Source: a virus (lineage: Duplodnaviria; Heunggongvirae; Uroviricota; Caudoviricetes). Taken from it: a DNA stretch of 64,000 nt. The translations under genes were made by a program, and so were the position numbers. Where the stretch lies: IMG/VR virus record IMGVR_UViG_3300035396_000446, positions 35,006 through 99,005 of that record; one strand, given 5' to 3'. This document shows positions 1 to 64,000 of this stretch, in pieces. The notes under the pieces were generated by a model. That model saw only the letters and a list, made by a program, of their open reading frames with translations, made no database searches and was not told where the DNA came from. Position 1 is the stretch's first letter; the number at the start of each line of letters is the position of its first letter.

Positions 1-344
1 GTAACAGTTTCTGTGATAAATCCACGGATAGATTTTGCAAGCTTTTTAACTTGGTCTTCATACTTTCCTTCGAAAAGTTGATTGACACTTTCTTTAAGTA
101 AGTCGATATTCTTATCATCTTTAACTTTCATCTCTTCCATGTTTTCAAAAGAAACATAGTCTGAGTCCACAGAATATGTAGCATAGTAAAATTTCTTATC
201 CACGCTCTCCATAATCAAACTTTTTGTTTCAGGGAAAGTAGCCAAAAGTTTTGCATTTTTAACCTTTGAGAAAGCCTCCTGTAAAATAAAAGTCTCTGAC
301 TGTTTTAAAATATTTATAAATTCATTATCAGAAATAGTTCGCAT
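1..344 (-). CDS. hypothetical protein, 5' portion only (ORF continues past window start)
   Basis: ATG at 344-342 with AGGAG 7 nt upstream. Frame stays open for 114 codons (MRTISDNEFINILKQSETF...) to position 1 with no stop. Sits directly downstream of the portal-like gene, so probably a head-module gene. Confidence 0.5.
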   Translation of the reverse strand, partial: MRTISDNEFINILKQSETFILQEAFSKVKNAKLLATFPETKSLIMESVDKKFYYATYSVDSDYVSFENMEEMKVKDDKNIDLLKESVNQLFEGKYEDQVKKLAKSIRGFITETV

Positions 345-361
345 CTGAAATCTCCTACATA

Positions 362-2338
362 TTAATTATTTTCTGTTAGTATCCCGGTATCTTCCATATA
401 ATCGACTATACCGTCTATTTCGTTCATTAGATTAAGCAAGGAATATCTATTCTCCTCTCTTATCATCTTCTCCATATTATCTTTATTTTCGAAAATATTT
501 TTTTCATTTTTAAATTTTTCGAAGGTTTCCATGAGCTCTGCGTACCTTTTTACCCTATATTCTAGTACTTTATGCTGTGAATCATCTATATGGTTCTCTA
601 CAAGCATTGTGTCTATTTTGTTAAGAGCTACAGATTCAATCGCCATATCTCCGCCTGCGTCCCCGCCAGGAACTTCGGGAGCCTCTGCTGCTCCGCCACT
701 TGTAAGGGCGTCCAAAGCTCCCATGTCAGTTTCAGCTCCGGGAGGAACATCCCCCGCGCCACCTTCTTCGCTTGGAGGTGGTCCTGACTCAGCCCCTCCA
801 CCAAAGAGATCTCCCATTCCGCCGCCGCCTGGGGCTCCACCCCCAGCACCGCCAGGAGCCTTATCCCCTCCGCCTTGTTGCATTTTCATAAGCTCTAACA
901 GATTCTCCGCCTCTTCAATAGGTAGACCAAATATTACTGTTAAAATCCATATGTCAGGAAATAAGTTTGTTCCTTTTGCAGAAGAAATAGCATTAAATCT
1001 AGCAGTCATAAACTCTAAATCTGCTTGCTTTTTAATATTAGACGCGGGGGTTAGTTTTATTACAAACTCTTTTATCTTCTCTGCGGAGAACTTCTTAAGA
1101 ATTAGGTGAACAATTGCTACTTTTTCAAGACCTCTCGTGTAAAATCGTCCAATTCTTTCGATCAATCTTGCAAATCTAACGTCAATAAGAGCTAGGTTTG
1201 ATTTTGATAAAGAAGCGTCTTCACTAAAAAATTGTAATGGGATTTTGAGAGCAAAAAAGAACTTCTTTTTAAAATATAGAACATCATCTATTTCTCCTAA
1301 GTTGGAAGCTCCAGCTAATTGTTGAACCGTATTATTTGTTTTACCTGCAAAGGTAGGTATGAAATAATCTTCTGATATAGAAATAGGATTTACTTCATAG
1401 TTCAATTTACCAGTAGATGAATTAAAATTACTTTTTTTTCTCATGCTTTGTCGCACTAACTCGGTATACTTCATACCATCAACGGGACCTAACTCACCAC
1501 AGTCAATGTTCCAAACTCTCTTTTCTGATGCTCTCGAATACCTATAAACAAGCATGGCATCTTCCATCATATTAAGATGTCTAATAGTTCTTCGAGAGGA
1601 TTCGAGGATCGATTTTCCATACGGAGTAAATCTAGCGTCTTCAATTCTAAAATGAACAATCCTGAATGGTGTTATGGTTCCACCATCAGAAAATTTATCA
1701 TCATCATAAATGGTTGTCCCATGGTCTTCTGATTGGTATTTTACTTTAGTGAATTTAATAATTCTATTTTTTTCTTCTATTCTTTGAATAGAAGCTGGGT
1801 CGATATAGTTCAAGTACAAAACACCTGGATCTTTTTTATTAAGAACTATTTCTTCAAATCTATTACCATACATACACATACTACGAACTTTATCCCAAGA
1901 GGTGTCATCTATCTTTAAAATTTGAAAGAATAGCTTCTCTAGCTCATCTTTCACATCTTTATGCTTGGTTTCTATTTTTGCTATGTGCCCATTGTCCCCA
2001 ATTTGAATAACCTCATCTGCTAAAAGGTCTAAGGCAGCAGATACTTCGGCCGTCCCTTCCATATTCTCGAACTCTCGGTATCTTTCAATAATAGAAGTGT
2101 TAAAATTAGAGTTTAAAGAACCCTCGGCATTTGTTAAATTATTGATAGATAGCTTATCAATATTATTCTTCTCACTGTTCTCATATCCTGTCAGAACTCT
2201 ATCATCTGCCCCGGTATTTATTTCAGTTCCAAAAAATCCTTTTTGATTTATATAACTCTGTAATTCTTTAAAAATAGTACCGTCAATAGAATTTTTATTC
2301 TCTGTTTGACTATTGCTTAAGTTTGTGTATGTTGGCAT
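362..2338 (-). CDS. putative portal protein with internal Gly/Pro-rich low-complexity insert
   Basis: 658-aa ORF co-directional with and 39 nt downstream of the terminase large subunit; size fits portals. No diagnostic motif recognised, so the call is positional. Contains a roughly 75-aa G/P/A-rich segment (GGGDKAPGGAGGGAPGGGGMG...). Confidence 0.4.
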   Translation of the reverse strand: MPTYTNLSNSQTENKNSIDGTIFKELQSYINQKGFFGTEINTGADDRVLTGYENSEKNNIDKLSINNLTNAEGSLNSNFNTSIIERYREFENMEGTAEVSAALDLLADEVIQIGDNGHIAKIETKHKDVKDELEKLFFQILKIDDTSWDKVRSMCMYGNRFEEIVLNKKDPGVLYLNYIDPASIQRIEEKNRIIKFTKVKYQSEDHGTTIYDDDKFSDGGTITPFRIVHFRIEDARFTPYGKSILESSRRTIRHLNMMEDAMLVYRYSRASEKRVWNIDCGELGPVDGMKYTELVRQSMRKKSNFNSSTGKLNYEVNPISISEDYFIPTFAGKTNNTVQQLAGASNLGEIDDVLYFKKKFFFALKIPLQFFSEDASLSKSNLALIDVRFARLIERIGRFYTRGLEKVAIVHLILKKFSAEKIKEFVIKLTPASNIKKQADLEFMTARFNAISSAKGTNLFPDIWILTVIFGLPIEEAENLLELMKMQQGGGDKAPGGAGGGAPGGGGMGDLFGGGAESGPPPSEEGGAGDVPPGAETDMGALDALTSGGAAEAPEVPGGDAGGDMAIESVALNKIDTMLVENHIDDSQHKVLEYRVKRYAELMETFEKFKNEKNIFENKDNMEKMIREENRYSLLNLMNEIDGIVDYMEDTGILTENN

Positions 2339-2376
2339 TTTTTATCCTAAAACAAAATATTCTGGTCTTCTAATAA

Positions 2377-4248
2377 CTACGTCTTAACGTCTGTCCAATT
2401 CTCGTCATCTTCATCATCATATCTAAGGATAGGGATAAGTGGGGCAAACATTGAATCGGATTCATCTATCGTTAAATTATCTTTAATTTTCTTCTGAGTT
2501 TTTTCACTAAATAAATCATAGTTATCATTATAGAATGATACAATTTCTGATTCCTGGAATAACTTCCATACTTTTTCTTCTACTAATTTTTGATCATCTT
2601 TTAAAGGTCTAACACTGAAAACTGACTGTCCTAAGTCCATTAACACTTCTCTTAAATGACAATAGATGCCCAAAGCTATAACTAAGTCATCATTGGCTCC
2701 TGCCGAAGCCTTCGCCTTCCCAGTTCGATCTTCCCAAATAAAACATAATAACTCATCTATTGTTCTTTTACTATTTATTTTTACTCTATCATTTTGGAAA
2801 CAATCAATTAAATCATTCACAAGAAGAGGTCTTGTTTTAGTGGAGGTTACCCAACCATAATCTCGATATGCTGCTTGCTTTCTCTTTCTTTTATAAATAT
2901 GAGATGTGGGATATTTCAGTGTCTTAAATATATGAGACATCACAGCAAGTCCTGGATTATTTATCTCTATTACTAACGTAGCAAGCCCGTAGTAATACCC
3001 TACTTTTACTAATACAGTCGCATAGTCAGGCGTATCCATTTTCTTTTTATACTCGGCAACTTGTTCGTAAGTTTCTAAATCAAATACATGGAATGAGGAA
3101 TAACTTTTAGAACCCGCCCCACAATCGGCAGTTATGGCGTATCTACCGCCTTCTTTTGGTTGTTTAAATATATGTAAATCATTTAAGACTTCTGTCTTTT
3201 TTGTTTCATAACTCACAATAGAGTGAGAGATAGGGTCTATTACTTTATAATTAAGAAGTTTTTCCTTATCTAAAACCGTGTCGCCTGCCACAAGCCACTT
3301 CTTACACACCTCTTGTAAGAAGATGTCTCTTGCTGTATTTTTAAATGCACCGTCTAGCCAAGCGGGATTCGTGATGTACTCGGGGACTTCCCACCAATCT
3401 ACCCCAATTAAATTAAAATCTGTATTTCCTTCCTCGGTTTGAGTAAGCATATTGTAATACCACTCACCCTTGCCCATATTGCCATTTCTTGTAGATATGA
3501 TAATAACTTTAGATTTGTCTGACTTAGCAATAGCATAGTAGGACCCTGCCCACATTTTCTTCATTCCCTCGATAAATGCAGCTTCATCAAAAACTAAGAT
3601 GGATAGGGACCCCGAACGAGACCCCTCTTCTTTTCGAGGTAATGATTTAACAGAGGAGCCATTTCCTAACGATAATCTATGAGCATTTGTAGGCGGAACA
3701 CTTCCAAAATGAGGGATTCGTCTGAACCACTCAGGTAGATTATCGTAGGTTCCTTTTAATTTCTCTAAAAAGGATTTTGAAACTTCATCATCTGTTGATA
3801 TTATCTCTATAAGTTGATCTTTGAAAAATAGTAGTTTATGCAGTAGTAGAGCTTGGGTTGCTATTGAAAATCCAACCTGCCTACATTTATCAGAAATAAT
3901 ATACTTACTTCTCATAAACTCATAATAATAATTCTGTTGATATAAGTACGGATTGTAATTCAAAAACCCTTCGGTTTGATCTTTTATTTTAAGGTGTCTA
4001 CAGAAATAAAGAATATTTTTCTTACAGAGTCTAATTTCTTCTTTTAGCCAAATCTCTGAACCAACTGGGTGAGGGTTTATAGAGACATCTAAGTCTTCTA
4101 AAGATAAATTTTGATATACTTTTTTTCGAGCTCTTTCTAAACCAAGGAAATATTCATCTTGAACTAACTCATTACAAAATTTGTGTTCTTTAGCTTTTGC
4201 GTAAAGTTTATCATAGTCTAATTGATAATAGTCAAAATAAGATATCAA
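2377..4248 (-). CDS. terL: terminase large subunit (ATPase plus nuclease domains)
   Basis: 623 aa. N-terminal ATPase half has the Walker-B/coupling motif SLSILVFDEAAF. C-terminal half is RNaseH-like with acidic clusters (ITADCGAGS, FHVFDLE). T4 gp17-like architecture. Confidence 0.8.
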   Translation of the reverse strand: MISYFDYYQLDYDKLYAKAKEHKFCNELVQDEYFLGLERARKKVYQNLSLEDLDVSINPHPVGSEIWLKEEIRLCKKNILYFCRHLKIKDQTEGFLNYNPYLYQQNYYYEFMRSKYIISDKCRQVGFSIATQALLLHKLLFFKDQLIEIISTDDEVSKSFLEKLKGTYDNLPEWFRRIPHFGSVPPTNAHRLSLGNGSSVKSLPRKEEGSRSGSLSILVFDEAAFIEGMKKMWAGSYYAIAKSDKSKVIIISTRNGNMGKGEWYYNMLTQTEEGNTDFNLIGVDWWEVPEYITNPAWLDGAFKNTARDIFLQEVCKKWLVAGDTVLDKEKLLNYKVIDPISHSIVSYETKKTEVLNDLHIFKQPKEGGRYAITADCGAGSKSYSSFHVFDLETYEQVAEYKKKMDTPDYATVLVKVGYYYGLATLVIEINNPGLAVMSHIFKTLKYPTSHIYKRKRKQAAYRDYGWVTSTKTRPLLVNDLIDCFQNDRVKINSKRTIDELLCFIWEDRTGKAKASAGANDDLVIALGIYCHLREVLMDLGQSVFSVRPLKDDQKLVEEKVWKLFQESEIVSFYNDNYDLFSEKTQKKIKDNLTIDESDSMFAPLIPILRYDDEDDENWTDVKT

Positions 4249-4266
4249 ATTGCGTACCCACTAGGA

Positions 4267-4306
4267 AATTTTTTATAAAAAAGTAAGGGTTTTACCCCTT
4301 ACTTTT
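4267..4306 (-). terminator. rho-independent terminator downstream of the 87-aa gene
   Basis: Minus-strand RNA reads AAAAGUAAGGG-GUAAAA-CCCUUACUUUU followed by UUAUAAAAAAUU: a perfect 11-bp stem, 6-nt loop and a U-tract. Lies between the stop at 4313 and the terL start. Confidence 0.6.
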
Positions 4307-4312
4307 ACCCAA

Positions 4313-4576
4313 TTACAGGACTCTAGAAGCAGTCGCAGATGCGGTTACTGCATAAAATGCGATAACATCTGAGTCTACCATAAAAGCTGTACCTGCTTCT
4401 CGGCCTTGAGCTGCGATTCCAGAAGAAACTGCATCGTAGACATTGAGCGCAACAAAAGGTGTTACTTTTTGAGCAATAGCTTTTGCTGATTGGTCTCTTT
4501 GTCCGGTGATACCGTCTCCAGTTTCGTATGCTGCTCCGAGAGCGGGGCTTTTGGGATTAGAATAAGATCGTGCCAT
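4313..4576 (-). CDS. small Ala/Gly/Ser-rich hypothetical protein (87 aa), locally GC-rich
   Basis: ORF with a strong GGAGGAG RBS about 8 nt upstream of the ATG. Composition and GC are atypical for the window. Followed by a strong intrinsic terminator. Confidence 0.5.
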   Translation of the reverse strand: MARSYSNPKSPALGAAYETGDGITGQRDQSAKAIAQKVTPFVALNVYDAVSSGIAAQGREAGTAFMVDSDVIAFYAVTASATASRVL

Positions 4577-4662
4577 GGCAATTCTCCTCCATAAAATTAT
4601 TTCGCTTTTAGCGTAATATTACATATTATCTTTAATAAACTTATTTTTTTTGTTTTTTTTTC

Positions 4663-5076
4663 TTATAACGGTTTTTTAACAGCGTTTAAAACTTGCTCGG
4701 TTAAATAAGAGTCCGTCATCATTTCTTTTGTTATGACTTTAAAAATCCAACCACGGATAACACAAAACCTTTCTGCGGCTTCGAATTTCTTTAAATTCAT
4801 TCGTGTTTTTAATTGATTCTTAGGTTTAATTTCTATTAGTAAGTTCCCATTAATGAGTAAGTCAGGGTAATATCTTTTACTTTTTCCAAAAAGAACATAT
4901 GGTATTACAATACACTCGGCTTCCCATCTTTTTACAAGTGGGCAATTGTCTAGCCATTGATATACTTTTAATTCCCAGGAAGACTTAAACTTACATAGTT
5001 TAGATGCTTTGGGGCTTCTGTACACACCTTGGAGCCAATTATTTTTTTGTGTTACTTGGAGTACTTTTCCTTCCAT
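4663..5076 (-). CDS. PD-(D/E)XK-fold nuclease (possible free-standing homing endonuclease or restriction-like nuclease)
   Basis: 137 aa with the motif YYPDLLINGNLLIEIKPK (PD...(E)IK) characteristic of PD-(D/E)XK nucleases. Located next to the terminase, as free-standing endonucleases often are in T4-like phages. Confidence 0.5.
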   Translation of the reverse strand: MEGKVLQVTQKNNWLQGVYRSPKASKLCKFKSSWELKVYQWLDNCPLVKRWEAECIVIPYVLFGKSKRYYPDLLINGNLLIEIKPKNQLKTRMNLKKFEAAERFCVIRGWIFKVITKEMMTDSYLTEQVLNAVKKPL

Positions 5077-5078
5077 GA

Positions 5079-5519
5079 TTATTCTTGATTTTTCTTTATC
5101 TTATCCATTACCGAGTTTGCGGGAGTATCTTCATCAAAGATATCCAAACCAATAGAGGAGAAATCAGTGGACGTATTCTTAACAGGTGCGTTTTCTGCAA
5201 CAATCTTAGCTAGTTGTACTAATTTGTCAGAACTAGTCTGTATGGCCTTCTGAGCCTCTGTGAGAGCTGTAAACATAGCCGCTCCCTTCTTATCAGAAGT
5301 TCTAACTATGTTTTGAATATTTTGAAAGTTTAAAACGGCTCTCTTTCTATCTTCCATTAGAAGTTCATAAACTCTTTTAACAACATCATTAGACTCAAAG
5401 GTTTTCGGTAAGGAGAAGTCCCCGACAATATCTTCAAAACTCATATTAGCATCTATGCTGTGAAACTCCCCGTCATCGTCATCAATAAGAGCTGGTTTAA
5501 TCAAATCTGTTCTTCTCAT
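5079..5519 (-). CDS. hypothetical protein
   Basis: 146-aa ORF, co-directional and tightly packed; no recognisable motif. Confidence 0.4.
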   Translation of the reverse strand: MRRTDLIKPALIDDDDGEFHSIDANMSFEDIVGDFSLPKTFESNDVVKRVYELLMEDRKRAVLNFQNIQNIVRTSDKKGAAMFTALTEAQKAIQTSSDKLVQLAKIVAENAPVKNTSTDFSSIGLDIFDEDTPANSVMDKIKKNQE

Positions 5520-5530
5520 GTGGTGCTACC

Positions 5531-5998
5531 TTATAATTTTAAATGTTTATTACTTTTGAACTCGTTTATCGTTGGATGTATCTCTTGTATTTTCAATGCA
5601 AGTTTCTTTACTTTTTTATCTAAGGTAATATTTTCAGGCTTTAGAATATTATCACCATAAATAAAGCAGCTATAGTACTCTATGTTCTTATGTTCTTTTT
5701 TCGCCCCATCTACGTGAAAGGAGTAGCTTTTTTCTCTCCCATGCAGTACAACAGCAAACCATCCTAACTCTTGGATAACGCCTTCAACCTCAATTTTCTC
5801 TTTTGGAATAGATAAACCATATTTCGAGTGAATCCAATCATAATTGTTCTTTATATAATCTTCTAGAGAATCACCAATCTTAGCGTCTGTAAAAAGCTCT
5901 AGCCTATTATTTGCCCACATTTTTTTTACAATAGACTTATTTTCCTGAGAAACAGAAACCTTTTCAATATACTCATTTAATAACATAGAATCCCTCAT
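5531..5998 (-). CDS. hypothetical protein
   Basis: 155-aa ORF; stop overlaps the upstream gene start (ATGA-type junction); no motif recognised. Confidence 0.4.
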   Translation of the reverse strand: MRDSMLLNEYIEKVSVSQENKSIVKKMWANNRLELFTDAKIGDSLEDYIKNNYDWIHSKYGLSIPKEKIEVEGVIQELGWFAVVLHGREKSYSFHVDGAKKEHKNIEYYSCFIYGDNILKPENITLDKKVKKLALKIQEIHPTINEFKSNKHLKL

Positions 5999-6675
5999 AA
6001 AAGAGGATGTTTGCCATGTATATAATACTTATGGAACAAAACAGAACTATCCTCTATTTCTTTTAAAACTTTTCGAATATAAGAATGAGTTACACCAAAA
6101 CTTTTAGTATAATTAATAAATTCCTTTTTATTAAAACTATTAGCCTGAATTCCTATATACCTCTTAAGTAACTTTATTATTTTCAATTTTTTTGGAACAG
6201 AATGGAATAAGCAATACTCTAGATACTTGAAAAACTCAGGTATATCATGAGCATCCAGGCAAGACAGGATAACGTCCCAATCCGAAGTTTTTGCATGTTG
6301 CATATCCTGGATAGTGGTGGTCTCTGAGAAATAATTTCTTTTTTTATATTTACTTTCTTTTAAAGTTATGAATAATAGGTGCTTTTTTACTACATTTGAG
6401 AAGAACTTATGAGCAAGATTTGATTTGTGTTTCCATTTTATTGGGTCGAAACTTTCTATTGCTTTTAAACAGGCGCAAGCAGCCTCCCCTTGTAAATCCT
6501 CTAGTGCAGCGAATCTCCAAAACCGATATAAGTTTATAATAGCGTTTATAATAAGCTGAATATCTACCATTGCCAAATTTCTATACGTAATATCCCCTGT
6601 TATCTTATACTGAGCAAGAAGATTTTCTACCTTCCGACTATCGAAATAATTTTTACTTCTTACTTTTTCATCCAT
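5995..6675 (-). CDS. putative late-transcription sigma factor, T4 gp55-like (sigma-70 region 2 only)
   Basis: 226 aa. The segment NLAMVDIQLIINAIINLYRF...GEAACACLKAIESFDPIKWKHKSNLAHKFFSNVVKKHLLFITLKESK tracks T4 gp55 (GLAIMLIAEGLSKRF...[44 protein letters not shown]). Sits just upstream of the structural genes. Confidence 0.5.
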   Translation of the reverse strand: MDEKVRSKNYFDSRKVENLLAQYKITGDITYRNLAMVDIQLIINAIINLYRFWRFAALEDLQGEAACACLKAIESFDPIKWKHKSNLAHKFFSNVVKKHLLFITLKESKYKKRNYFSETTTIQDMQHAKTSDWDVILSCLDAHDIPEFFKYLEYCLFHSVPKKLKIIKLLKRYIGIQANSFNKKEFINYTKSFGVTHSYIRKVLKEIEDSSVLFHKYYIHGKHPLL

Positions 6676-6704
6676 GCGTTAATTCCTTATAGTATTAAAC
6701 TACG

Positions 6705-7172
6705 TTATGTGTGGCTAATAAAGAATGCCAAGGATTCCGATATTGTTTTGTTGCTGATATTATCATTAAGCTTATCTTCGCTATTCTCCGTATCTTCTAT
6801 ATTTTTCTCAAGTTCCTCAATGCTCCCATTTACACCTGGGTATGAGTATTTTATAAAATGTCTTTGCACTTTATTTTTAGCACCGGATAGATTATTAATT
6901 ATAGATAATTGAAATGGCTTACCTTTAACCTGAATTGTGAAGTTATTTATTTTTTTTAATAGCTCATGTGCTTTATCTTCTGTATCAATACCTAATTCTT
7001 TGATAATTTTAAAAATACCTACGACCTCTGCTCCAGACCTGAAATAGTTATCGATTAAATTATCTTTTTCATAATCTTTCGACTTTATCTCCTCTCCTAT
7101 ACTTACCGTTATCGTATATATTCTTTCTTGTTTTTCTTGTAACTGTTCTAGTAAACTTTTAAAAAATTTCAT
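6705..7172 (-). CDS. hypothetical protein
   Basis: 155-aa ORF, acidic C-terminal half; no motif. Confidence 0.4.
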   Translation of the reverse strand: MKFFKSLLEQLQEKQERIYTITVSIGEEIKSKDYEKDNLIDNYFRSGAEVVGIFKIIKELGIDTEDKAHELLKKINNFTIQVKGKPFQLSIINNLSGAKNKVQRHFIKYSYPGVNGSIEELEKNIEDTENSEDKLNDNISNKTISESLAFFISHT

Positions 7173-7175
7173 AAT

Positions 7176-7577
7176 TTAATCCTCTTCTGTCCAATTTGCG
7201 CAACAATTTTCTACGGGAAGCTCTTTAAAAGCTCCCTCACATGTACATTTTGTTTCATTAAGATACAGACAATTCTGACAACACCATTCTTCTCTTGGGT
7301 GATAAGTAACATCAAACAATTGGTCTATATCTTTCAAGACGGACAAATCCTGCCCGTCTTCTCTATTATACTTTAAAATAAACTGATTTTTCCCACGAGA
7401 AATACTTTTTATAGGGTATGGGAGATAAAAGTTTTCTATAAAATCATTAAGGTGTCTATAAAAAGAGTAAGTCTCATCTAAGAAATAATCTTGAAAAGCA
7501 CATATGAAAAAATACTGAGTGATGTTGTCTGCACTTACTACGTGCTTTATTTTAACACCTACTTGAAGAACTTTCAT
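7176..7577 (-). CDS. hypothetical Cys-rich protein
   Basis: 133 aa; C-terminal cluster CCQNCLYLNETKCTCEG...CCANW suggests a metal-binding module. Confidence 0.4.
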   Translation of the reverse strand: MKVLQVGVKIKHVVSADNITQYFFICAFQDYFLDETYSFYRHLNDFIENFYLPYPIKSISRGKNQFILKYNREDGQDLSVLKDIDQLFDVTYHPREEWCCQNCLYLNETKCTCEGAFKELPVENCCANWTEED

Positions 7578-7867
7578 TCTTGACCTGTTACCGTTTCAGA
7601 AAATTTATTATCTTCTGCTTTTATTTTGTCTATGAACTTCTTATAATCAGACAAAGTAGTTAGCATTCCATCTGGAATAACATCTCGACCATTAAAAATA
7701 TGATCCTCAACTATTGTCTCGAAATCTGACAAATCTAACTCATCGAAAAAAGATATTAAGTTATTATACCTATAAAAATCAGATTCAGTAAAGTTTACAA
7801 CTTTCCCCTGTAGTTTGAAAAAGTGAGTAAGACATACATATAGCTGGCTATCTGTATTTTTCTCCAT
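7574..7867 (-). CDS. hypothetical protein
   Basis: 97-aa ORF with overlapping start and stop junctions to both neighbours. Confidence 0.4.
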   Translation of the reverse strand: MEKNTDSQLYVCLTHFFKLQGKVVNFTESDFYRYNNLISFFDELDLSDFETIVEDHIFNGRDVIPDGMLTTLSDYKKFIDKIKAEDNKFSETVTGQE

Positions 7868-8901
7868 TATATATCCAATAATTCATCCGAATTTATATTT
7901 GATACTTTTTTAGATTTATTTTCTTTTTTTAGGCCTTTGATTTGGTCTTGTACCTCTTTTAGTCTTTGACCAAGTAAAGTATCGGGGAGCGGTAGTCCAT
8001 TTATTAAAATATAACAAGCATCTTGCCCATCCTCGCAGTCTGACTCTGCAACGATTTTAAAGTAAGGCACCCACATATTTAATTTCTCCAATACAGAGAT
8101 TGTTATAGGTTTTTTTGTTTTAAAAAGAACAATTGCTTTTTTACCCTTAGATAAATCGAAATCTATAGATAAGCTATCGGGACCATTCTTTAGACTTAGT
8201 TCAAATATATTTAGAAATCCATGGTATTGTTTGTCTGGATATACAATTCTTTTAAACTCTTCTTTGTCTAAAGATTTTAAACCATTTAACTTGGGATTAC
8301 CTCTGAAGCTATCGAAATCGAACATTTTAATGCAAGCATCTACAATCTTGCTATTTACATCATACCATGTGAAGCCACCACCTTTCCCAAGATGCTTCTG
8401 ATAATCATCATTATTCACTATAACAGCAGTTATTAAACCATTCTCAATGTAATCTGTATTTATTTTTTGTAACAAAGCCAATGCATTTGAGCACGACGGA
8501 TTGCCCTCTAGAGATAAAGGAAGAATCATTGTTGTTTTAACAGTAATGTTCATCTGCAATAAGATGTCTATAATGAAAGGTAACGATCCAGACCCTGTTC
8601 CACCGCCAAGACCCGCAAAAATATTAACTTCATCTACTTCTGTGTCATCCAATAGAACTTGTTTCAAAAAATCTTGAACCTTATCCCTTACCTCAGAGAA
8701 AATCTCAACTGTTTTTTTGGGATTCCTACCTGACCCTTCACCCTTTCCTACTACTAATTTAATAGCAGAGGGTTCGGTTATCTTATTAAGATCGTCCTTT
8801 GCAGTATTTAAAAGTATCAATTTATATTTTCTACGAGTTTTGTTAAAATATTGTACCGCGACGTTACAACCTGACTCACCTAATCCAATAATGGCTTCCA
8901 T
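7867..8901 (-). CDS. FtsZ/tubulin-superfamily GTPase (phage TubZ/PhuZ/FtsZ-like)
   Basis: 344 aa with the G-box IIGLGESGCNVAV, LLNTAKDDL (FtsZ NTD-like), VVGKGEGSGRNP (T3-like), the tubulin/FtsZ signature AGLGGGTGSGSLPFI (GGGTG[ST]G), then TVKTTMILPLSLEG and a VNNDD T7-like loop. RBS AAGGA upstream of the ATG. Confidence 0.8.
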   Translation of the reverse strand: MEAIIGLGESGCNVAVQYFNKTRRKYKLILLNTAKDDLNKITEPSAIKLVVGKGEGSGRNPKKTVEIFSEVRDKVQDFLKQVLLDDTEVDEVNIFAGLGGGTGSGSLPFIIDILLQMNITVKTTMILPLSLEGNPSCSNALALLQKINTDYIENGLITAVIVNNDDYQKHLGKGGGFTWYDVNSKIVDACIKMFDFDSFRGNPKLNGLKSLDKEEFKRIVYPDKQYHGFLNIFELSLKNGPDSLSIDFDLSKGKKAIVLFKTKKPITISVLEKLNMWVPYFKIVAESDCEDGQDACYILINGLPLPDTLLGQRLKEVQDQIKGLKKENKSKKVSNINSDELLDI

Positions 8902-8917
8902 ATATATTCCTTATCAA

Positions 8918-8941
8918 AAGACGCACTTTCTAGTGCGTCTT
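8918..8941. terminator. intercistronic stem-loop between the 1193-aa gene and the FtsZ-like gene
   Basis: 9-bp perfect stem AAGACGCAC/GTGCGTCTT with a 6-nt loop. T-runs follow on the plus side and a short U-run on the minus side. Possible attenuator or processing site. Confidence 0.35.
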
Positions 8942-8961
8942 CATCTTTTTTAATTACGATA

Positions 8962-11900
8962 TTAGTCGAATAAGTTTAAATAATCTAAAACATTGTCTGA
9001 TTTTTTTGATTCTACTAAGGATGCTTCAATATCCAGTATAACAGAGCTCAGTTGAACGTTATTGAGGTCTCTCTTTCTACTAGCGTCAAAAAGCTGTGAG
9101 ATTACCTTTTTGATAGACAAAAGGTCAGGAAAAACACTGGCATATAAGCTATTTATCGCTCGTAAATATGCCCTACAAAAATCCTCAAAAAATTGTTTAT
9201 TTGAAAAATTTAGATTTTTTGAGTTCATAGCTTTTTTACTTTTAAAAAAACTATCTAGCTTCTTTTTATTTAATCCAAAAGAATCTACGTCTGTTGCAAG
9301 TATTTCACGCACAGCGTCGCCCATTTGTATAACATAGGTTCCTTCCGAATTTTTAGATATTTGCGTTATACTAACTGTATCTAAAGCTTCATCCTCTAGT
9401 AATTTAGCAACCCTTAGAAAAAAACTACCGATCTTATTTTGTTTTTTATCTACTATTAGCTTATATAACTCCATTGTATCACTTGCATAAATAGATTGTA
9501 TAAAGCTAGATAGAGTCATATTTATCTGTGCAACACCCTCTCCTCCAGTTGCTTTTATTTTCTTTAAAAATGCATCACTAATTATTGTGCATACATTATT
9601 AGGAGACATGGATTTATTCTTATCATCGTATGCATTAGAAAATGGCTTTACATTTATAGAATCTAGAAAAGCTGCGAATACTTCTCTAGACACCTTACTT
9701 CCAGAAAATATCATATCCTTTATAGAGGAATTAGTAATCGTTTGACCTTTAGTATTTATAATTCTGTATTTATCCACAAACTTCATTATTGCATAGACTA
9801 AGGGAGATCTAGAATCCACATTGATATCTCTGGTGGAGATGTCATATTTTTTTATCTGCGAAGTAAAGTCTTTAGCTTTTTTTTGTAACGTTGTATCGTT
9901 TAAGTAACTAAGAAAAGTTTCATTTTTAGATATTGACTTTTTAGAAATATAATTTGCTCTCTGAAGACTCGGTTGAAGCTTTGACTGTTCTTCTACACTG
10001 CTATTGTATATATTCACAAATTCTGTAAACATTTTATTTAAGGTAGAGTAAGGAAGCCCATACATTATATAGAAAGAATAAGAAGCGAACCACTCTTCTA
10101 AACTTACAAGACTTATAGCATCCTTTGATAAAATGGAGCTATATTTTTGTGTATCTCCAATGATATCCCGAGCGCCATTTATAATACCTTTTATTTGTGC
10201 ATCTGTTAGTATCAAGTTTCGATGCTGTGAACTAGGTACCATGCCTTTTTGAGTTTTATATATAACCGGGACGGCTCCCACTGCCGCATCAGCAGTTAGA
10301 GGAAGGGGCATCTCTAGAAGGATTGCGTCGTCCTGAGATATAGAGAGGTCTTCTGAAAGAACATTATCCTTTATAACTTTTCTTATCTGTTTAAATAGAT
10401 TTTCTATATCCAATTCTTGATTCATGCTCTTTACTGTTTGGAAAGAATTACCACTTTCAGAAAGAAAGTTTCTTAGGACTCCCTCACAGTAATCAACATC
10501 TGACAGTAAAGTAGATTGAATTCTATTGTAAATCTTATTTACTCTGTCTCTCTGATACTCAGAGGAATTATCTAATTCTTCCGCATCATCTTCAGGTGTC
10601 AGTACATCTACTAGGTCTGAATCTGTTGTTATCATTGGATCTTTAATTTTTAAACAAGTAGACAATAGTACAGAATATGTATTACTAACGCGAGAATACT
10701 TATATAGACCATCTCCCTCTTTATTTTTAGTAATATAAGTGTCCAATAAAGACCTGAGCTTTTGAAAATACTTTTTAATATTTTCTTCTTTGAAAATAAA
10801 ATCCTCATCCTCTATTGCCATAATCCTAGATTTTTTTGCAGACTGCTCTTTAATTAACATCTCTACTGGTAGTAAAGAACCTAGGTGTGACATATAAGAC
10901 TCAAAGTATTGAGAAAGATCTGTTTTTTTCCTCTCTCCAATAAAGTCATTATAAAAATTTAAAACAGAGTTAATTTCTGCTACCGGGTTAGTTATTATAA
11001 GACCTGCTTCAACTTGCCCATCATTTTTATTGTCATTTATACTTCTATACTTATTAAAGTTATAGACATTCCCCCAACCACCCTTCGAAGTTCCATCATA
11101 GTAGAAAAATGAAGAATCTCTAATTTCTAATGGTAGAAAATAACTTCCTTCCGCAGTCTTTAATGTTTCAACCGTATCTATAGCATAAATAGCAGTGTAT
11201 GTTTTACCTTCATACGTAACCTTTGGAGGATTCCCAGCAACACCTAAATCACTATATTTTACCATTATAGCGCCAGCCTGCGTAAATCCATCACTAAGCT
11301 TTATCGAAGTATCAGTATATTTGTCATTTAAAACCATATTAGCATATTGCAGCTTTCCGTTATACTGAAGATGGTCTACCTGATTATTATCCCCATCTAT
11401 TATCCTACTTAGACCACTTTCACCCTTTTTTACTAACTTTGGCATATAAGAGTAATGAGGTAATTGATAATAGTGAAAATAGTTAATTATGTTGTCTATA
11501 TTATCAACAGAGATTTTATATGAACCATCTCTCCCTTGTATTTCTATAACGTCGCTGCCTTCAAACAGGCTGGTTAGATATTCTGCTGCTTCTTTTGGTT
11601 GTTTTATAACATCATCAGGATACAGCACATGATAAAGAGTTTCCGGAAGAACTTCCTCGTCCTTAGTATATGTAAGTTCCTTACCATTTTTTTTAATAAT
11701 ATTTAAGCTTTTTGATATTTTACCGCCTAATAGCCTTTTGTGCATAAAAGCATAGAATAATATCTCGTTTATTACTTGTGCAAAAACAAAAGCATTATAC
11801 TGAAGATCTACTTTATCTATATTTTTCTTTTCTTGTTCTGATATATTATTGAATATATCTACTATTCTTTGATCTCGTCCTATGACTATATTCTCTACTT

Positions 11901-12543
11901 CAGTGTCCTCTAATTGTTTTATAAAAGGATCTAAAGAATAGTTCAGTATATCTTGGAAATTTTTATGACCTATTATATTCCCTTCATAAAATTGATTAAA
12001 AAGTGTTGATATTTCCTCTCTATTTTGACTTCTAACTCCATATGACGCCCTCTGCTCTTTTGTTTTTATTACAAGAGGCAGACTAATATTTAAAATAGGG
12101 TTACCTTCCTCATCAAAGTCTGTTTCTTCAATAGCAACATCAGGAAGAGGTTTGTAGGAATGTATAAAGGGAAGAAGTATTACCAGTATTTTTTTCTTCG
12201 CTTCATCATTTAAAGTAGAGGAAAATTTAGGTTGAAGAACTTGATTAATCCATTCGAAAATACCATGCTCATTTTGTGGTGTGTGTTTCGCATTACTTAA
12301 TTCACTGATGCCTAGTAATTTTTTCACTATAAGAGCAAGGGACATAACATCACAAGGGGGTTGCCCATAAGACATGTAATATCTCTTAGCATCATCTCTC
12401 GCAGCCACACCCACTATGTTTTTTGGGTCGCTATATCTTGAGTCAGCACTCTTCGCCTCTTGTAGATCACATTTCTTTATAACTTCAGATGCAATGTCTA
12501 ATAAATAAGCCATATTATTTTTCCTTTTTCTTAGTCTTCCCAA
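8962..12543 (-). CDS. large hypothetical protein (1193 aa)
   Basis: Single uninterrupted 3.58-kb ORF on the gene strand immediately upstream of the FtsZ-like gene. No catalytic motif recognised; could be a virion or cytoskeleton-associated protein. Confidence 0.6.
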   Translation of the reverse strand: MGRLRKRKNNMAYLLDIASEVIKKCDLQEAKSADSRYSDPKNIVGVAARDDAKRYYMSYGQPPCDVMSLALIVKKLLGISELSNAKHTPQNEHGIFEWINQVLQPKFSSTLNDEAKKKILVILLPFIHSYKPLPDVAIEETDFDEEGNPILNISLPLVIKTKEQRASYGVRSQNREEISTLFNQFYEGNIIGHKNFQDILNYSLDPFIKQLEDTEVENIVIGRDQRIVDIFNNISEQEKKNIDKVDLQYNAFVFAQVINEILFYAFMHKRLLGGKISKSLNIIKKNGKELTYTKDEEVLPETLYHVLYPDDVIKQPKEAAEYLTSLFEGSDVIEIQGRDGSYKISVDNIDNIINYFHYYQLPHYSYMPKLVKKGESGLSRIIDGDNNQVDHLQYNGKLQYANMVLNDKYTDTSIKLSDGFTQAGAIMVKYSDLGVAGNPPKVTYEGKTYTAIYAIDTVETLKTAEGSYFLPLEIRDSSFFYYDGTSKGGWGNVYNFNKYRSINDNKNDGQVEAGLIITNPVAEINSVLNFYNDFIGERKKTDLSQYFESYMSHLGSLLPVEMLIKEQSAKKSRIMAIEDEDFIFKEENIKKYFQKLRSLLDTYITKNKEGDGLYKYSRVSNTYSVLLSTCLKIKDPMITTDSDLVDVLTPEDDAEELDNSSEYQRDRVNKIYNRIQSTLLSDVDYCEGVLRNFLSESGNSFQTVKSMNQELDIENLFKQIRKVIKDNVLSEDLSISQDDAILLEMPLPLTADAAVGAVPVIYKTQKGMVPSSQHRNLILTDAQIKGIINGARDIIGDTQKYSSILSKDAISLVSLEEWFASYSFYIMYGLPYSTLNKMFTEFVNIYNSSVEEQSKLQPSLQRANYISKKSISKNETFLSYLNDTTLQKKAKDFTSQIKKYDISTRDINVDSRSPLVYAIMKFVDKYRIINTKGQTITNSSIKDMIFSGSKVSREVFAAFLDSINVKPFSNAYDDKNKSMSPNNVCTIISDAFLKKIKATGGEGVAQINMTLSSFIQSIYASDTMELYKLIVDKKQNKIGSFFLRVAKLLEDEALDTVSITQISKNSEGTYVIQMGDAVREILATDVDSFGLNKKKLDSFFKSKKAMNSKNLNFSNKQFFEDFCRAYLRAINSLYASVFPDLLSIKKVISQLFDASRKRDLNNVQLSSVILDIEASLVESKKSDNVLDYLNLFD

Positions 12544-12895
12544 GCAAATAAAAAGACCACTCTTTATCTTCTAAACTTTTTACATTGTGTGGCATGTCCG
12601 TCTCATACCTTAGAAAATTTAAAAAATCTTCTTTTGTATATAACGAAAATAGATGCATTCTACTAGCCTCTACTTCATAATACGGAACCTCTATAACTTG
12701 CTCGCTGTCCTTATGCTCATAAAATGCTTTACACTTTATCACATCTTTTTTATCGAATCTTATATCAAATAATTTAAAAAACTTTTTAATTTCAGAACTT
12801 TTTATAGTTCCCTCTTTGTCTTGAACTTTAATAGAAAAAGGAGATGGCTCTTCTACATTCTTAAATCGTAGCTTTAAAAATTCATTTAAAATCAT
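12515..12895 (-). CDS. hypothetical protein
   Basis: 126-aa ORF; 29-nt overlap with the downstream large gene. Confidence 0.4.
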   Translation of the reverse strand: MILNEFLKLRFKNVEEPSPFSIKVQDKEGTIKSSEIKKFFKLFDIRFDKKDVIKCKAFYEHKDSEQVIEVPYYEVEASRMHLFSLYTKEDFLNFLRYETDMPHNVKSLEDKEWSFYLLGKTKKKEK

Positions 12896-13257
12896 ACTTC
12901 TTCTTTGTGTGGTAAATAACTTCTTATATCTGTATTTGAGCTACTTAAAAATCGAACCCATCTTACATTTCCATTCTCAATGTACCCAATATTACTGTCT
13001 TGAATAATAAAAGAACCTTCTTTAATATCCCTAAACTTTTCATCCATTATTTTTACTAATTTAGTGAAATTAGTAAAACTATAGAACTTCTTATCTAATA
13101 ACCTATTTTTCAGATAATCATCCATAAACCTGTAAAACTTTCTCCGAATAACTTCCTCATCTTGGTTATTCTCGGCAATTAATTTCTTGTAAAGTTGTTT
13201 CTTAAAATTCAAAAACGGTTCTGTCTTTATGATTATTTCATAGGAAGTAGCTATCAA
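12892..13257 (-). CDS. hypothetical protein
   Basis: 121-aa ORF, ATGA overlap with neighbour. Confidence 0.4.
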   Translation of the reverse strand: MIATSYEIIIKTEPFLNFKKQLYKKLIAENNQDEEVIRRKFYRFMDDYLKNRLLDKKFYSFTNFTKLVKIMDEKFRDIKEGSFIIQDSNIGYIENGNVRWVRFLSSSNTDIRSYLPHKEEV

Positions 13258-13260
13258 TTT

Positions 13261-13467
13261 TTAATCCTTATCTTGAACACTTTCCCCTTTGTCTAATTCT
13301 TTGCGAAAGTCTTCTTTGTATGTATATTCTAACGCTTCGTATACACTATCCCGATAAGAGCTTATCTGTCTGTTTCTTTCTTTTACAAACGCTTCACCTT
13401 CTTTATTGCTAAGAAAGTTCCAAGGATTAGTTTTTACGTCTTCTATAAATACGCTGTCTTTTATCAT
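13261..13467 (-). CDS. hypothetical small protein
   Basis: 68-aa ORF in the operon-like array. Confidence 0.35.
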   Translation of the reverse strand: MIKDSVFIEDVKTNPWNFLSNKEGEAFVKERNRQISSYRDSVYEALEYTYKEDFRKELDKGESVQDKD

Positions 13468-13492
13468 TTTTTAGTTCTCCAATTTATATTTG

Positions 13493-14497
13493 TTAAATAA
13501 ATCTGTAATTATCGTCCTGAATAGGCTCTAATCCAAGTTTATCAAACATGATGTCCTCTACTGTGCTATCTATCTCTTCTAGGTACTCTGATTCCACTGT
13601 TTTTTTTATACTTTTTTCCTGGTCTCGCATAAACTTAGGTTTATTTCCAACAAACTCAGGGATATGTGATTTCTTATTAGGGTCCGTATTTTTAATGAAG
13701 TTATCTATACCTAGTAAAATATACTTAATATCTTCTTCCGAAAAATTATAGTCCCTTCTCAACTCCTCAGACAACGTATCTGGGGAATAAGTGGGAGATT
13801 TTGAGAAACGTATAATATTATTGAAAGTATCCATCACTTTATCATGAATCTTTTTAAAATTTGCATCTTTGTTAGAGAGTTCAGTAAAATGTTTTGGAGA
13901 TTTCATGGTGTCGATCTCATTGTCTGCTACATAATTTTTTACAATAGATTTAAAATAATCAATAACAGAAACAGACCTTGCAAAAACATCTTTTAATAGC
14001 TCTAAGTTTTCAACCTCGGCAGGTGTGTTGTTTTCACTTGACGGTATATTATTTTGAATTTCCTCATCTGGTGCGTCATCTTCAAATGGGTCTTTTCCTG
14101 TCTTAGACTCTATGGCATCCGCTTCCTTTTCTATCTTCTGTTCTTCTTGATCATTTGATGCTTCAAGACTTGCTAGTTTCTCTATGGTTGCTGATAGTTC
14201 TTCTTGTTTCTCTTCAACCGGTTTATTATCTATGGAGTTCGGATTAGAAGATTCTTTTAAAAAGTTTTGTTCAAACTCTTTCTTAAAATTAGAAACATAT
14301 TCATCGAATAAATTTAAAAGAACGCCTTTTACTTGCCCTGTCTTATGTGTTTTTATATAGGCTTCTGACCAATATCTAAAAAGAGATAGACTTCTAATAA
14401 TAGAGTAGGCCGCTGATACTTCGGGGGATGTGTCTTCTTTTAAGATATTGGAAGATTTTAAATATGTACTACATAGTATATCATCTAAATTTGCCAT
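13493..14497 (-). CDS. hypothetical acidic protein
   Basis: 334 aa, strongly acidic central region (EEQKIEKEADAIESK...DPFEDDAPDEE). Confidence 0.45.
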   Translation of the reverse strand: MANLDDILCSTYLKSSNILKEDTSPEVSAAYSIIRSLSLFRYWSEAYIKTHKTGQVKGVLLNLFDEYVSNFKKEFEQNFLKESSNPNSIDNKPVEEKQEELSATIEKLASLEASNDQEEQKIEKEADAIESKTGKDPFEDDAPDEEIQNNIPSSENNTPAEVENLELLKDVFARSVSVIDYFKSIVKNYVADNEIDTMKSPKHFTELSNKDANFKKIHDKVMDTFNNIIRFSKSPTYSPDTLSEELRRDYNFSEEDIKYILLGIDNFIKNTDPNKKSHIPEFVGNKPKFMRDQEKSIKKTVESEYLEEIDSTVEDIMFDKLGLEPIQDDNYRFI

Positions 14498-14826
14498 TAT
14501 TTTACATCCTCGATTTGTTTTCTAATAGAATCAAATAAAATATTAAGCTCATTATATAAGTTTTTAGCACTCTCAGTAGATAATACAAAAGATTTCTCTC
14601 CTAAATTTAAGTTCTCTAGATACTTCTGGATAATCTGATCAATACATTCATTTATAACTTTTTTTAATTTAACTTTATATCCGATGTCAGAGAATAGACC
14701 CTCTTGCAGAGTATCTTCCATTGTCATGCCAACTGAGTATGACTCTAGTAAAAATTTCTCTTCTGATATTAAACCATTTTTAAAATCAGATACTAGTTTA
14801 TTCTTCTTGTATATAGTTTCTAGCAT
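14497..14826 (-). CDS. hypothetical protein
   Basis: 109-aa ORF; its start overlaps the stop of the upstream gene. Confidence 0.4.
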   Translation of the reverse strand: MLETIYKKNKLVSDFKNGLISEEKFLLESYSVGMTMEDTLQEGLFSDIGYKVKLKKVINECIDQIIQKYLENLNLGEKSFVLSTESAKNLYNELNILFDSIRKQIEDVK

Positions 14827-15682
14827 CGTTTATATATTCCCCCTGAACACGTGGTTTCCGTGATGATTTATACTGCTTAGTAGCGTCAGTAGTAGAGTCA
14901 GATACTGTTTCTGTCGGAGTCTCAGGTGGCTGACCGACCGGTGGTTGGTCTACCTGTGTCGTAGTCGCCGGTGTCTGAGTTGTCAAAGGAGCACCTTTAC
15001 CACTGAGTATTGTGTCCAACTCTCTTTGTTGTGTTAGATATAACTGTTTATTTCTTGCGAAGTCGTCTTTTATTTGAGCGTTTTGTTCTGGGTCTATTTG
15101 ACTCTGTATTTGGTTGTTAGGAGATAATTTTGTTCCGTATCTCGCAAAATAAATAACTTTGCCTTTCTCTGGATCGTTTGTTTTGCTTATCTTTGCAAAA
15201 AAAGCATATAATTTAGTAAGTCTAGGATCTCCACTTTTAATAGCCTGTACCGTAGGGGCGAACGATTGCTGACCTATCTTAGACTTCATAGGTCCCGCTT
15301 CTAATTTTTGTAAAATTGCATTTCTTGATTTCTGATCATCTCTTAGTTTCAGCTTTTCAGAAACAAGTTTTAAGTAATTCTGGGAACTTGACTCATATGA
15401 TTTATTAATAGCCTGGTTATATTCGGACTCTATTTTTGATATGGCTTGGGTTTGTCTTTTGACTACATCATTCTTCATAGCGTCCGTTGCACCAGTCATA
15501 ACTCTATTTCCAAGGTCCCCTATCCTATCTAGAAGACCCTCATTAATAAGGTCCTGTTCCGACACCCCTATCGCTATACATTCTTTTAAAATTTCAGTTC
15601 GGGATAGTTTATTTGCTCTTATTTTTTTGAATAGTATAGTTTTCTTTTGTTCTTTCTCTAGTAATTCTTCTATATATGACAT
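14798..15682 (-). CDS. hypothetical protein with C-terminal Thr/Pro/Gln-rich linker
   Basis: 294 aa. The GC-rich stretch 14860-14960 encodes TQTPATTTQVDQPPVGQPPETPTETVSDSTTD. Confidence 0.45.
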   Translation of the reverse strand: MSYIEELLEKEQKKTILFKKIRANKLSRTEILKECIAIGVSEQDLINEGLLDRIGDLGNRVMTGATDAMKNDVVKRQTQAISKIESEYNQAINKSYESSSQNYLKLVSEKLKLRDDQKSRNAILQKLEAGPMKSKIGQQSFAPTVQAIKSGDPRLTKLYAFFAKISKTNDPEKGKVIYFARYGTKLSPNNQIQSQIDPEQNAQIKDDFARNKQLYLTQQRELDTILSGKGAPLTTQTPATTTQVDQPPVGQPPETPTETVSDSTTDATKQYKSSRKPRVQGEYINDARNYIQEE

Positions 15683-15749
15683 ATTGAAATCCTTTTATTG
15701 GCATAGAATATAAGAATTATCTTTATTTTATTTATTTTTTTCGCATAAA

Positions 15750-16988
15750 TTAAGAATTGTAGAAGATATTTGTGACTTTAACGGGAGCCACATCTATCTT
15801 TAACTGACGATAAGCTTCGAGAGCGTGAAATCCGGATAATGCTTGAAACTTTATCTTCCTTGACCTAATTCCAAACTCCATAGCTAATATATCCGACTGT
15901 TGCCATAAAACAGGCTTTTCAAAAGTTTCTTTTTTCTCTATTTTATAAACATACTCTTTAATTTTTTTATGGTCATATTTTGTAAAGTTTCCAAGTTTAA
16001 ACTTCTCATTGTAGTTGTTGATTTCTTCAATAGGCACCTCTGCATCCAATAGAAACTTATCTTTACCATTTTTAAATGGTAAAATTTTGATTAAGTTCTC
16101 ATACTCTTCTTTTTCTTTTGTTGGAGCAAATAATGTTAAGTTTTCCTTGAAATCGAATATCAGGTCTTTATTGATTGGCACATCATTTGGAGTATAGAAG
16201 CAAATTGTATTCTTATTCAAAATCCCTGCCAAGCAGAATAACAAGCTAATATTACAAATAACATGTTTAGAGTTTCTAACTAATTCTATAAGAGTGAGAA
16301 CATTCATATCTTCACTTATAAGGCGAGTAGCCCCGTCGATTATACTTGTGTTTATCTCTATTATTTTATACTTTTTTAAGTCATCTTTACTGTATTTATT
16401 AATAACTTCATCAAATATAAGTTTATCTATTGTTTTTCGTTCATTTCTACCTTGCAGTTGCACCAGAATATACTCGCCAACTATGTCATTGTTCTGTAAG
16501 AATCTATTTACATTATCTTTTTTAGAGGAAGTGTCTGGTAGATAGTAAACAGGTTTTTCATGCTGAATTTGAAGTCTTGTTAAAAAGAAAAAGTAATTAT
16601 TAAACCTGTAGTCATTTTTAACGACGGTGTCTTTATACTGGATCAAAGGTACTTTATCATATTTAATAAATTTTCTAATATATGACACTTGTTGCTGTAT
16701 TGCTCCTACATTTAATGCTATTACATCTTTCTCTTTTACCCATACGTTAGATAAAAGATGATATTTTTCTATGATGTCAGTGCAAGCATCTAAGTACTCA
16801 TTCATATAAGAGGTTGTATTAAACGCAGGTTGATAAGGGCTAAGAACTGCTAAATGAATTATTTTTTCTGGATTTCTTTCTTTATATACCTTAAGGCAAG
16901 AGATGAATACAATTAAATCATCTAATCCATATGGAAAAATATAGAGCTCTTTATTAGACCTGTTATCAATTTTATTTAATTGTACCAT
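15750..16988 (-). CDS. putative glycosyltransferase, divergent GT9-like (GT-B fold)
   Basis: 412 aa. N-terminus ELYIFPYGLDDLIVFISCLK resembles the GT9 LSxLGD N-terminal motif. C-terminal HVICNISLLFCLAGILNKNTICFYTPND resembles the GT9 DTGxxHLAAAxxxPxVxLFGPTD region. Adjacent to a clear GT9 enzyme. Confidence 0.4.
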   Translation of the reverse strand: MVQLNKIDNRSNKELYIFPYGLDDLIVFISCLKVYKERNPEKIIHLAVLSPYQPAFNTTSYMNEYLDACTDIIEKYHLLSNVWVKEKDVIALNVGAIQQQVSYIRKFIKYDKVPLIQYKDTVVKNDYRFNNYFFFLTRLQIQHEKPVYYLPDTSSKKDNVNRFLQNNDIVGEYILVQLQGRNERKTIDKLIFDEVINKYSKDDLKKYKIIEINTSIIDGATRLISEDMNVLTLIELVRNSKHVICNISLLFCLAGILNKNTICFYTPNDVPINKDLIFDFKENLTLFAPTKEKEEYENLIKILPFKNGKDKFLLDAEVPIEEINNYNEKFKLGNFTKYDHKKIKEYVYKIEKKETFEKPVLWQQSDILAMEFGIRSRKIKFQALSGFHALEAYRQLKIDVAPVKVTNIFYNS

Positions 16989-16999
16989 TTTTATTGCCC

Positions 17000-18442
17000 T
17001 TACTCAGTATAACAAATAGTATAGACATCTTTATCCGCCATAGTTATATTTGCATATTCTACTAATGTTGGTAAAGTAGTTTTAATCATATCCATGTCTA
17101 TTGTCTTCTGCTTTATGTAAGATGTTTTATTGTATTTGCTGAACTTATCTATAATAATAAACTTTTTATTTTTATATTTTTCTAGGTCTTTGAAGCTATC
17201 TAACCAAGATAGAGTATTGCTCATAAATACTGTATCTACATCTTCTGGTAGCTCATTACTGTCTGTTATCAAAGTATAATTATTTGGTATATTAAAAGAC
17301 CCCGGATATTTATCATATCCATACATTTTTTCAAAAGTTTTACTCAAAGCAATATTGAATACTCCCATGCCAACTCCAAAATCCAATACAGTTTTTCCAA
17401 AAATGTCCTTTTTCTCTGAAAGAAGGGCAAGAACATTTGGTAAAAAAGAAATAGATTCAGGCTCGTAGCTATGATGCCTTTTCCAAAATCTTTCTATGTT
17501 TTTTTCAGGATAAGGGAACACTTTCTCTATTCTAAGAGCAGCCTCTACTACTTCATCCGCAGGAAGAGAGTATAAGCACTCCACATTTTTTTGCTCTTTT
17601 TCGCATTGAGTCTCGCTTACCATCATAACACAAGGCTGGCATTTCATACCTTTTGTAACAATAGCAATTGGATTATTCCAAGGTTTAACCCGTACAGAAG
17701 GAGTAGGCCCGAGAATCATTACAGTTGGAGCCCCTGTTGCGTTAGCAAGATGAGTATTACCACTATCGTTCCCGAGATACACACCGCAATTTGCAATTAG
17801 TCCAGCGGTCTCATATAGGTCTAACTTACCAATAAAGTTAGAGCAATTGTTTGGAAAATTAAACTTATCGTCTTTTTCAGAAGATCCTCCGACAATAGCG
17901 ATATTACCCTTCAATCTTCTTGCAACCTCTGCAAAATAAGGGTACTTTTTATTATTCCCGCCTGCGCCAGCACAAATAACGTAATCAAAATATTCAAACT
18001 CATTCGTAGGAAAATTAACCTTTGCTCTTGGAATTTCCCCAATATACCCCAATTCTCTGGCATAACGAAAGTTAAGCTCCGTGTCATTCATTTTACCAAG
18101 GTCTTTGGCTATATCTGGGTCTTGCATAACCTCAGAACCATCAAAATCTTCCTTCCAATATTTGTAGGACTCAATATGCCCAAACTCGGTAAGAATTATT
18201 TTACTGTAACCTTGTTTACCAATTCTTTCCGCATGTACATTATAAATATTATTAACTTCGGGAATAGAGAAAAGTTGTCTATACCCTGAAAAATTACATC
18301 TAATCGCAAGGTCTACGGTATACCCGAGCTCATGAATAGCTATGATTGTTGGGGTAATTTGGATCATATTTCCAATACCCTCTCCCATAAAAATTAAAAC
18401 TTTTTCTTTTGAATCCAATGTTTCATCCTTTCTATATAGCAT
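17000..18442 (-). CDS. GT9-family glycosyltransferase (heptosyltransferase-like) fused to a C-terminal class-I SAM-dependent methyltransferase
   Basis: 480 aa. GT9 motifs: KVLIFMGEGIGNMIQITP (N-terminal), ICAGAGGNNKKYP...IAIVGGSSEKDD, LGNDSGNTHLANATGAPTVMILGPTPS. C-terminal VLDFGVGMGVFNIALSK is SAM-MTase motif I. Confidence 0.7.
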   Translation of the reverse strand: MLYRKDETLDSKEKVLIFMGEGIGNMIQITPTIIAIHELGYTVDLAIRCNFSGYRQLFSIPEVNNIYNVHAERIGKQGYSKIILTEFGHIESYKYWKEDFDGSEVMQDPDIAKDLGKMNDTELNFRYARELGYIGEIPRAKVNFPTNEFEYFDYVICAGAGGNNKKYPYFAEVARRLKGNIAIVGGSSEKDDKFNFPNNCSNFIGKLDLYETAGLIANCGVYLGNDSGNTHLANATGAPTVMILGPTPSVRVKPWNNPIAIVTKGMKCQPCVMMVSETQCEKEQKNVECLYSLPADEVVEAALRIEKVFPYPEKNIERFWKRHHSYEPESISFLPNVLALLSEKKDIFGKTVLDFGVGMGVFNIALSKTFEKMYGYDKYPGSFNIPNNYTLITDSNELPEDVDTVFMSNTLSWLDSFKDLEKYKNKKFIIIDKFSKYNKTSYIKQKTIDMDMIKTTLPTLVEYANITMADKDVYTICYTE

Positions 18443-18511
18443 ACTACGTCTAGACTTAGCACGAGGTAGGCTTTCCTATATTGTTTTTTCTTGATAAAAT
18501 AAAGTACGTCT

Positions 18512-18790
18512 TTAATTCCCATCGTGTAAGTATGCGTGTGGTTCGTAAGTTGCTCCGCATATATTACATTGACGGTAACTATTAACATACGGAACCTTTT
18601 CGTGTAAAACTAAACGCCCATTTTTACAATTTGGGCATAGATCTTTGACAGCTACAATATTGTGTATCTCTGAAATCAACATCTGGTCTTCCAGGATATG
18701 TAACAGCAACCGAGCTCGATCTTTTTTCGTAAAATCTTCTGTTTCTGTCTTTGCTAATTTCAAAATTAATTCTATGTATTCTTTATTCAT
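18512..18790 (-). CDS. small zinc-ribbon protein
   Basis: 92 aa with CPNCKNG...CNICGATY (CxxC...CxxC). Confidence 0.4.
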   Translation of the reverse strand: MNKEYIELILKLAKTETEDFTKKDRARLLLHILEDQMLISEIHNIVAVKDLCPNCKNGRLVLHEKVPYVNSYRQCNICGATYEPHAYLHDGN

Positions 18791-19410
18791 GGGTTACTCC
18801 TATAAAAATCTTCTGCGAATCCCTGGGAACACATTGACCGAATATCTGCGTCCGTTTTAATGTGCTCTTTCGCCCACTGAAACTCTTCAATATAATTTAC
18901 GGCGCTTTTGTGTAGGAAAGCAAGGGCGGGCTTCGGCCTCCCTGGTCTGACATATAATTTATCATTCTTTGGCACGTCTTCCCATTTGGTGTATCTGTAC
19001 GCAGGCATAGTAAACCTACCCCATAAGGCAGTGTCTTTCGTCCAAGGGCTCCCAAATTGCCAAGGCTGATAGGCCGCAACAGGATCTCCGAGAACCTCTC
19101 TTAGTCTGCCTCTTGCGGGGTTTTCTAGTACCCACCATTTAGGATTACATTGCTCAATAATTCTTAGGCAATGATTTACTAAAAACATCCCTTTTTCCAT
19201 ATCATTAACCTTATGAAATCCCTTCGCTGTGGACAGATCCGTGCAAACGGGGTTCGCAATAATCCCATGTACGTTTTTAGGCGGTATAAAATTTTCCACG
19301 CCTATTTTTTCTCCAACCATAATTACTTCATAGTTGTCTTTATCTCTTTGATAGAACAAACTATCACTACCTAAATCCGCACATAAATGCAAAATTATCT
19401 TTTTTTCCAT
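18787..19410 (-). CDS. C5-cytosine methyltransferase-like catalytic core, short, no obvious target-recognition domain
   Basis: 207 aa. HLCADLGS is motif I-like; IIANPVCTDLSTAKG resembles motif IV (PCQ, with PC-T); WWVLENPARG resembles motif VI (ENV). Only 207 aa, so atypical or truncated. Confidence 0.45.
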   Translation of the reverse strand: MEKKIILHLCADLGSDSLFYQRDKDNYEVIMVGEKIGVENFIPPKNVHGIIANPVCTDLSTAKGFHKVNDMEKGMFLVNHCLRIIEQCNPKWWVLENPARGRLREVLGDPVAAYQPWQFGSPWTKDTALWGRFTMPAYRYTKWEDVPKNDKLYVRPGRPKPALAFLHKSAVNYIEEFQWAKEHIKTDADIRSMCSQGFAEDFYRSNP

Positions 19411-19427
19411 ACTTTATTCTACCATAA

Positions 19428-21311
19428 CTAAGCTATAATGTCAATAGTATTTCTTAATCTTAAAACTTCTTTCATTTTTGCAAATATGAAAGCGTCTGGG
19501 TTATGAAATAAGCTTCCGTTTAAAATACGATCTTTCTCTAATATATAGCAAGCAAGCTCGTCCATTTCTCCAATACACTCTAAATAATAGCAATTAACAT
19601 CACTTTTCTGCCCAATTCTATGAGACCTAGCCTCCGCCTGAAAATGCCGTATAGTTTCCATGTATATATCGAAAAATATATGGTCGTTAGTATTCAGTAA
19701 GGTAATGCCTGTGTCCATTACCAAAGTAGAAAATAATGCCAATTTGCATTCAGGATCATTTATAAACTTATCCTTTCTCGCTTCTCTTTCTTTTATTTGG
19801 TCTTTCCCTGACTTTGGGTTTTCGCCATGAACAACTACAGGGTTGTATTTCTTAAATACCTCTGCCAAATAGTCCAGAACCGCTGGTTGATAGCTCCAAA
19901 TAACAACATCCCTTCCAAACTCATCGATAAGAGTTTCTAGGTAATCTTTTATAATACTGATCCTCGGATTATCTTCAACCGGAGACGCTATAAATCTAAG
20001 AACAGATAACATATGCTTCTTTATATCAGAATAATGGATAGTTTTACCATTTATAAATAAATTTTGTTTTTCTAAATCCTTCGTAATCTCATCTATGAAC
20101 TCAAGGTAACTTTTCTCAAAACTAGTATCTCTCAAGGAGTACCTTAAAAAAGAAATATTTAAGTCAGGCAAGTCAAGATGATCTTTTTTAAACGCTCTTA
20201 ATATATATGGGCTTAGGTCTTCATCTATGAGTTTTTTAACTTCATTCCTATAATAATACTCTATCTGCTTGTTTTTAAAACCACCTTTTTTGCATAATCT
20301 ATTTTCAAAATCATCATAGGGTTGAATTATTATACCAAGAGACAGTATTCGCATAAGAGCCCATAATTCTAATGGAGTTTTTCTTATTGGAGTTCCTGAG
20401 AGTAAATATCTGAACTCAAAACACGGAGCCTCTCTCATTATAGTTTGGGTTGTTTTACTTTTTTTTGAGCTTGCTTTATGTGCTTCATCTAAAATAAGAC
20501 AATATTTCCCATTTGAAGTAACTTTCTCTAATACTTGCTTGTACCCACCGTAATGAAATCTTCCTAAGTCCTTCTTCTTCTCTCTAAGCATTTTTACTTG
20601 CTCAGAGTCTTTTGCATACCCATCTTTTAGAAGTTTCTCTATTTTTCCATCAAGTTTATTCTTTTTTTTATCATACTCTACAAAGGCCTCGCTCTGTTCA
20701 TTACATACAATTTTAAAACTATCATATGTCATTATGTATATTTTCTTATTGAGTTTGAAAGGATCTCGATGCTCTTCTTTATTTGTATTTATTATTAAAA
20801 TATCATCTTCAGTAAAATCATTAGAATATTTTAAAAACTCTATTTTCCAATTGTATAAAACTGAGGGAGGACAAACTATAATGCAATTCGTTGCATTATT
20901 ATATCTAAAATGATAAGTAAATGTAACAATGGCGATATATGTTTTCCCTAAGCCTTGTTCAAAGAATAAACCAAAAGCGTTAGTGTTACACATGCGAGAT
21001 ATGCCTGTATATTGAATATCATAAGGTTTATAAAGAAATAAATCAATTGGTACACGTTTTTTAGTAAACCAAACAGTTAGTAGTTGCTCTTTTAACTCCA
21101 TAATCTGTTTTTCAGCGTCTGGATGAACATAGGTCATAAACTTAATAAATTCATAGTAGAAATTAACTATGTTTTTTTTACTAAGTTTGATAAAACCATC
21201 GGTTATTTTCTCATAACCACATACTTTCGCTATGGTATGAACTTCTGAAATGTCTTTTTCTAATTTAACAAAAAAAAACTTGGAATCCGAGTCCCAATAC
21301 AAAGATGACAT
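19428..21311 (-). CDS. SNF2-family helicase/ATPase
   Basis: 627 aa with QGLGKTYIAI (Walker A), LILDEAHKASS (DEAH box), LLSGTPI (motif III) and a C-terminal helicase-C segment (FSTLVMDTGITLL...HRIGQ). Confidence 0.8.
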   Translation of the reverse strand: MSSLYWDSDSKFFFVKLEKDISEVHTIAKVCGYEKITDGFIKLSKKNIVNFYYEFIKFMTYVHPDAEKQIMELKEQLLTVWFTKKRVPIDLFLYKPYDIQYTGISRMCNTNAFGLFFEQGLGKTYIAIVTFTYHFRYNNATNCIIVCPPSVLYNWKIEFLKYSNDFTEDDILIINTNKEEHRDPFKLNKKIYIMTYDSFKIVCNEQSEAFVEYDKKKNKLDGKIEKLLKDGYAKDSEQVKMLREKKKDLGRFHYGGYKQVLEKVTSNGKYCLILDEAHKASSKKSKTTQTIMREAPCFEFRYLLSGTPIRKTPLELWALMRILSLGIIIQPYDDFENRLCKKGGFKNKQIEYYYRNEVKKLIDEDLSPYILRAFKKDHLDLPDLNISFLRYSLRDTSFEKSYLEFIDEITKDLEKQNLFINGKTIHYSDIKKHMLSVLRFIASPVEDNPRISIIKDYLETLIDEFGRDVVIWSYQPAVLDYLAEVFKKYNPVVVHGENPKSGKDQIKEREARKDKFINDPECKLALFSTLVMDTGITLLNTNDHIFFDIYMETIRHFQAEARSHRIGQKSDVNCYYLECIGEMDELACYILEKDRILNGSLFHNPDAFIFAKMKEVLRLRNTIDIIA

Positions 21312-21328
21312 ATTTTTTCCTTGTGCAT

Positions 21329-21357
21329 ATTATATAATGAAAAAAAATTCTTGTCAA
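21329..21357 (-). promoter_or_regulatory. sigma70-type consensus promoter (TTGACA-N17-TATAAT) for the SNF2 operon
   Basis: Minus strand reads TTGACA (plus 21352-21357), a 17-nt spacer, then TATAAT (plus 21329-21334), followed by AAGGAAAAAAT-ATG of the SNF2 gene. Confidence 0.6.
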
Positions 21358-21387
21358 GAGTAAAGATAATACTATAAGGAATAGATA

Positions 21388-22587
21388 ATGTTTACTGATA
21401 GAATACTAGATTTAGCCGGTATAAGAAATTCAAATAACTCCCTCAATACTAAGGGACGAAGTTTTAGTGATTTATGGACAATAAAGGAAGATGGCGCAAT
21501 ACAGGGGTCAAGTCTAGATAGAGTCTTAGAACTAGCGGGAGAATCTCTACTAGAGATGATTCAGGTCTCAAAGGCTAACAATGAAAGCGATTACGATATA
21601 ATAGCCTACAAAGATAAGATTTTTACTTACAATAATGAACAAAGAGAGGAAGTCGCGCCACTAATAATAAAGCATCTTGGATTAGAAAATTCAGAAATAC
21701 CTTATAACAACACTCCAATTGAAAACATGGAACAAGTTGAATACTATATTCAAGAAGAAGGCCCAGATGTTTTATATGGACGAGTATCGGACAATACTCT
21801 TTATCTTCACAGTTACGTTTTTAAGCACTCTAAACTTTCTTCTCTACTTAAAAAGGTTGTAAATCAGTTAGATATACTTGAAGTTAGTTATGATTATATT
21901 ACTAATGATGGAGAAGATTCTGAGGTTATAGTAAGACGAAATGAGATTGACGAAGAAATAAAGAATCACGTATTCTACCATGGCACTAGCTCCAAAGCTT
22001 TATATGGTATAGCACAAAAGGGGCTAATGCCAGGTGGAAGTAAAACTAACTTCCCAGGAATAGAGCATGATGAAGATATTTTCATTACAGTAAACAAAGA
22101 TAAGGCTTTTTTTCATGCGGAGACTGCTGCTAGAAATAACCAAGACATTCCTGTTATATTGGAATTAAGAGTTCCTAATCCATCTTTGCTGGGAGATGAT
22201 TATGATGTAGTTGTCAATATACTTAAATCTAACTCTGAGAAAAGCGATAGGTATGAGAATATAAATAGTAAAGTACGGAGACCAAAGACAACAGCGGATG
22301 AGAGTCTAATAAAAAGATTAACAGACACTGGAGAAGATATAAATAAAAAACTTGGTATATTTTCCTATTCTGGCAGAATCCCTGCAACTTATATAGACTC
22401 CTTTTTAATCGATGATGAAGCCTTTTCTTTTTATCACGTATACGAGGAAAAACCTGACAAAATAAAAGATTTAAACTCATGGGATAGGTATGATTTAAAA
22501 GATTTCAATGGTTATCTCGAAGATATAGAGAATAAATACGCACAAGAACAGGAAGATTACGAAGAAGACTATGAGGAAGAGGATTAG
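21388..22587 (+). CDS. ADP-ribosyltransferase-superfamily protein, Tpt1/KptA-like (RNA 2'-phosphotransferase / NAD-dependent)
   Basis: Only long plus-strand ORF (399 aa). VFYHGTSSKALYGIAQKGLMPGG...FFHAETAARNN...IPVILELR parallels E. coli KptA [23 protein letters not shown]...HLSADEATARKVG...SPVILTV. The HGT motif is also shared with diphtheria-toxin-class ARTs. Acidic C-terminal tail. AAGGA RBS 8 nt before the ATG. Confidence 0.55.
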   Translation: MFTDRILDLAGIRNSNNSLNTKGRSFSDLWTIKEDGAIQGSSLDRVLELAGESLLEMIQVSKANNESDYDIIAYKDKIFTYNNEQREEVAPLIIKHLGLENSEIPYNNTPIENMEQVEYYIQEEGPDVLYGRVSDNTLYLHSYVFKHSKLSSLLKKVVNQLDILEVSYDYITNDGEDSEVIVRRNEIDEEIKNHVFYHGTSSKALYGIAQKGLMPGGSKTNFPGIEHDEDIFITVNKDKAFFHAETAARNNQDIPVILELRVPNPSLLGDDYDVVVNILKSNSEKSDRYENINSKVRRPKTTADESLIKRLTDTGEDINKKLGIFSYSGRIPATYIDSFLIDDEAFSFYHVYEEKPDKIKDLNSWDRYDLKDFNGYLEDIENKYAQEQEDYEEDYEEED

Positions 22588-22617
22588 ACCCTCTAATCTA
22601 AAAAGATTAGAGGGCTA
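22588..22617. terminator. stem-loop between convergent genes
   Basis: CCCTCTAATC-TAAAAA-GATTAGAGGG, a 10-bp perfect inverted repeat placed exactly between the plus-strand gene stop (22587) and the minus-strand gene stop (22621). No clear U-tract. Confidence 0.4.
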
Positions 22618-22620
22618 GAA

Positions 22621-22923
22621 CTAGCTCTTCTTATTCATATTTTCAAACATCCCACCAAGACCCGCATAAGCAAATACTGTGCCCCATAAAGGTATTACTA
22701 TGGCTGTCCATAGCATAGCTGTCTCAGCTACAGCTTTATAGTTCATAAAAGTTAATACTAATAATGAAGCAGTAATAATAGCGGCCGCATATTTAGCAAC
22801 TTCAACAATTTGCCATTTTCTACTTGCTTTCTTCTTTAAGAGCTCGTAATGGAAGTCCTCCACGGTATCTTTATTATGCGATTTATTGACGGCGTTTTTA
22901 TCTTCTTCTGTTAATTTAAGCAT
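22621..22923 (-). CDS. small membrane protein
   Basis: 100 aa with two hydrophobic helices (AAIITASLLVLTFM..., AIVIPLWGTVFAYAGLGG). Confidence 0.45.
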   Translation of the reverse strand: MLKLTEEDKNAVNKSHNKDTVEDFHYELLKKKASRKWQIVEVAKYAAAIITASLLVLTFMNYKAVAETAMLWTAIVIPLWGTVFAYAGLGGMFENMNKKS

Positions 22924-22977
22924 GATTTCCCCCTAAGTGTAGATATTATCTTTACTTAGGAGTAAATTTTTGACAAT

Positions 22978-23436
22978 CTAAACTAACATAAACTCTTTTA
23001 CTTTTTGTTTTAGTTTCTCTAATTCTACTATGGGTTTCCTATTATCTATTTTAGCTATAGGTTCTTCATAATGCTGATTATTTTTTGAAGATTTTTCAAA
23101 AGAACAAGCTACTTGAAATTTCAAACCGTCTTGTGCATATCTTAAATCCTGTACATATCCAAAATTAGCTCCAAAGAAGTAAAAATAAGTATTTCTATGC
23201 TTCTCTAATTTAGATATAAAATCTGAATAGTCTAAATAAGAAACGTGTTGCGTTACGTTATCTGCGTCAATAAAAGAAGTACCTTGAATTGGTATGTATG
23301 AAACACCTTTTAATTGGAAATACTCAATCAAAGTTAAAGATAGTATAGCTGTGTTTTTTTCTAATAAGTTATCCGACTCTAACATTTTATAGAAGTATTC
23401 TTCTTGGGCTGTTTTCGTATATTTAATAATTGCCAT
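22978..23436 (-). CDS. hypothetical protein
   Basis: 152-aa ORF with a strong AGGGGGAAATC RBS. Confidence 0.4.
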   Translation of the reverse strand: MAIIKYTKTAQEEYFYKMLESDNLLEKNTAILSLTLIEYFQLKGVSYIPIQGTSFIDADNVTQHVSYLDYSDFISKLEKHRNTYFYFFGANFGYVQDLRYAQDGLKFQVACSFEKSSKNNQHYEEPIAKIDNRKPIVELEKLKQKVKEFMLV

Positions 23437-23438
23437 AA

Positions 23439-23861
23439 TTAAAGCTCCATCAATTCAAAAGTCATAACTTTCTTTTTCAGTTTTTTAACTATGGAGTCTG
23501 ATGATATATCTTCTTCATCAGCTTTTTTTACATCTTTCAGTAGTTGTCCTTTAATACTCTCATAGGTTATTTTGTTGTCATTCCAAGCACCATGTTGAAC
23601 AGAGTTAAGTATTACATTGTCCGTACAAGTAGTAAGCCCTATTATGTTTTGGTATTCTTCGGCGGTAGTAGCCCCATACCCTATTGTTTGTGGGTATACA
23701 TGGTCGGAAGTATTATAATTTCCATAGTTTAGTATAGTACCATTCACTTGTAATCTGGAATCATACATTGGGTTATACCCTTTAAGCATTTCTAATTCCG
23801 CATCAAGCTCAGGTTTAGGTTTCATGTAAGTAGAGTTCCCTATTTGAACTGTTTTACTCAT
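23439..23861 (-). CDS. hypothetical protein
   Basis: 140-aa ORF. Confidence 0.4.
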   Translation of the reverse strand: MSKTVQIGNSTYMKPKPELDAELEMLKGYNPMYDSRLQVNGTILNYGNYNTSDHVYPQTIGYGATTAEEYQNIIGLTTCTDNVILNSVQHGAWNDNKITYESIKGQLLKDVKKADEEDISSDSIVKKLKKKVMTFELMEL

Positions 23862-23877
23862 TGTTATTTCCTTTTTA

Positions 23878-23911
23878 ATATAGAGGTAAAAATATGATTT
23901 TACCTCTATAT
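23878..23911. promoter_or_regulatory. intercistronic stem-loop (14-bp stem)
   Basis: AATATAGAGGTAAAA/TTTTACCTCTATAT with loop ATATGA, directly between the stop at 23921 and the RBS of the gene at 23861. Confidence 0.4.
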
Positions 23912-23920
23912 CTTAGTTTT

Positions 23921-24499
23921 TTAGTGTTCGTTTGACGATAGTACTTTAACAGTAGTTTGGGACCCTTTATCTTTTTCCATCATACCAAGAGCCATTTGTT
24001 GAATGAATTGAGTTGTGACAGTTCCCTCTGTATTAAACTTAGTCATCATTTGATGTAAGTCTTCATAGTATTTACTTGCAAGACTGCTTCTAAGCTCAGA
24101 AATCTCTGCGGAGTGCGTTGTTTTAATTTCATTGATTTTCTTTTCATAATCCATTTTTAGTTGGGCTACGGTTTGTTGCGCATCTAATTTAGCATAAGCA
24201 ATCGCCTCGGATAACTTAGTTTCATGCTCAGATTTAAGTTTTTCTTCTAGACGTTTATTATCTTCAATAAGATTTCTTTCTTTTCTTTGAAAATTAGATC
24301 TCTCGTCTTCTGCCTCTGCTTTAAGTTTCCGTCGTTCCGAGTCTACTAGAAAAGAATGTTCTTTTTGAGAAACATCTAAGGTGTTCTTTAGGTTTCGAAT
24401 CTCAATTTCTAATTCTTTTTTAGTTACTTGGAGATTTAGAATCTCATTTGTTACACTGTCTAATTTTACTTTTTTTGGGTCTTTAAATATATTTAACAT
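23921..24499 (-). CDS. coiled-coil hypothetical protein
   Basis: 192 aa, heptad-like E/K/L-rich sequence throughout. Confidence 0.4.
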   Translation of the reverse strand: MLNIFKDPKKVKLDSVTNEILNLQVTKKELEIEIRNLKNTLDVSQKEHSFLVDSERRKLKAEAEDERSNFQRKERNLIEDNKRLEEKLKSEHETKLSEAIAYAKLDAQQTVAQLKMDYEKKINEIKTTHSAEISELRSSLASKYYEDLHQMMTKFNTEGTVTTQFIQQMALGMMEKDKGSQTTVKVLSSNEH

Positions 24500-24537
24500 T
24501 TTTGTTCCTTTTTTTGTTTTTAATCCACTATTTGATA

Positions 24538-25407
24538 TTAAATATCAAATGTTTGTCCGACTTCTAGAAATCCTCGGAATCCGTCATCTTTTGCTTTTGT
24601 TTTCCAATCGCAAGGTTTCCCAAAGAAATCTTTATCATCAAGAACATAATCTTGATAATGACTTAACCACATTTTATTTTTAATTTCTAAAGGTAGCACC
24701 TCGGCATTTGCTTCTGGATACCCCGCTAATTCTGTGTAATTTGCATGTACCCCTGATTTGAAGGGTAGACACTCACAATCTTGAATAATAATATCAGCCT
24801 TAGAGTAAAACACTCTCACTTGTTTCGGGGAACAATGTTGGGAGTCCGTTGTAAAGTAAATAGATTGATGACCTTGCTTACTCACAATAAGGCCAAATGT
24901 ATCACTAATTTTAGATCCTGTCATTATGTGAACCTGTTGGATAAGTTCAAAGTTCCAACCCTGCCATATAAATGACTTATCTACGGGCTTTGGCTCAAAG
25001 TAAGTTTCAATTGTAGCGTCAAATCCCTCCATGGATTCTAAACCACCCCTTAATGTGTTTTTCCAAAGACTTTTAATTAATTCCTTCTGCGCATATAATT
25101 TAGGAGCATAGGGTTTCATCTTACCAATGTTTTCTAGCTGTGTAAAATCATTCCATCTTACAGGTCTATTCATCCAGTCATACCTATCAAAGGCGAAGTT
25201 CTCTAGAGATCCGCAATGATCGTTATGCTGATGTGAGATATATACACTATCTATATCTTTAAAAGATAACCCAGCATTTGTTAATGCCTCGGGGACTAGC
25301 CTCCCACAATCAATTAGCATTCGTTTGCCGTCCTGCTCTAGCACAAAGCTCTGATTAAAATTTCTTTTTGAGAATGCATTACCACATCCAATTATTGTTA
25401 TACGCAT
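24538..25407 (-). CDS. metallo-beta-lactamase-fold hydrolase (RNase Z/PhnP-like)
   Basis: 289 aa with MRITIIGCGNAF, LIDCG and ISHQHNDHCGSL (the HxHxDH zinc motif). Confidence 0.7.
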   Translation of the reverse strand: MRITIIGCGNAFSKRNFNQSFVLEQDGKRMLIDCGRLVPEALTNAGLSFKDIDSVYISHQHNDHCGSLENFAFDRYDWMNRPVRWNDFTQLENIGKMKPYAPKLYAQKELIKSLWKNTLRGGLESMEGFDATIETYFEPKPVDKSFIWQGWNFELIQQVHIMTGSKISDTFGLIVSKQGHQSIYFTTDSQHCSPKQVRVFYSKADIIIQDCECLPFKSGVHANYTELAGYPEANAEVLPLEIKNKMWLSHYQDYVLDDKDFFGKPCDWKTKAKDDGFRGFLEVGQTFDI

Positions 25408-25420
25408 ATTATTTTTCCTT

Positions 25421-26347
25421 TTATTTGATATAAAACCCGTTAGAATCTAACGTATCTATTTTTTGCTTTTGGGTTACAAAAACATCATAGAACTCATCTA
25501 CAATAAGTCTCATTTCTAAACTAAGCTGATTTAGTATTGGAGACTTGATTGCATTAGGTATTCCATAGAAAGCCTCTGCTATGCCCCCTACGATTGCGCA
25601 TAGAGTATCTGTATCCCCGCCTACCATAACTGCGTTTCGTATAGCATCTTCAAAGCTGGTAGAGTTTACAAAGCAATTAAAAGCTAAAGGCACTGTTCCT
25701 TGGCATGTTACATCGAACTTGTATGTTTTACTTATTACTTCTAAATCATCCCCAAGTAGGCTTCCCCTGTAAGGTGTCTCTACCCCTCGATAATGATCTG
25801 TGTATCCATTGATATAACATAAATCTAAAAACTTACACATGGAAGTATTAAAATCTCCCATCTCCGCTATGCTTGTTTGTAAAGCATTGTAAACCATTCC
25901 TGCTGTAGCTTGAGCCCCATATATGCCCTCTGAGTGATTATGGGTTACAGCCGCAGACTTAGCTGCTTCGATATGAATAGTTTCTATCGGGCAACTCAAA
26001 CTATAAGCGTATGCCACAGGAGCGACACGCATGGCTGACCCGTTACCATAACTATTGTAGGGGTTATTATCTTTATTTAACAGCCAAGCATGAAAACTCT
26101 GACCAAACCCAGATTTATACTTTCGTTGTTTATTAGAAAATGTGCTATTCTTAGAATACTTATTACCCCAATACTTATAGCATACCTCGTATGGCATTTT
26201 GTTTAACAGAGCATCCATAGTTGCTACTGTAAGAATTGTGTCGTCCGTAAAGAAACAAGAGTCATTAAACAAAGGAAAATCCTTGCTTCTATGATTCTCA
26301 AACTCGTATCTTGAACCTATGTAATCACCAATAATTGAACCTAACAT
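25421..26347 (-). CDS. ADP-ribosylglycohydrolase (ARH/DraG family)
   Basis: 308 aa with MLGSIIGDYIGSRYEF, FFTDDTIL, GNGSAMRVAPVAY and MVGGDTDT..AIVGGIAEAFYG, all hallmark ARH motifs. Confidence 0.75.
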   Translation of the reverse strand: MLGSIIGDYIGSRYEFENHRSKDFPLFNDSCFFTDDTILTVATMDALLNKMPYEVCYKYWGNKYSKNSTFSNKQRKYKSGFGQSFHAWLLNKDNNPYNSYGNGSAMRVAPVAYAYSLSCPIETIHIEAAKSAAVTHNHSEGIYGAQATAGMVYNALQTSIAEMGDFNTSMCKFLDLCYINGYTDHYRGVETPYRGSLLGDDLEVISKTYKFDVTCQGTVPLAFNCFVNSTSFEDAIRNAVMVGGDTDTLCAIVGGIAEAFYGIPNAIKSPILNQLSLEMRLIVDEFYDVFVTQKQKIDTLDSNGFYIK

Positions 26348-26952
26348 TTTTTATCCTTCTTATTTACTACCCATTTTTGTACGTCCATAAAGAGGATAAT
26401 GGGCGGTTCCCCTCTTCTTTTATGTTTGCTAAAATGATACCAGCCTACGACCATCATCCCTGTTTCAAATTTTCCATCTTCTCTAAGCTCGGAAGAGAAC
26501 ATGGGCATTCTGGATAATATATCCACGGAGCATAGGTAACTGCCATAAATATCTTTTTCAAACCTTTCTTGCCCAGACAAATGAGCAATTGGCATAAGTA
26601 AAAATACATTGTTTGCTATTTTTAGTGAATGTTCAATAATTTTCAAAGTATCTTTATACGGTGGGTTTGACACTATTACATCATATTTTTCTTTAATATC
26701 GAAGAAATTTACGCCAGTATTAAAGGAATTTACGCCGTCAGATATATCAGAGCCTGTTATGTCTAATTTATCATTCTTCTCTTTCAGAGCTTGTACTATG
26801 GCACCCTTACCCGCAAATGGCTCTAAAATTCGATTACCTTTTAGAAAACTACTATACATGCGGTAGAACTCATAGGTTATACCCTTTGGAGTTTGATACA
26901 TGTCATTTGGATTTCTTTGACCTACATTGGCCAAGGAGTATCTTTTACCCAA
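26341..26952 (-). CDS. DNA N6-adenine methyltransferase (phage Dam-like, NPPY class)
   Basis: 203 aa with YQTP near the N-terminus, ILEPFAGKGAI (motif I) and VIVSNPPYKD (motif IV). Confidence 0.7.
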   Translation of the reverse strand: MGKRYSLANVGQRNPNDMYQTPKGITYEFYRMYSSFLKGNRILEPFAGKGAIVQALKEKNDKLDITGSDISDGVNSFNTGVNFFDIKEKYDVIVSNPPYKDTLKIIEHSLKIANNVFLLMPIAHLSGQERFEKDIYGSYLCSVDILSRMPMFSSELREDGKFETGMMVVGWYHFSKHKRRGEPPIILFMDVQKWVVNKKDKKC

Positions 26953-27147
26953 CTAAAATTCCTTCTTTGTGATTAAGAATACGCCGCTGGCATCTTTTGT
27001 TAAGCTAATGAAGATTGCAAAACAGAGTATGTTAATAGCTATTTGTTGTGTATGTTCATAATACAGCCCAATACCAATTCCAGGTTGTAAATAAATTGCT
27101 AATCTATAGTTATCATCCATTAGATTTTCCTTCCTATCTTTCTGCAA
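26953..27147 (-). CDS. small membrane protein
   Basis: 64-aa ORF with a hydrophobic core; AGGAAGGA RBS. Confidence 0.35.
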   Translation of the reverse strand: MQKDRKENLMDDNYRLAIYLQPGIGIGLYYEHTQQIAINILCFAIFISLTKDASGVFLITKKEF

Positions 27148-27236
27148 AATAGTACAAAGAATTTCTTAATCTTATAGATTGTATAATCGAGTTTATAGTT
27201 ATTCATATAGTATCACCTTTTGAATTTTTGAACTGC

Positions 27237-27265
27237 GAATTATATCATAGGGATGCTATAATTGC
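27237..27265 (-). promoter_or_regulatory. sigma70-type promoter TTGCAA-N17-TATAAT
   Basis: Minus strand reads TTGCAA (plus 27260-27265), a 17-nt spacer, then TATAAT (plus 27237-27242), in a 123-nt intergenic region upstream of the gene starting at 27147. Confidence 0.4.
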
Positions 27266-27270
27266 AAGTG

Positions 27271-27525
27271 TTAGTTTTTATTTTTTTTAAAAGTACACCA
27301 GGGTATATTTTCTGAGTCTAAATCCTGATTTAAACATAATCCTTTTCCATTTTCATAACATTCTGCATTTGGGCATAATTCTTGTCCAACATCGGTATAA
27401 TTGCACTGTAAGTCTCTAATCGTAGCTAAGACATCTATATACGCTTCTCTTTTAGATTCATCGGAACATTCTGTTAGTTTCTTAAAAATTAATTCTTCTA
27501 AAACGCTTCTTTTTGAAAATGACAT
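27271..27525 (-). CDS. small Cys-rich hypothetical protein
   Basis: 84 aa with six Cys (CNYTD...CPNAECYENGKGLC...WC). Confidence 0.35.
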   Translation of the reverse strand: MSFSKRSVLEELIFKKLTECSDESKREAYIDVLATIRDLQCNYTDVGQELCPNAECYENGKGLCLNQDLDSENIPWCTFKKNKN

Positions 27526-27528
27526 GGG

Positions 27529-27831
27529 TTATTTCCTTTCACACTTTATTTTTAGATTGTACTCTTGTTCAGCACATATACACTTTCTATTATCTCCAAC
27601 CTCATCTAAATGCTCTAACAGCTTAAAAGCCATTGTCGCTTCTTCTTTTGTAAAATGAACTGACTCGATTTCCCCTAAACTAATTTGTTTAAGTATAATC
27701 AAACATAGTTTTCTGTCATTTATTATATCCGCATCTTCAACTTCAAACTTTGTTCTTAGTTGAAAAGTTTCAGAAACCATCATGTTAAGTTTCTCTAGAT
27801 ATTTATCCAAATAACACTCAAAAATAGACAT
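27529..27831 (-). CDS. hypothetical protein
   Basis: 100-aa ORF. Confidence 0.35.
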   Translation of the reverse strand: MSIFECYLDKYLEKLNMMVSETFQLRTKFEVEDADIINDRKLCLIILKQISLGEIESVHFTKEEATMAFKLLEHLDEVGDNRKCICAEQEYNLKIKCERK

Positions 27832-27846
27832 TTCGCCCCAGTTTGA

Positions 27847-28026
27847 TTATTTGACTTTTTCCCACTCATGACCGCCAAAGCCTAATTGAAGCTTTGCATG
27901 TCTCTCACAATACCCTGGATTCCCTTCTACTGCGTTCCTCTTTATCCAAACTACGCTTTCGTAGCACCCTGTTTTACAACAGATAACAACTGACGGAGGT
28001 TCTTCAGGTCTTTCAGGTTCTTCCAT
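27847..28026 (-). CDS. small Cys-rich protein (59 aa), below the ORF-track cutoff
   Basis: ATG at 28026-28024, TAA at 27849-27847. Translation: MEEPERPEEPPSVVICCKTGCYESVVWIKRNAVEGNPGYCERHAKLQLGFGGHEWEKVK. Fills an otherwise uncalled gap. Confidence 0.3.
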   Translation of the reverse strand: MEEPERPEEPPSVVICCKTGCYESVVWIKRNAVEGNPGYCERHAKLQLGFGGHEWEKVK

Positions 28027-28792
28027 GTATCCTCACTGCTAGGTGGTATAATAGATTATCTTTAATTTTCTATTAGTTTTTACAATTTTTTTCTGTTATG
28101 ACCAAAATCTAAAAGCCCAGTCTAGTAATTTCTTGGTCATAAGATAAGATACTGTTATTGAAACTAAAAGTCCCAATATTAGTATCTTTACAGAATCTGT
28201 CATAAATGCAATGATATACACTACTGAGGGAATTAATTGTAATAAGAAATATTTAATCATTGTATTCCCCATATTAACATTAAAGCCGTTACGAACATTG
28301 TTACAAAACTCACCATTATTATAACCGATAACATTATTGGTGATATTGTAAATGAAGAAAATACATCTTGTGACTTGAGTGCCTTACTACTTATTAACCA
28401 TGTGATGATTGATGTTAGAAATATCTTTAAGATTAGTATTGTATTCATTTTGTCATCAATCCTAGTAAATATATGATAGACATGCTTATAACAATAGCAC
28501 CTACTAAATAGACACCAAAGCCTATTAGGGTTATTATCTTTGTGAGAATAGAACTATTCTCACATGATAAGTTTTTTATTGTTATCATTTTGTAATAATC
28601 ACTCATTTATGTTTCCTTATTTTGAGAAAATTGAATAATAAACCAGGGTCAAGTTCATTTTGATCTTCTAAATACCATTGTTCAATTTGATTGTACCTTT
28701 CCTTGGTAAGTTTAATTGATCTAATCCCAACTTTAAATTCGACTAAGTTGTCTTCTTCTGCTATCAGTACATCTTTATAATAGTTCACCATT

Positions 28793-30013
28793 TTATAGAA
28801 ACCTACCCATAAACTGATTTTTCGCTTCATCCAAGTTGCTTACTGATGTCAATAGATTGACATCAACAGAGGCACTCTTGTCCACGAACGTAGATCCTTT
28901 CGGGTCGGTTTTGGCCAACTCGGCCATACCTTGGTTTAGAATATTAATAGAGGCGTTATAGTCTCTATCTATTTCTAAACCACATTTTTCACATTTAAAA
29001 GTCCTATCTTTCAAAGTTAGATCAACTTTTTTCCAACCACAACTAGAGCATGTCTTACTGGAAGGGAAGAACCTATCTACTTGATGAATAGTTCTACCAT
29101 ACCAACCTGACTTATATTTTAATTTTGTAACAAAAGAAGACCAAGACACATCATGGATTGCTTTGGCTAGTTTGTGATTTCTCACTATTCCTTTTATATG
29201 TAAATCCTCCAAACAGATAACTTGGCTCTCGTTAGCTATTTTAGAAGATAATTCATTTAAAAAATGGTTTCTCTGATTTGATACATGAAGATGGACTTTT
29301 GCTAACTTTACTCTTTGTTTTTCATAACGATTACTTCCTTTTACTTTTCTACTTAGCCTTCTTTGTAGAGTCTTTGTTTTATTTTCTGAATTTCTTCCAA
29401 AATGGGGATTCTCTATAATAGTTTTATCAGACATTACAGCAAACTCTTTTAGGCCTAGATCTATCCCAATGGATTTTGACTGGACCGGTAAGGTAGGAAT
29501 TTCTACATCACATAAGATTGATGCGAAATAATGACCTACCTTATTTTTGGATATAGTCACGTTACATATTTTTATAGTTTGTAGTATATCAAGGTATGAC
29601 CCCGATGCCTTAAATGAAACAAACCCAAGTTTTAATAATTTTATCTTAGTCTCAAGTACTTTACAGAAAGTTTCTGTCTGTGGTTCTCTATATGAATCTT
29701 TCATCCCCTTCTTCTTAAACTTAGGGAACCCTGATCCCATCTTTTTCATATTTTTGAAAGCTTCTGTTAAATCATTTTGAGCTTGTTGTAGTCCCCTAGA
29801 AGACCCTAAGGCCAACCATTCCAACTCTTTCTTAAAATCTTTTGGATTTAATTGTTTAAAGCCCTCATAACTACCATGCTCTTTTTTCCAAGAAATAACA
29901 TGTTCAAGACATTTATTATACCAAAAACGACAGTTTCCTATTGTCTGATTAATTTGTTGTTCCTGTTTTTTGTTAGGATACAATCTGACTTTAAATGCCT
30001 TCTTTCGTATCAT
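28793..30013 (-). CDS. tnpB: TnpB (OrfB) RuvC-like RNA-guided nuclease, IS200/IS605 family
   Basis: 406 aa. N-terminal KVRLYPNKKQ...CRFWYNKCLE; RuvC-I IGIDLGLKEFAV; RuvC-II VICLEDLHIKG; zinc finger CSSCGW...CEKCG; RuvC-III DRDYNASINI. All catalytic residues present. Confidence 0.8.
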   Translation of the reverse strand: MIRKKAFKVRLYPNKKQEQQINQTIGNCRFWYNKCLEHVISWKKEHGSYEGFKQLNPKDFKKELEWLALGSSRGLQQAQNDLTEAFKNMKKMGSGFPKFKKKGMKDSYREPQTETFCKVLETKIKLLKLGFVSFKASGSYLDILQTIKICNVTISKNKVGHYFASILCDVEIPTLPVQSKSIGIDLGLKEFAVMSDKTIIENPHFGRNSENKTKTLQRRLSRKVKGSNRYEKQRVKLAKVHLHVSNQRNHFLNELSSKIANESQVICLEDLHIKGIVRNHKLAKAIHDVSWSSFVTKLKYKSGWYGRTIHQVDRFFPSSKTCSSCGWKKVDLTLKDRTFKCEKCGLEIDRDYNASINILNQGMAELAKTDPKGSTFVDKSASVDVNLLTSVSNLDEAKNQFMGRFL

Positions 30014-30016
30014 TTC

Positions 30017-30157
30017 TTATTTCTTTTCCTTGGATTTCTTTTCAAGCCATTCTTTTAAAAGTTCTTCAATCAGAACACTAAAGAACTTTCTTTCTTTGGC
30101 CAACTGAGTTTTAGCTTTTATAAATGTTTCGTCGGTTATTGATATATTTGTTTTCAT
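30017..30157 (-). CDS. ribbon-helix-helix (CopG/Arc-like) small protein (46 aa) immediately upstream of tnpB
   Basis: ATG 30157-30155, TAA 30019-30017, stop only 3 nt before the tnpB ATG and in the same frame. MKTNISITDETFIKAKTQLAKERKFFSVLIEELLKEWLEKKSKEKK has a beta strand (ISIT) then two helices, typical of RHH. AGGAG RBS upstream. Confidence 0.4.
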   Translation of the reverse strand: MKTNISITDETFIKAKTQLAKERKFFSVLIEELLKEWLEKKSKEKK

Positions 30158-30216
30158 AATTATTAGTTACTCCTGTGTATAAATGTACGTTTACATAAAG
30201 CATTGCTTCAATTTCA

Positions 30217-30435
30217 TTATACATATGTCTCTCCTGTTCTAAGAAATAGAATATCTTTAAACTCTTCATTTAGACCGAGTTTAGCTATTAAGTCAGAAAA
30301 CCTAAAAATATAATCACAAGTGCAGCTGCTCATTTTAACATCTTCACCTGTTGTTGGAATGTTTGTAATATTAAGTGGGCAGTTTGAGGAATGTTGTAGA
30401 TTCTCTAGTTGTTCTTTTAATTCTTCTTTTGTCAT
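30217..30435 (-). CDS. hypothetical small protein
   Basis: 72-aa ORF with CxC/CDY Cys pairs. Confidence 0.35.
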   Translation of the reverse strand: MTKEELKEQLENLQHSSNCPLNITNIPTTGEDVKMSSCTCDYIFRFSDLIAKLGLNEEFKDILFLRTGETYV

Positions 30436-30438
30436 TTT

Positions 30439-32049
30439 TTAATACTCTATATCATCAAAAAGTAATGGGATACTTTCTTGAAACTCTTTTAGTAAAGGTC
30501 TCATTAACTCATGCATAATTGGATGTGCTACATCAGCAGTTCGTAAATCCATAATGTGTCGCCACTCTCTAATATTTGTGGTAACAACGATATCTGCTTT
30601 AATTCCAATAGGAAGTACATCCCTTGCAACTTGTGCTTTTACACCCATTCCAATAAGTTTCATGTAATTATTTTGAGAAGATTCCCAAGAGGATAAGAAT
30701 ATATCCTTGGCTTCTTGTCCAAGATTTTCAATATAGTCTGGAATGATTACTGAAATTTCGTTTCCGAACTTTTCTTTTGAATAATTCACGTATCTTGTAC
30801 TGTTATGGGTGATAAATCCTTCAGCAACATAATTGTTTAAAGGAGAGTTCATCTCCAAATCATAAAAAAACTCTTCTACTCCAATCTTTTCTATACTCGT
30901 TATTCTAGATAGTTTGGTATAAGAACATTTTTTCATCTCTTTATGGATCAACTTATGGCATTTGACACATAAAGGTAAAAGATTATACTCCTCATTATTT
31001 TTGGTATCTTTATCCGAGTGATGTCTCTCCTTTGCAGTGGACCCACAATTTAAGCATACAACCTCCTTTAATGAGAAGTTTCTATTAGCTCTACTATACC
31101 CATTCTTTACAGAGTTGCCTAGCCACGCACTATTTTCTTCACCTTTCCCGTTGTTGTGATGGTGGTTTCTTAATGTCTCGGCCTGTTTAGCTACAGATTT
31201 ATTTTCTGACTCTTTTACCCCACGATTCCATACTACCCTCCCATTCTTATATTGATTGTCTATTGTTTCTTTCATTTTTTTATAAGAATCTTCAGTATGA
31301 TTTATGTTGTATTTTCCTGGGTTTTTATCATTTTTCCTAGGAGTAAAAACATTTAATTTTTTAAGGATACGTATAATGCTTCTATATGGAATTTTATGCT
31401 TTTCACTTATTTCCAGAGGGCTCAAGTCTTTGTACTCTTCCACTAGTGAATCCTCGTCTATATTTAAGAGAGATGGTCTTCCGTTGACATTAATATACTC
31501 GCCAACTTTAAGATTTTTTACTGAATCATACTCGTTACTGTTCCTTAATAATTTGTGCTCGCAAGAACAGTCTAAGGAGTACCCTTCTTCCGTGTTAGCC
31601 CTGTATACATCTCCACCTTTCTTTTTGAATACGTGCATAATCTTATTGGCGACTATTAACTGATCATTTGTTACACTTTTTGCTAAGGGAAGGCTTTCCC
31701 CCTTTTCTTGCAGCTCATGTAGTTCTTCAATTGTTATCTTTGTCCCATCTGACATACTTATTTTTGTATTACCTGTGACACATTCCTGGGCAAAAGAAGC
31801 TAAACGCATTCTAACAATTTCATGGCTGAATCCCCGGTTTCCGTGGAATAGAACAGATATTACAGGAGCATGTTCAATCATCGCTTCATGTTTATTTTTA
31901 AGTAAAGTAGCAATCATTTTAAGATCGCTACCCTCTTGAATCAGATCTTCTGATTTATAACAAACCCTAGCAATTCTCTCAATCTGTTTTGTGAACTCTG
32001 TATTCCTGATGTCAGTTAAAATTTCATATGTTGGTTTTATTAATCTCAT
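30439..32049 (-). CDS. thyX: flavin-dependent thymidylate synthase ThyX interrupted by an intein
   Basis: N-extein (aa 1-89) has ARVCYKS and HxxIxxxRxRLASFAQE. The sequence is then broken by C (CVTGNTKI) and resumes after ...ITHN with STRYVNY, restoring the ThyX R(H/M)RxxSxxxxSxRY motif. Exteins total about 209 aa. Confidence 0.8.
   Translation of the reverse strand: MRLIKPTYEILTDIRNTEFTKQIERIARVCYKSEDLIQEGSDLKMIATLLKNKHEAMIEHAPVISVLFHGNRGFSHEIVRMRLASFAQECVTGNTKISMSDGTKITIEELHELQEKGESLPLAKSVTNDQLIVANKIMHVFKKKGGDVYRANTEEGYSLDCSCEHKLLRNSNEYDSVKNLKVGEYINVNGRPSLLNIDEDSLVEEYKDLSPLEISEKHKIPYRSIIRILKKLNVFTPRKNDKNPGKYNINHTEDSYKKMKETIDNQYKNGRVVWNRGVKESENKSVAKQAETLRNHHHNNGKGEENSAWLGNSVKNGYSRANRNFSLKEVVCLNCGSTAKERHHSDKDTKNNEEYNLLPLCVKCHKLIHKEMKKCSYTKLSRITSIEKIGVEEFFYDLEMNSPLNNYVAEGFITHNSTRYVNYSKEKFGNEISVIIPDYIENLGQEAKDIFLSSWESSQNNYMKLIGMGVKAQVARDVLPIGIKADIVVTTNIREWRHIMDLRTADVAHPIMHELMRPLLKEFQESIPLLFDDIEY
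30802..31782 (-). other. intein (327 aa) with embedded HNH homing-endonuclease domain, inserted in the ThyX RHR/SxRY active-site motif
   Basis: Cys+1 at 31782-31780; terminal His-Asn (30807-30802) followed by Ser+1 (30801-30799, checked against the nucleotides). HNH module: CLNCGSTAKERHHSDKDTKNNEEYNLLPLCVKCHKLIH. Confidence 0.75.
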
Positions 32050-32063
32050 TTGTTTTTTCCTTT

Positions 32064-32333
32064 TTAATTAAAATTACTCTCATCGACAAACTCAAAGTTC
32101 AAGTCAAACTCATCGACTCTTACGCTTTCTCCACAAAATCCAGCAGATGCGTAGTAGTATACCGCACCATTGCCTGATATACCAGTGATTGTAGTTACAA
32201 AACATTCAGTTAGTGCCCAACCTTTATATCTAATTTTTCTACCGATATTGTCAAACATTTTTCTTGGTATAGGGTTATTCTTGTGTGTTATTACAAACTC
32301 TCTTTCCTTTCTTTCTTGTTCAGTCATTTTCAC
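32064..32333 (-). CDS. hypothetical protein
   Basis: 89-aa ORF. Confidence 0.35.
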   Translation of the reverse strand: MKMTEQERKEREFVITHKNNPIPRKMFDNIGRKIRYKGWALTECFVTTITGISGNGAVYYYASAGFCGESVRVDEFDLNFEFVDESNFN

Positions 32334-32339
32334 CCCTCA

Positions 32340-32612
32340 TCATTTATAAATCTCCCCAACAATTGGGAATATATCAAAGTACTCGTAACCAATGTTACCA
32401 CAATATCTAAAAGAACCATCAGTATCGCAATACCCAAGATCGGTTATATACTCTTGAGTATAACCTAAGACCACTAGAGCTTTTGGTATATTAATCTCTT
32501 GTTTATCTTGAGGAATAATTACACAATCATCCTTATGTTGCATTTTTAGTATTAGTTTCATTTCCATTCTCCTCGTTATCCCAGCCCCCTTCACATATTT
32601 CATCCGCACCAC
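32340..32612 (-). CDS. hypothetical protein
   Basis: 90-aa ORF; overlaps the next ORF by 80 nt, so one of the two starts is probably internal. Confidence 0.3.
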   Translation of the reverse strand: MVRMKYVKGAGITRRMEMKLILKMQHKDDCVIIPQDKQEINIPKALVVLGYTQEYITDLGYCDTDGSFRYCGNIGYEYFDIFPIVGEIYK

Positions 32613-32745
32613 ATTTAGGACATAACGGGTCTTCTACTGTTGTAGAAAATTCTTCTCCACAAACAAGGCATTGATACAAATATGGTTCATTGCTTGGAAA
32701 GCATAAAGGCATATTATCTTCCATTTTAGAAATCCTCGTCTTCAA
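32533..32745 (-). CDS. small zinc-ribbon protein
   Basis: 70 aa with CLVCGEEF...CPKCG. Confidence 0.35.
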   Translation of the reverse strand: MKTRISKMEDNMPLCFPSNEPYLYQCLVCGEEFSTTVEDPLCPKCGADEICEGGWDNEENGNETNTKNAT

Positions 32746-33106
32746 TGTAAAAAGTTTCTTTTAACGTATCAATAGTAAATGAATCTGGAAGAACAGATGT
32801 AAAATAAAATTTACCATCTCTGAAGTTAATTATACCTTGCTGAGTTACATCTTCTCTTAAAATCACTTGTTTCCCAATATAAGTGTCTTTTTTAAGAACA
32901 GGTTTTTCTTCCATTACTCTATACGTACAATGTCCCCAATCAAAAGACGGGAACGCGTTAAATGCCCAATTTCCTGTAGCACCTTCCATCTCAATCTTTT
33001 TCCCTTCTTCATAATATGCTTTCTCTATTAAATATTGTTCTTTATTTTTCGCCATCTGTATTTTCCTCTCTTTCGTTTTCAAATAATTCTCTTTTAAGTT
33101 CTGCAT
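32726..33106 (-). CDS. hypothetical protein
   Basis: 126-aa ORF. Confidence 0.35.
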   Translation of the reverse strand: MQNLKENYLKTKERKIQMAKNKEQYLIEKAYYEEGKKIEMEGATGNWAFNAFPSFDWGHCTYRVMEEKPVLKKDTYIGKQVILREDVTQQGIINFRDGKFYFTSVLPDSFTIDTLKETFYIEDEDF

Positions 33107-33362
33107 CCGTTCTATATAGTAATTTAATTAACGTTTGAATGTCATTTATTCTTCCATCTGATTCTAAAAACTGATGGAATCTAAATAACATTTCCTGGCC
33201 AGCAGTAAACTCTGCACAGAAATCTTTCATCGCTCGTTCGCATAAACCTGGATTGAAAGTAGCATAAGCAGTTTCAGGGCTACTAATCATATTATTTAAT
33301 ATTTTTCCGTCTTTGTATGTTATATCAAACATTTTATTTCTCCTTTTCATATAAATCGCCAT
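33042..33362 (-). CDS. hypothetical protein
   Basis: 106-aa ORF; start uncertain because of overlaps. Confidence 0.3.
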   Translation of the reverse strand: MAIYMKRRNKMFDITYKDGKILNNMISSPETAYATFNPGLCERAMKDFCAEFTAGQEMLFRFHQFLESDGRINDIQTLIKLLYRTDAELKRELFENEREENTDGEK

Positions 33363-33576
33363 GTAATTTATTTCTAATACATTTACTGCATGGAAACTCT
33401 AAATTATTATGAGGTTGATTATGACAATCATCTTGACATTTTGAGCTGTCTTCAATAAGATTATTTATTATTTCCACAATGTTACCATCGGAGTACTTAA
33501 CTTCAAACAGCCACTGCACATGTCCGTTTTTGTCATAAGTATATATTTTACCATCACCATCATGATATATTTTCAT
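33334..33576 (-). CDS. hypothetical protein
   Basis: 80-aa ORF; Cys/His-rich C-terminus. Confidence 0.3.
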   Translation of the reverse strand: MKIYHDGDGKIYTYDKNGHVQWLFEVKYSDGNIVEIINNLIEDSSKCQDDCHNQPHNNLEFPCSKCIRNKLHGDLYEKEK

Positions 33577-33580
33577 TTTT

Positions 33581-35233
33581 TTACCTAAACATGGAATAAC
33601 CTTCGGCTCTGCATACTACTGGGTCATAGCATATCCCATTTTTCACACAATTGTAACATTTTTTAATTATCTCGCAACTCTTAATCTGCGCTTTAACTTT
33701 TTCTAAACTTGGCGCAGATGCATTCTGAGATGCTTCCATAGTTCTTCTTGTTGCTTCTGATGCGGGTTTAATTCCTGGGTCTATTTTCCATACTCCATTT
33801 CTAGTATGCCATGCTTTAATGGTTTCTTCTTTTGTTCCAAAAGCATCTGTATTGCAACAACCATAACACAAAGTTTTATCCATGTCCTCATATCTACTTT
33901 TGTTAAAAATATACCAACTTTTTCCATTGATTATATTATCTTCACATTCCAATGTTACTTCTTCACCACAAAATGGACATGGTAGAAGTTCTTCGGTATC
34001 ATCGTATCCACTTGTATCTAATAGTTTGTCTTTTATCTCTTCGTAAGTTTTTAATATATCTTCATCTGTCAATGTATTTTTTTCGGAGGGTTCTTTTATT
34101 TCATTGTATAGTTTGCAATATTCCTCTTTAGACATATGCTTAAATTGCTCTGCCACGTCCTTAAGTACTTTTTCACCATAAGTTTGTTCTTCCGTATCAA
34201 GCAATTCCATGAACTTTTTATTTCTTAGTTCATGTATTTCATTATCACCCGAACTATTATAAAGTTCCATAATCTCTTTAGAATTTGCGGGATGTTCTTT
34301 TACAAAGTCTGATGGTTCTTTTTCAGCATAATCTTTAAGAGGACAATCTTCTGGGAATCTCACATTATCATGATCTCGCCAATATTTATCAACAATTGTT
34401 CCCGTTGCAGCACAGACTGTTTCAATATCTTTTCCGCAGGTTCCGCTAGATGCTCTAAGATTGCAAGTCTCGCAGCTTTCTATTAACATATATTTTAAAG
34501 ACTTTTTTCTACCAATGGTATCTAATGATTCTCTATGGTTCTTAGATACAATCTCATATAGTTCAATATTAGACAGTTTTCTAATAGAGTAATCAGTACC
34601 TTGCCCACTCATCTCTCGATATAATAAACCATTATCAATAAAATATGTTGTCGGAAAATCGTCATCCTCTGACACTATGTTTTTAGCATCATCTCGTTTA
34701 CAATCAAAAAACATGTAAAACTCTTTATTGGACACATTCCCGAACAATGGTTCTTTATAAGGGTTATCTGAGATTATATTTTCAAATTCAAGATGCATCA
34801 GAAGTTGCTTCTCAATATCTTTAAATCTTTCAGATGATTTAAAATCTTCTTTGGCTTTTTCTCGTTTCTCTAAACTATCTATACATTTTTCTATAAAATC
34901 TGGAGAGTCTACAAAAATTTCTTTTAATTTAGCATTCATTTTGTTTGCCCGGTCTCTTGTAAAATGTTCGTCTAATTCTTCTTTAGTTAATGCTATAGTC
35001 TTGTCTATTTTATTAGCATACTCTTTATATTTTGGATTAAGCTCGTTTGGTTCTTTATCTATATATTTAGATTGGGTATCCCTTGCAATTTTTGTAGTCT
35101 GCAAAAAAGTTTCTGATTTTCTAATTTTATCTAAGATACTCATTTTGCTTTCCTCTTTACATTTATCACATCCCCAGATTTCATGATAGGAATGATAATC
35201 AGTTGGCCATTGAATTTGTATTTGACAATTCAT
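33581..35233 (-). CDS. large Zn-finger protein with C-terminal Lar-like (restriction-alleviation family) zinc-ribbon domain
   Basis: 550 aa. C-terminus LPCPFCGEEVTLECED...WY...CYGCCNTDAFGTKEETIKAWHTRNG matches the Lar-family pattern CPFCG...C..C...eeAIxAWNRR. Additional CxxC pairs mid-protein. Confidence 0.45.
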   Translation of the reverse strand: MNCQIQIQWPTDYHSYHEIWGCDKCKEESKMSILDKIRKSETFLQTTKIARDTQSKYIDKEPNELNPKYKEYANKIDKTIALTKEELDEHFTRDRANKMNAKLKEIFVDSPDFIEKCIDSLEKREKAKEDFKSSERFKDIEKQLLMHLEFENIISDNPYKEPLFGNVSNKEFYMFFDCKRDDAKNIVSEDDDFPTTYFIDNGLLYREMSGQGTDYSIRKLSNIELYEIVSKNHRESLDTIGRKKSLKYMLIESCETCNLRASSGTCGKDIETVCAATGTIVDKYWRDHDNVRFPEDCPLKDYAEKEPSDFVKEHPANSKEIMELYNSSGDNEIHELRNKKFMELLDTEEQTYGEKVLKDVAEQFKHMSKEEYCKLYNEIKEPSEKNTLTDEDILKTYEEIKDKLLDTSGYDDTEELLPCPFCGEEVTLECEDNIINGKSWYIFNKSRYEDMDKTLCYGCCNTDAFGTKEETIKAWHTRNGVWKIDPGIKPASEATRRTMEASQNASAPSLEKVKAQIKSCEIIKKCYNCVKNGICYDPVVCRAEGYSMFR

Positions 35234-35235
35234 TT

Positions 35236-35457
35236 CTATACCTTAACATAATCAGGAAACTTTGGAATAACGGATGTTAGTTGCCTAACTACAAATCCCT
35301 CAGATTTATAATGATATAGACCATCTTCATATGCTTTTTCATATGAGGTAAATACTCTCATTGATGAGCCTCCGCAATAAACAATATATAACCCATCTTC
35401 GATAATCTTATCTAAGTTTTTAGCATTTTCAATTACTTGTTTTTCTATTTTATTCAT
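35236..35457 (-). CDS. hypothetical protein
   Basis: 73-aa ORF; start context AAAGGACAAACAAATG. Confidence 0.35.
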   Translation of the reverse strand: MNKIEKQVIENAKNLDKIIEDGLYIVYCGGSSMRVFTSYEKAYEDGLYHYKSEGFVVRQLTSVIPKFPDYVKV

Positions 35458-35767
35458 TTGTTTGTCCTTTAGATTCCTTATATGAAAATAGTTTAATTTT
35501 ATATTTCAACATTTTGAGTGTAGTTTTGAATATTGAAATATGTTCTATCCAATCTTTATCTATTTCATTATGAAGTTTTTCATTATTATTTAAAAAAATA
35601 TGAATAAACCAATGCAATAATTCATGTAATAGTATTTTGATTGTTGTTAATCCTAAGTCATTTCTTATCCATATTGATGTACGAAATGGATGATAAGCCG
35701 CGATATCACTATTTATTATCCATTGTGGTAATTCATTAACAAATATTATTTTAGGAAATTTTATCAT
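35450..35767 (-). CDS. putative zinc metallopeptidase (HExxH)
   Basis: 105 aa containing LLHELLHWFIH (HExxHxxxH). Confidence 0.35.
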   Translation of the reverse strand: MIKFPKIIFVNELPQWIINSDIAAYHPFRTSIWIRNDLGLTTIKILLHELLHWFIHIFLNNNEKLHNEIDKDWIEHISIFKTTLKMLKYKIKLFSYKESKGQTNE

Positions 35768-35832
35768 ATTGTTTCAGTTTTTGCAGCGTTTTCAATTACT
35801 TTTTTTTCTATTTTTTTCATTTTATTTCCTTT

Positions 35833-36282
35833 TTAATATATCCTATACCCTCCCAAAGGTGTTGGGTCAAAATAATCACGTTCATATGGTTTCTTAACCT
35901 TGGTTTTTTTGGTCTTAGCTTTTTTAATTTTATCCTCTTCCCAAGGTGGTGTTTTAGTTTCACAAACATGTCCTTCCGCACTGTTATATGCTTTTCTACA
36001 TTTTTGACATATTATAAATCCACCGAATACCATTGGTTTTTCTTCTAGATTCTTTTCTAATTTAGAAAATCTCTTATACATATCGATAGAAACATCTATC
36101 TTATCTCTGAGGCTTGAAAGATGTTCTAATGCTTTTTTGGCACTAATATTAAAACATGGTTCTATTTCCGTTCCACTGGACATTTCACAATGGTTATTAA
36201 AAGAACATTTGTTACACTTACCTGCTTGACACCATCTAATCCCAACTGTTAATAATTTAATCGAATCTTTTGTTTTTCCCAT
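35833..36282 (-). CDS. Cys-rich hypothetical protein
   Basis: 149 aa with multiple CxxC pairs (CQAGKCNKC...CQKC...C). Confidence 0.4.
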   Translation of the reverse strand: MGKTKDSIKLLTVGIRWCQAGKCNKCSFNNHCEMSSGTEIEPCFNISAKKALEHLSSLRDKIDVSIDMYKRFSKLEKNLEEKPMVFGGFIICQKCRKAYNSAEGHVCETKTPPWEEDKIKKAKTKKTKVKKPYERDYFDPTPLGGYRIY

Positions 36283-36292
36283 TTATCTATTC

Positions 36293-36490
36293 CTATATAG
36301 TGAAAGGTCTATTCATTTTTTCTATTGGTACAGTTAAAATCTTATCGATTCTCTCGGCTTCTTTAATTGCTTTTTCTCTTATTTGTTTTTCTCTTTCTGC
36401 AAAATTAGTCTGACCCCAAGTAGATGCTTTTTCAACAGATTTTGCGAATGTTTCAGAGTTCTTAATTTCATCTAATATGTTCATTTTCAA
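36293..36490 (-). CDS. hypothetical small protein
   Basis: 65-aa ORF. Confidence 0.3.
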   Translation of the reverse strand: MKMNILDEIKNSETFAKSVEKASTWGQTNFAEREKQIREKAIKEAERIDKILTVPIEKMNRPFTI

Positions 36491-36493
36491 TCC

Positions 36494-36763
36494 TTAGTAA
36501 GTACATTCATAGCAACAATATTTCTTCCAGTCATCTCTCAACATTTTCTTTCGTTTAACTTTAACGCCACATTTACAGACATCAGATTCTGGCAGACATA
36601 CATGATGTAGTTCATCTATACCAATACAGTCAATATACATTTCAATATCAGAATAATCAGTTTTAGAATCTTTTTCGTCAAATGCTTCTTGTGTCATTTC
36701 TTCAGTTTCTTTTATTAGTTTCTCGATGAATTTCAAATCTTTTGAAGTCATTTTGTTACCCAT
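36494..36763 (-). CDS. small Cys-rich protein
   Basis: 89 aa with CKCGVKVKRKK...CCYEC. Confidence 0.35.
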   Translation of the reverse strand: MGNKMTSKDLKFIEKLIKETEEMTQEAFDEKDSKTDYSDIEMYIDCIGIDELHHVCLPESDVCKCGVKVKRKKMLRDDWKKYCCYECTY

Positions 36764-36768
36764 ACCTA

Positions 36769-36845
36769 TATTATATCATGAATTTTTGTAGAAACATTTG
36801 CTTTAAATTCTGCCGATATTCTACCATGATTCAAATAGAATGTCA
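36769..36845 (-). promoter_or_regulatory. tandem sigma70-type promoters upstream of the gene at 36763
   Basis: Distal: TTGACA (plus 36840-36845), 17-nt spacer, TAGAAT (36817-36822) with TGg. Proximal: extended -10 TGATATAAT (TATAAT at plus 36769-36774). Confidence 0.45.
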
Positions 36846-36850
36846 AGTAT

Positions 36851-37423
36851 TTATGGGTTATAATTATAGCAACCTTGACAATCGCCGGTGCCTTCGTTAG
36901 ACTTATGAGTAGGACATTTTTTGCATGTCCAAGGGATATGGTCTACAGGCATCTGATAATTATAGAATGGAACATCAATTGGAGTGTATGTCCAGTCAAC
37001 CTTAGTTTGCTTGTATGCTTTGTTATCTTCAATAATCTGATTTAATTTCTGTTCAATGGAATCAAACCTTTTATCAAGAGCATCCATGCGTTCTTTAATT
37101 TGTTCTTCTACTGTTTTAATAGTACCAAATTCGTTTGTGAGGATTGTTTTAGTTGCAGGCTCTTTACTTTTTTCAGATAACTGTGGATAGTCATCAAATT
37201 GAGGTTCTATGTTTCTATCATCTAATTCAAATGCTTTTTTGATGGAATTGATATGCTTTTCGTATTTACCTGTATTTTCTGAAAACTTTTCTAGCTCCTT
37301 TTCATATTCACATGCAATCCATTCATAACCACAGTTAGTACAAGAACATAGATTTCTATCATCTTTAGTATAATTCACTAATGTTTTAGTGAATGAGTCA
37401 TTTTTACATCTTGGACATTTCAT
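36851..37423 (-). CDS. zinc-ribbon protein
   Basis: 190 aa; N-terminal CPRCKN...CSCTNCGYEW and C-terminal CKKCPTHKSNEGTGDCQGC. Confidence 0.4.
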   Translation of the reverse strand: MKCPRCKNDSFTKTLVNYTKDDRNLCSCTNCGYEWIACEYEKELEKFSENTGKYEKHINSIKKAFELDDRNIEPQFDDYPQLSEKSKEPATKTILTNEFGTIKTVEEQIKERMDALDKRFDSIEQKLNQIIEDNKAYKQTKVDWTYTPIDVPFYNYQMPVDHIPWTCKKCPTHKSNEGTGDCQGCYNYNP

Positions 37424-37426
37424 TTG

Positions 37427-37633
37427 TTAATCCTTTTTAATTTTCTCATATGTAATCTCATTCATGTCGCATCCATAAACTTGAAAACAAATATTGTTAT
37501 CTTCACTCAAATAAACATCATAACCTTGCCTAACAAGTGCTACAATAAGTTGGTTTGTATATTTCTCATCTAATATTTTAATTTTTAATTCAAATTGTTT
37601 ATCATTCATTTTTATTCCCATCTCCTTTTGCAT
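37427..37633 (-). CDS. hypothetical small protein
   Basis: 68-aa ORF. Confidence 0.3.
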   Translation of the reverse strand: MQKEMGIKMNDKQFELKIKILDEKYTNQLIVALVRQGYDVYLSEDNNICFQVYGCDMNEITYEKIKKD

Positions 37634-37995
37634 TCTTCTGGTCTTATTTGTTTAAGATGTGGTATTTCTTTTTTGAGAAATTCTGCTTCTTTCTCGAAGT
37701 ATTCATCAGACAATCCATTCGTTCTAAGATACTCTGCCGCGTGCCCAAAATCTGTTAGTATCTTTTTTACTACATCAACTTTTGATAAAATATTAGGCAG
37801 TTCTGTCATAAATTGTTGACTATCTACAAGTAAATTGTGCTTTTTAATTTCGCATGATAGACAGGTTGATGCTCGTTTATCTCCTATAAACTCAGAACCA
37901 CATTCTACACATTTATTGTGGTAAGAACCTGTTGCAAATGCACCTAGTTTAAAATTGGAAACCGAGCCACCTATGTTATAAATTATTTCTTTCAT
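37612..37995 (-). CDS. zinc-ribbon protein
   Basis: 127 aa with CVECGSEF...CLSCE. Confidence 0.35.
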   Translation of the reverse strand: MKEIIYNIGGSVSNFKLGAFATGSYHNKCVECGSEFIGDKRASTCLSCEIKKHNLLVDSQQFMTELPNILSKVDVVKKILTDFGHAAEYLRTNGLSDEYFEKEAEFLKKEIPHLKQIRPEECKRRWE

Positions 37996-37996
37996 T

Positions 37997-38194
37997 TTAT
38001 TCTATCCTTTTACAATTCAATTTATCTCTAAGAAATATTTCTAACTCTGCCAATTTCCAACGAATATTTTCAAATAATCTTGTGTTGATAAGAGTGAAAC
38101 TTGCAACATACAGAGCATAATCTAATAGTGTTACAATCCCACCAACCCAATCAAATATAAAATCTATAAATCTGCTAAGCAATTTTTTATTCAT
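37997..38194 (-). CDS. hypothetical small protein
   Basis: 65-aa ORF with a hydrophobic segment. Confidence 0.3.
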   Translation of the reverse strand: MNKKLLSRFIDFIFDWVGGIVTLLDYALYVASFTLINTRLFENIRWKLAELEIFLRDKLNCKRIE

Positions 38195-38378
38195 TTTGAA
38201 TCCTCATGATTATTTCAGTCTTTTTCTTAGAAAAGAAATGCATTATTTTAAAATCAAAAAATGGTCGATATAACGTAAATGTTAAAACGCCCATCAGTTC
38301 ACAAAATAAACTTACCCAGGTAACAGCCCAATCTATTAATAGTAATTGTAATCTATCTTTCATGGTTTCCACCCACAA
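38187..38378 (-). CDS. small membrane protein
   Basis: 63-aa ORF with a TM-like core. Confidence 0.3.
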   Translation of the reverse strand: MWVETMKDRLQLLLIDWAVTWVSLFCELMGVLTFTLYRPFFDFKIMHFFSKKKTEIIMRIQNE

Positions 38379-38635
38379 TATACACAGGTTGGTTTGCTAC
38401 CATCAGTTGGATATACCATATTGTGATCACATTTTTTATCAGATATATTATTTCTGATATTAGAAAAGGAGAATAGTATTTCTTCTCTCTTTCTACTCAT
38501 TTCAAGTGCTTGTCTTAATCGTCTCTTTTCAGCATTTGCTTTTTTAAAAAGTCTTTTGTATTTTTTATTTGTATCCACTAAATTTATAACTGCACTATGA
38601 ATTTTATTTAATCTGTCATCTATTTTTTCACTCAT
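38360..38635 (-). CDS. hypothetical protein with C-terminal zinc ribbon
   Basis: 91 aa ending CDHN...CVYCGWKP. Confidence 0.35.
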   Translation of the reverse strand: MSEKIDDRLNKIHSAVINLVDTNKKYKRLFKKANAEKRRLRQALEMSRKREEILFSFSNIRNNISDKKCDHNMVYPTDGSKPTCVYCGWKP

Positions 38636-38638
38636 AAT

Positions 38639-38950
38639 TCAATCCAAGTATTTATTATTTTTCTTAATAACTTTCTCAGTCTTTGTCATATCTTTTTTTA
38701 GTTTATCTGCGAAGGCATATTCTTCTTTTGAAACTAATCGTTCTTTTGCAGGATAACCAAAGATTTTATTTTCAGGTTTTTCATTTTCAATGTATTCATC
38801 TATGTATTGAAATGCTTTTTCCAATGTTTGTCTAAATACTGGGAGATTACGAAAATTATTAACTACATCTACCATATTAAACCACATGAAAAATATTCTC
38901 TTCTGTGGGTAATACATATTATCAACTCTTACTACTCGATATTTTTTCAT
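38639..38950 (-). CDS. hypothetical protein
   Basis: 103-aa ORF. Start context AAAGGACAAACAAATG, directly downstream of a consensus promoter. Confidence 0.4.
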   Translation of the reverse strand: MKKYRVVRVDNMYYPQKRIFFMWFNMVDVVNNFRNLPVFRQTLEKAFQYIDEYIENEKPENKIFGYPAKERLVSKEEYAFADKLKKDMTKTEKVIKKNNKYLD

Positions 38951-38973
38951 TTGTTTGTCCTTTCGATTGGCAT

Positions 38974-39002
38974 ATTATATCATGGTTCTTTAGGTGTGTC
39001 AA
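38974..39002 (-). promoter_or_regulatory. sigma70-type consensus promoter TTGACA-N17-TATAAT (extended -10 TGaTATAAT)
   Basis: Minus strand: TTGACA (plus 38997-39002), 17-nt spacer ending CATGA, TATAAT (plus 38974-38979), then a roughly 17-nt leader to the AAGGA RBS. Confidence 0.55.
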
Positions 39003-39018
39003 ATGCTTTAAATTTCTA

Positions 39019-39423
39019 TTAATAATGAATAGAATCATCTATAATAGAAAATAATAAAGCGACACCAAATATAGTTATTTCACATATAACAAATAATCTC
39101 AACCAAAAGAAAGATGACAAACTCATTATTTTATCTAAAGGAATTAATAAATATTTATTATCCCAGTATAGGAAAGCACTAAATCCATAGTATAAAAATC
39201 CAAATAATATTGCTAATATAATTAGTACAGGAAAAACCCAAAGAAATTTGATAGCAAATGCTATGTGAGGGTGTTTACCCCATAAGGGTTCTCTAAGAAA
39301 TTCTTTATTCATTTTAAAAACTCCCATTCTGTACCATGTAAATAGGTGCAATAGCAATAAGTTCACACCATGACCAAGCATCTTCATGCCCGCCATTAAA
39401 GAAGAAATTGTAAATATATACAA
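39019..39423 (-). CDS. membrane protein
   Basis: 134 aa with several hydrophobic helices. Confidence 0.4.
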   Translation of the reverse strand: MYIFTISSLMAGMKMLGHGVNLLLLHLFTWYRMGVFKMNKEFLREPLWGKHPHIAFAIKFLWVFPVLIILAILFGFLYYGFSAFLYWDNKYLLIPLDKIMSLSSFFWLRLFVICEITIFGVALLFSIIDDSIHY

Positions 39424-39662
39424 TCGGTAGAACTATTGGTAGAAGTGCTATTAGGAATAATCCTAAGATTCTAATTAATGTTTTTTTCATTTTTCTTTCC
39501 TTTTTTCTGGTTCCTTTTCAATAACTGGTGTATTTGTTTTTGGATTTTCTTTAATCATTTTTGAGAATTCCTTGGCATCCTTTGTGCTATGCCATTCTGA
39601 ACTCACACTCTCAAAACACGATGGGCATATATAACTACAATCTACTTCACATGTTGGACATC

Positions 39663-40004
39663 TCATTTTTGTTTCCTTATTTTATTCAATTCAAATATAT
39701 CAATACCTTCTGAATCTGTTTTACCATTTACTGTAAACAAAACATAACCATTTGACACTGCCAGAATCCTATATTCTTCAACTTTATAGTTCGTATCAAA
39801 TGGATTCTCTGATGGTGAAGTCATATACACTTCACCAACTCTTGGTATTTTATCTTTTATACCAAATGCTACTGATAAAGTTATCAATATAAATCCGAAT
39901 ACTAATAATGCCGCTTGTGCTGCTGAAGTTAATAAACCACATCCTGTTAGGTATAAAGTGAATATAATAATAATTGTTGCAAGTATTAAAAATAATGTAC
40001 TCAT
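39663..40004 (-). CDS. membrane protein
   Basis: 113 aa; N-terminal two TM helices. Confidence 0.4.
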   Translation of the reverse strand: MSTLFLILATIIIIFTLYLTGCGLLTSAAQAALLVFGFILITLSVAFGIKDKIPRVGEVYMTSPSENPFDTNYKVEEYRILAVSNGYVLFTVNGKTDSEGIDIFELNKIRKQK

Positions 40005-40005
40005 T

Positions 40006-40269
40006 CTAAACTTCCCTTGTTATAAATTCTCGTAAATCTTTAATAGCATTATAGATTCTCTCTACATCACCTTCGATGAATTTAATATCCGATCTTAGAG
40101 ATAATATTCTTTTCACATCTTCCAATTCTGGAAAATATTTGTTTGCTTCGTCTATTCTTATAAGAGTGAATTCTGGAACCCATCTTTCACCGTTGATTAT
40201 AACAGATGTTTCTTTTTTATCTTCCGAAGCCCATATTGGTGTTGCCATTTTTAGTTCCCATTCAAACAA
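40006..40269 (-). CDS. hypothetical protein
   Basis: 87-aa ORF. Confidence 0.35.
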   Translation of the reverse strand: MFEWELKMATPIWASEDKKETSVIINGERWVPEFTLIRIDEANKYFPELEDVKRILSLRSDIKFIEGDVERIYNAIKDLREFITREV

Positions 40270-40544
40270 TCAACCGCAACAATATACATTCTTGCATATT
40301 TTTGAATGTCATTATATATTTCAGATTTTCCAATTTCTACGATTTTTTGTAATTGTTTTTCAACTTCTCTTAATCTCATTATTTCTGTCCACACCCATTC
40401 CTCTTCTACTGCAACATATTCATTTAGTTGTCTGCTTTTAGTGGATTCTTTGAACACATCTATTTCTTCTATTCTAGTTTTGTTTCTGTAGTCTAAATAA
40501 TTCATAAGTTTTCCTTCATTTTGTCTCATCGTCATAATATTCAT
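40251..40544 (-). CDS. hypothetical protein
   Basis: 97-aa ORF. Confidence 0.35.
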   Translation of the reverse strand: MNIMTMRQNEGKLMNYLDYRNKTRIEEIDVFKESTKSRQLNEYVAVEEEWVWTEIMRLREVEKQLQKIVEIGKSEIYNDIQKYARMYIVAVDCLNGN

Positions 40545-40896
40545 AGTCTATACAATCAGCACAAACATCACTTTCAAATAGGATACAATCTAAACACTTG
40601 GCATCATTTTCATTTGGCTTTCCATTCCCTATTCCAAAGTTCTTACCATAGTTATCACTTATACTTCCATCTTCATTAAGATATCCGATGGCAATAAGAG
40701 TCTTTCTTGCTTCTTCTTTTGCTTGTTCTTCTGGAAGGTTTTTGAATCTCTCAATTTCTCTTTTCATCGAGTCTTGTAGTGATTCTTTTGGTTCAAGTAG
40801 ATGTTTGATGTCTTCGTATCTTACCCATTCACCTTCTTCATTTCCAATCATCCCTTCATATACATCATAAAACTCATCAGTATATCTTTTAATCAT
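40516..40896 (-). CDS. hypothetical protein, Cys-rich C-terminus
   Basis: 126 aa ending CLDCILFESDVCADC. Confidence 0.35.
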   Translation of the reverse strand: MIKRYTDEFYDVYEGMIGNEEGEWVRYEDIKHLLEPKESLQDSMKREIERFKNLPEEQAKEEARKTLIAIGYLNEDGSISDNYGKNFGIGNGKPNENDAKCLDCILFESDVCADCIDYEYYDDETK

Positions 40897-41287
40897 TTTT
40901 TACCTCTTTATCAAACAAATAACTAGTTCCGGCATTACCACAAATCGGGCATACAAACCTTACTGCATTTTTTGGTTCTGATAAACGTTCAAGTTTAAAA
41001 GACTCATCGGCTGAAATTTTACCATCGCAATAACCACATCTTACATATTTTGTTTCCAATTCTTTTTGTTCTTTTAACTTTTCTAATATTGGTCCTACAC
41101 CATAATTGTCATATAGTTCTTGATCAGTAAATTTAATTCCGAAACTTGTTCTACAATCTTTAAAATCTCTGTTATAGATAGATTGCCAATAATCTCCACC
41201 ACATCTATATCCAACTTTCCCATCTACAATATCTTGTAATGTAACAGACTTTAAATCATGAATTTCTTTATAAGGAGGGATTATCAT
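40889..41287 (-). CDS. zinc-ribbon protein
   Basis: 132 aa with CGYCDG...CPICG. Confidence 0.35.
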   Translation of the reverse strand: MIIPPYKEIHDLKSVTLQDIVDGKVGYRCGGDYWQSIYNRDFKDCRTSFGIKFTDQELYDNYGVGPILEKLKEQKELETKYVRCGYCDGKISADESFKLERLSEPKNAVRFVCPICGNAGTSYLFDKEVKND

Positions 41288-41672
41288 TTTTCACATCCTT
41301 AATATAACCAAACTCTTTTAGAATTTCTTCCAAACCTTCCGGACTATATCTCTGCCAATCTTCTAATTCAATTTTAAGCAATGAATCTTCCGATTTATAA
41401 GTTCTAATTTTAAAACCGGAACTCCAATCGTCTATGATGTTCTTAATATTGTATAAAAATGAATCAAACTCTTTAATATCAGCACTGCCGAGTTCATCTT
41501 CCAAATTAAATGAAATAGAATCTAAGGCATATGGATTTATTCCACCCCCATCTTCTTTATCATATTCTTTGGAAGCATTCTCTCCGATAGAATAGATTGT
41601 TGCTCCAAACTTTGTTTTCTGAATGAACATATCACCATTGTCTAACCATTTCAATATTTTTTTATTTAACAT
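41268..41672 (-). CDS. hypothetical protein
   Basis: 134-aa ORF. Confidence 0.35.
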   Translation of the reverse strand: MLNKKILKWLDNGDMFIQKTKFGATIYSIGENASKEYDKEDGGGINPYALDSISFNLEDELGSADIKEFDSFLYNIKNIIDDWSSGFKIRTYKSEDSLLKIELEDWQRYSPEGLEEILKEFGYIKDVKNDNPSL

Positions 41673-41683
41673 TTTGTTTCTCC

Positions 41684-41959
41684 TTAGCCCGCGTTAAATG
41701 AAGCGCATATAACAGAATTTTCAATTTGATCTTTTGTGGCTGTTCCAATTAATTCAACATCAACATCTTTTGATCTTCTACACCAACTACTAGCATAATA
41801 GTTACTCCAATCACTGTCTTCCCCATTTTCATTGAATGGAAAATCAGCACCCCCAGGGTGTATTTTCCTAGCATCTTCTTCTGACTTAGCACAAACTACA
41901 GCAGAATCATAAGTATCGTAACCATGTGCTTTACTTTGAGATATTAAGTATAAATTCAT
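41684..41959 (-). CDS. hypothetical protein
   Basis: 91-aa ORF. Confidence 0.35.
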   Translation of the reverse strand: MNLYLISQSKAHGYDTYDSAVVCAKSEEDARKIHPGGADFPFNENGEDSDWSNYYASSWCRRSKDVDVELIGTATKDQIENSVICASFNAG

Positions 41960-41968
41960 TTTTTTCTC

Positions 41969-42526
41969 CTACTTAATTAAATTTCTAAACTCTTCTGCCG
42001 TCTTATATCCCTTGGCATTCACATATCTTAATTGTTCGTAGTTATAACCTCTGATAGGATATATTACTTCTAATTTAGGATTCTTTAATTCTACAGCTGC
42101 GATAACATTTTCAACTTTATCATCTATAAAAATTACTCTATCATAATCATTGATATATTTATTTATAGTGATGTTTTTATCTGGGCCAAAGTACACCACA
42201 TTTTTACTAGGATCAAAGTATTCATTGATATTATATCTTCTACTCTTTTGAGCATATTCAGGCACATCAGTAGCGAATACTAAATCATGTCTAGTAAAAC
42301 ATAATGCTAACATTATTTCAGAATAACATGGAATATATTTGAAATCTTCTGACTTAAAGAATGAAGTAATCATCTCTATCAAGAGGGGTTTTTCTAATCC
42401 ATAATCAAATCTCATAGGATCTGTTGAAATATAAACTTTATAATGTTTCCAACAAAAGTCATGAAATGCTTGGGAGAAATTTAATACTACTCCGTCTAAA
42501 TCTGATACTATTAATGTTTTATTCAT
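41969..42526 (-). CDS. HAD-superfamily phosphatase, 5'(3')-deoxyribonucleotidase-like
   Basis: 185 aa with LIVSDLDGVVLNF (DxDG motif I) and FIDDKVENV (motif IV-like). Confidence 0.6.
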   Translation of the reverse strand: MNKTLIVSDLDGVVLNFSQAFHDFCWKHYKVYISTDPMRFDYGLEKPLLIEMITSFFKSEDFKYIPCYSEIMLALCFTRHDLVFATDVPEYAQKSRRYNINEYFDPSKNVVYFGPDKNITINKYINDYDRVIFIDDKVENVIAAVELKNPKLEVIYPIRGYNYEQLRYVNAKGYKTAEEFRNLIK

Positions 42527-42700
42527 TTGTTAATCCTTTTTTTTATTAGAGTCTCTAACATGTATGGCAAACCAAACAATAGCAGTTAGCCAGCCGAACA
42601 CTGCTTCCCAATTTTCTTTATGAAATGCGTTAATTACATTAAGCATGAGCACGGTTCCAAGAAAGATATAAAATGAGGTAGCTATATTATTATTTTTCAT
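42524..42700 (-). CDS. small membrane protein (58 aa), not in ORF track
   Basis: ATG 42700-42698 with AAAGGACAAACAAATG context. MKNNNIATSFYIFLGTVLMLNVINAFHKENWEAVFGWLTAIVWFAIHVRDSNKKRINK. Stop overlaps the HAD start (ATGA). Confidence 0.35.
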
Positions 42701-42727
42701 TTGTTTGTCCTTAACTTAATTTTGGAT

Positions 42728-42756
42728 ATTATATCATGATAGCGAAATAAAAGCAA
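42728..42756 (-). promoter_or_regulatory. sigma70-type promoter TTGCTT-N17-TATAAT (extended -10 TGaTATAAT)
   Basis: Minus strand: TTGCTT (plus 42751-42756), 17-nt spacer ending CATGA, TATAAT (plus 42728-42733). Near-identical copy at 44700-44728. Confidence 0.55.
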
Positions 42757-42830
42757 GTGTGTATCTCGGTAAAAATAGAATTTTTTTTAGAGGAACGAAT
42801 AGAGGCTTATAACCCCTATTCGTTAGGATA

Positions 42831-43667
42831 TTATTTCGCTAGATTAACAAAAGGGAGAGATCCACCAGGAATCATTGTTCCAGGTAAAGCACCATTCCAT
42901 TTATCAATCGCTTTTTCTTCGAGTTCGATTCTTCGCCATTCAATAAGAGAATTATTAATAGAACTTGACAAAACCTGATTAGCTTTTGCTTCGGCAGAGG
43001 CTTTTACGACAGTTTTCTCTGCTTCCCATTTAGTTTTCTCCAATTCATTCTTTGCTTTATCAGCGTCTTGAATTGCTTGAACCTTATTATTAAGAGCAGT
43101 TACCACGTTTTCAGGAAGTCTAATGGAACCAATATAGTATAGATTATCAACAATAATCCCTTGCGAAGAAAATCTAGTTTGGATTTGTTTTAAAACTTCT
43201 TTAAGTAGGTCAGTTTTACCTTCTCCATATACATATTCTACAGGGTATCTACTTGCTGTATTATTGAAAGCATCTCTTACTGCATTCCTAAGAACAATAT
43301 CCGTCAACTCTTCTACGCCTTTTCTATATTTAGAAAATATAGCTGTAACGTTAGTTGGGTTAATATGGTATTCAATTCCAAGGTCTGTATTAACTGACAT
43401 TCCTTCACTTGTTTGAAAAGTAAAAGATTCGTCGTTAGAAGATCCTTCGTCTTTTCCGGCAGTCCAGACATAGTTTTGTTGATAAGTTGGGAAAATATAG
43501 AGTTCTTCGTTCATACCAATGTAGTAACGTCCTACTCCAAGCTCTATAGAATCAATACCTTTTTGTTGTCCTAGTAGAAATACTTTGATTCCCACGTGTC
43601 CAACAGGTACCCGCTGACATGATAAAATTGTCGCTATAAATAGCACACCTAGTAATATTTTTTTCAT
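42831..43667 (-). CDS. SPFH/band-7 (prohibitin/HflK-like) lipoprotein
   Basis: 278 aa. Signal peptide with lipobox ILSC. SPFH-type start VPVGHVGIKV; coiled-coil ENVVTALNNKVQAIQDADKAKNELEKTKWEAEK. Confidence 0.6.
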   Translation of the reverse strand: MKKILLGVLFIATILSCQRVPVGHVGIKVFLLGQQKGIDSIELGVGRYYIGMNEELYIFPTYQQNYVWTAGKDEGSSNDESFTFQTSEGMSVNTDLGIEYHINPTNVTAIFSKYRKGVEELTDIVLRNAVRDAFNNTASRYPVEYVYGEGKTDLLKEVLKQIQTRFSSQGIIVDNLYYIGSIRLPENVVTALNNKVQAIQDADKAKNELEKTKWEAEKTVVKASAEAKANQVLSSSINNSLIEWRRIELEEKAIDKWNGALPGTMIPGGSLPFVNLAK

Positions 43668-43864
43668 TTTTTTTCCTTATTTGTTAGTTTTTTGATTTGA
43701 ATTATAGTTAGTTTGACAAGAATCGGAAGACTCCCTAAACCAAGTATAATACCAACTATTACCAGCTCATTATTCTTCGCAGATATAAGATATGGTAACG
43801 CTAGTCCGTAGATTACAACCGATACGATTGCAATCGTGATTAATTTGTATATTGTTGTTAGCAT
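43664..43864 (-). CDS. small membrane protein
   Basis: 66 aa, two TM helices; start context AAAGGACAAACAAATG. Confidence 0.4.
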   Translation of the reverse strand: MLTTIYKLITIAIVSVVIYGLALPYLISAKNNELVIVGIILGLGSLPILVKLTIIQIKKLTNKEKK

Positions 43865-44211
43865 TTGTTTGTCCTTTTTTGTATGATGTTAAATATTAAG
43901 ACTTCTGAAATTATAAGTAGTGGTATTATTATCGATAATTTAATCCAATCATTTGTTATTCCAATACTATCTAAAAAGTTACCACCGAAGTGACCCCATG
44001 GATAACCATAAACGCCACCTAGTAAAGCCCATAATGGATAGCAGTATGGTGTTCGCCAGAATGAGATTTTCTTTGGAAATAGTTCTTCTTTCATTCTGAT
44101 CTCCTTATCAGTTATTAGGTTCTGACAAGGACATCCTGGGTCAAAACTTATCTGACATTTTTTACATTTTGCGTAAATCATTTTAATATTCTCCTTGTGT
44201 AATACCACCAT
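43858..44211 (-). CDS. membrane/zinc-ribbon protein
   Basis: 117 aa with CKKCQISFDPGCPC plus a C-terminal TM helix. The true start may be the internal Met at 44181. Confidence 0.35.
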   Translation of the reverse strand: MVVLHKENIKMIYAKCKKCQISFDPGCPCQNLITDKEIRMKEELFPKKISFWRTPYCYPLWALLGGVYGYPWGHFGGNFLDSIGITNDWIKLSIIIPLLIISEVLIFNIIQKRTNKC

Positions 44212-44396
44212 CTTATCGCAGTATAAATGATTCCTAAGTTGCAGAAAACTAAAGCTATTAGTAACTCTCTAGTTGTTTGTAAATCGAAAGCTAATAAAAG
44301 TAAAAAGTATATTATCGCAAAACCTATTGTAATAAACAACATATTCATTTCCTTACGCCCAGATTTGTGGTTCGTTCTTCCAAAGTAGCCATTCAA
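44178..44396 (-). CDS. small membrane protein
   Basis: 72-aa ORF with two TM helices. Confidence 0.35.
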   Translation of the reverse strand: MNGYFGRTNHKSGRKEMNMLFITIGFAIIYFLLLLAFDLQTTRELLIALVFCNLGIIYTAIRWWYYTRRILK

Positions 44397-44667
44397 ATAA
44401 CATATGACCCCATTTTGCTACATGAGCTGCGTGGAGTCTTGCAATTTCTTTTTTATTTTCATCAATTCTACGCTTAATTGTTTGTATGTCTCTTTCCAAA
44501 ATATATGAGTTTTTTGTAAGCAAACTAATTTTTGAATCGTTGTAGAAAATTTCAAACTCAGTAGAAATATAACCTAAACTTAGGAAATTATCAATTTTCC
44601 ACCAGATGGTTCTTTTTGATTTAATATAATTGTAGGCTGGGATTAGTTCTTCTGTCTGTCGTATCAT
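44353..44667 (-). CDS. hypothetical protein
   Basis: 104-aa ORF with an AGGAG RBS, directly downstream of a promoter. Confidence 0.4.
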   Translation of the reverse strand: MIRQTEELIPAYNYIKSKRTIWWKIDNFLSLGYISTEFEIFYNDSKISLLTKNSYILERDIQTIKRRIDENKKEIARLHAAHVAKWGHMLFEWLLWKNEPQIWA

Positions 44668-44699
44668 TTTCTCTCCTAAGCTGAATGTTTAGGGGGGAT

Positions 44700-44728
44700 A
44701 TTATATCATGATATGGAAATAAAAGCAA
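44700..44728 (-). promoter_or_regulatory. sigma70-type promoter TTGCTT-N17-TATAAT (extended -10)
   Basis: Minus strand: TTGCTT (plus 44723-44728), 17-nt spacer ending CATGA, TATAAT (plus 44700-44705). Paralog of the 42728-42756 element. Confidence 0.55.
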
Positions 44729-44734
44729 GAGGCA

Positions 44735-44772
44735 AACAGAATAATTTACATTTTTTTGCAAATTATTCTGTT
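44735..44772. terminator. stem-loop (12-13 bp stem) at operon boundary
   Basis: AACAGAATAATTT-loop-AAATTATTCTGTT between the stop of the gene at 44779 and the promoter at 44700-44728. T-run follows on the plus side. Confidence 0.4.
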
Positions 44773-44778
44773 AATTTT

Positions 44779-45153
44779 TTAGAGTTTTTTGTAGGCTTTT
44801 AGAGCTCGAACTTGTGCATCATGGAATACATAAGCAAGTTCTGGGTAAAAATAAAGTTTGACCTTTTGTTTGCCAAGTTTCCCATAATCTACAGTTCCAA
44901 CAATATTTTTGTGATCAGCAAAATAACCTGAGCATGTGTTATCTTCTGTTCCAATTATGGTTATAATCATCCCTGGCAATTCAATTTTAGAAACAACAAT
45001 GTCTGTCTTGTTTTTGTTTCCTACGTATTCCCAATGGACAACCAGCCCTTCTTTTGTAACGGTTCCTTTTTCTAGGACATTCCACCCAGAGAACAAGTCA
45101 TCTTGGGCAAAAGCCATAGCAAAAAGGACTATTAGCATTATAATTTTTTTCAT
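44779..45153 (-). CDS. secreted/periplasmic hypothetical protein
   Basis: ORF-track start is 45189. The Met at 45153 has an AAGGA RBS and begins the signal peptide MKKIIMLIVLFAMAFAQ, so it is the more likely start. Confidence 0.4.
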   Translation of the reverse strand: MKKIIMLIVLFAMAFAQDDLFSGWNVLEKGTVTKEGLVVHWEYVGNKNKTDIVVSKIELPGMIITIIGTEDNTCSGYFADHKNIVGTVDYGKLGKQKVKLYFYPELAYVFHDAQVRALKAYKKL

Positions 45154-45185
45154 ATTTTTTCCTTTATATTTTTGTTTAACAAAAA

Positions 45186-45401
45186 TCATTTCATCTTAAA
45201 CATGCCTTTTAAGAAATCCATAGAATCCCCGTCAAACATATTATTGCTTTCTTTACTAGGCTCTGACCCTTCAATCAGCTTAACCGCATCTATTTTAAGT
45301 TTGTCATACACTATGTTTTCAGCATCATATCTATCATCTGCCTCTACTTCCATAGCCATCTTTTTTCCGTTAAACTGAAAATACACCTTATATTTATTCA
45401 T
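45186..45401 (-). CDS. hypothetical small protein
   Basis: 71-aa ORF. Confidence 0.35.
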   Translation of the reverse strand: MNKYKVYFQFNGKKMAMEVEADDRYDAENIVYDKLKIDAVKLIEGSEPSKESNNMFDGDSMDFLKGMFKMK

Positions 45402-45403
45402 TT

Positions 45404-46069
45404 TTAAACCTCTATTATTGTCACAGGATTTACTATGTCATAGTCATTGTTCATTAATGATACATTATAAAAGGTATCTTTTATAATTCTCTTGAACTTA
45501 GCATCAGACTCTTCTCTATGGATATGTCCGAATATGTTTATAATACCTGGTTTGTTTTCTTTATATCTTTTTTGAAACCACTCTGCAAGAGCTTCTGACC
45601 CGCAGTTTCTTCTTTCTTGTTTCTTGTATCTATCTCTAACATCATCTAAAATACCCCGTGGGGGACCGTGGGTAATAAGTACATCAGTATCTTTGTGAAT
45701 CTTTGCATATCTTTTCTCTAATTGTTCCTCAGATTCCATAAACGCCCAATTCATAAATGTTGGGGTATAAGGAGTCCCATAAAAGGTTACTCCATCTATT
45801 TTTACTTTCGAATCAATTAAATAATGAATATTGTACTTTTTCTCACTTAATTCTTTGGAGTTTTTATCTTGGAAATACCAATCATGGTTTCCAGGTACTA
45901 TTAATTTATATTTAACTTGGTCTAAACTATGTAACCACATAGAAAATTGAAGATAGTAAATACTATCCTTAATTTCAAAATCACCCGCCATAATTAAAAC
46001 ATCGCATTCCGGTATTTTAATACTATATGCAGAGGGTTGATGTAAGTCAGATATTGCTGCTATTTTCAT
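45404..46069 (-). CDS. calcineurin-like metallophosphoesterase
   Basis: 221 aa with ISDLHQ (DxH), LIMAGDF (GD), VPGNHDW (GNHD/E), ITHGPP and IFGHIH motifs. Confidence 0.65.
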   Translation of the reverse strand: MKIAAISDLHQPSAYSIKIPECDVLIMAGDFEIKDSIYYLQFSMWLHSLDQVKYKLIVPGNHDWYFQDKNSKELSEKKYNIHYLIDSKVKIDGVTFYGTPYTPTFMNWAFMESEEQLEKRYAKIHKDTDVLITHGPPRGILDDVRDRYKKQERRNCGSEALAEWFQKRYKENKPGIINIFGHIHREESDAKFKRIIKDTFYNVSLMNNDYDIVNPVTIIEV

Positions 46070-46231
46070 TTTAGTTTGTTTTCAATTCTCTGTTTTTTTA
46101 GGGCTTCATAGTTTTCTTTTTCATCTATATAAGCATTTAGTAAATCTTGATTACTCATCTCTATTTGTTTTTCATTTTTTGTATGCTGTAAAAGCTCTTC
46201 TTTCCATTCTGCAAAATTAGGGAATTCTTGT

Positions 46232-46591
46232 TTAGTCATTATTTTCTCCTACTTTAAACCATAATTCATCTTGGCTATAGATATTTCCATTATAGTTTGT
46301 AAATATTTCTTCATTTTCATTAATATCTTTAATAGAAATAAATAAGAACAGATTATTTTCGAAATCTGGAACATACATAGCATTTGGGGTGTATGAATGA
46401 TTATAGAGTGACCCATAACCGGTAACAAAACAAAAATAATCTGAATCCCAATTAAAACTATAATCATCTTTTTCTATTATTACAGCCCTACTTATTTTTA
46501 TTATAGGACATTTTTCTATAATTCTACTACTTCGAATAAATTGAGTGGCATATACTCCTAGACCCATATTATTTTTTCTAAATTGTATCAC
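46232..46591 (-). CDS. hypothetical protein
   Basis: 119-aa ORF. Confidence 0.35.
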   Translation of the reverse strand: MIQFRKNNMGLGVYATQFIRSSRIIEKCPIIKISRAVIIEKDDYSFNWDSDYFCFVTGYGSLYNHSYTPNAMYVPDFENNLFLFISIKDINENEEIFTNYNGNIYSQDELWFKVGENND

Positions 46592-47085
46592 ACTTCCTCT
46601 TCAGATAGTTCTTCAAAATCTCCAATGTGATATCCAAACTCTATTGTGTTCTTTAACGTCCCATAGAAGCAAACAAAAACACCATGCCCCCTCATATTAG
46701 GAATCTCTCCTAGATATATAATAGAGTTATATTTATTAAAATGGTCTCTAACTTCGGAAGGTGCTCTTTCAGAAACTTTGATTGAAGAATATTGTCTTAA
46801 ATCATCTTTACCTGAAAGCATTCTATTCTCTTTATCTATTTCAGATTGCGATTTATTATGATCTTGCTTTAATAAATCGTCCAATATTTCACTTGGTATA
46901 CCACATTCAACTTCTGTTTCCATGTTCTTTATTAGTTCCTGTAATAATATTTTTTCTTTGCTTGGAGGCTCTATAACTTTTATTAATTCAAAATTATTTT
47001 CTAACATTTGAAATCCTCGTATTTTTCTTCTAAATGTTCTTTTAATTTCTCGATAGAGTCTCTTTGTGCCTCTTGGCATGAGCAT
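46588..47085 (-). CDS. hypothetical protein
   Basis: 165-aa ORF; overlaps the upstream ORF by 85 nt, so the true start may be the internal Met (MLENNF...). Confidence 0.35.
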   Translation of the reverse strand: MLMPRGTKRLYREIKRTFRRKIRGFQMLENNFELIKVIEPPSKEKILLQELIKNMETEVECGIPSEILDDLLKQDHNKSQSEIDKENRMLSGKDDLRQYSSIKVSERAPSEVRDHFNKYNSIIYLGEIPNMRGHGVFVCFYGTLKNTIEFGYHIGDFEELSEEEV

Positions 47086-47234
47086 GATATTTTTTGAAAA
47101 TCATAAAAGGCACATCTAGAACCTGCTATAACAACTTCTTCTCTATAATATTTACATTTTTCTCTTTCTTTCCGATTATCGCCATTACATTTGAACTGTA
47201 TTTTTGAAAGAAATTGAATAAAGCACAAATTCAT
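47001..47234 (-). CDS. small Cys-rich protein
   Basis: 77-aa ORF with CNGD...C...C..C.C. Confidence 0.3.
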   Translation of the reverse strand: MNLCFIQFLSKIQFKCNGDNRKEREKCKYYREEVVIAGSRCAFYDFQKISCSCQEAQRDSIEKLKEHLEEKYEDFKC

Positions 47235-47461
47235 TTATCTTTCCTAGTACAAAATCTAAAGATAAAGAGTAACTTAATCTCTAAGAAGTATTTTTTCTCT
47301 TGTTCTTTGTCATAGTGATAGTTAATACATAACAAAGCTCGGCCCGCTTCTGAGAAATCTAAAATACTTATTCCCGTTCCCCATCCGCATTCATGATAAT
47401 TCATTGCCCATATATGGAATAAATATATAAAAGGCTTTTGAATCCAAATTAGAATTTCCAT
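47231..47461 (-). CDS. hypothetical small protein
   Basis: 76-aa ORF with an AAGGA RBS. Confidence 0.35.
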   Translation of the reverse strand: MEILIWIQKPFIYLFHIWAMNYHECGWGTGISILDFSEAGRALLCINYHYDKEQEKKYFLEIKLLFIFRFCTRKDK

Positions 47462-47476
47462 ATTATATCCTTATCT

Positions 47477-47692
47477 TTAATGCCCATAGTTGCAACCTAT
47501 CATTGCTTTTTTACCAGCAATAATTACGACATCATCAAAAAATCCGCAACAACCTTTTAGTCTAGCTTTCTTATATGTTTCCATTCCTTTTTTGGAATCC
47601 ATAAATGTGCTTCTTAGATTATCTATACAAGGATCATTTACTTGCTCTAACATCCAAGCCTCTGCTTCCTTGTAAGTTTTAAACTTTTCCAT
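47477..47692 (-). CDS. hypothetical small protein
   Basis: 71-aa ORF. Confidence 0.35.
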   Translation of the reverse strand: MEKFKTYKEAEAWMLEQVNDPCIDNLRSTFMDSKKGMETYKKARLKGCCGFFDDVVIIAGKKAMIGCNYGH

Positions 47693-47693
47693 A

Positions 47694-48158
47694 TTATTCT
47701 TCCTTATAGTCGAACAACTCTACACTATTGAGTAAAATACTTTTTAATTGCGGAGATAACTTGAATCTATCAGTATTTATTTCAATAGATTTTGTTAAAT
47801 CTCCATCGGCGTGTCTCAATGTTGCAGCTTTCCAATCACATAGCATCTCTACCAAATCAATTATGTTCATCCCATCTACTCCATTTTCAAAATTTTCAGG
47901 ATGGTGTCTATTATTCGCATAATGGTGATCAAGTGCGGGCTTCATCTCTTTCAGAAATGTTTTATACTCTTCACTACCATAAGTAGATGCTTTTAGCTTT
48001 TCAGTATAGACTCTAAATGTTTCAAACTCAGGTTCTTCTAGTTTAGAGTTATCATGAAATTCTCCTCTGAGTTCTAACATCATAGCTATATTTTCTAAAT
48101 ATAATTGGACTGTTTTAATGTGATCTTTTGTTTGTTGTACTACTTCTTCTTTGGTCAT
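47694..48158 (-). CDS. putative HD-superfamily phosphohydrolase
   Basis: 154 aa with H...HD (EFHDNSK), LDHHYANNRHH and a downstream D, the spacing of HD-domain metal ligands. Confidence 0.4.
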   Translation of the reverse strand: MTKEEVVQQTKDHIKTVQLYLENIAMMLELRGEFHDNSKLEEPEFETFRVYTEKLKASTYGSEEYKTFLKEMKPALDHHYANNRHHPENFENGVDGMNIIDLVEMLCDWKAATLRHADGDLTKSIEINTDRFKLSPQLKSILLNSVELFDYKEE

Positions 48159-48499
48159 TTTATTCTCTCTACTTTGAGTATTTTTCCTAGTTTAATTACA
48201 AAAACTCTATAATCTGGGGCGCCCCATTTTTTCTTTCCTTGGTCTATTTTAATCCCTTTACATTCAACTTCCATACAAGGGGAATCTTTAGCATAGCCAT
48301 TCTTAAATTTAACAATATCGAAAACATTTTTTATTTTAATATAACCTTTATCTTTTACCCAAGTATAATTATGACCCTTTACGTTAGCAAGTCTTCTAAT
48401 CCAATAGTCTTTCACTTCCCTGTATTCTTCTTTCTTTTCACCGGAAAGAATCATATCAAACCATTGTTTCTTCAAAGTTAAGTTCAAAACTCTGACCAA
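48155..48499 (-). CDS. ASCH/PUA-like (DUF3850-like) domain protein
   Basis: 114 aa; LTLKKQWFDMILSGEKKEEYREVKDYW matches the ASCH/DUF3850 N-terminal signature (hxLKxxxFDxIxSGxKxxExR). Confidence 0.45.
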   Translation of the reverse strand: MVRVLNLTLKKQWFDMILSGEKKEEYREVKDYWIRRLANVKGHNYTWVKDKGYIKIKNVFDIVKFKNGYAKDSPCMEVECKGIKIDQGKKKWGAPDYRVFVIKLGKILKVERIK

Positions 48500-48500
48500 T

Positions 48501-49073
48501 CTAATCCCACCATCTATTGATATGTTTATTTAATATATAAAAGAATCTTTCTTTATATTTTTCTCTAAGAAAACACTCATAATTAAAAATTCTACCCATT
48601 ACTTTATCTGCATATTCTTTATCTGTAGATGCTCTAACATAAAAGGATTCCAGATAAGAGCATTTGCTACCATCGTTACATGGAACAAACGCAAATGTCT
48701 TCTTACCAAATTTTCTCTCATGTTTCTCGTACAGAGATTTGCATATATCATCTTCTACAAGCCTTTCAAGATACCATAGAGCGATATTCATTATCTTTAC
48801 AGTATGATTAGACCCTCTGTGATGACCATAATCTCTCATACAATTTCTCATTTCAGTTATTTTCTTTTGCATCACAGTATACAGATAATAATGGTCCCAT
48901 GGTTCATTTGTGTACATAAATTTAAACCAGGAAAAAGCACGTTTAAGTCTCTTAAACTGATATAAGAATACGTTTATGTTACTTTGAGTATTATCAATAA
49001 GATTCTCAAAGAACATTTGTATTTCAGAAGATTCTTTTTTCATTCGTTGTATTGCTCTTTCTATCTTATTCAA
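48501..49073 (-). CDS. hypothetical protein
   Basis: 190-aa ORF. Confidence 0.4.
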   Translation of the reverse strand: MNKIERAIQRMKKESSEIQMFFENLIDNTQSNINVFLYQFKRLKRAFSWFKFMYTNEPWDHYYLYTVMQKKITEMRNCMRDYGHHRGSNHTVKIMNIALWYLERLVEDDICKSLYEKHERKFGKKTFAFVPCNDGSKCSYLESFYVRASTDKEYADKVMGRIFNYECFLREKYKERFFYILNKHINRWWD

Positions 49074-49344
49074 CTGTTGCCCCTTTTAATATTTCTTTTA
49101 ACACATTCAAATCTTCTGGAATCACATCATTGAAGTAGTCAGAGGTGTACCCATCCTCATACTCAAAATAAATCTCTAACAAATCTCTTTTGTAATTGAC
49201 AATGGCATTTAACGACGTCCCCCTCTTCTCCAAATCTTCGCTGTGGAAAGTGTAAGAGTTTGACCCTTCAACTGGGTCGGCATTAACTAAAATCCATCCA
49301 TTTCTAGTAAAAACGTGATTTAATTCTCTATTTTCTGTTTTCAT
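49066..49344 (-). CDS. hypothetical protein
   Basis: 92-aa ORF. Confidence 0.35.
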   Translation of the reverse strand: MKTENRELNHVFTRNGWILVNADPVEGSNSYTFHSEDLEKRGTSLNAIVNYKRDLLEIYFEYEDGYTSDYFNDVIPEDLNVLKEILKGATVE

Positions 49345-49377
49345 TTTTCTAAACCTCTATTATCAGAAAATACGTTG

Positions 49378-49899
49378 TTATTTGTAACTTTTTATTAATT
49401 GTGCTATTTGTTCTAAAACTTCGTTTTGTTTTTTTTTGCCCTCGGTTCTTTCTTTATTCTCATCGAAACTCTCAATAAGATTCTCGAAATACTGATAAAC
49501 ACTTAGTCGCTTATCGCTCCACAAAAATGAAAGTTGACCATCATACTGCTCAATTATAGTAAAGTCGTATATAATAAAACTCTTAATCTTTCCACCCTCA
49601 TATTCAAATCTTACATGCCCAGGGTAAGGTAGCTCGCTCATTATAATACAGTCTATCTCATCAGACTTCCTACTGTCTGTGACAGCGGGCTTCTCTCCTA
49701 TCTTAAAAAGACCTAACAATTTTATATCTTTTTTAGGCTTAATTTCTACGTCTTTGTACTTGTATTTAATGTACGGGTCTAACTTAAGTATGTCTTTGCA
49801 AAAAGTATAAAGGAGATTTGGGTCAAACTTCTTCTCCTCTACTAATGCTGAATTTTGTGTTTGTAGATATGTAAAAAATTCTTGTATTTTTTCTTTCAT
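49378..49899 (-). CDS. hypothetical protein
   Basis: 173-aa ORF. Confidence 0.4.
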   Translation of the reverse strand: MKEKIQEFFTYLQTQNSALVEEKKFDPNLLYTFCKDILKLDPYIKYKYKDVEIKPKKDIKLLGLFKIGEKPAVTDSRKSDEIDCIIMSELPYPGHVRFEYEGGKIKSFIIYDFTIIEQYDGQLSFLWSDKRLSVYQYFENLIESFDENKERTEGKKKQNEVLEQIAQLIKSYK

Positions 49900-49900
49900 T

Positions 49901-50098
49901 TTATTTTTCCTCTATTTCTTCTTCGACGCTATAGTCTACGTCTACTCTCTTATCTGCGCCAGAGTACATATGTGTACCATCTATTAATTTCTGAAATATA
50001 TCTCGCATTTCAATTAGCGCCTCTTTACTCCAATTTCTATAGTTCCAACCACAAGTACATGGGTCATCCCAACACTGTATGCAACTTCTTAATGACAT
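49901..50098 (-). CDS. hypothetical small protein
   Basis: 65 aa with a CIQCWDDPCTCGW Cys cluster. Confidence 0.3.
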   Translation of the reverse strand: MSLRSCIQCWDDPCTCGWNYRNWSKEALIEMRDIFQKLIDGTHMYSGADKRVDVDYSVEEEIEEK

Positions 50099-50646
50099 TT
50101 TTGTCTCCTTATTTCTCTTATCTTATCACGAACCTGCTGAAAAGTCAAGGGTCTTAGTCCATGAAGTTCGCAGTTGACATTGAAGTATCTTTCACCCAAT
50201 TGTTGTATTTTAGTTTGGTCATTTCCAGGATGGAGGTGACCATGTAAATTTATTGCGTCTTTCCATCTCCCCTCTAATTGCATCGGATGAATAGGTACAT
50301 GTGTTAAAACAAACTCGGAGTTCTCTTCATAGCCGCCCCTAACAAAAATAGAGACAACTTTATCGAAATATTGGAATAGCTTTTTATTCATATCATGGTT
50401 CCCCATTATAAGAACTTTCTTTCCATTAAGTCTTGGAAGTATTCTATCTATGGATGTTTCAGGTTTGAAACATACGTCCCCAAAGTGATAAACAGTATCG
50501 TCCCAGGAGACATCTTCATTCCAATTCTTGATAAGGGTCTCATCATGTTCTTCTATTGAACTAAACCCTCTTGCTTCGTAAATGAATTTTTTGTTATGAC
50601 AAAAATGCGTATCAGATATAGCAAATGATTTTTGATTCTTTCCCAT
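50089..50646 (-). CDS. calcineurin-like metallophosphoesterase (second copy; Ser/Thr or polynucleotide phosphatase-like)
   Basis: 185 aa with ISDTHF (DxH), HFGDV (GD), IMGNHD (GNHD), VLTHVP and LHGHLH motifs. Confidence 0.65.
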   Translation of the reverse strand: MGKNQKSFAISDTHFCHNKKFIYEARGFSSIEEHDETLIKNWNEDVSWDDTVYHFGDVCFKPETSIDRILPRLNGKKVLIMGNHDMNKKLFQYFDKVVSIFVRGGYEENSEFVLTHVPIHPMQLEGRWKDAINLHGHLHPGNDQTKIQQLGERYFNVNCELHGLRPLTFQQVRDKIREIRRQKCH

Positions 50647-50649
50647 ATT

Positions 50650-51033
50650 TTACATTCCTCTTTTAATAGGAGACCTGACTCCATAGTATCCTAAAAATTG
50701 AGATGTCGATTTTAAATCCATACACTTGGATACATATTCTTTCACTTTGTTCTCGGGCAGATTATCACAACCAAATATCTCTACTTCCTTGATTTTAGAC
50801 ATTGTTTCTTCATATACTTTCTTTGGAACATAATACCCATCTGCTTCCCCTAGGATATGAAGGTGTCTGTGTTTTTCAATTCGATCCTCAAATTCAGAAC
50901 TTAGTGCGTTTTTAATACTATTCATAATAAGAAAAAATATAGTAAGTCCAATCAAGCCTATAATAAACATTGTAAGATAGAAAAAATCACCTTCTTCTTT
51001 CATCATTGCCGTAAGCTGCGATAATGTACTCAT
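50650..51033 (-). CDS. membrane protein
   Basis: 127 aa with an N-terminal TM helix. Confidence 0.4.
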   Translation of the reverse strand: MSTLSQLTAMMKEEGDFFYLTMFIIGLIGLTIFFLIMNSIKNALSSEFEDRIEKHRHLHILGEADGYYVPKKVYEETMSKIKEVEIFGCDNLPENKVKEYVSKCMDLKSTSQFLGYYGVRSPIKRGM

Positions 51034-51242
51034 TTTACTTCCTCTATTAAAATAAAACCAGAAAGAATGACTTCTAATCCAGTTTTTTGATCTACAAACT
51101 TAATGAAAGGAGTACTTCCTATAATTAATGGCATTTTTTCAGAGTACCACACTCTGTAAACACCATTAACGTTCCAAGCTATTCTCCATTTTCCAAAAGA
51201 AAATGATGTTAGTAGTATTAAGATTATAATTAGTTTTTTCAT
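51030..51242 (-). CDS. small secreted protein
   Basis: 70 aa with an N-terminal signal-like segment. Confidence 0.35.
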   Translation of the reverse strand: MKKLIIILILLTSFSFGKWRIAWNVNGVYRVWYSEKMPLIIGSTPFIKFVDQKTGLEVILSGFILIEEVK

Positions 51243-51425
51243 CTTTTTTTGTACTCCGATTCCAATTCCTCTTCTATTTGGTCAAATTGATCAAATGCTA
51301 GTTGCACAGTATCTTCTGCAAGGTCACCAAGCTTAACATGCCCTTTCAAAACACTGCCTTTGTTTATAGACATTACCAGTTCTAATATAATCTTTCTTTT
51401 ATCATCTATGTGCATTTTGGTCTCC

Positions 51426-51725
51426 TCATCCTAAAAATTTATCTAAATCAAACACTTTCCCAGTTGGTGATTCCATTTTCATAACATCCCAACCAACACC
51501 TTGAATGTTTGGATTAACATGTTTCTTGTTGACAAATCCAATTTCAAAATAACCTTTATCATCGTTACTGCTCTTTTTTGGGATAAAGCCGGGCATAATA
51601 ATATTGTCAATGTATCCAGATTGTTTATCTCCGGACCCCAACAAATATAAGAAATCATCGTCACTCAAATATCCATGATCGATACAAAATTGTATTCGTT
51701 CTTTTAGTTCTCTAACTGTTATCAT
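51426..51725 (-). CDS. hypothetical protein
   Basis: 99-aa ORF. Confidence 0.35.
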   Translation of the reverse strand: MITVRELKERIQFCIDHGYLSDDDFLYLLGSGDKQSGYIDNIIMPGFIPKKSSNDDKGYFEIGFVNKKHVNPNIQGVGWDVMKMESPTGKVFDLDKFLG

Positions 51726-51726
51726 T

Positions 51727-52149
51727 TTATTCCTCCAATTTCAAAGTATCAAATTTACCTAATAGTGCTTCAATCATAAATAGACGTTTACTATTCATTT
51801 TATCAGTATTGCTGTAATAGTTTCTCAGTTGTATCAGATTTGATTTATCGAAACAAGCAAAGAACCTGTAATCTCCATCATCCTTTTTAAAGTCCAATGA
51901 ATAAATCAATTTAATGACATTTGTCGGCTGATCAAACTCACAAGATAACACCTCTCCTGTAGTTTCAGAGAAATATATATGGCCGGAAGACTTAAATAGA
52001 ATCTCTTCAAACTCAGCGTTTGGAATAGTGTCTTTTAAGACTAGCATATATCCAACTTCATCTATGTGGTCTTGGATGTTTTCAACTGTATAAGTGATAT
52101 CATCACCACAACTTGTGAGTAGTAGTAACAATCCTAGTAATCTTTTCAT
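51727..52149 (-). CDS. putative lipoprotein
   Basis: 140 aa; LLGLLLLLTSCGDD is a lipobox-type signal. Confidence 0.45.
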   Translation of the reverse strand: MKRLLGLLLLLTSCGDDITYTVENIQDHIDEVGYMLVLKDTIPNAEFEEILFKSSGHIYFSETTGEVLSCEFDQPTNVIKLIYSLDFKKDDGDYRFFACFDKSNLIQLRNYYSNTDKMNSKRLFMIEALLGKFDTLKLEE

Positions 52150-52406
52150 TCTGACAAACTCCTATACCAATCATTAAAACGAACCCACCCTTGGAAGCAC
52201 ATATAAGTCAAAAACAAAACAAATATCACTACCCATATGAATATACCAATATGAAACATTATTACATACAAAGGAATAATTTCAGATCTAGTAAATATAA
52301 GGTCGCATATACCCCAGTTCATTACATTAAAATATGTCCATAAGCTATATAACACTATACATAATATTGTTAATATTGCTCTAACGGTTGCTCTTGTCAG
52401 TTTCAT
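52146..52406 (-). CDS. membrane protein
   Basis: 86 aa with two or three TM helices. Confidence 0.4.
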   Translation of the reverse strand: MKLTRATVRAILTILCIVLYSLWTYFNVMNWGICDLIFTRSEIIPLYVIMFHIGIFIWVVIFVLFLTYMCFQGWVRFNDWYRSLSE

Positions 52407-52673
52407 CTATTTCTCCCCTAAATATACCCAATGTGTTGGATAGGTAATAACAGTAGTATCTCCAACCTTCAAAGAATATCTACCCTCACGACTATGTAGA
52501 TCAGAAGTTGATAATAAATATTGATCTTCTTTCTCAAAGTATAATAGTATTTGTTTCCTATGCCTTGAAGGTTCAAAGTTCTCAAATGTCATCATGTCGT
52601 GTTTGCTGAAAAAAGTCATTTTCTTCCTCCTCATAATTATCTTCGTCCATCCAAACCCCTGCGTGAGTACCAC
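52407..52673 (-). CDS. hypothetical protein
   Basis: 88-aa ORF. Its 5' end overlaps the upstream ORF by 92 nt, so the true start is probably an internal Met near 52619 or 52595. Confidence 0.3.
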   Translation of the reverse strand: MVLTQGFGWTKIIMRRKKMTFFSKHDMMTFENFEPSRHRKQILLYFEKEDQYLLSTSDLHSREGRYSLKVGDTTVITYPTHWVYLGEK

Positions 52674-52920
52674 AATGGGGGCAGTCGTCTAGGCTAATTA
52701 CATATGTCTGCCAAACCTTGCCTTTAGAAACTTTGAAGTTAAAAGATACGTCCGGCCATTTTACGGAAAAAACCTTTTCATAATTTTCTTCAATATGGGT
52801 TAAGACACTACTAAATATATTATAGTTATCTGTGTCTTTTGGAATATCTAAGTTTAATGTTTTCTTTCGCAACGTAATTTCATTGCCTCTAATGTCCGTT
52901 AATTCAATTGTGAATCTCAT
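52582..52920 (-). CDS. hypothetical protein
   Basis: 112 aa with a CPHCGTH motif. Confidence 0.35.
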   Translation of the reverse strand: MRFTIELTDIRGNEITLRKKTLNLDIPKDTDNYNIFSSVLTHIEENYEKVFSVKWPDVSFNFKVSKGKVWQTYVISLDDCPHCGTHAGVWMDEDNYEEEENDFFQQTRHDDI

Positions 52921-53113
52921 TTTTTATTCTCATTGTGTTTTCTAGTATTTCTTTTGTTTCTTCATTTAATTTTGTACTAGCATCAAGTACTTCAATTGAT
53001 TCATCTAAAGTTTTACTAGCCTTATCATTTGACTTTTCAGCTTCTTTAAGAAGTACTACTGCTATTATTATAAAAACAAATCCAATAATTAGTGTTAAGT
53101 CTTCTATAATCAT
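52904..53113 (-). CDS. small membrane protein
   Basis: 69 aa with an N-terminal TM helix. Confidence 0.35.
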   Translation of the reverse strand: MIIEDLTLIIGFVFIIIAVVLLKEAEKSNDKASKTLDESIEVLDASTKLNEETKEILENTMRIKNEIHN

Positions 53114-53269
53114 TTTAAAAATTCTCCTTAATCGAAAACATCATTATAGTATACGCTGAAAAAACAAATGCATATACAGATGGCTTAACAATGTGCAATG
53201 CATTTTCCATAGTAAGACCAATTGCGATAAAAAATACCATGTAAGACAATATAAATAATATTTTGTTTT

Positions 53270-53479
53270 TCATTTTTTAATTTCTCCTTTAATATCTTCA
53301 TAATTACAAGTTATTATAAAGTCATTTCCTTCATCTGTCAGCTTCATAAAATATTCACATGCTTCAGTACATCTATTCGGTATTTCATTGATGTCTTCCT
53401 GGTTTTTTCCAATATTATACGGACATCTAAAACCACCGTCAATACTTACTTGTGCTATATTAGTTCTTATTTCTTTCAT
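53270..53479 (-). CDS. hypothetical small protein
   Basis: 69-aa ORF with scattered Cys. Confidence 0.3.
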   Translation of the reverse strand: MKEIRTNIAQVSIDGGFRCPYNIGKNQEDINEIPNRCTEACEYFMKLTDEGNDFIITCNYEDIKGEIKK

Positions 53480-53900
53480 TTTCTTTCTCCTTATATCCTA
53501 AAAATGCGGCAAACTTATCTATTATAAAAAAGAATAGTATAAAAAAATGTACAATCAAGAAAAAACACCAAAGCAAACTTTTAAATAAAAGCAATACCTC
53601 ATGCGGGACGTAAAAATATGCAAACCCAGTCAGCCCTAGTATAGGAGAGTAAAGAACCGTGTTCACAAATGTATCTCCAATTTTAACTGGGTATCTCCCG
53701 TAATTAACAGTTGCGTTATTATTTAATGCTATTATGCTAGAACCGCCTCTATCTGTAGTAACATTAATAACAGTATATTTTTTTCCATTATACTCTTTAT
53801 AAATATTATACTCTTCTATTTTAAAAGAAATAAGGAATGCGAGGATTGCAATATAAGCAATTGCTGCAACTGCAAGTCTTCTTTTTAGATACTTGCTCAT
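53460..53900 (-). CDS. membrane protein
   Basis: 146 aa with N-terminal and C-terminal TM helices. Confidence 0.4.
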   Translation of the reverse strand: MSKYLKRRLAVAAIAYIAILAFLISFKIEEYNIYKEYNGKKYTVINVTTDRGGSSIIALNNNATVNYGRYPVKIGDTFVNTVLYSPILGLTGFAYFYVPHEVLLLFKSLLWCFFLIVHFFILFFFIIDKFAAFLGYKEKENERNKN

Positions 53901-54160
53901 TTTATTTTTCCTCTTTTTTTAGGTTCAACATGTTCTCTGGTGTCTAGAATATTTTTTATAGCTTGGTATTTAGACTTATATCGTTCATTCCAATCTTTTT
54001 TGCGTTTACAATCCTCGCATTCACAATCCCACACATAATCCTCCAACCCAGTTAAAAAAGGAGTTCGGAAGTACTTTTTCTTATAAGTTAAAAGCCTTTT
54101 AGTTGATAAAGCTTTTAAAGCTTTAATAGAGAGTTCAATATCAGGAAAGCTCAATCTCAT
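53897..54160 (-). CDS. hypothetical protein
   Basis: 87 aa with CECEDCKRKKDW. Confidence 0.35.
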   Translation of the reverse strand: MRLSFPDIELSIKALKALSTKRLLTYKKKYFRTPFLTGLEDYVWDCECEDCKRKKDWNERYKSKYQAIKNILDTREHVEPKKRGKIK

Positions 54161-54573
54161 TTTAAAATTTCTCCTTCAATATCTTCAAATCTTGCTTTCA
54201 TTTTCTCGATAGATTCTGCTGGCACATCATGAATAGAACCATAATCACTTGTCATTCTAAAAATTGTTACTTGATAACCTAACTTTTCAGCAAGTTCTAG
54301 ATAAGACTCCATTTCCCATTTCTGGGTAAAAGTATTAGACACTATAACACCTTTACTTTGTTTCATCATTTCCATTGCAGTCTTTTTGCACCACTCATGG
54401 GCATTTTTAATCCTAGAGCCATCAAAGTCATAATGTCCATCTACATCTTCAAAGTACATATCAGCTTCTAGATGGACATAACCCTCCATTTCCAATTGGT
54501 ACGTCAAATTTGCTTTAACAAACGTGGATTTTCCAGAGCCAGGCGTTCCGCGCACGAGAATGAGATGTTTCAT
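54157..54573 (-). CDS. P-loop kinase, T4 polynucleotide-kinase (Pnk) kinase-domain-like
   Basis: 138 aa. ILVRGTPGSGKSTFVKANL matches T4 Pnk ILTIGCPGSGKSTWAREFI. KGVIVSNTF...LAEKLGYQVTIF...VPAESIEKMKARF tracks Pnk GVIISDTN...AKEYGWKVEHKVF...VPIDVLRSMYKSM. Confidence 0.5.
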   Translation of the reverse strand: MKHLILVRGTPGSGKSTFVKANLTYQLEMEGYVHLEADMYFEDVDGHYDFDGSRIKNAHEWCKKTAMEMMKQSKGVIVSNTFTQKWEMESYLELAEKLGYQVTIFRMTSDYGSIHDVPAESIEKMKARFEDIEGEILK

Positions 54574-54773
54574 TATTTTTCTCCTTTATTATCAGCCTTA
54601 AAGTCAAATGTCATTATAATCATATCTACAGGAACATGTTTAATACATTCGTATTTAACTACATTTCCCTTGATAGACAGTTTATCTTTTACTATATTCT
54701 TTCTGCCTGCAAAGCTTCTACAAATCTCTAACCAACCAATGAAGTTATCGTGAACTACGCTGAATGGATTCAT
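54573..54773 (-). CDS. hypothetical small protein
   Basis: 66-aa ORF. Confidence 0.3.
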   Translation of the reverse strand: MNPFSVVHDNFIGWLEICRSFAGRKNIVKDKLSIKGNVVKYECIKHVPVDMIIMTFDFKADNKGEK

Positions 54774-55090
54774 GTTTTAGCCTTATTCTTAATTTCTTTT
54801 GAAATTTCTTCGCACAAACCCTCTACTGCTTCCTTACTATGTAAGCATACCATGTCTGTTGTTTCGAAAGTAGGCAGTGCCATTACAACTGGTTTTCTGA
54901 TAATAAACCTTATAAGTTCTTCTATCTTTACTAATAGCTTAAAATACCATGTATTATGTTTATCACACCTAGGTATAATATTGTACACCCACCACCAAGC
55001 CATAGGTCTAATTTTACGAGGTTTTACTTCTATGGTTTCGCTTTTGATTGTTAATTGTATTTCTTGTTCCATATCGTTTTTCTTGTACAT
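54770..55090 (-). CDS. hypothetical protein
   Basis: 106-aa ORF. Confidence 0.35.
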   Translation of the reverse strand: MYKKNDMEQEIQLTIKSETIEVKPRKIRPMAWWWVYNIIPRCDKHNTWYFKLLVKIEELIRFIIRKPVVMALPTFETTDMVCLHSKEAVEGLCEEISKEIKNKAKT

Positions 55091-55106
55091 AATAATTCCT
55101 TTCCCC

Positions 55107-55415
55107 TTAAAATGTGTTTGTCGTTATAAGCTTTTTACAATAATCTGAAAAGGGTTTTTCGTATACTACCTTTGGAATATATGGGCAGTATATAACTGGG
55201 TCTTCAAATTCTCTAATAGCTTTAAACCCTCGATAAATAACCTTATCATCTTCTGGGTCTAAGATGAAATATAAAACTCCTTCTTTTTTGTCTAATGGCT
55301 CTTTAAAACGAAGTAACTCTTTTTCAATAAAAGGCCACCACTTCTCTTCAAATTTCTCTTTGTAGTTTTCTGAGGTAACTTCTATTGGTTTATATCCTAT
55401 TGGCTCTTTTTGCAT
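55107..55415 (-). CDS. hypothetical protein
   Basis: 102-aa ORF. Confidence 0.35.
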   Translation of the reverse strand: MQKEPIGYKPIEVTSENYKEKFEEKWWPFIEKELLRFKEPLDKKEGVLYFILDPEDDKVIYRGFKAIREFEDPVIYCPYIPKVVYEKPFSDYCKKLITTNTF

Positions 55416-55419
55416 TATA

Positions 55420-55674
55420 TTAATCCTTTTTCAATAACTTATCAATAAGGTTTTGTGTGACACGATCATAAAATCTATTTAAAGCCTTTTCTTCTTCTGT
55501 AAGTGTAGGTTGTCTTAATTTTGGTTCTTCATATCTTGGAGAATGAGGCACACTAACAACTAAGCCCGAAAAAAATAAATAAATATCACACCTGTTAAGG
55601 GGTAATACTTGACAATGCGTTTTTTTGTTATCCCACCATTCTTTTAAAAGATAACTTGTATCAAACTCACTCAT
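55420..55674 (-). CDS. hypothetical protein
   Basis: 84-aa ORF. Confidence 0.35.
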   Translation of the reverse strand: MSEFDTSYLLKEWWDNKKTHCQVLPLNRCDIYLFFSGLVVSVPHSPRYEEPKLRQPTLTEEEKALNRFYDRVTQNLIDKLLKKD

Positions 55675-56048
55675 TAGTTAAACTCATGATACGAGCATAA
55701 AAGCAGCACTATAAAGGATAGACCTATAGAGAAAAAAGCAATGAAAAACCTATAGAACTCTCCAGCTCTATCTTGTAGTAGCATTGCCTGTAACTGCTTG
55801 CCGATATTAAAATCTAATGAAACTAAAATCATAAAAAGTAATAATATAAAAGTACCTATTAGTGTAGCTATGACAAATGTCGATAAGAATATCCCTATAA
55901 GTTTAAATATCTTTAAAATGACATTAATACACTTTTTCCAAAAAGGAGTTGGCTTATAAGGTCTACTAGACTCTAGCAGAATATCAAAATACTCGATTCC
56001 AATACGATTATATTCTTTCTGTTCTTCTTCTGTTTTTATTTGACTCAC
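55674..56048 (-). CDS. membrane protein (GTG start)
   Basis: 124 aa with three TM helices. The start codon is GTG (plus 56046-56048 = CAC) with an AGGAG RBS 7 nt upstream. Directly downstream of a promoter. Confidence 0.4.
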   Translation of the reverse strand: MSQIKTEEEQKEYNRIGIEYFDILLESSRPYKPTPFWKKCINVILKIFKLIGIFLSTFVIATLIGTFILLLFMILVSLDFNIGKQLQAMLLQDRAGEFYRFFIAFFSIGLSFIVLLLCSYHEFN

Positions 56049-56065
56049 ACATTACTCCTACGCCT

Positions 56066-56094
56066 ATTTTACCATGATATATGATTTTTGTCAA
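56066..56094 (-). promoter_or_regulatory. sigma70-type promoter TTGACA-N17-TAAAAT (TGg extended -10)
   Basis: Minus strand: TTGACA (plus 56089-56094), 17-nt spacer ending CATGG, TAAAAT (plus 56066-56071). Overlaps the 3' end of the nucleotidyltransferase gene and marks the end of the five-gene operon. Confidence 0.5.
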
Positions 56095-57026
56095 CCTTCT
56101 TTTATGTATTTTTCAGTTAAATCTATAAGATATTTATTTATTTTATCAAAATCAGATCTTTCTGGAAGCGTAGAGTTTTGCTCAACTTCTTGGAATTTCT
56201 TAAATAAGACATCGCAGATTTCCATTACTTCTTCAAAAGTATATATCCCTGTTTTAGTATTAAGAATAACTTTTCTATGTTCTTCAATCATAGGCAATTG
56301 AATAGTTTTCGTTTCTGCTAGTTCTAGTCCCTGATACAGTAGGCGAAGTAGATGCCCGGCGAACTTGCACTCAAATCCATACTTCCGAATATTATCTGCC
56401 CTAGATCCATAAGCATCTATTTCTTTTTTAAGATGGTCTCTTACTTGCTGCATTGGTTGTTTCACCATATAGGCTCTATTCTCACCTACTTTATTTTTAA
56501 ATGCGCCGTAGTGTAAGCCAGATAAAACTTGAACATCATATTCAGTCAAAGTATCATTTGAAATAGATGTGACATAATCATAGGAATTCTTTAAAGCATT
56601 AAATCTTTCTGTTTTTGTTTTAAGTAACTTTCTTTGCTCATTGCTATAACCAAAGTATGATTTAAACAAATTCTTAGTTATAAACATATCCTTCATACTT
56701 TGAATTTCAAAGTATAGGTCGGAGGTAAACAGCCTTTTCGACTCAGGAACAAAGAATAGTTCAAGAATATTTGGATTTGCTTTCATCGCTAATTCAAAAA
56801 ATCTATGGATAGAATACATAGTTGAGTCAATATCCTCTTTGCTATTTGCTGAGTAATTATCCCCTGTAGATGCTTGATATTCATCTCCCCTTGTAAGACC
56901 AAATAGCTCATTTTTAGATTTCATGAATAAACCGCAGTAATCCGTATCGGACGAAGGGGTATCGGTCCCATAGAGTTTAGAGCCTGAGTAACATATCATT
57001 ATTTTATTTGGTATGTTTTCAAACAT
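56091..57026 (-). CDS. polymerase-beta-superfamily nucleotidyltransferase with cGAS/OAS/CD-NTase (SMODS)-like active-site signature
   Basis: 311 aa. N-terminal ICYSGSKLYGTDTPSSDTDYCGLFM matches GS-x3-GT-x4-SDxD-hydrophobic, as in OAS1 [22 protein letters not shown] and cGAS-like enzymes. A further acidic EDID lies about 40 aa downstream. Helical C-terminal domain. Confidence 0.55.
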   Translation of the reverse strand: MFENIPNKIMICYSGSKLYGTDTPSSDTDYCGLFMKSKNELFGLTRGDEYQASTGDNYSANSKEDIDSTMYSIHRFFELAMKANPNILELFFVPESKRLFTSDLYFEIQSMKDMFITKNLFKSYFGYSNEQRKLLKTKTERFNALKNSYDYVTSISNDTLTEYDVQVLSGLHYGAFKNKVGENRAYMVKQPMQQVRDHLKKEIDAYGSRADNIRKYGFECKFAGHLLRLLYQGLELAETKTIQLPMIEEHRKVILNTKTGIYTFEEVMEICDVLFKKFQEVEQNSTLPERSDFDKINKYLIDLTEKYIKEG

Positions 57027-57036
57027 TATTATATCC

Positions 57037-58668
57037 TTAGCTGCTAATTTTGTATATAGTTTTATCTTTTATTCCCAATACCTGGTCTTCCCTATTGACT
57101 AACTTATATTCAGATAAGCCAGAATTAGGTATAACTTTTACATCATTTTGAGACACTGACTGAGCAAAAATTTCTGCGGAGTCATCCCCATTGACTTTAA
57201 ATACCACGCCCTTTGGTAAGCAAACAAAGTTTATACCACTATAGGATATATCCTTATTTATTCTAACAATTGGGTCTGTATATTCTTTTGAGAACTTAAA
57301 GATATATTCGTCGTACTTGCCTTGATAACTACTAATTATCACAAGTACAGTTTTATCGAACTTAGCATCTACTATTTGACCTTTAATATCTTTTAAAGGT
57401 AACTGCATATGCGTTTTCTTATTAGGAAAAAAAGATAATACAGGAGTTCCTAGTAGATTTTGAATAGCACATCCTGTATAAAATGTGGTTGCATTAGGTA
57501 GTACAGATGCTACAGGGTATAAAACAGGATAGGTTGCTGTTAGGTCAGTAATTTCTACTATTTGCTCCCCTATAAGTACATATACTCTTCCCTCGTAATT
57601 CAGGATGTTCTTTACTGCGCCACTATAAGTCCCTTTGATAGTTTTTAATTTATTGATATAATGTAGCTCTCTATTTTTTAATTCAACATAGAAAAACTCT
57701 TTGCCATTATCTAATATTGAAACTATCCCCTCTAAATCTATAGAATCTACATAGGTTTTAGAGGAAGTATAGACAATCTCCACTGCTCCAATTTTCTTGT
57801 AATTAACAATATCCGAGTCTTTACTAATATATTGATCAATCTTAAAAACACAAACGGTATCAATATGTTTTTGAATAACCACTACCGATCCCACTTGGTC
57901 TATCATGTTTGGGTCTAATCTCTTACCTTGCTCGAAGATAGCATGGAACCAACCTTTATAGTTCTGAGGAATCATATTGAGATCCGCCACAGGGGGCACT
58001 GAAACTTCTGCATTTAATACCGACAAGTTTTTTAGCATCCTGTCATTGATATCTTTTACTGTTGGGTGCTTCCCCTTATAAGGATGTATGCCAGTTAACA
58101 TCTGAAATGCTAATACAGCATAGGAAAACCAATCTGTTTCTTTTGAAAACTGTTTGGCATGTCTATCTCTAATACTATCCATAATAGCCGTAGCAGGGTA
58201 CGTCTTGGTTTGATAAGAATCTACATCAATTGCATATAATTTCTTAAAAGACGAATCTAATAGAAAATTGAGTTCATTCATGTCTACTATAAGGATGTTA
58301 TTAGAGTGACAATTATTCATTATAACCTGTAACTGCTTCATAAGATTTACAATAGTGTCTGCTTTTATTTGATTTCTCACTTTAAAAGCTTTTGTAAATA
58401 TTTGACACAAAGCAGTAGTATCTGTCACATAATTCATAGTATACCCAACTGCTTTCGTACCCTCATAAATGATGTCTTCTGGTTTAATAATACTTGGCTC
58501 TTTTAATACCGCCAACTCTTTAATCTTATCGGTAGGAATCATTTTATTGGGGTCTATATATAGTTTATAGGCTACCCCATCTTTTGCATAGATATGACCT
58601 TCCCCGCCGGAAGCGACAAAGTTATTTTTTGTTAAATCAATGTGTCTGTTTTTAACTGTTACTTGCAT
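57037..58668 (-). CDS. eukaryotic-like Ser/Thr protein kinase with about 290-aa C-terminal extension
   Basis: 543 aa. Gly-loop ASGGEGHIY; VAYKLY (beta3 Lys); catalytic loop HSNNILIVDMNELNFLL (like HRDLKPENILL); AIDVDS in the DFG position; FSYAVLAFQMLTGIHPY in the APE/alpha-F region. Confidence 0.7.
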   Translation of the reverse strand: MQVTVKNRHIDLTKNNFVASGGEGHIYAKDGVAYKLYIDPNKMIPTDKIKELAVLKEPSIIKPEDIIYEGTKAVGYTMNYVTDTTALCQIFTKAFKVRNQIKADTIVNLMKQLQVIMNNCHSNNILIVDMNELNFLLDSSFKKLYAIDVDSYQTKTYPATAIMDSIRDRHAKQFSKETDWFSYAVLAFQMLTGIHPYKGKHPTVKDINDRMLKNLSVLNAEVSVPPVADLNMIPQNYKGWFHAIFEQGKRLDPNMIDQVGSVVVIQKHIDTVCVFKIDQYISKDSDIVNYKKIGAVEIVYTSSKTYVDSIDLEGIVSILDNGKEFFYVELKNRELHYINKLKTIKGTYSGAVKNILNYEGRVYVLIGEQIVEITDLTATYPVLYPVASVLPNATTFYTGCAIQNLLGTPVLSFFPNKKTHMQLPLKDIKGQIVDAKFDKTVLVIISSYQGKYDEYIFKFSKEYTDPIVRINKDISYSGINFVCLPKGVVFKVNGDDSAEIFAQSVSQNDVKVIPNSGLSEYKLVNREDQVLGIKDKTIYKISS

Positions 58669-59512
58669 TTGTTATTTCCTTTGGAAATATGATAGAGGAT
58701 ATTGATATATCATCGTAATGTGTAATGTTATTTTTCTTACATTCTTTCAAGAACTTATTCATCGTTCTCTGAGTAACCCCAGATGTGAGTAGTTTAAAAT
58801 CATTCATCTTTTTCACAATAGTAATTGGGTCGATAGGATTATTCTCTGCATCTAAGAAAGAAAAAACTCCGTCAGACATTACAGATACATATTCTACAGA
58901 CCCCTTGGTAACATTATGACTGAAATGACACTCTAGAACGTCACGCTTGATATTTGAAATTTCAAGCCCACCAGCTTGCGTTAATATACTATGTAAAGTG
59001 TAGGAACTCTTATTTAAAATATCTACCTTTGCTTTACGGTTTAAATCATATGAGTATATTGGATAATACGGGTACCCCGATTCATAAGAGAGCAAAAATA
59101 GTTGGGAGTCTCCGTCAATGTATTTTATATAAACGGCACCATCTCCTATAGCTTTAATACATATTTCTCTACCTAGCTCCAAAGCATACAAAAGAGTAGC
59201 ATCTATAGGAGTTGTTCCATCTGTATTTTTAATCCCGAAATCTCGTTCTACTATATCTAATGCAGTTTTTACAGTTTGGACAATACTTAGGTCGCCTCGG
59301 TCAATCGTAAGATTATTTTTTAAAACATTTGCCAACACCATGGAACCTATATGGGTGTTCCCTGACCCCGAGCATCCGTCTGATATAATCGCTATACCAT
59401 TTCCTGACGTAGCATGGTCTTCACAAAAGACGTGGGTATTTCCTTTGGCAAAATAAAAATCTGTAAACATGGTGAACCACCTATTGAATTTTTTTGTAGC
59501 TAAGGTACACAC
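58652..59512 (-). CDS. PP2C-family (PPM) Ser/Thr phosphatase
   Basis: 286 aa with FCEDHATSGNGIAIISDGCSGSG (ED...DG.G motifs I/II), VMSDGVF and C-terminal YDDISISSIIF (DDIT motif). Confidence 0.65.
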   Translation of the reverse strand: MCTLATKKFNRWFTMFTDFYFAKGNTHVFCEDHATSGNGIAIISDGCSGSGNTHIGSMVLANVLKNNLTIDRGDLSIVQTVKTALDIVERDFGIKNTDGTTPIDATLLYALELGREICIKAIGDGAVYIKYIDGDSQLFLLSYESGYPYYPIYSYDLNRKAKVDILNKSSYTLHSILTQAGGLEISNIKRDVLECHFSHNVTKGSVEYVSVMSDGVFSFLDAENNPIDPITIVKKMNDFKLLTSGVTQRTMNKFLKECKKNNITHYDDISISSIIFPKEITNASNS

Positions 59513-59536
59513 CTGGATAGGTGCATACCTTAATTG

Positions 59537-60289
59537 TTAAATGCTTAGACTAATTGGCTTTGAAGCTCCGCCTGATCCAAGCGATTGGCTTTGAGCACTG
59601 ATTGACTTACTAACAAACTGAGCGAGTTTTGCAAGTGTATTCGCATTTGCATTATCGATCTTTTCGTATTGAGAAAACTCTGCTTCTGTTTTGAAGTCAG
59701 TAAGAAACTTATCAACATCTACGTCAGAGGTATTCACCCCGATTAGAATTGTTAGAATAGATTCCAAACTGGTCTCTTCTTTTTGAACTTGTTTAATGAG
59801 TTTTGCAACTTCTTTAGATGTATTTGTTGATTGATTATCATCACCATCTGTGATAACAAATACAATACCATTTACATCGAAATCTTGTGCTGTAAGCTCT
59901 GCGCCATATTGTCTTGTTGCCTCGATACCATTGATTGTTGCATCAAACAACGCAGTCATACCGTAAGGTTTAACAGCATCTTGGTAATCTGACAAATTAC
60001 ACTCGGAGAGCAGTTTGAACCCGTGCTGTTCTGTAACATCTGCATTGAATGAAACGAGTCGGATCATAAGATTATCGGCTCTTGGGGATTTTTGACAAGA
60101 TTTAACAACTTCTTGAATCGCTTTTACAAGGTCATCTCGGAATGAACTTACGGAACCAGATACGTCTACTACTAGAGTAACTAAAGTGTATTCCGAACTA
60201 CCAAGATTTACTAATTTTGTTTTACTGAATTGAAAGCCCCCTGTTTTAACTGCGGGGGTAACTTCCATTGTGTCTGTATTGAATCTCAT
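59537..60289 (-). CDS. von Willebrand factor A (vWA) domain protein, TerY-like
   Basis: 250 aa with MIDAS LVVDVSGSVSS, a downstream T (GMTALFDA) and VFVITDGDDN. Confidence 0.65.
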   Translation of the reverse strand: MRFNTDTMEVTPAVKTGGFQFSKTKLVNLGSSEYTLVTLVVDVSGSVSSFRDDLVKAIQEVVKSCQKSPRADNLMIRLVSFNADVTEQHGFKLLSECNLSDYQDAVKPYGMTALFDATINGIEATRQYGAELTAQDFDVNGIVFVITDGDDNQSTNTSKEVAKLIKQVQKEETSLESILTILIGVNTSDVDVDKFLTDFKTEAEFSQYEKIDNANANTLAKLAQFVSKSISAQSQSLGSGGASKPISLSI

Positions 60290-60304
60290 GTTAATGCTCC
60301 TGTA

Positions 60305-61105
60305 TTATTTAAGGAATTCGTTTGTTGTGGATAACTTCATACCGCGAGCAACCATGCTGTTGATGAAGTCATCTTGGTCTTTCTCGAAACCTGTTACAGG
60401 GCTAGTTGCGTCAGTAAGAAGGGTTACTTTACTTACATATTTGTCTCCGCCTAGAGCATCAACAATATCAATAAGAGTAAACTTCAAACAATGACTTCCT
60501 GCTTCCCCTGCGATAACAAGGTTGTCCACAGCCTCTAAACTTTCAGTAAGGGTAGTATTAAGCTGTGTGCTTAGGTCCGCTGGATCGGGAACTTCTGCTT
60601 TAACTGCTGAATAATGTTCTGTAAGGAAATTGCTCCCTTTTGTAACATAGTCAACATTTGCCACATATTTATCGCCCCAGGTAAGAAGAGATGTATATAG
60701 GTCTGATACAATTTGTGTTCCCCAACTTCCAATAAGGCAATGAGCTGGCCATACACATAATAGATAACGTCCGTTATCTTTAAGAGCCTTAGTGTAAGAT
60801 AGCGCATATTTAGAGAAAGAAGGTATCGTTGGCATCCATGTCCCATTTGCAACATCATCATAAGAGATGATTGTAAACGGATTCGGTTTTTGTCCAGAGG
60901 AATTTTTCCAAAACCCTGGGTGGGCGATGTCAAGTAAGTGATGGCTGTCTAAAGTAACGTGAATGTCCGTTAGTTTAGCACCAACTCGGTCAATCATTTT
61001 TGCAAGTCGAGACATATCTTTGTCTGCACCTGCAACAAAAAGCGCACCTTTAGAGTCACAGAAGTCATTCTGTGGGTCGATGATAAGTAATTGTGTGTTT
61101 TGCAT
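60305..61105 (-). CDS. pncA: nicotinamidase (PncA-like, isochorismatase superfamily)
   Basis: 266 aa. LLIIDPQNDFCDSKGALFVAGAD matches M. tuberculosis PncA IIVDVQNDFCEGGSLAVTGGA. TLDSHHLLDIAH is the D/H metal site. WPAHCLIGSWGTQI matches WPPHCVSGTPGADF. LVIAGEAGSHCL is the catalytic Cys region. Confidence 0.7.
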   Translation of the reverse strand: MQNTQLLIIDPQNDFCDSKGALFVAGADKDMSRLAKMIDRVGAKLTDIHVTLDSHHLLDIAHPGFWKNSSGQKPNPFTIISYDDVANGTWMPTIPSFSKYALSYTKALKDNGRYLLCVWPAHCLIGSWGTQIVSDLYTSLLTWGDKYVANVDYVTKGSNFLTEHYSAVKAEVPDPADLSTQLNTTLTESLEAVDNLVIAGEAGSHCLKFTLIDIVDALGGDKYVSKVTLLTDATSPVTGFEKDQDDFINSMVARGMKLSTTNEFLK

Positions 61106-61138
61106 ATATTATCCTGTTAGTTTTTTTTTAGGAAGCTT

Positions 61139-61167
61139 ATTATACCATGATTGTATAAAAAAAGCAA
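61139..61167 (-). promoter_or_regulatory. sigma70-type promoter TTGCTT-N17-TATAAT (TGg extended -10) for the pncA-vWA-PP2C-kinase-NTase operon
   Basis: Minus strand: TTGCTT (plus 61162-61167), 17-nt spacer ending CATGG, TATAAT (plus 61139-61144). Leader ends ACAGGATAATAT-ATG of pncA. Confidence 0.55.
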
Positions 61168-61218
61168 GTCCTTATTCCGAATTATCTAAAAAATTTTCTA
61201 TTTTTTTTCTTCGCCTTT

Positions 61219-61698
61219 TTATTTAGTTTTAGTATAAACTGTTTCTAAAAAGAATATACTAGAAGACGGCTCACTTAGAGGTTGCGGCACTATTGATTCT
61301 GTATTACATAACGGGATAGAAATTTTATTTGATGAAGAAATTTTACTCTGATATTTCTTTTTCTCATCTCTTTCTCTCTCTTTTTGTTCTTCAGTTATCT
61401 CAATATAGCAAGATTTAAACCCAGGGAACTTGCCTGTATCTCCCTCCATTCTCCAACATCTTTCCCAATCCCAGTCAGTCTCTGAAACAGTTTTATTATA
61501 ATGAATAGTACGGAAATTAAAAGGATGAATCCAAAACTTATGTTCTTCCTCTCCTGAACATTGATAGCAAGAGTTCCCATCCATAACCATACGGTATGAC
61601 CATATATGTTTAAGTTTTTCATTGCATATCGGGCAGTGCAAATAAGTATCTTCTTCTTCTACTTTTCTCTTTTGTGCTTCTAAAATGCTAATTGCCAT
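61219..61698 (-). CDS. zinc-finger protein
   Basis: 159 aa with CPICNEKLKH...CYQCSGEEEH. Confidence 0.4.
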   Translation of the reverse strand: MAISILEAQKRKVEEEDTYLHCPICNEKLKHIWSYRMVMDGNSCYQCSGEEEHKFWIHPFNFRTIHYNKTVSETDWDWERCWRMEGDTGKFPGFKSCYIEITEEQKERERDEKKKYQSKISSSNKISIPLCNTESIVPQPLSEPSSSIFFLETVYTKTK

Positions 61699-62098
61699 CT
61701 AAATCTCCTGATTTTAATGCGGAAACTTCAGTGCAAGACATACAGTTACCGTCTTTGTCTTTTCTTAGTGGTTGCTCACACTTTGAACACTCTTGGTATG
61801 GGATAACCTCCTTAAAATAAAGGTTATCTTCCCATTCCCCGAAATAATCTTGAGTGTGGTCATACCTTACCTCAACCAAATAGACACCGACAGCTAATTT
61901 GTAATAAAAACCCATCCCATCCATATCCTCTTGTAGCTCATCAAACACATAATCATTATGACATTTATCTATATTGAGTATCTGAAGTAAATGAGCTTCT
62001 AGATTACAGTCTATAGCAATAAGACAAAATGGGTGCTCGGTCCCAGGAATATAATCCTCTTCTTGTTCCCTTACTTCCATTTGCATTAGCTTTAGCAT
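61688..62098 (-). CDS. hypothetical protein, C-terminal Cys cluster
   Basis: 136 aa ending CSKCEQPL...CMSC. Confidence 0.4.
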   Translation of the reverse strand: MLKLMQMEVREQEEDYIPGTEHPFCLIAIDCNLEAHLLQILNIDKCHNDYVFDELQEDMDGMGFYYKLAVGVYLVEVRYDHTQDYFGEWEDNLYFKEVIPYQECSKCEQPLRKDKDGNCMSCTEVSALKSGDLDGN

Positions 62099-63150
62099 TC
62101 TTCTTGTCCATTATCTGTATCAACTACACCTGCTTCCTTATCAAGATATTCATGAAACCATCTTCTAGCTTCTTTAGAGATATGCCCGTTGACGCTTTTA
62201 GGCTCAAGATTATTCTTAATAAGCGTATCCATTTCTTCTTTCATAACATCATTTACAACCCATCTCAAGAAGTCGCCTGTTTTCTCCACTACAGGAGGTT
62301 CATTTGCAAATACAATAGAAATACCCTGCATAAGTCTATTCTCTGTTACAGCATATTCAACAAACTCTTTTATACCTTCCATTTTCTCTACATCAACAGC
62401 GGATAAAGTCGTAACACGGGAACTACTATGCTTCTCTCCCTTCGTTTTGAAAATTATACGGTTATCACCTAAATATGTCTCCCATACAATTCCTTCTCCA
62501 ACACCCTCTACCCCAAAAGCTTTTCCAACGGGGCATTGAGTTTCTACTTCTTCTACATACTCAATCATTTTCTTTTGAGCAATATGTGGGTTCTCAAAGT
62601 CGATGTCTATTTCATATGTTTTAAAAGAAAGAATATTGTAGATGTTATGCTCTTTAAGGTCATTAAAATAAGACGCATCAAACTCTTTAAGCCACTTCCC
62701 TTCCGTCTCGTTCTCTACAACATTTGATAATTTTACACCAAATACTACAAACATCTTATTAGGAAGTTGGGAAAGGGCTACTCCTTTTTGAATGCTTTGA
62801 CCACACCATTCACCATAGATAGAGATAATATCTGCGTCTGTTTTTATAGTAGAAAACATATGTTTAAATACTTCTTTCTTGCTCTCTACAAAGAAAGCAA
62901 AACCGGCGTTATCTTTTTCAATAGTAATAATATTTTCTCTTGACTGCGCCCACATGTCGCCTGTTTTTGTATTAAAACACACCCCTGAATTCGTACCATG
63001 GAGTTTGACTGTTCCTCTAAACTTAATAATAGGCAACTTTATAGTTCTATCATACCCTTTCTCTTTATCTACGAATTGAACCCTATCAGATACGGCTCGA
63101 ATTGTTTGTCTAAATTGTTGTGTCTCTGGGTAACTAATTAATTTTTTCAT
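62092..63150 (-). CDS. RNA ligase, Rnl2 family (T4 gp24.1-like)
   Basis: 352 aa. Motif I TVKLHGTNSGVCF matches T4 Rnl2 REKIHGTNFSLI. IYGEWCGQSIQKGV matches FGEFAGPGIQKNV. EGIVWETY is motif IV-like. IIFKTKGEKH is motif V (K-x-K). Confidence 0.7.
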   Translation of the reverse strand: MKKLISYPETQQFRQTIRAVSDRVQFVDKEKGYDRTIKLPIIKFRGTVKLHGTNSGVCFNTKTGDMWAQSRENIITIEKDNAGFAFFVESKKEVFKHMFSTIKTDADIISIYGEWCGQSIQKGVALSQLPNKMFVVFGVKLSNVVENETEGKWLKEFDASYFNDLKEHNIYNILSFKTYEIDIDFENPHIAQKKMIEYVEEVETQCPVGKAFGVEGVGEGIVWETYLGDNRIIFKTKGEKHSSSRVTTLSAVDVEKMEGIKEFVEYAVTENRLMQGISIVFANEPPVVEKTGDFLRWVVNDVMKEEMDTLIKNNLEPKSVNGHISKEARRWFHEYLDKEAGVVDTDNGQEEC

Positions 63151-63161
63151 AATTTTTCCTT

Positions 63162-64000
63162 TTAAACATTAAAATACTGTTCAAACTCTTTATTACCATA
63201 CTGATTCATAGTCATATCAATTACTTCTTGAATACTATATTTTTTCTTAACTTTTTTATCTTGTAAGAACATTTTAACACCTGTTTCACAAGCACCTGTT
63301 ATTACTCTATAGCATTCTATCATCTCTTCTAAACATAAAGTATCTGATAACTTCAGTTTACCATACTTACTTTTATCTCTATCAGTTATTTTATAAATAA
63401 GATTATTCTTTGCTTCTTTAATGGTATCTCCATGTGCATGTGTAGAACCATTAGTTACTATATAAAATACCTTCTCTCTATTTATTTCTTTTACTTTATA
63501 TACATTACCCTTTTTGGATATAACTTCTGTAAACATACCATCTACTTTTATATACTTACCTGATTGCCATGTAAATATATAACTACTAGGTATGTTTTGT
63601 ATTCTTTTACTTTCATTTTTTAGGTCTAAAGATCCTCCAACAGTAGGATTAAATCCTTCGGGTATAGAGGTTAAAGAATCTAGGTTTAAAGATCCTCCAA
63701 CGGTAGGATTAAATCCTTCGGGTATAGAAGTTAAAGAACTTAGGCCTAAATATCCTCCAACGGTAGGATTAAATCCTTCGGGTATAGAGGTTAAAGAATA
63801 TAGGTTTAAAGATCCTCCAACAGTAGGATTAAATCCTTCGGGTATAGAAGTTAAAGAACTTAGGTTTAAAGATCCTCCAACGGTAGGATTAAATCCTTCG
63901 GGTATAGAGGTTAAAGACCTTAGGTCTAAATATCCTCCAGCGGTAGGATTAAATCCTTCGGGTATAGAGGTTAAAGAACTTAGGTCTAAATATCCTCCAA
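63162..64000 (-). CDS. repeat-containing protein, 3' portion (gene start lies beyond the window end); the 124-aa ORF 63162-63536 is its C-terminus
   Basis: The frame of ORF 63162-63536 stays open upstream through 63537-64000 (checked codon by codon: ...EGFNPTVGGSLDLKNESKRIQNIPSSYIFTWQSGKYIKVDG-MFTEV...). The upstream part consists of 20-aa tandem repeats. Confidence 0.55.
   Translation of the reverse strand, partial: GGYLDLSSLTSIPEGFNPTAGGYLDLRSLTSIPEGFNPTVGGSLNLSSLTSIPEGFNPTVGGSLNLYSLTSIPEGFNPTVGGYLGLSSLTSIPEGFNPTVGGSLNLDSLTSIPEGFNPTVGGSLDLKNESKRIQNIPSSYIFTWQSGKYIKVDGMFTEVISKKGNVYKVKEINREKVFYIVTNGSTHAHGDTIKEAKNNLIYKITDRDKSKYGKLKLSDTLCLEEMIECYRVITGACETGVKMFLQDKKVKKKYSIQEVIDMTMNQYGNKEFEQYFNV
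63623..64000 (-). repeat. tandem 60-bp direct repeats (more than 6.3 copies, continuing off-window), in-frame coding repeats of 20 aa
   Basis: Units at 63661, 63721, 63781, 63841, 63901 and 63961 share GGTATAGARGTTAAAGAMNTTAGGYYTAAAKATCCTCCARCRGTAGGATTAAATCCTTCG. Minus-strand translation per unit is EGFNPTVGG[S/Y]L[N/G/D]L[D/S]SLTSIP. Confidence 0.85.

Follow-up and report, generated by a model that had tools for sequence, protein, structure and literature searches.

An RNA-repair or a signalling nucleotidyltransferase?

In a 64,000-nt stretch of phage DNA (hereafter the window), a gene on the minus strand encodes a 311-aa protein with the hallmarks of a nucleotidyltransferase. A preliminary description read it as a cGAS/OAS/CD-NTase-like synthase of a second messenger, raising the question of whether this phage enzyme makes signalling nucleotides or acts on another substrate. 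Here, we addressed this question from its sequence, predicted structure and gene neighbourhood (Table 1).

Table 1. Features of the window discussed in the text
Feature	Position	Strand	Basis and remarks
RlaP-family (PF10127) nucleotidyltransferase gene, T4 NrdC.11 homologue	56091..57026	-	311 aa, ATG-to-stop ORF
AAGGA ribosome-binding site (RBS)	57034..57038	-	7 nt 5′ of the RlaP ATG, overlaps the kinase stop codon; direct sequence reading
Catalytic Pol-beta motif G15-S16 ... D27-x-D29	56940..56984	-	Conserved in aligned homologues
D67, probable third catalytic carboxylate	56826..56828	-	Conservation; start of strand 66–72 in the AlphaFold model
K221-x3-H225-x2-R228, helix 220–239 of the C-terminal helical domain	56343..56366	-	Residue conservation
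TerY-P-like triad upstream of RlaP: vWA 59537–60289, PP2C 58652–59512, Ser/Thr kinase 57037–58668	57037..60289	-	Domain matches
Rnl2-type ATP-dependent RNA ligase, 5 kb upstream of RlaP	62092..63150	-	PF09414 1.1e-10, 42 bits vs 27; PHROG 548 'RNA ligase' 2.3e-56
Rnl1-type RNA ligase, 3′ end at window end, ~7 kb upstream of RlaP	63890..64000	-	Pfam RNA_lig_T4_1 8.9e-20
P-loop kinase resembling a polynucleotide-kinase domain	54157..54573	-	AAA_33 2.1e-16; Zeta_toxin 3.4e-08; PHROG 2071 3.7e-37; PHROG 505 'polynucleotide kinase' 1.7e-12
Calcineurin-type metallophosphoesterase	50089..50646	-	PHROG 547 'phosphoesterase' 6.1e-47; weak Pfam Metallophos, 20.2 bits vs 21.5

The protein belongs to the RlaP family

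The gene product is an ordinary though divergent phage representative of a known family, RlaP (PF10127), which stands for 'RNA ligase-associating Pol-beta' nucleotidyltransferase. The protein matched the Pfam RlaP model across its length (residues 11–302 on model positions 23–249 of 249) with 81.2 bits against a curated gathering cut-off of 23 (E 1.3e-22), and PHROG 388 'nucleotidyltransferase' at 1.2e-67. With this full-length match, 84 database matches at E ≤ 1e-5 (one an identical sequence) and 2099 phage records that match, the ORF is a genuine gene rather than a chance frame. PF10127 is present in every one of the 84 matches except one. The best non-self relative shares only 32% identity, and T4 NrdC.11, which has been placed in the RlaP family (PMC12776372), shares 27% over 308 aa (E 2e-21). 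The phage itself has no close relative among deposited genomes: when 50,697 phage records were searched by megablast with 24 kb of the window, there was no match. Of the initial reading, the nucleotidyltransferase part is upheld by Pfam RlaP and PHROG 388, whereas the cGAS/OAS-type signalling part has neither profile nor fold support.

Residues 11–34 (ICYSGSKLYGTDTPSSDTDYCGLF) include G15-S16, G20-T21 and S26-D27-x-D29, i.e. the GS-x3-GT-x4-SDxD motif is present exactly as it had been quoted. It had been considered specific to cGAS, OAS and CD-NTases, but the pattern is the RlaP consensus: the strict form (GS.{3}GT.{4}SD.D) occurs in 56/84 database matches, a count that includes the query itself, the relaxed form GS-x3-G-x5-SDxD in 82/84, and T4 NrdC.11 bears the pattern as GSHLYGTSTPESDVD. 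G15, S16, G20, S26, D27 and D29 were invariant among 55 aligned homologues. The third catalytic acidic residue, which the preliminary description proposed to locate, is probably D67, as judged from the general mechanism of Pol-beta nucleotidyltransferases. This position holds an acidic residue in 53 of the 55 homologues (D in 49, E in 4) and is kept as D in T4 NrdC.11, where D65 is replaced by N. Together, G15, S16, D27, D29 and D67 would make up the Pol-beta catalytic set of a GS turn, a DxD and a third acidic residue on a neighbouring strand. Further conservation was found in the C-terminal helical domain, with K221 and R228 invariant and H225 present in 54/55 homologues; these residues probably bind the NTP or the RNA end. 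In the crystal structure of PfRlaP, conserved, positively charged residues lie in the inter-domain cleft (PMC12776372).

RlaP lies within a phage RNA-repair island

The minus-strand gene order is Thg1, Rnl1-type ligase, Rnl2-type ligase, five genes, RlaP, polynucleotide kinase (PNK)-like kinase and phosphoesterase, which constitutes an unusually complete phage RNA-repair island and places this RlaP in the company of RNA-ligase and repair genes. The full Rnl1-type ligase gene spans positions 2055–3137 of the source contig (L001), and the Thg1 gene (Pfam Thg1 6.3e-26) is found upstream of it, just outside the window. The P-loop kinase is a candidate for 5′-OH end healing, with a putative role at RNA ends. 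Similarly, the phosphoesterase is a candidate 3′-phosphate or 2′,3′-cyclic-phosphate end-healing enzyme, by analogy with bacterial Pnkp, which has a metallophosphoesterase module. Homologues of this phosphoesterase occur within 10 kb of RlaP in 8/80 viral loci. No tRNA genes were found within the window. RlaP and the nearest ligase are separated by five genes, including an unrelated-looking signalling triad.

An RNA ligase was encoded within two genes of RlaP in four of the five nearest homologue contigs, two of which also had a PNK or HD-kinase, and RlaP and RNA ligases are reported to have parallel distributions in jumbo phages (Iyer et al. 2021, PMC7824862). However, tight ligase linkage is not general in phages: in a local iterative HMM search, only 3/80 IMG/VR loci had a detectable RNA ligase no further than 10 kb from RlaP, and in T4 neither the 11 kb on one side of nrdC.11 nor the 3.5 kb on the other contains a ligase or PNK gene. 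In agreement, when the 118 immediate RlaP neighbours from 64 non-redundant IMG/VR loci were scanned with Pfam, RNA ligases were found three times and CCA-adding enzymes four times, and HD was the commonest domain (11). On these HMM and neighbour counts, we rejected the idea that RlaP always lies beside a ligase in phages.

A proposed role in RNA 3′-end repair

The activity of RlaP proteins is known from PfRlaP and PaRlaP, which add 1–2 NMPs to the 3′-OH of RNA with a preference for Mn2+ (bioRxiv 2025, PMC12776372). These two Pseudomonas enzymes, the only RlaPs for which RNA 3′-end NMP addition has been shown, and in a preprint, prefer a mimic of cleaved tRNA, leave DNA and protein unlabelled and generate a product compatible with 5′-phosphate ligases (PMC12776372). 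We estimate a probability of about 0.7 that the 311-aa phage RlaP adds NMPs to the 3′-OH of broken RNA, patching cut tRNAs before ligation. By analogy, the phage enzyme most likely shares the activity of the Pseudomonas RlaPs and serves tRNA repair during infection.

In the proposed mechanism, D27, D29 and D67 would hold two divalent metals, probably Mn2+, and RlaP would use NTPs to add one or two NMPs to the 3′-OH of a broken RNA. The substrate would most likely be a tRNA 5′ half left by a host anticodon nuclease of the RloC type, which cleaves the anticodon loop and removes a nucleotide as well. Before the RlaP step, the nearby phosphoesterase and P-loop kinase would heal the ends, and afterwards the phage's 5′-phosphate-dependent Rnl1- and Rnl2-type ligases would seal the break; the 3′-OH end expected from RlaP is exactly what such ligases require. 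The Thg1 of the island could refill the 5′ side. As such, the island would be a convenient test system for the unproven proposal that nucleotide-excising anticodon nucleases such as RloC are countered by phage RlaPs, T4 NrdC.11 included. The correct annotation of the gene is an RlaP-family RNA-repair nucleotidyltransferase rather than a cGAS-like enzyme, and none of the findings on it overturns current understanding.

An enzyme that extends RNA 3′ ends might instead target tRNA acceptor (CCA) ends or other RNAs and not anticodon-loop breaks. CCA-adding enzymes directly neighbour RlaP in 4/64 non-redundant viral loci, and one is encoded two genes away in a homologue contig (L006); in addition, the Pseudomonas RlaPs also labelled full-length tRNA and rRNA-sized species (PMC12776372). 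We consider a different target unlikely, as a CCA-adding enzyme is missing from the window island, which instead encodes two ligases, Thg1 and a PNK-like kinase, and ligases serve internal breaks and are unneeded for 3′-terminal repair. Moreover, on the tRNA mimic, PfRlaP favoured the 3′ end at the anticodon break over that of the acceptor (PMC12776372).

The adjacent vWA–PP2C–kinase triad is probably a separate module

Upstream of RlaP are a vWA, a PP2C and a Ser/Thr kinase gene (Pkinase 1.3e-09; PP2C_2 3.7e-06; VWA_2 weak at 0.0089, 17 bits against a threshold of 27), and the vWA protein bears a DVSGS MIDAS motif. In a TerY-P triad, the gene for a TerY-like vWA protein adjoins those for a PP2C phosphatase and a Ser/Thr kinase that is extended at its C terminus (PMC11090510), and the domain order in the window matches. 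The C-terminal stretch of the window kinase is ~300 aa. No PADLOC model matched the vWA or PP2C proteins, the kinase matched only the PD-T4-6 and mad6 models, and weakly, and no relatives of the kinase emerged from a pattern scan of IMG/VR.

The placement of the gene had been taken to suggest regulated activity, and one form of this would be that the triad switches RlaP, for example in phosphorylation-gated RNA repair. The gene was correctly described as sitting directly after the kinase: RlaP starts 10 nt past the stop codon of the 543-aa kinase and its RBS overlaps that stop codon (minus strand, TAAGGATATAATAATG). No minus-strand terminator-like site was found between the two genes, and the strongest minus-strand promoter-like match (56094..56066) is just past RlaP, as would fit a unit that ends with RlaP. 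However, tight packing of phage genes holds regardless of function, and promoter matches overall were not above chance (69 found, 67 expected); since the promoter/terminator scan did not exceed chance, operons were not defined from it. In addition, the vicinity of RlaP in 5 homologue contigs and 80 viral loci yielded neither a kinase nor a PP2C of this kind, the triad accompanied none of the other RlaP genes examined, and the order of the triad is that of a self-contained, mobile TerY-P module. Control of RlaP by the triad is quite unlikely in our assessment, and the triad is probably a module separate from RlaP.

Predicted structure and alternative activities

The AlphaFold model of the 311-aa protein (pLDDT 92.7) has a beta/alpha core (8–101), followed by helices (103–283) and a terminal helix (293–310). 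This order of secondary structure fits the PfRlaP crystal structure as described, in which the NTase domain is N-terminal and the helical domain that follows it has a last helix packing back on the NTase domain (PMC12776372). In BFVD, the model had full-length matches to phage 'nucleotidyltransferases' (TM 0.6–0.72), and PDB chains searched by sequence and by family profile gave chance matches only. The nearest solved folds were HalB, ANT(4′) (kanamycin NTase), LinB and AAD(9), with HEPN-like helical domains, and all of these matches were weak; ANT(3′′)(9), DrrA and GlnE were also near.

These neighbours, and the resemblance of the RlaP C-terminal domain to HEPN and NTase substrate-binding domains, would suit an ANT/LinB/MNT-like transferase whose target for nucleotidylation (AMPylation) is a host protein or small molecule and not RNA, a reading that we find rather improbable. 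An antibiotic NTase (ANT, LinB) was rejected, as the match was a weak one of fold, with no family-level or strong structural similarity. In MNT–HEPN systems, a small NTase antitoxin is partnered by a separate HEPN toxin bearing Rx4–6H. The MNT antitoxin was rejected because the phage protein has 311 aa with a fused helical domain, compared with ~100–150 aa, and no adjacent HEPN gene. R-x(4–6)-H is absent from the 311-aa sequence, and MNT (7ae9_G) scored only E 0.14 against the model in Foldseek.

A bolder proposal is that phage-clade RlaPs, T4 NrdC.11 among them, may not be simple tRNA gap-fillers, and that the window enzyme either synthesises primer-independent short oligo(deoxy)nucleotides, like HalB, as a counter-defence decoy or carries out RNA repair under TerY-P-like gating. 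HalB, from Hailong defence, is the top structural neighbour, yet it aligns over 126 residues at 13% identity and has no sequence-profile match, and we regard this proposal as very unlikely. If true, gating by a co-transcribed vWA/PP2C/kinase switch would provide the first case of a viral RNA-repair module under phosphorylation control.

Finally, a cGAS/OAS/CD-NTase-like synthase of a cyclic or linear oligonucleotide messenger, such as a decoy or competitor of CBASS-type signalling, is extremely improbable, since RlaP was the only Pfam match at E ≤ 0.01 (no CD-NTase, SMODS, Mab-21 or OAS model), PADLOC at E ≤ 0.1 and NCBIfam at E ≤ 0.01 gave no match, and a CD-NTase identity was rejected for want of profile or fold support. 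A long N-terminal spine helix that bridges both lobes is a hallmark of cGAS, OAS and CD-NTases. The first element of the phage model is strand 8–14, leading directly into G15-S16 and helix 16–19, with no spine helix ahead of the GS-bearing strand. With ANT-type folds nearest, no spine helix, and cGAS, OAS and CD-NTases absent from the top structural matches, the outcome is the one that the preliminary description had itself set against its signalling reading.

Comparison with known systems

The window RlaP shares the Pol-beta GS...[DE]x[DE] motif with cGAS, OAS1 and CD-NTases, but lacks a C-terminal domain of the Mab-21 or OAS1_C type, as well as any signalling or effector neighbour. In the model, it has the same plan as ANT(4′), LinB and AAD(9), an NTase core and then a helical HEPN-like substrate-binding domain. 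HalB is partnered by the HalA channel, whereas the window RlaP has different genomic partners. As proposed for RlaP, CCA-adding enzymes and Thg1 add a few nucleotides to damaged tRNA ends without a template, and they co-occur with RNA ligases in large phages (PMC7824862). However, CCA-adding enzymes belong to a different Pol-beta family (PF01743), Thg1 has a different fold and 3′–5′ polarity, and neither gave a sequence match to the 311-aa protein.

Closer relationships exist within the RlaP family. T4 NrdC.11 is a full-length phage homologue with the identical motif pattern and equivalents of D67, K221, H225 and R228; in contrast to the window RlaP inside its repair island, T4 nrdC.11 has no RNA-repair gene within the same 11 kb and 3.5 kb. 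In sequence clusters, the T4 homologue falls in cluster 5 and the assayed Pseudomonas enzymes in cluster 1a (PMC12776372). As described, the RlaPs of Pseudomonas fluorescens and P. aeruginosa (Carruthers, Fatma and Huang, PMC12776372) have PF10127, the GS turn and three acidic residues, the two-domain plan predicted for the phage protein and the association with RNA ligases in common with the window RlaP. In Pseudomonas, the genes belong to RtcB/RtcA operons that include a 3′-phosphate ligase, whereas the window RlaP is a phage gene accompanied by ATP-dependent Rnl1- and Rnl2-type 5′-phosphate ligases, Thg1 and a PNK-like kinase.

Identification of the phage nucleotidyltransferase as RlaP

The nucleotidyltransferase gene is a minus-strand ORF of 311 aa, from ATG to stop, and is certainly a genuine gene, because homologues were found. 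Residues 11-34 (ICYSGSKLYGTDTPSSDTDYCGLF) contain G15-S16, G20-T21 and S26-D27-T28-D29, and match the N-terminal motif quoted in the preliminary description. Its placement of the gene directly after a kinase was also confirmed: the ATG lies 10 nt past the stop of the kinase gene, and the AAGGA ribosome-binding site overlaps that stop codon (minus strand, TAAGGATATAATAATG). At the other end, the best sigma-70-like match of the 15-kb region (TTGACA-17-TAAAAT, extended-10 TG) overlaps the stop codon of RlaP and points towards the next gene (56048). A new transcription unit may start at this match, but the scan overall was at chance level.

PF10127 ('RlaP, RNA repair pathway DNA polymerase beta family') was the sole Pfam family matched at E≤0.01, scoring 81.2 bits (gathering score 23) over residues 11-302, and in PHROGs the protein matched phrog_388 ('nucleotidyltransferase', 1.2e-67). 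The original assignment was right in enzyme class but wrong in subfamily, i.e. RlaP rather than a cGAS/OAS/CD-NTase-like enzyme. By tblastn, relatives occurred in 2099 phage records, every one below 60% identity, including T4-like 'NrdC.11' genes and gp3 of cluster-C-type mycobacteriophages. T4 NrdC.11, an uncharacterised RlaP family member (PMC12776372), is 27% identical over 308 aligned residues (E 2e-21), and its motif (GSHLYGTSTPESDVD) has the GS-x3-GT-x4-SDxD pattern in common with the query. A search of 5.8 billion proteins returned 84 matches at E≤1e-5, all but one with PF10127; the top match was the query's own sequence and the closest non-self match was 32% identical. The strict motif was present in 56 of these 84 and a relaxed form (GS-x3-G-x5-SDxD) in 82. 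G15, S16, G20, S26, D27, D29, K221 and R228 were invariant in a 55-homologue alignment, and D67 was D or E in 53/55. Since the motif is present across RlaP relatives, it is the consensus of this family and does not single out cGAS/OAS enzymes.

RlaP lies in an RNA-repair island

The window is phage DNA, with portal and large terminase genes, and none of the deposited phages is closely related to it. An identical RlaP protein is encoded on a 190,870-bp ENA metagenome contig (L001, the source contig), which we examined with 10-kb flanks. Thg1 and an Rnl1-type ligase are encoded there upstream on the RlaP strand, just past window position 64000, so the island extends past the window end. Judged by the genes in this block, the phage encodes an enzyme for each step from healing through filling to sealing, and its ligases are of the ATP-dependent 5′-phosphate type, for which the 3′-OH product of RlaP is acceptable. 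Between RNA ligase and the vWA, PP2C and kinase genes (the triad), a nicotinamidase-like protein may have a role in NAD+ salvage; in a related contig (L003), genes for NAMPT and a PRPP-synthetase-like protein adjoin the RNA-repair genes.

Features of the window and source contig L001; island rows (Thg1 to the first metallophosphoesterase) follow transcription order on the minus strand
Feature	Position	Strand	Remarks
Thg1 (3′-5′ tRNA nucleotidyltransferase)	L001 491-1252, beyond window position 64000	minus	91 bits
Two small genes	between Thg1 and Rnl1-type ligase	minus	
Rnl1-type RNA ligase	L001 2055-3137	minus	last 37 codons = window 63890-64000
243-aa gene	between Rnl1-type and Rnl2-type ligases	minus	
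Rnl2-type ligase	62092-63150	minus	
Two small genes	between Rnl2-type ligase and isochorismatase	minus	
Nicotinamidase-like isochorismatase fold	60305-61105	minus	closest to nicotinamidase/pyrazinamidase PncA (NF008623, 3e-15, below cut-off)
vWA	59537-60289	minus	
PP2C	58652-59512	minus	
Ser/Thr kinase	57037-58668	minus	543 aa
RlaP	56091..57026	minus	PF10127
Sigma-70-like match	56066-56094	minus	
Five small genes	between RlaP and PNK-like kinase	minus	
PNK-like P-loop kinase	54157-54573	minus	
Metallophosphoesterase	50089-50646	minus	further along block
Second calcineurin-type metallophosphoesterase	45404-46069	minus	1.5e-10; downstream
SPFH/Band-7 protein	42831-43667	minus	1.8e-22; downstream
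ThyX (Thy1) thymidylate synthase split by intein	30439-32049	minus	PF02511, 1e-31; Intein_splicing, 6.9e-16
Transposase, 406 aa	28793-30013	minus	PHROG 506, 1.3e-121; within phage genome, possibly IS200/IS605 TnpB-like
ADP-ribosylglycohydrolase	25421-26347	minus	PF03747, 2.4e-37
Metallo-beta-lactamase-fold protein matching Pfam Anti-Pycsar Apyc1	24538-25407	minus	PF23023, 81 bits vs cut-off 50
Large terminase	2377-4248		
Portal	362-2338		

Among the nearest homologues, RlaP had an RNA ligase within two genes in four of the five longest contigs: two genes downstream in L002, HD-kinase–x–Rnl2–RlaP–x–Rnl1 in L003, Rnl1–RlaP–PNKP in L004 and an Rnl2 overlapping the RlaP start in L005. In the remaining contig, L006, RlaP lies two genes from a CCA-adding enzyme. 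In contrast, among 80 IMG/VR loci (64 once redundancy at 80% identity was removed), an RNA ligase could be detected within 10 kb in only 3, while a PNK-like kinase was found in 10 and a homologous phosphoesterase in 8 (E≤1e-4). When 118 immediate same-strand neighbours were scanned against Pfam, they included HD phosphohydrolases (11), CCA-adding enzymes (4) and RNA ligases (3), the remainder being mostly replication genes. T4 nrdC.11 itself is flanked by no repair gene for 11 kb in one direction or 3.5 kb in the other. Therefore, the RNA-end-processing theme around RlaP is recurrent, not obligatory, and the window holds one of the more complete such loci.

Predicted role in tRNA repair

RlaP was named by Burroughs and Aravind after its linkage to RNA ligases (summarised in PMC12776372, PMC7824862). 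Among jumbo-phage end-restoring nucleotidyltransferases, Iyer et al. 2021 found RlaP to be the most prevalent, with a distribution mirroring that of RNA ligases, and predicted that it puts back, ahead of ligation, the nucleotides that RloC-type nucleases remove (PMC7824862). The Pseudomonas fluorescens and P. aeruginosa enzymes (PfRlaP and PaRlaP), reported in a December 2025 preprint by Carruthers, Fatma and Huang, add 1-2 NMPs at RNA 3′-OH ends, preferring Mn2+ and, in a mimic of cleaved tRNA, the end at the anticodon break; they partly rescued aminoacylation of tRNA one nucleotide short, and their product fits 5′-phosphate RNA ligases (PMC12776372).

We propose, with a probability of about 0.7, that the phage RlaP is the 3′-end NMP adder in heal, fill and seal tRNA repair. 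A host anticodon nuclease would cut tRNA, with RloC-type enzymes also removing a nucleotide, and the phosphoesterase and P-loop kinase would turn the ends into 3′-OH and 5′-P. RlaP would then add 1-2 NMPs to the 3′-OH through D27, D29 and D67 with Mn2+, and K221, H225 and R228 would sit in the cleft between the two domains. The 5′ side may be refilled by Thg1, and Rnl1 or Rnl2 would seal the break. Our analysis established to which family the phage enzyme belongs, its residues, its fold class and its gene neighbourhood; the chemistry has been demonstrated only for the Pseudomonas homologues, and we infer the role in the phage. RNA 3′-end addition to other targets, such as CCA ends, is unlikely: although CCA-adding enzymes occur beside some RlaP genes, the Pseudomonas enzymes favour the anticodon break. 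We give slightly less weight to nucleotidylation of a protein or small molecule, a reading to set beside the antibiotic nucleotidyltransferases among the fold matches; PfRlaP and PaRlaP labelled RNA, not DNA or protein (PMC12776372).

The triad upstream of RlaP

The triad (57037-60289, minus strand) is oddly located inside a phage RNA-repair island. Its gene order (vWA, PP2C, kinase-with-C-terminal-extension) is shared with the bacterial TerY-P triad, which is self-contained and mobile and is predicted to be a phosphorylation switch that senses metal; modules resembling it act as antiphage systems on their own (PMC11090510). The window triad is divergent: the vWA Pfam match is below threshold, yet the DVSGS MIDAS motif is there, and the kinase, extended at its C-terminus by ~300 uncharacterised residues, has only weak PADLOC matches (PD-T4-6 and mad6 models). 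The vWA and PP2C proteins matched no PADLOC model, the triad had no TerY-P match in PADLOC, and a pattern scan of IMG/VR turned up no relatives.

The preliminary description had read regulated activity into the adjacent kinase/phosphatase pair. We consider a kinase-gated RlaP improbable, since no kinase, PP2C or vWA homologues were found in the 80 viral RlaP loci (even at E≤10 for kinase and PP2C) or the five nearest-homologue contigs, and the kinase and PP2C families were absent from the 25 commonest RlaP-neighbour families. It is plausible that the triad and RlaP are co-transcribed, but we found no support for a functional link; most simply, they are two modules that adjoin in a densely packed phage genome.

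Fold and nucleotide signalling

A confident AlphaFold model of RlaP, built on a 55-sequence alignment (pLDDT 92.7, pTM 0.89), has its nucleotidyltransferase core at residues 8-101, followed by an all-helical domain. The model opens with strand 8-14 running straight into G15-S16, and so has no N-terminal spine helix. In Foldseek, the first-ranked PDB match was ANT(4′)/kanamycin nucleotidyltransferase (E 3e-4, TM ~0.3), followed by the 3c18 nucleotidyltransferase-like protein, HalB of Hailong, Tam41, AAD(9) and LinB; every PDB match was weak, and the copies searched contain no RlaP structure. Full-length BFVD matches were phage 'nucleotidyltransferases' (E down to 8e-18, TM 0.6-0.72), which are the true fold relatives. 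The PDB match lists contained no cGAS, OAS, DncV or Cdn enzyme, and the protein matched no SMODS, Mab-21 or OAS1_C family in Pfam, no NCBIfam model and no PADLOC defence model at E≤0.1. With no profile match, no cGAS-like spine and folds nearest, if weakly, to ANT-type antibiotic nucleotidyltransferases, we rejected the proposed cGAS/OAS/CD-NTase identity; the preliminary description had itself named a match to antibiotic nucleotidyltransferases or minimal NTase antitoxins, lacking such a spine, as the result that would refute it. A signal or decoy synthase of this or a HalB-like kind is very improbable despite HalB's place in the ranking.

A better candidate for interfering with nucleotide signalling is the Apyc1-like protein, likely a counter-defence enzyme degrading cyclic nucleotides. 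Directly adjoining its gene is that of the ADP-ribosylglycohydrolase, which may reverse host ADP-ribosylation-based defence.

In conclusion, the gene encodes a divergent new member of the known, recently characterised RlaP family, in a known phage RNA-repair context. Any remaining novelty would lie in the biochemistry of RlaP from the phage clade and in the unusual TerY-P-like triad wedged in the island.

Follow-up and report, generated by a model that had tools for sequence, protein, structure and literature searches.

A predicted long-form nicotinamidase leads a conserved vWA, phosphatase and kinase gene cassette in jumbo phages and bacteria

Introduction

NAD+ depletion ranks among the most common antiphage strategies, and experiments have established three phage pathways for rebuilding NAD+: NARP1 (Adps and Namat), NARP2 (Nampt and Nmnat) and NARP3 (PnuC and NadR). 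All three are amidated routes, of which NARP1 and NARP2 begin at nicotinamide. A deamidated phage route starting with a nicotinamidase is so far known from annotation only. The accessible portions of one paper describe 'NAD-jumbo phages' with computationally annotated pncA, pncB, nadD and nadE genes (PMC11662467), and those of another give gp275 of phage G as a PncA-like protein, likewise annotated computationally (PMC12484599); in these portions of the two papers, an association with vWA, PP2C and kinase genes goes without mention. A sequence-only reading of the phage DNA studied here had stated that known phage NAD+ pathways use enzymes other than PncA, which is true of NARP1-3 but does not extend to the jumbo-phage pncA, pncB and nadE genes and the phage G protein, already annotated as far as those portions go.

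The closest solved enzymes, PncA and Pnc1 (PDB 2h0r, 2wta, 3pl1 and 1ilw), are 180-216 aa long, and classical salvage pairs pncA with pncB. Bacterial NAD metabolism also has its NrtR regulon, with a Nudix-related regulator. The TerY-P triad, reportedly described by Anantharaman et al. in 2012 and by Gao et al. in 2020, is the nearest counterpart of the genes that follow the nicotinamidase here. According to the accessible part of the source, it consists of a vWA protein, a PP2C and a Ser/Thr kinase with a zinc ribbon, or with an OB fold in the defence version, and some versions are stand-alone antiphage systems (PMC11090510).

Here we describe a four-gene cassette that resembles each of these systems in part. 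Its lead gene encodes a protein with the predicted fold, Asp-Lys-Cys triad, Asp/His/His metal site and WPxHC and DxQNDF motifs of PncA and Pnc1, and in the genomes of relatives it is paired with NAPRTase, as in pncA-pncB salvage. It differs from these enzymes in being a long form (~265 aa; ~20% identity) with the extra conserved residues H62, E163-H164 and H205, and in usually being followed by a vWA/PP2C/kinase gene triad. As in TerY-P, the three domain types are adjacent in one operon (Table 1) with their active-site motifs intact, and they are predicted to act as a reversible phosphorylation switch that involves a MIDAS vWA protein; however, the cassette kinase ends in a beta-propeller rather than a zinc ribbon or OB fold, and the triad, common among phage genomes, is associated with enzymes of NAD salvage instead of nucleases or restriction systems. 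Like NARP1-3, the cassette would be a phage-borne means of rebuilding NAD+ from breakdown products or precursors, whereas its route is predicted to be deamidated and comes with a kinase/phosphatase module. As in the NAD-jumbo phages, further Preiss-Handler genes occur in relatives of the source phage, which carry NAPRTase, NadE and NadM beside the cassette, and, as in the NrtR regulon, a Nudix-related regulator adjoins many bacterial cassettes, although phage loci rarely carry it. In literature outside subscription journals, including a 2022 survey of viral NAD+/ADP-ribose systems, we found no published description of the linkage between a nicotinamidase and vWA, PP2C and kinase genes. As far as checked, a phage nicotinamidase alone is not new, but the conserved nicotinamidase/vWA/PP2C/kinase-propeller cassette in Preiss-Handler clusters is.

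Results

The source virus is a jumbo-class phage

The window analysed, a stretch of 64,000 nucleotides, is part of a 190,870-bp ENA metagenome contig, k141_226049 of ERZ27248460. Phage genes on the contig encode a T4-type portal, a Gp23 major capsid protein, an S77 prohead protease and tubulin, and other called genes include those for an intein-interrupted ThyX, an SNF2 helicase, TnpB, Thg1 and RNA ligases. The phage also has genes for an Apyc1-like protein and an ADP-ribosylglycohydrolase. Nearly all ORFs lie on one strand, GC content is ~32%, and we class the source virus as a jumbo-class phage. Megablast of 7.1 kb around the nicotinamidase against deposited phages returned no match, and therefore no close cultured relative; tblastn of the nicotinamidase against 50,697 deposited phage records found four records only, three of them uncultured huge phages.

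Table 1 Features of the cassette and its surroundings, in window coordinates
Feature	Coordinates	Strand	Details
RlaP-family nucleotidyltransferase	56091..57026	-	Pfam RlaP; PHROG 388, E 1.2e-67; 10 nt after kinase
Hanks-type kinase with C-terminal all-beta propeller-like domain	57037..58668	-	kinase ~residues 1-250, propeller-like 276-543
PP2C-type Ser/Thr phosphatase	58652..59470	-	272 aa from ATG; longest ORF from GTG 59512
vWA-like protein	59537..60289	-	250 aa; MIDAS D42-x-S44-x-S46 / T112 / D148
Long-form PncA-type nicotinamidase (predicted)	60305..61105	-	266 aa, ATG start; triad D10/K156/C206, metal site D53/H55/H122
Shine-Dalgarno-like AGGA	61112..61115	-	6 nt 5' of ATG at 61105
Promoter-like element	61139..61167	-	-35-like TTGCTT 61167-61162, 17-nt spacer, extended -10 TGGTATAAT 61147-61139; consensus match only

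The lead gene encodes a distinct long-form PncA-type protein

The open reading frame listing of the window gives the nicotinamidase gene as a single ORF with exactly the ends in Table 1, and its translation carries the motifs IIDPQNDFC (D10), TLDSHH (D53, H55), WPAHC (H122), YVTKG (K156) and IAGEAGSHC (C206). Residues 4-263 match Pfam Isochorismatase PF00857 (E 1.7e-7; 31.9 bits, cut-off 27). The top NCBIfam model is the bifunctional nicotinamidase/pyrazinamidase equivalog NF008623, whose threshold of 174 bits the protein does not reach (56.6 bits). Since this score lies so far under the cut-off, we assign the protein to a divergent subfamily with extra segments: it belongs to a distinct long-form PncA-type subfamily and is not an equivalog of E. 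coli PncA, and the substrate specificity of this subfamily could differ from that of PncA.

Searches against PDB sequences returned yeast nicotinamidase Pnc1 (2h0r) as the top match, both with the single sequence (E 1.1e-7) and with a family profile (E 1.3e-9), and every profile match at E <= 1e-3 except one was a nicotinamidase. In these alignments D8, D51, H53, H94, K122 and C167 of Pnc1 stand opposite D10, D53, H55, H122, K156 and C206 of the phage protein, and D8, H71 and C138 of M. tuberculosis PncA stand opposite D10, H122 and C206; these Pnc1 and PncA residues are the established catalytic triad and metal ligands. The spacing between H55 and H122 is 67 residues in the phage protein, against 41 in Pnc1. 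None of the six residues of the phage protein varies in a family alignment of 22 sequences. Across 134 non-identical homologues, D53, H55, H122, K156 and C206 are 100% conserved, and D10 stands at 89% in the group associated with the gene triad because the N-termini of some homologues were cut by trimming.

The AlphaFold model of the protein has a mean pLDDT of 83, with low-confidence loops at residues 123-126 and 170-180 near the active site, and its predicted fold is that of the isochorismatase-like cysteine hydrolases. When this model was searched with Foldseek, the leading eight matches were all nicotinamidases (E 1e-12 to 1e-9), among them those of A. baumannii, yeast, P. horikoshii, Drosophila and Leishmania, with target-normalised TM scores of 0.72-0.80 save for the 327-residue Drosophila enzyme (0.51); maleamate amidase, biuret hydrolase and RutB appeared further down the list. 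The PncA-type identity proposed in the sequence-only reading is borne out by the presence of the motifs it named, by the alignment of the Asp-Lys-Cys triad (Cys and Lys included) and the metal ligands with solved nicotinamidases, and by these fold matches. Taken together, the evidence supports a PncA-type metal-dependent cysteine amidohydrolase, for which the predicted nicotinamidase chemistry is likely to be correct.

The long-form family is large, comprising 711 clusters at 50% identity (E <= 1e-30) and confirmed matches in at least 568 species genomes, which include Armatimonadota, Acidobacteriota, Desulfobacterota, Myxococcota, Proteobacteria, candidate-phyla-radiation bacteria and others. 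In a neighbour-joining tree of PncA-like proteins, viral and bacterial sequences are intermingled, which suggests repeated exchange of these genes between viruses and bacteria.

The nicotinamidase is plausibly the first gene of an operon

A gap of 113 nt precedes the nicotinamidase ATG, and both the promoter-like element and the Shine-Dalgarno-like AGGA lie 5' of this ATG (Table 1); the window contains 14 copies of TGNTATAAT, where 7.5 would be expected. Intergenic distances after the nicotinamidase are 15, 66, -17 and 10 nt for the successive genes, and a strong, near-consensus promoter-like site lies directly 3' of the fifth gene. The upstream gap with its promoter-like element, the tight downstream packing and the promoter-like site after the fifth gene make it plausible that the nicotinamidase is the first gene of an operon, a position also proposed in the sequence-only reading. 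No terminator was predicted upstream of the nicotinamidase and the genes upstream lie on the same strand, from which read-through may occur.

Immediately downstream is the vWA-like gene, followed by the PP2C and kinase genes. Assignment of the vWA protein rests on sub-threshold Pfam matches and motifs: the match to Pfam VWA_2 is weak (E 0.0089, under the cut-off), the protein also matches PHROG 7371 (E 5.6e-14), and no PDB sequence match was obtained with the single sequence or a family profile. Motif conservation, assessed in 87 and 27 homologues, extends to a Ser-rich C-terminal tail (F225, S227, S229, S234, L237 and G240). The phosphatase scores above the cut-off for Pfam PP2C_2 (27.1 bits, cut-off 24) and keeps the metal-binding Asp residues, with D18, D32, D45-G46, D124, D214 and D267-D268 conserved (286-aa numbering); a PDB sequence search, alone or as a family profile, returned nothing meaningful. 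The kinase matches Pfam Pkinase (E 1.3e-9) and has a Gly-loop, and G21-G22, K35, D129, N134, D148, D179 and P196 are invariant, with W180 and G193 conserved at >= 90%. Its AlphaFold model (pLDDT 85) shows an N-terminal kinase domain and an all-beta region at 276-543; Foldseek matched the kinase part to CDK2 and IRAK4, and the C-terminal part to the LRRK2 kinase-WD40 and the Hsv2 propeller. The active-site motifs of all three proteins are conserved among homologues.

The fifth gene, of the RlaP family, is probably co-transcribed with the cassette. It is not a core member, being encoded no more than 10 kb from the cassette in just 6/28 viral loci of the PncA-anchored census and 6/74 of the kinase-anchored census described below.

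The four genes form a conserved, mobile cassette

We carried out a neighbourhood census in two directions. For the PncA-anchored census, 30 viral and 80 genome loci were retrieved through the nicotinamidase, and profiles made from the window and a second locus were run against their ORFs; counts were limited to the 28 viral and 52 genome loci that extend 5 kb or more downstream. The full vWA/PP2C/kinase triad lies 3' on the same strand in 24/28 viral and 23/52 genome loci, vWA and kinase genes are found 3' of the PncA-like gene in 31/52 genome loci, and only 1/28 viral and 6/52 genome loci carry neither triad members nor NAPRTase. The reverse test, anchored on the kinase, comprised 74 usable viral loci on contigs of up to 619 kb, with features scored within 10 kb. 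PP2C is present in all 74, the PncA-like gene in 72/74, vWA in 71/74, and all four genes together in 71/74.

The cassette begins in the same way in the 595-kb huge phage LR756511. Bacterial homologues ~60% identical to the nicotinamidase lie on chromosomes of 4.1-4.4 Mb amid housekeeping genes, in the order PncA-like, 247-aa vWA protein, PP2C, 552-aa kinase and NAPRTase, and the cassette order was found on chromosomes of several bacterial phyla. The nicotinamidase is thus the lead gene of a conserved cassette of PncA-like, MIDAS vWA, PP2C and Hanks kinase-beta-propeller genes, a linkage that we regard as nearly certain. This cassette, which went unmentioned in the sequence-only reading, is mobile and is common to jumbo and huge phages and many bacteria.

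Signs of a dedicated physical association were sought in the sequences themselves. PncA-like proteins linked to the gene triad and those free of it showed no distinguishing residues or indels, and hence the sequences give no support to a dedicated docking interface. Fusion partners of the PncA-like domain among database representatives were limited to ankyrin repeats, another PncA-like copy and N-termini lacking annotation; a Rosetta-stone search yielded one possible vWA-PP2C fusion ORF and no more.

Relatives of the cassette lie beside NAD+ salvage genes

Within 10 kb of the kinase, NAPRTase is encoded in 40/74 viral loci, NadE in 22/74 and a NadM-type adenylyltransferase in 13/74, and in at least 14 of the 74 loci NAPRTase and/or NadE lies between the PncA-like gene and the kinase. 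In the PncA-anchored census, NAPRTase lies within 10 kb in 8/28 viral and 16/52 genome loci, and in six loci it directly adjoins the PncA-like gene where the triad is absent. Pfam supports the identity of these neighbours: NadE combines CN_hydrolase with NAD_synthase, NadM combines CTP_transf_like with NUDIX, and both domains of NAPRTase are found. The gene commonly found just upstream in bacteria is NrtR by Pfam (NUDIX plus NrtR winged helix). It occurs in 19/48 bacterial loci, in 14 of which it precedes the PncA-like gene by no more than 1.5 kb, and it is rare in phage loci (1/26 and 5/74).

The source phage was read for the same functions over positions 25367-106110 of the record (81 kb, 42% of the contig). 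None of NAPRTase, NadE, NadD, NadV and NadR is among the Pfam-annotated genes of this region, no Pfam families of the NARP1-3 gene pairs (Adps and Namat, Nampt and Nmnat, PnuC and NadR) were found there, and NrtR is absent from it. When a profile of 21 phage NAPRTases was used, no protein from a 190,870-bp contig was among the best 120 of more than 8,000 matches. As no downstream salvage genes lie in these 81 kb, later steps would need host enzymes or genes elsewhere in the genome.

The sequence-only reading had proposed that nicotinamide is diverted into the Preiss-Handler route, and had suggested looking for NadV, NadE or PncB-type genes elsewhere in the phage. The search over record positions 25367-106110 turned up none, so the proposal draws no support from those 81 kb of the source phage itself, but it gains support from the NAPRTase, NadE, NadM and NrtR genes near its relatives. 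The cassette relatives support an assignment to the nicotinamide-to-nicotinate entry step of Preiss-Handler NAD+ salvage. Four features argue for this role: the nicotinamidase-specific metal site, the direct adjacency of PncA-like and NAPRTase genes in some genomes, the link to NrtR and the co-occurrence of NadE, which counts because NadE is needed only on the deamidated route.

Discussion

We consider it probable that this long-form nicotinamidase, leading its four-gene cassette, is an entry module for Preiss-Handler NAD+ salvage coupled to what we infer to be a phospho-switch. The predicted enzyme would convert nicotinamide to nicotinate and ammonia by means of the Asp10-Lys156-Cys206 triad, and a metal on Asp53, His55 and His122 would hold the pyridine nitrogen. 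Nicotinate would then be converted to NaMN by NAPRTase, NaMN to NaAD by an adenylyltransferase (NadM or NadD) and NaAD to NAD+ by NadE amidation, these later steps being performed either by host enzymes or by phage genes beyond the 81-kb region read.

The kinase, PP2C and vWA genes would provide a reversible phosphorylation switch, as a Hanks kinase paired with a PP2C implies that proteins are phosphorylated reversibly. A plausible phospho-acceptor is the vWA protein, because its Ser-rich C-terminal tail is unusually conserved, and the switch may act on or through this tail, gating or scaffolding the salvage enzymes, with the kinase propeller as a putative sensing or docking domain. The nicotinamidase carries no signature that tracks with the triad and one possible vWA-PP2C fusion was the only one found, so that direct contact between the enzyme and the triad is no more than a possibility. 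That the triad regulates salvage is a real possibility, to which we would give somewhat less than an even chance.

The best-surviving alternative, which we nevertheless regard as improbable, is that the cassette is a TerY-P-like system for conflict or signalling, be it a defence module captured by phages or a phage counter-defence, with the PncA-like protein as its effector. The enzyme would then remove nicotinamide or a nicotinamide-containing signal, with NAD+ resynthesis secondary, and the benefit would come from relieving product inhibition or blunting NADase-based immunity. Such a role fits the presence of the cassette in many huge phages, where it is very common, and the Apyc1-like and ADP-ribosylglycohydrolase genes of the source phage. 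TerY-P models are included in PADLOC, where the only matches of the kinase are the defence kinases PD-T4-6 and MADS Mad6; the vWA and PP2C proteins, however, have no PADLOC match even at E <= 10. The architecture of vWA, PP2C and Ser/Thr kinase fits the TerY-P triad, some versions of which are antiphage as far as the accessible part of that source goes (PMC11090510), yet the propeller takes the place of the TerY-P zinc ribbon or OB fold. Bacterial copies, moreover, lie amid housekeeping genes, often with NrtR and NAPRTase, in surroundings that resemble metabolism and not a defence island.

Still less probable is a hydrolase of the isochorismatase fold whose substrate is not free nicotinamide but, for example, NMN, nicotinamide riboside, another pyridine carboxamide or an unrelated amide, with the extra segments serving as a lid over a larger substrate. 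The score far under the PncA equivalog cut-off, a length ~50-80 residues above that of bacterial PncA, the low-confidence loops near the active site and the other amidases lower in the fold search would all be in keeping with a different substrate. Nicotinamidases are, however, characterised by an Asp/His/His metal site for the pyridine nitrogen, and this site is fully conserved; in several genomes NAPRTase, which uses the predicted product nicotinate, lies directly 3', and NadE, required only on the deamidated route, co-occurs. Finally, a lone auxiliary metabolic gene with unrelated neighbours, a coincidence conceivable where tight packing of the window genes on one strand means that adjacency alone says little, is refuted by the neighbourhood census, in which the order recurs in 71/74 kinase-anchored and 24/28 PncA-anchored viral loci and in several bacterial phyla.

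If the cassette is the Preiss-Handler entry module that we favour, during infection it would recycle nicotinamide freed by NAD+-consuming enzymes. We propose only tentatively that the phage puts it to use specifically against NAD+-depleting immunity. Also less likely than not is the fullest version of this model, a phosphorylation-gated, deamidated NAD+ reconstitution in which the propeller senses NAD+ breakdown or the state of infection and the vWA tail switches salvage on. If true, such a cassette would be a fourth phage NAD+ route beside NARP1-3, and would mark the first time that eukaryote-like kinase signalling is seen to control NAD+ salvage directly in bacteria and their viruses.

In more than 70 contigs of large phages the nicotinamidase and the kinase/phosphatase/vWA triad are almost obligately linked, and bacteria of several phyla show the linkage too. 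This recurrence points to post-translational control of NAD+ salvage, a form of control that we did not find described in literature outside subscription journals. As a defined set of four genes, the cassette lends itself to cloning and to trials against NADase defence systems, and it may explain the role of one widespread class of TerY-P-like triads.

Domain organisation of the cassette proteins

The vWA protein encoded within the cassette (59537-60289, minus strand) carries a Ser-rich C-terminal tail, spanning residues 219-243, which is strongly conserved and follows the pattern LAxFxSxSISxQSQxLGxGG. F225 and S229 are invariant, whilst S227, S234, L237 and G240 are each at least 90% conserved. 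This tail is a candidate phospho-acceptor for the adjoining cassette kinase.

Actual or possible domain fusions were observed amongst relatives of the cassette proteins. Two representatives of the long-form PncA-like (predicted nicotinamidase) subfamily, P0456 and P0503, are each of approximately 1,230 aa and carry the long-form PncA-like domain C-terminally, behind ankyrin repeats; in a third, P0361 (614 aa), this domain was matched in two stretches. An Armatimonadales MAG locus (L040) encodes vWA and PP2C domains within one ORF (10342-12423, plus strand), representing either a real fusion or an artefact of assembly or of a stop codon.

Genomic surroundings of the cassette

RNA-repair-type genes lie on both sides of the cassette, and RNA ligase, Thg1 and Nudix genes are also kept close to it in related phages. 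The two small ORFs directly upstream of the cassette had no homologue among the 115 loci compared, and gave only a weak match to DUF4428. The portal and tubulin-family genes lie near one another, with genes for the Gp23 capsid protein and S77 prohead protease just left of the window, and the SET-domain, Band_7 and Zeta_toxin genes are found amid small genes otherwise without annotation.

Genes noted around the cassette and elsewhere in the window (window coordinates unless marked)
Feature	Position	Strand	Remark
T4-type portal	362-2338
Tubulin family, PhuZ-like	7867-8901	-
Anti-Pycsar Apyc1-like metallo-beta-lactamase	24538-25407	-	Pfam label
ADP-ribosylglycohydrolase	25421-26347	-	Pfam label
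Eco57I-like protein	26341-26952	-	Pfam label
TnpB/IS605 OrfB	28793-30013	-	Just downstream of ThyX
ThyX thymidylate synthase	30439-32049	-	Split by intein
Band_7 (SPFH) protein	42831-43667	-
SET-domain protein	46232-46591	-
Zeta_toxin/AAA_33-like small kinase	54157-54573	-
RlaP nucleotidyltransferase	56091-57026	-	Directly downstream of cassette
Small Cys-rich ORF	61219-61698	-	CxxC pairs
Small Cys-rich ORF	61688-62098	-	CxxC pairs
RNA ligase	62092-63150	-	Upstream of cassette
Second T4 Rnl1-like ligase, Thg1, polysaccharide deacetylase, HAD_SAK_2	L001 1912-7944 (locus coordinates)		Past window end

Elsewhere in the window, the three genes labelled by Pfam as Apyc1-like, ADP-ribosylglycohydrolase and Eco57I-like stand side by side on the minus strand (24538-26952). 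This trio may constitute a counter-defence cluster, and may provide a second tie to ADP-ribose/NAD biology.

What the first reader, a model, noticed from the sequence alone, without database searches (positions are those of the whole stretch)
63162..64000. In-frame 60-bp tandem repeats (20-aa units EGFNPTVGG[S/Y]LxLxSLTSIP, at least six copies) fused to the 124-aa ORF at the window edge
The ORF track shows only a 124-aa ORF (63162-63536), but its frame is open through the repeats up to the window end, so the real gene is larger and starts beyond 64000. Copies differ at a few wobble and non-synonymous positions (S/Y, N/G/D, D/S), consistent with a protein-level repeat under diversification, for example a fibre or adhesin stalk or a host-interaction domain. 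Such repeat arrays are hotspots for recombination and host-range variation.
Basis: seen in the sequence. Interest (0 to 1): 0.6.

Follow-up and report, generated by a model that had tools for sequence, protein, structure and literature searches.

The report
Phage leucine-rich-repeat protein, variable repeat count
The 60-base repeats are real and encode the binding surface of a leucine-rich-repeat protein made inside the infected cell by a large phage; it belongs to a widespread, unstudied family whose repeat number and exposed residues change fast, and it is not a tail fibre.

Summary
Bases 63620-64000 hold 6.3 head-to-tail 60-bp units (91% match, no indels). They are in frame on the minus strand with a 146-aa C-terminal domain (stop codon 63162-63164), and the frame is open to the window edge.

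Variation sits almost entirely at unit positions 3, 5 and 7, the exposed side of the xLxLx strand.

A 190-kb contig is 100% identical over the adjoining 10.4 kb yet carries 3 units instead of at least 6. One jumbo-phage contig carries five tandem paralogues.

The genes lie among early, replication, recombination or RNA-repair genes, never in tail modules. Here the gene sits between two RNA ligase genes.

The most likely role is an intracellular binder of variable specificity joined to a constant module, used in host takeover or counter-defence. That function is inferred, not shown.

The parts
63165..63998 (-). Partial coding sequence (278 codons) of the LRR protein. Its 5' end lies beyond the window edge.
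   Evidence: The frame is open from base 63998 to the stop codon. There are 1082 homologues at E<=1e-3, the best at 1e-166. P0035 is 96% identical and full length, 243 aa.
63620..64000 (-). 60-bp tandem array, 6.3 copies, cut by the window edge.
   Evidence: TRF score 643, 91% match, no indels.
63639..63998 (-). Six full 20-aa LRR units GGxLxLxSLTSIPEGFNPTV. The variable residues are at unit positions 3, 5 and 7.
63621..63638 (-). Partial seventh unit (GGSLDL) that leads into the C-terminal domain.
   Evidence: This junction is identical in L005.
63165..63602 (-). Conserved C-terminal domain of 146 aa: six beta strands followed by helices. Motifs are AHGDT.KEAK..L.YK and YRVITGAC..G.K.F. Function unknown.
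63162..63164 (-). Stop codon TAA.
63151..63161 (-). 11-nt spacer AAGGAAAAATT, containing a ribosome-binding-site-like AAGGA, before the ATG of the next gene.
   Evidence: Sequence read. The same arrangement is seen in L005.
62092..63150 (-). Downstream co-directional RNA ligase gene (352 aa). It is a neighbour, not part of the protein.
   Evidence: Pfam PF09414 at 1e-10. PHROG 548 RNA ligase at 2e-56.

Best explanation
The repeats encode the solenoid of an intracellular phage leucine-rich-repeat protein from a large, uncharacterised family.

Architecture: a 25-aa N-terminal cap (beyond the window here), a variable number of 20-aa LRR units, and a conserved 146-aa C-terminal domain.

In each unit the invariant leucines of xLxLx point into the core. 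Positions 3, 5 and 7 lie on the exposed face of the strand and are hypervariable, so the array forms a binding surface whose length and chemistry differ between phages and between paralogues. The constant C-terminal domain is the shared output or docking module.

Because the 60-bp units are about 91% identical and a multiple of three bases long, unequal recombination or slippage adds or removes whole units in frame. This reshapes the surface much faster than the rest of the genome changes.

The most likely role is in host takeover or counter-defence: binding a variable host, or rival-element, protein inside the infected cell.

Shown: the repeat, the frame, the LRR-type fold prediction, where the variation falls, the copy-number difference, the paralogue arrays and the non-structural gene context.

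Inferred: that the variable face binds a target, the identity of that target, the role of the C-terminal domain, and the counter-defence role.
For: Repeat and frame.

Where the variation falls: over 867 units, entropy is 2.4-3.2 bits at positions 3, 5 and 7, against 0.1-0.2 bits at L4 and L6 and at most 1.6 bits at every other position (0 bits at P13, G15, F16 and P18, which the extraction pattern fixed). D, Y, S, N, R and W are the commonest residues there. The window's own units show the same pattern.

Fast change of the array: L005 is 100% identical over the 10.4 kb next to the array, and all 13 mismatches fall inside the array. It has 3 full units against at least 6 here. Neither array has an exact internal repeat long enough to collapse at k=141.

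Paralogue expansion: there are five tandem paralogues in L008, each preceded by a conserved 132-133-nt spacer. Their C-terminal parts are 91-97% identical in DNA and their unit counts differ. Several other loci carry two copies.

Modularity: the same C-terminal domain follows other solenoids, namely 22-24-aa LRRs, BspA-type LRRs and 9-aa repeats, or stands alone.

Gene context:
- next to Erf, RecT, exonuclease, helicase or replisome-organiser genes in cultured phages;
- between two RNA ligase genes, near Thg1, in L005;
- next to an RNA ligase, an AAA_33 kinase and metallophosphoesterases in a second set of contigs whose family protein is 51% identical.
Against: No experiment and no characterised homologue supports any function.
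- PADLOC, PHROGs, Pfam and NCBIfam give nothing for the protein.
- No conserved partner gene was found among 85 loci. The largest neighbour cluster has 9 members.
- The C-terminal domain has no structural relative.
- Its conserved His and Cys are replaced by aromatic or hydrophobic residues in a few members, so an enzymatic reading is not favoured.
- The copy-number difference rests on two assemblies. I could not examine reads.
Confidence: 0.5

Rival explanations
1. Virion fibre, adhesin stalk or receptor-binding protein, in which the repeat number tunes host range.
For: Repeat arrays with copy-number variation are common in fibres. A few distant family members have N-terminal repeats that weakly hit adhesin or gp5-type repeat models. 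LRR or beta-helix domains occur on jumbo-phage host-recognition proteins (bioRxiv 10.64898/2026.04.21.720040).
Against: The predicted fold is an LRR solenoid with a globular C-terminal domain, not a trimeric fibre. The protein is only about 240-430 aa long, and P0035 has a hydrophilic N-terminus. The gene context is early, replication, recombination or RNA repair in every locus inspected.
Confidence: 0.07
2. An accessory factor of nucleic-acid transactions. The C-terminal domain binds DNA, RNA or a repair or replication enzyme such as the flanking RNA ligases, and the LRR acts as a scaffold.
Confidence: 0.2
3. An acidic solenoid that mimics nucleic acid and blocks a host DNA- or RNA-targeting defence enzyme, in the manner of Ocr or ArdA, or of pentapeptide-repeat proteins such as Qnr and MfpA that act on gyrase.
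For: The LRR part is acidic across the family: median pI 4.1, about -1 charge per unit, and -9 for the part seen in the window. The context is an early or accessory region.
Against: The charge is modest and comes largely from one conserved Glu per unit. The variable positions are mixed (Y, S, N, R, W), not uniformly acidic. Nothing was tested. This is a special case of the main explanation.
Confidence: 0.1
4. A lysogenic-conversion effector aimed at a eukaryotic host, of the IpaH/SspH/YopM kind, as proposed in the literature for Edwardsiella phage Edno5 gp47.
For: The unit is 20 aa long and the closest sequence match is the SspH1 LRR. Edno5 gp47 was described as an 'LRR ligase' (PMC6372524).
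Against: There is no NEL ligase domain and no sign of a secretion signal. The family occurs in lytic-looking jumbo phages and in phages of environmental Actinobacteria and Bacteroidota. Edno5 gp47 shares only the LRR part and has a different C-terminal region.
Confidence: 0.04
5. The array, or its copy number, is an assembly artefact.
For: 33 of 77 IMG/VR loci end inside the array with the ORF open to the contig end. The window itself ends inside the array. L005 shows a different copy number in an otherwise identical background.
Against: All units are distinct and the longest exact internal repeat is 48 nt. The array is in frame with no indels. The same unit is found in more than 1000 proteins, including the finished Tetrasphaera phage TJE1 genome, where it is 3.3 units long.
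Confidence: 0.04

Closest known systems
Bacterial 20-residue LRR domains of the IpaH / SspH / YopM type III effectors
   Different: There is no Asn ladder. The strand motif is shortened to LxLx(S/N)L, against LxLxxNxL in the canonical form. No Pfam LRR model detects the window protein. The C-terminal domain is 146 aa of mixed alpha/beta structure, not the roughly 280-aa helical NEL ligase (description from my own knowledge), and it has no PDB relative. The protein is phage-encoded with no evidence of secretion.
Variable lymphocyte receptors and other LRR recognition proteins with hypervariable concave faces
   Different: There is no assembly from gene cassettes. Diversity here comes from unit gain and loss, point changes and gene duplication. 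The protein is cytoplasmic and viral.
Poxvirus ankyrin-repeat / PRANC (F-box-like) host-range proteins (analogy recalled from my own knowledge, not tested)
   Same: A variable N-terminal repeat scaffold is joined to a small conserved C-terminal module, and large viruses carry multi-copy families of them.
   Different: The repeat type and the C-terminal domain are both different. No host partner is known for this C-terminal domain.
Edwardsiella phage Edno5 gp47 ('LRR ligase' in PMC6372524) and Riemerella phage CRP6 gp55 (annotated 'ribonuclease inhibitor')
   Same: Edno5 gp47 has the same VGGxLxL...LP.G solenoid type. CRP6 gp55 has the same C-terminal domain. Both lie in early or recombination regions.
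   Different: Edno5 gp47 has 22-aa units and an unrelated C-terminal region. CRP6 gp55 has BspA-type repeats. Both names come from LRR similarity only, not from experiments.

Membership tests
Leucine-rich repeat (LRR) solenoid fold | A curved solenoid with one parallel beta strand per unit built on an LxL core. | tested here: met
Leucine-rich repeat (LRR) sequence families in Pfam | A match to a Pfam LRR model at the gathering threshold. | tested here: not met
   No LRR family is listed for the window protein at E<=0.1. Of 144 family members, 8 hit any LRR-named model at E<=0.05: LRR_14 (4), LRR_5 (2), LRR_EndoS (1) and LRRNT (1).
Canonical LRR consensus LxxLxLxxNxL | A conserved Asn (or Cys/Thr) ladder at position 9, with spacing L-x-x-N-x-L. 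| tested here: not met
   The unit logo is GGxLxLxSLTSIPEGFNPTV. The residue after LxLx is S (626), N (83) or G (69) out of 867 units, and it is followed directly by L.
IpaH / SspH NEL E3 ligases | A C-terminal NEL domain with a catalytic Cys. | tested here: not met
IpaH / SspH / YopM 20-residue LRR class | A 20-aa unit with a ...LTSLP.LP... convex side. | tested here: inconclusive
Phage tail fibre / adhesin / receptor-binding protein | Encoded in the tail or structural module, with a fibrous or trimeric repeat fold. | tested here: not met
   The neighbours are Erf, RecT, exonuclease, helicase, replisome-organiser and RNA ligase genes. The fold prediction is LRR plus a globular domain. Presence in the virion is not testable here.
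Diversity-generating retroelement target protein | A nearby reverse transcriptase and a template repeat, with variation limited to adenine positions of the template. | tested here: not met
   No second copy of the unit exists elsewhere in the window. No reverse transcriptase is among the genes called 10 kb either side in L005. The variable sites include A/C, G/A, A/T/G and T/G changes.
Known anti-phage defence proteins (PADLOC) | A match to a PADLOC model. | tested here: not met
   No hit at E<=0.1 for P0035, P0002 or the C-terminal domain.
HicB / UPF0150-like fold (considered for the first half of the C-terminal domain) | A significant profile or structure match to HicB/UPF0150. | tested here: not met

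The most novel reading that the evidence does not exclude
The family could be a phage counterpart of modular 'substrate receptors' such as the poxvirus ankyrin/F-box proteins or IpaH. In this reading a hypervariable solenoid (20-aa LRR, other LRR types or other repeats) captures fast-evolving host defence proteins. The conserved, structurally novel C-terminal domain would dock them onto a conserved host or phage machine, such as a protease, the RNA-repair or replication apparatus, or a sequestration site. Unit gain and loss and tandem paralogue arrays would then serve as the phage's way of keeping pace with host immunity.
Probability: 0.15. Interest if true: 0.8.

Novelty: new variant of a known kind. 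Interest (0 to 1): 0.5.

Why it matters
LRR recognition modules with hypervariable faces are a hallmark of immune receptors and of secreted bacterial effectors. Here the same design is found in a widespread phage family: 943 clusters at 50% identity, no name, no Pfam family and no structural relative for its constant domain.

The family shows three signs of an arms-race gene:
- exposed-face hypervariability;
- unit-number change in an otherwise identical genome;
- tandem paralogue arrays in jumbo phages.

It is therefore a reasonable candidate for a new class of phage host-manipulation or counter-defence proteins. It also offers a natural, evolvable, minimal 20-aa LRR scaffold.

There is a practical point too. 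These arrays are a systematic breakpoint of short-read viral assemblies: 43% of the IMG/VR loci retrieved end inside one. They are also mis-annotated in finished genomes, for example TJE1 orf50 and orf51.

Tried and rejected
Family and database searches that found nothing:
- Pfam, PHROGs, NCBIfam and PADLOC scans of the protein and of its C-terminal domain gave no family. The only hit was sub-threshold DUF4261.
- Megablast of bases 62000-64000 against cultured phages gave no match.
- Foldseek against BFVD returned only unnamed phage proteins of the same family, or ones auto-named after their LRR.
- AFDB50 was not available.
- A profile of the C-terminal domain against PDB sequences found nothing significant.

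Ideas considered and set aside:
- A Cys-His-Asp catalytic triad (D21, H57, C105). H57 is replaced by Y, F or W and C105 by Y, F or L in a few members. I could not measure distances in the model.
- A HicB/UPF0150-like relationship. It was not supported.

Attempts to find the window's own upstream sequence:
- Exact-pattern scans of viral and JGI metagenome contigs found nothing.
- A look-up of the identical RNA ligase found two contigs. Only L005's contig was shown; the other, 10-20 kb long, was not.

Other dead ends:
- A search for a conserved neighbour gene across 85 loci found none.
- A paralogue search in the window found none.
- The literature searches found only the Edno5 'LRR ligase' remark.

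Full report
**1. The observation**

Tandem Repeats Finder reports one array at 63620-64000: period 60, 6.3 copies, 91% matches, no indels, score 643.

Translating the minus strand shows one frame with no stop codon from the window edge down to the TAA at 63162-63164. The other two minus-strand frames are full of stops.

The open frame reads, in order:
- six full units GG[Y/S]L[D/N/G]L[S/R/Y/D]SLTSIPEGFNPT[V/A];
- a partial seventh unit, GGSLDL;
- about 150 non-repeated residues that include the 124-aa ORF listed mechanically.

The six units differ at nine nucleotide positions. Six are in codons 3, 5 and 7 and all change the amino acid. Two are synonymous. One gives V/A at codon 20.

One plus-strand frame is also open across the array. 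In Tetrasphaera phage TJE1 that antisense frame was annotated as a gene, orf50. Only the minus-strand frame continues into a conserved domain, so it is the coding frame.

**2. The complete gene**

A database search with the 278 residues returns 1082 proteins at E<=1e-3. All are unnamed or 'hypothetical', and the 120 listed are 240-430 aa long.

They share one plan:
- a 25-aa N-terminal cap, M.K.EFCK.YN(L/I)TE.QF.GKEKI.G;
- a run of the same 20-aa unit, with 3 to 11 counted in the sequences I examined;
- the C-terminal domain.

P0035 is 96% identical and is full length at 243 aa. It lies on a 190,870-bp ENA contig (L005), so the phage has a genome of at least 190 kb. There the gene overlaps an upstream Rnl1-type RNA ligase gene by 4 nt and is followed after 11 nt by the PF09414 RNA ligase gene that is also in the window.

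**3. What the repeats are**

An AlphaFold model of the window's 278 residues, built with 82 homologues, has pLDDT 91.4 and pTM 0.82. It shows two short strands per unit, at unit positions 4-5 and 19-20.

By sequence, the family profile matches only the SspH1 LRR domain, in register over five 20-aa units, E=4e-4.

The unit is atypical in two ways:
- No Pfam LRR model detects the window protein.
- The strand motif is LxLx(S/N)L, not LxLxxNxL, so there is no canonical Asn ladder.

It is not a beta-roll, collagen or fibre repeat.

**4. Where the variation falls**

I extracted 867 units from the fetched family members. Entropy is 2.7, 2.4 and 3.2 bits at positions 3, 5 and 7. It is 0.2 and 0.1 bits at L4 and L6, and at most 1.6 bits at every other position (0 bits at P13, G15, F16 and P18, which the extraction pattern fixed). 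The variable positions are rich in D, Y, S, N, R and W.

These positions alternate with the core leucines in the predicted strand, so they should be exposed on one face of the solenoid. That is an inference from the model.

The unit's amino-acid sequence is nearly the same in the AT-rich window and in the GC-rich TJE1 genome, although the DNA differs at most wobble positions. The constraint is therefore on the protein. Within each genome the units are 91-96% identical in DNA, which points to recent expansion or homogenisation.

**5. Copy number among relatives, and the artefact question**

L005 and the window are 100% identical over the 10.4 kb that adjoins the array. All 13 mismatches of the 10,655-nt alignment fall inside the array.

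L005 has three full units (YLDLDS, YLNLSS..PTA, YLDLRS). The window has at least six (YLDLSS..PTA, YLDLRS, SLNLSS, SLNLYS, YLGLSS, SLNLDS). Both end in the same partial unit.

The longest exact internal repeat in the window's array is 48 nt. The longest stretch it shares with L005's array is 103 nt, shorter than the k=141 used for that contig. Simple collapse is therefore unlikely, and the two are probably real alleles. I could not inspect reads.

There is a real caveat. In 33 of 77 IMG/VR loci holding a family member, the contig ends inside the array with the ORF open to the contig end. The same is seen in several genome contigs. These arrays often break short-read assemblies, and the window itself ends inside one.

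**6. The C-terminal domain**

Modelled alone it has pLDDT 87, with six strands followed by helices.

- BFVD returns only unnamed phage proteins of the same family, or ones auto-named from their LRR.
- A domain profile finds no PDB sequence.
- An exhaustive phmmer search finds 943 representative clusters at E<=1e-3. In the 150 best that were listed, the domain always lies at the C-terminal end of the protein.

In front of it are 20-aa LRRs, 22-24-aa LRRs, BspA-type repeats (Riemerella phage CRP6 gp55), 9-aa SSGD.A.LA repeats (Dulem virus 31), or nothing. Conversely, Edwardsiella phage Edno5 gp47 has a similar VGGxLxL solenoid with a different C-terminal region.

The most conserved residues among 144 diverse members are Y98 (144), K71 (143), G58 (143), A64 (142), C105 (141), H57 (140), D21 (139) and R99 (132). 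H57 is replaced by Y, F or W and C105 by Y, F or L in the exceptions. This argues against a strict Cys-His-Asp triad.

The domain's function is unknown. I treat it as the constant docking or output module.

**7. Gene context**

- Cultured phages: the gene lies beside Erf, exonuclease, RecT, helicase or replisome-organiser genes.
- Window and L005: it lies between two RNA ligase genes. Thg1 is upstream. Downstream are isochorismatase-like, vWA, PP2C, protein kinase, RlaP and zeta-toxin/AAA_33 genes.
- A second set of contigs, L024 and L026-L028, whose family protein is 51% identical: one or two family genes (two in L026 and L027) follow an AAA_33 kinase, two metallophosphoesterases and an Rnl1-type ligase.
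- Jumbo-phage contigs of 255-509 kb: it sits among unnamed genes. L008 carries five tandem paralogues, each preceded by a conserved 132-133-nt spacer.
- Clustering neighbours from 85 loci gave no conserved partner and no structural genes.
- Genome contigs: relatives occur mainly in Bacteroidota, and also in Alphaproteobacteria, Firmicutes and others.

**8. Interpretation**

The best-supported reading is an intracellular phage LRR protein. Its exposed face is a fast-evolving binding surface, altered by point changes, by in-frame gain and loss of units, and by gene duplication. It is joined to a constant C-terminal module.

Placement in early or accessory regions and next to RNA-repair genes fits a host-takeover or counter-defence role. 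By established knowledge, RNA-repair genes in T4 counter host anticodon nucleases. This is inference: no defence or anti-defence model matches and no partner is known.

Rivals:
- a nucleic-acid or repair-enzyme accessory factor (plausible, 0.2);
- an acidic nucleic-acid mimic (LRR part pI 4.1; 0.1);
- a virion fibre or adhesin (0.07);
- a eukaryote-directed effector, as suggested for Edno5 gp47 (PMC6372524; 0.04);
- an assembly artefact (0.04).

**9. Novelty and score**

LRR folds are well known and phage LRR proteins have been noticed. This family has not been described in the libraries or papers I could search. It combines an Asn-less 20-aa unit, a structurally unmatched C-terminal domain, hypervariable positions, unit-number polymorphism and paralogue arrays.

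I rate it a new variant of a known kind, interest 0.5.

Noticed in passing
window 57037-60289 (minus strand): Three adjacent genes encode a vWA-domain protein (59537-60289), a PP2C-like phosphatase (58652-59512) and a Ser/Thr protein kinase (57037-58668). From memory, this resembles the 'TerY-P triad' (vWA + PP2C + kinase) described in bacterial stress and conflict systems. Here it is in a jumbo phage.
   Followed up: no
window 62092-63150, and L005 7358-10004: An RNA end-repair gene set surrounds the LRR gene. It comprises a Thg1-like gene, an Rnl1-type RNA ligase and a second PF09414 RNA ligase, with RlaP nucleotidyltransferase and zeta-toxin/AAA_33 kinase genes further downstream. It looks like a tRNA-repair, counter-defence island.
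   Followed up: partly
L001 3865-4672 (Tetrasphaera phage TJE1, HQ225832 39060-39867): The GenBank annotation splits the family gene. orf51 covers only the C-terminal domain, and orf50 is called on the opposite strand across the repeat array. A single 245-aa ORF (L001 3935-4672) matches the family from end to end.
   Followed up: yes
L012-L085 (IMG/VR loci) and L092-L112 (genome contigs): 33 of 77 viral contigs carrying the family end inside the repeat array, and several genome contigs do the same. The array is a systematic assembly breakpoint, and it may create false terminal repeats.
   Followed up: partly
L006 9388-11057, L007 9304-10527, and also L021, L042, L050: IS200/IS605-type TnpA and TnpB (OrfB_IS605) genes lie within 1-2.4 kb of the family gene in several jumbo-phage contigs. 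This could be chance in TnpB-rich genomes, or a sign that these are variable regions.
   Followed up: no
L008 8985-12645: The five tandem paralogues are separated by 132-133-nt spacers that are highly similar to one another. Each spacer has a T-run near its start and TGTTATAAT near its end. By eye this looks like one terminator and one extended -10 promoter per copy. It was not scanned with the promoter tool.
   Followed up: no
L004 (Dulem virus 31, PP511318): The record is classified as Microviridae. However, it is 35.8 kb long and carries replisome-organiser, YopX and other genes typical of tailed phages, so the taxonomy label is probably wrong.
   Followed up: no
window 60305-61105 and 61219-61698: There is an isochorismatase/nicotinamidase-like gene (Pfam 1.7e-7) and a small protein with a CxxC...C..C zinc-ribbon-like N-terminus (DUF4428, sub-threshold), both just downstream of the RNA ligase gene.
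   Followed up: no
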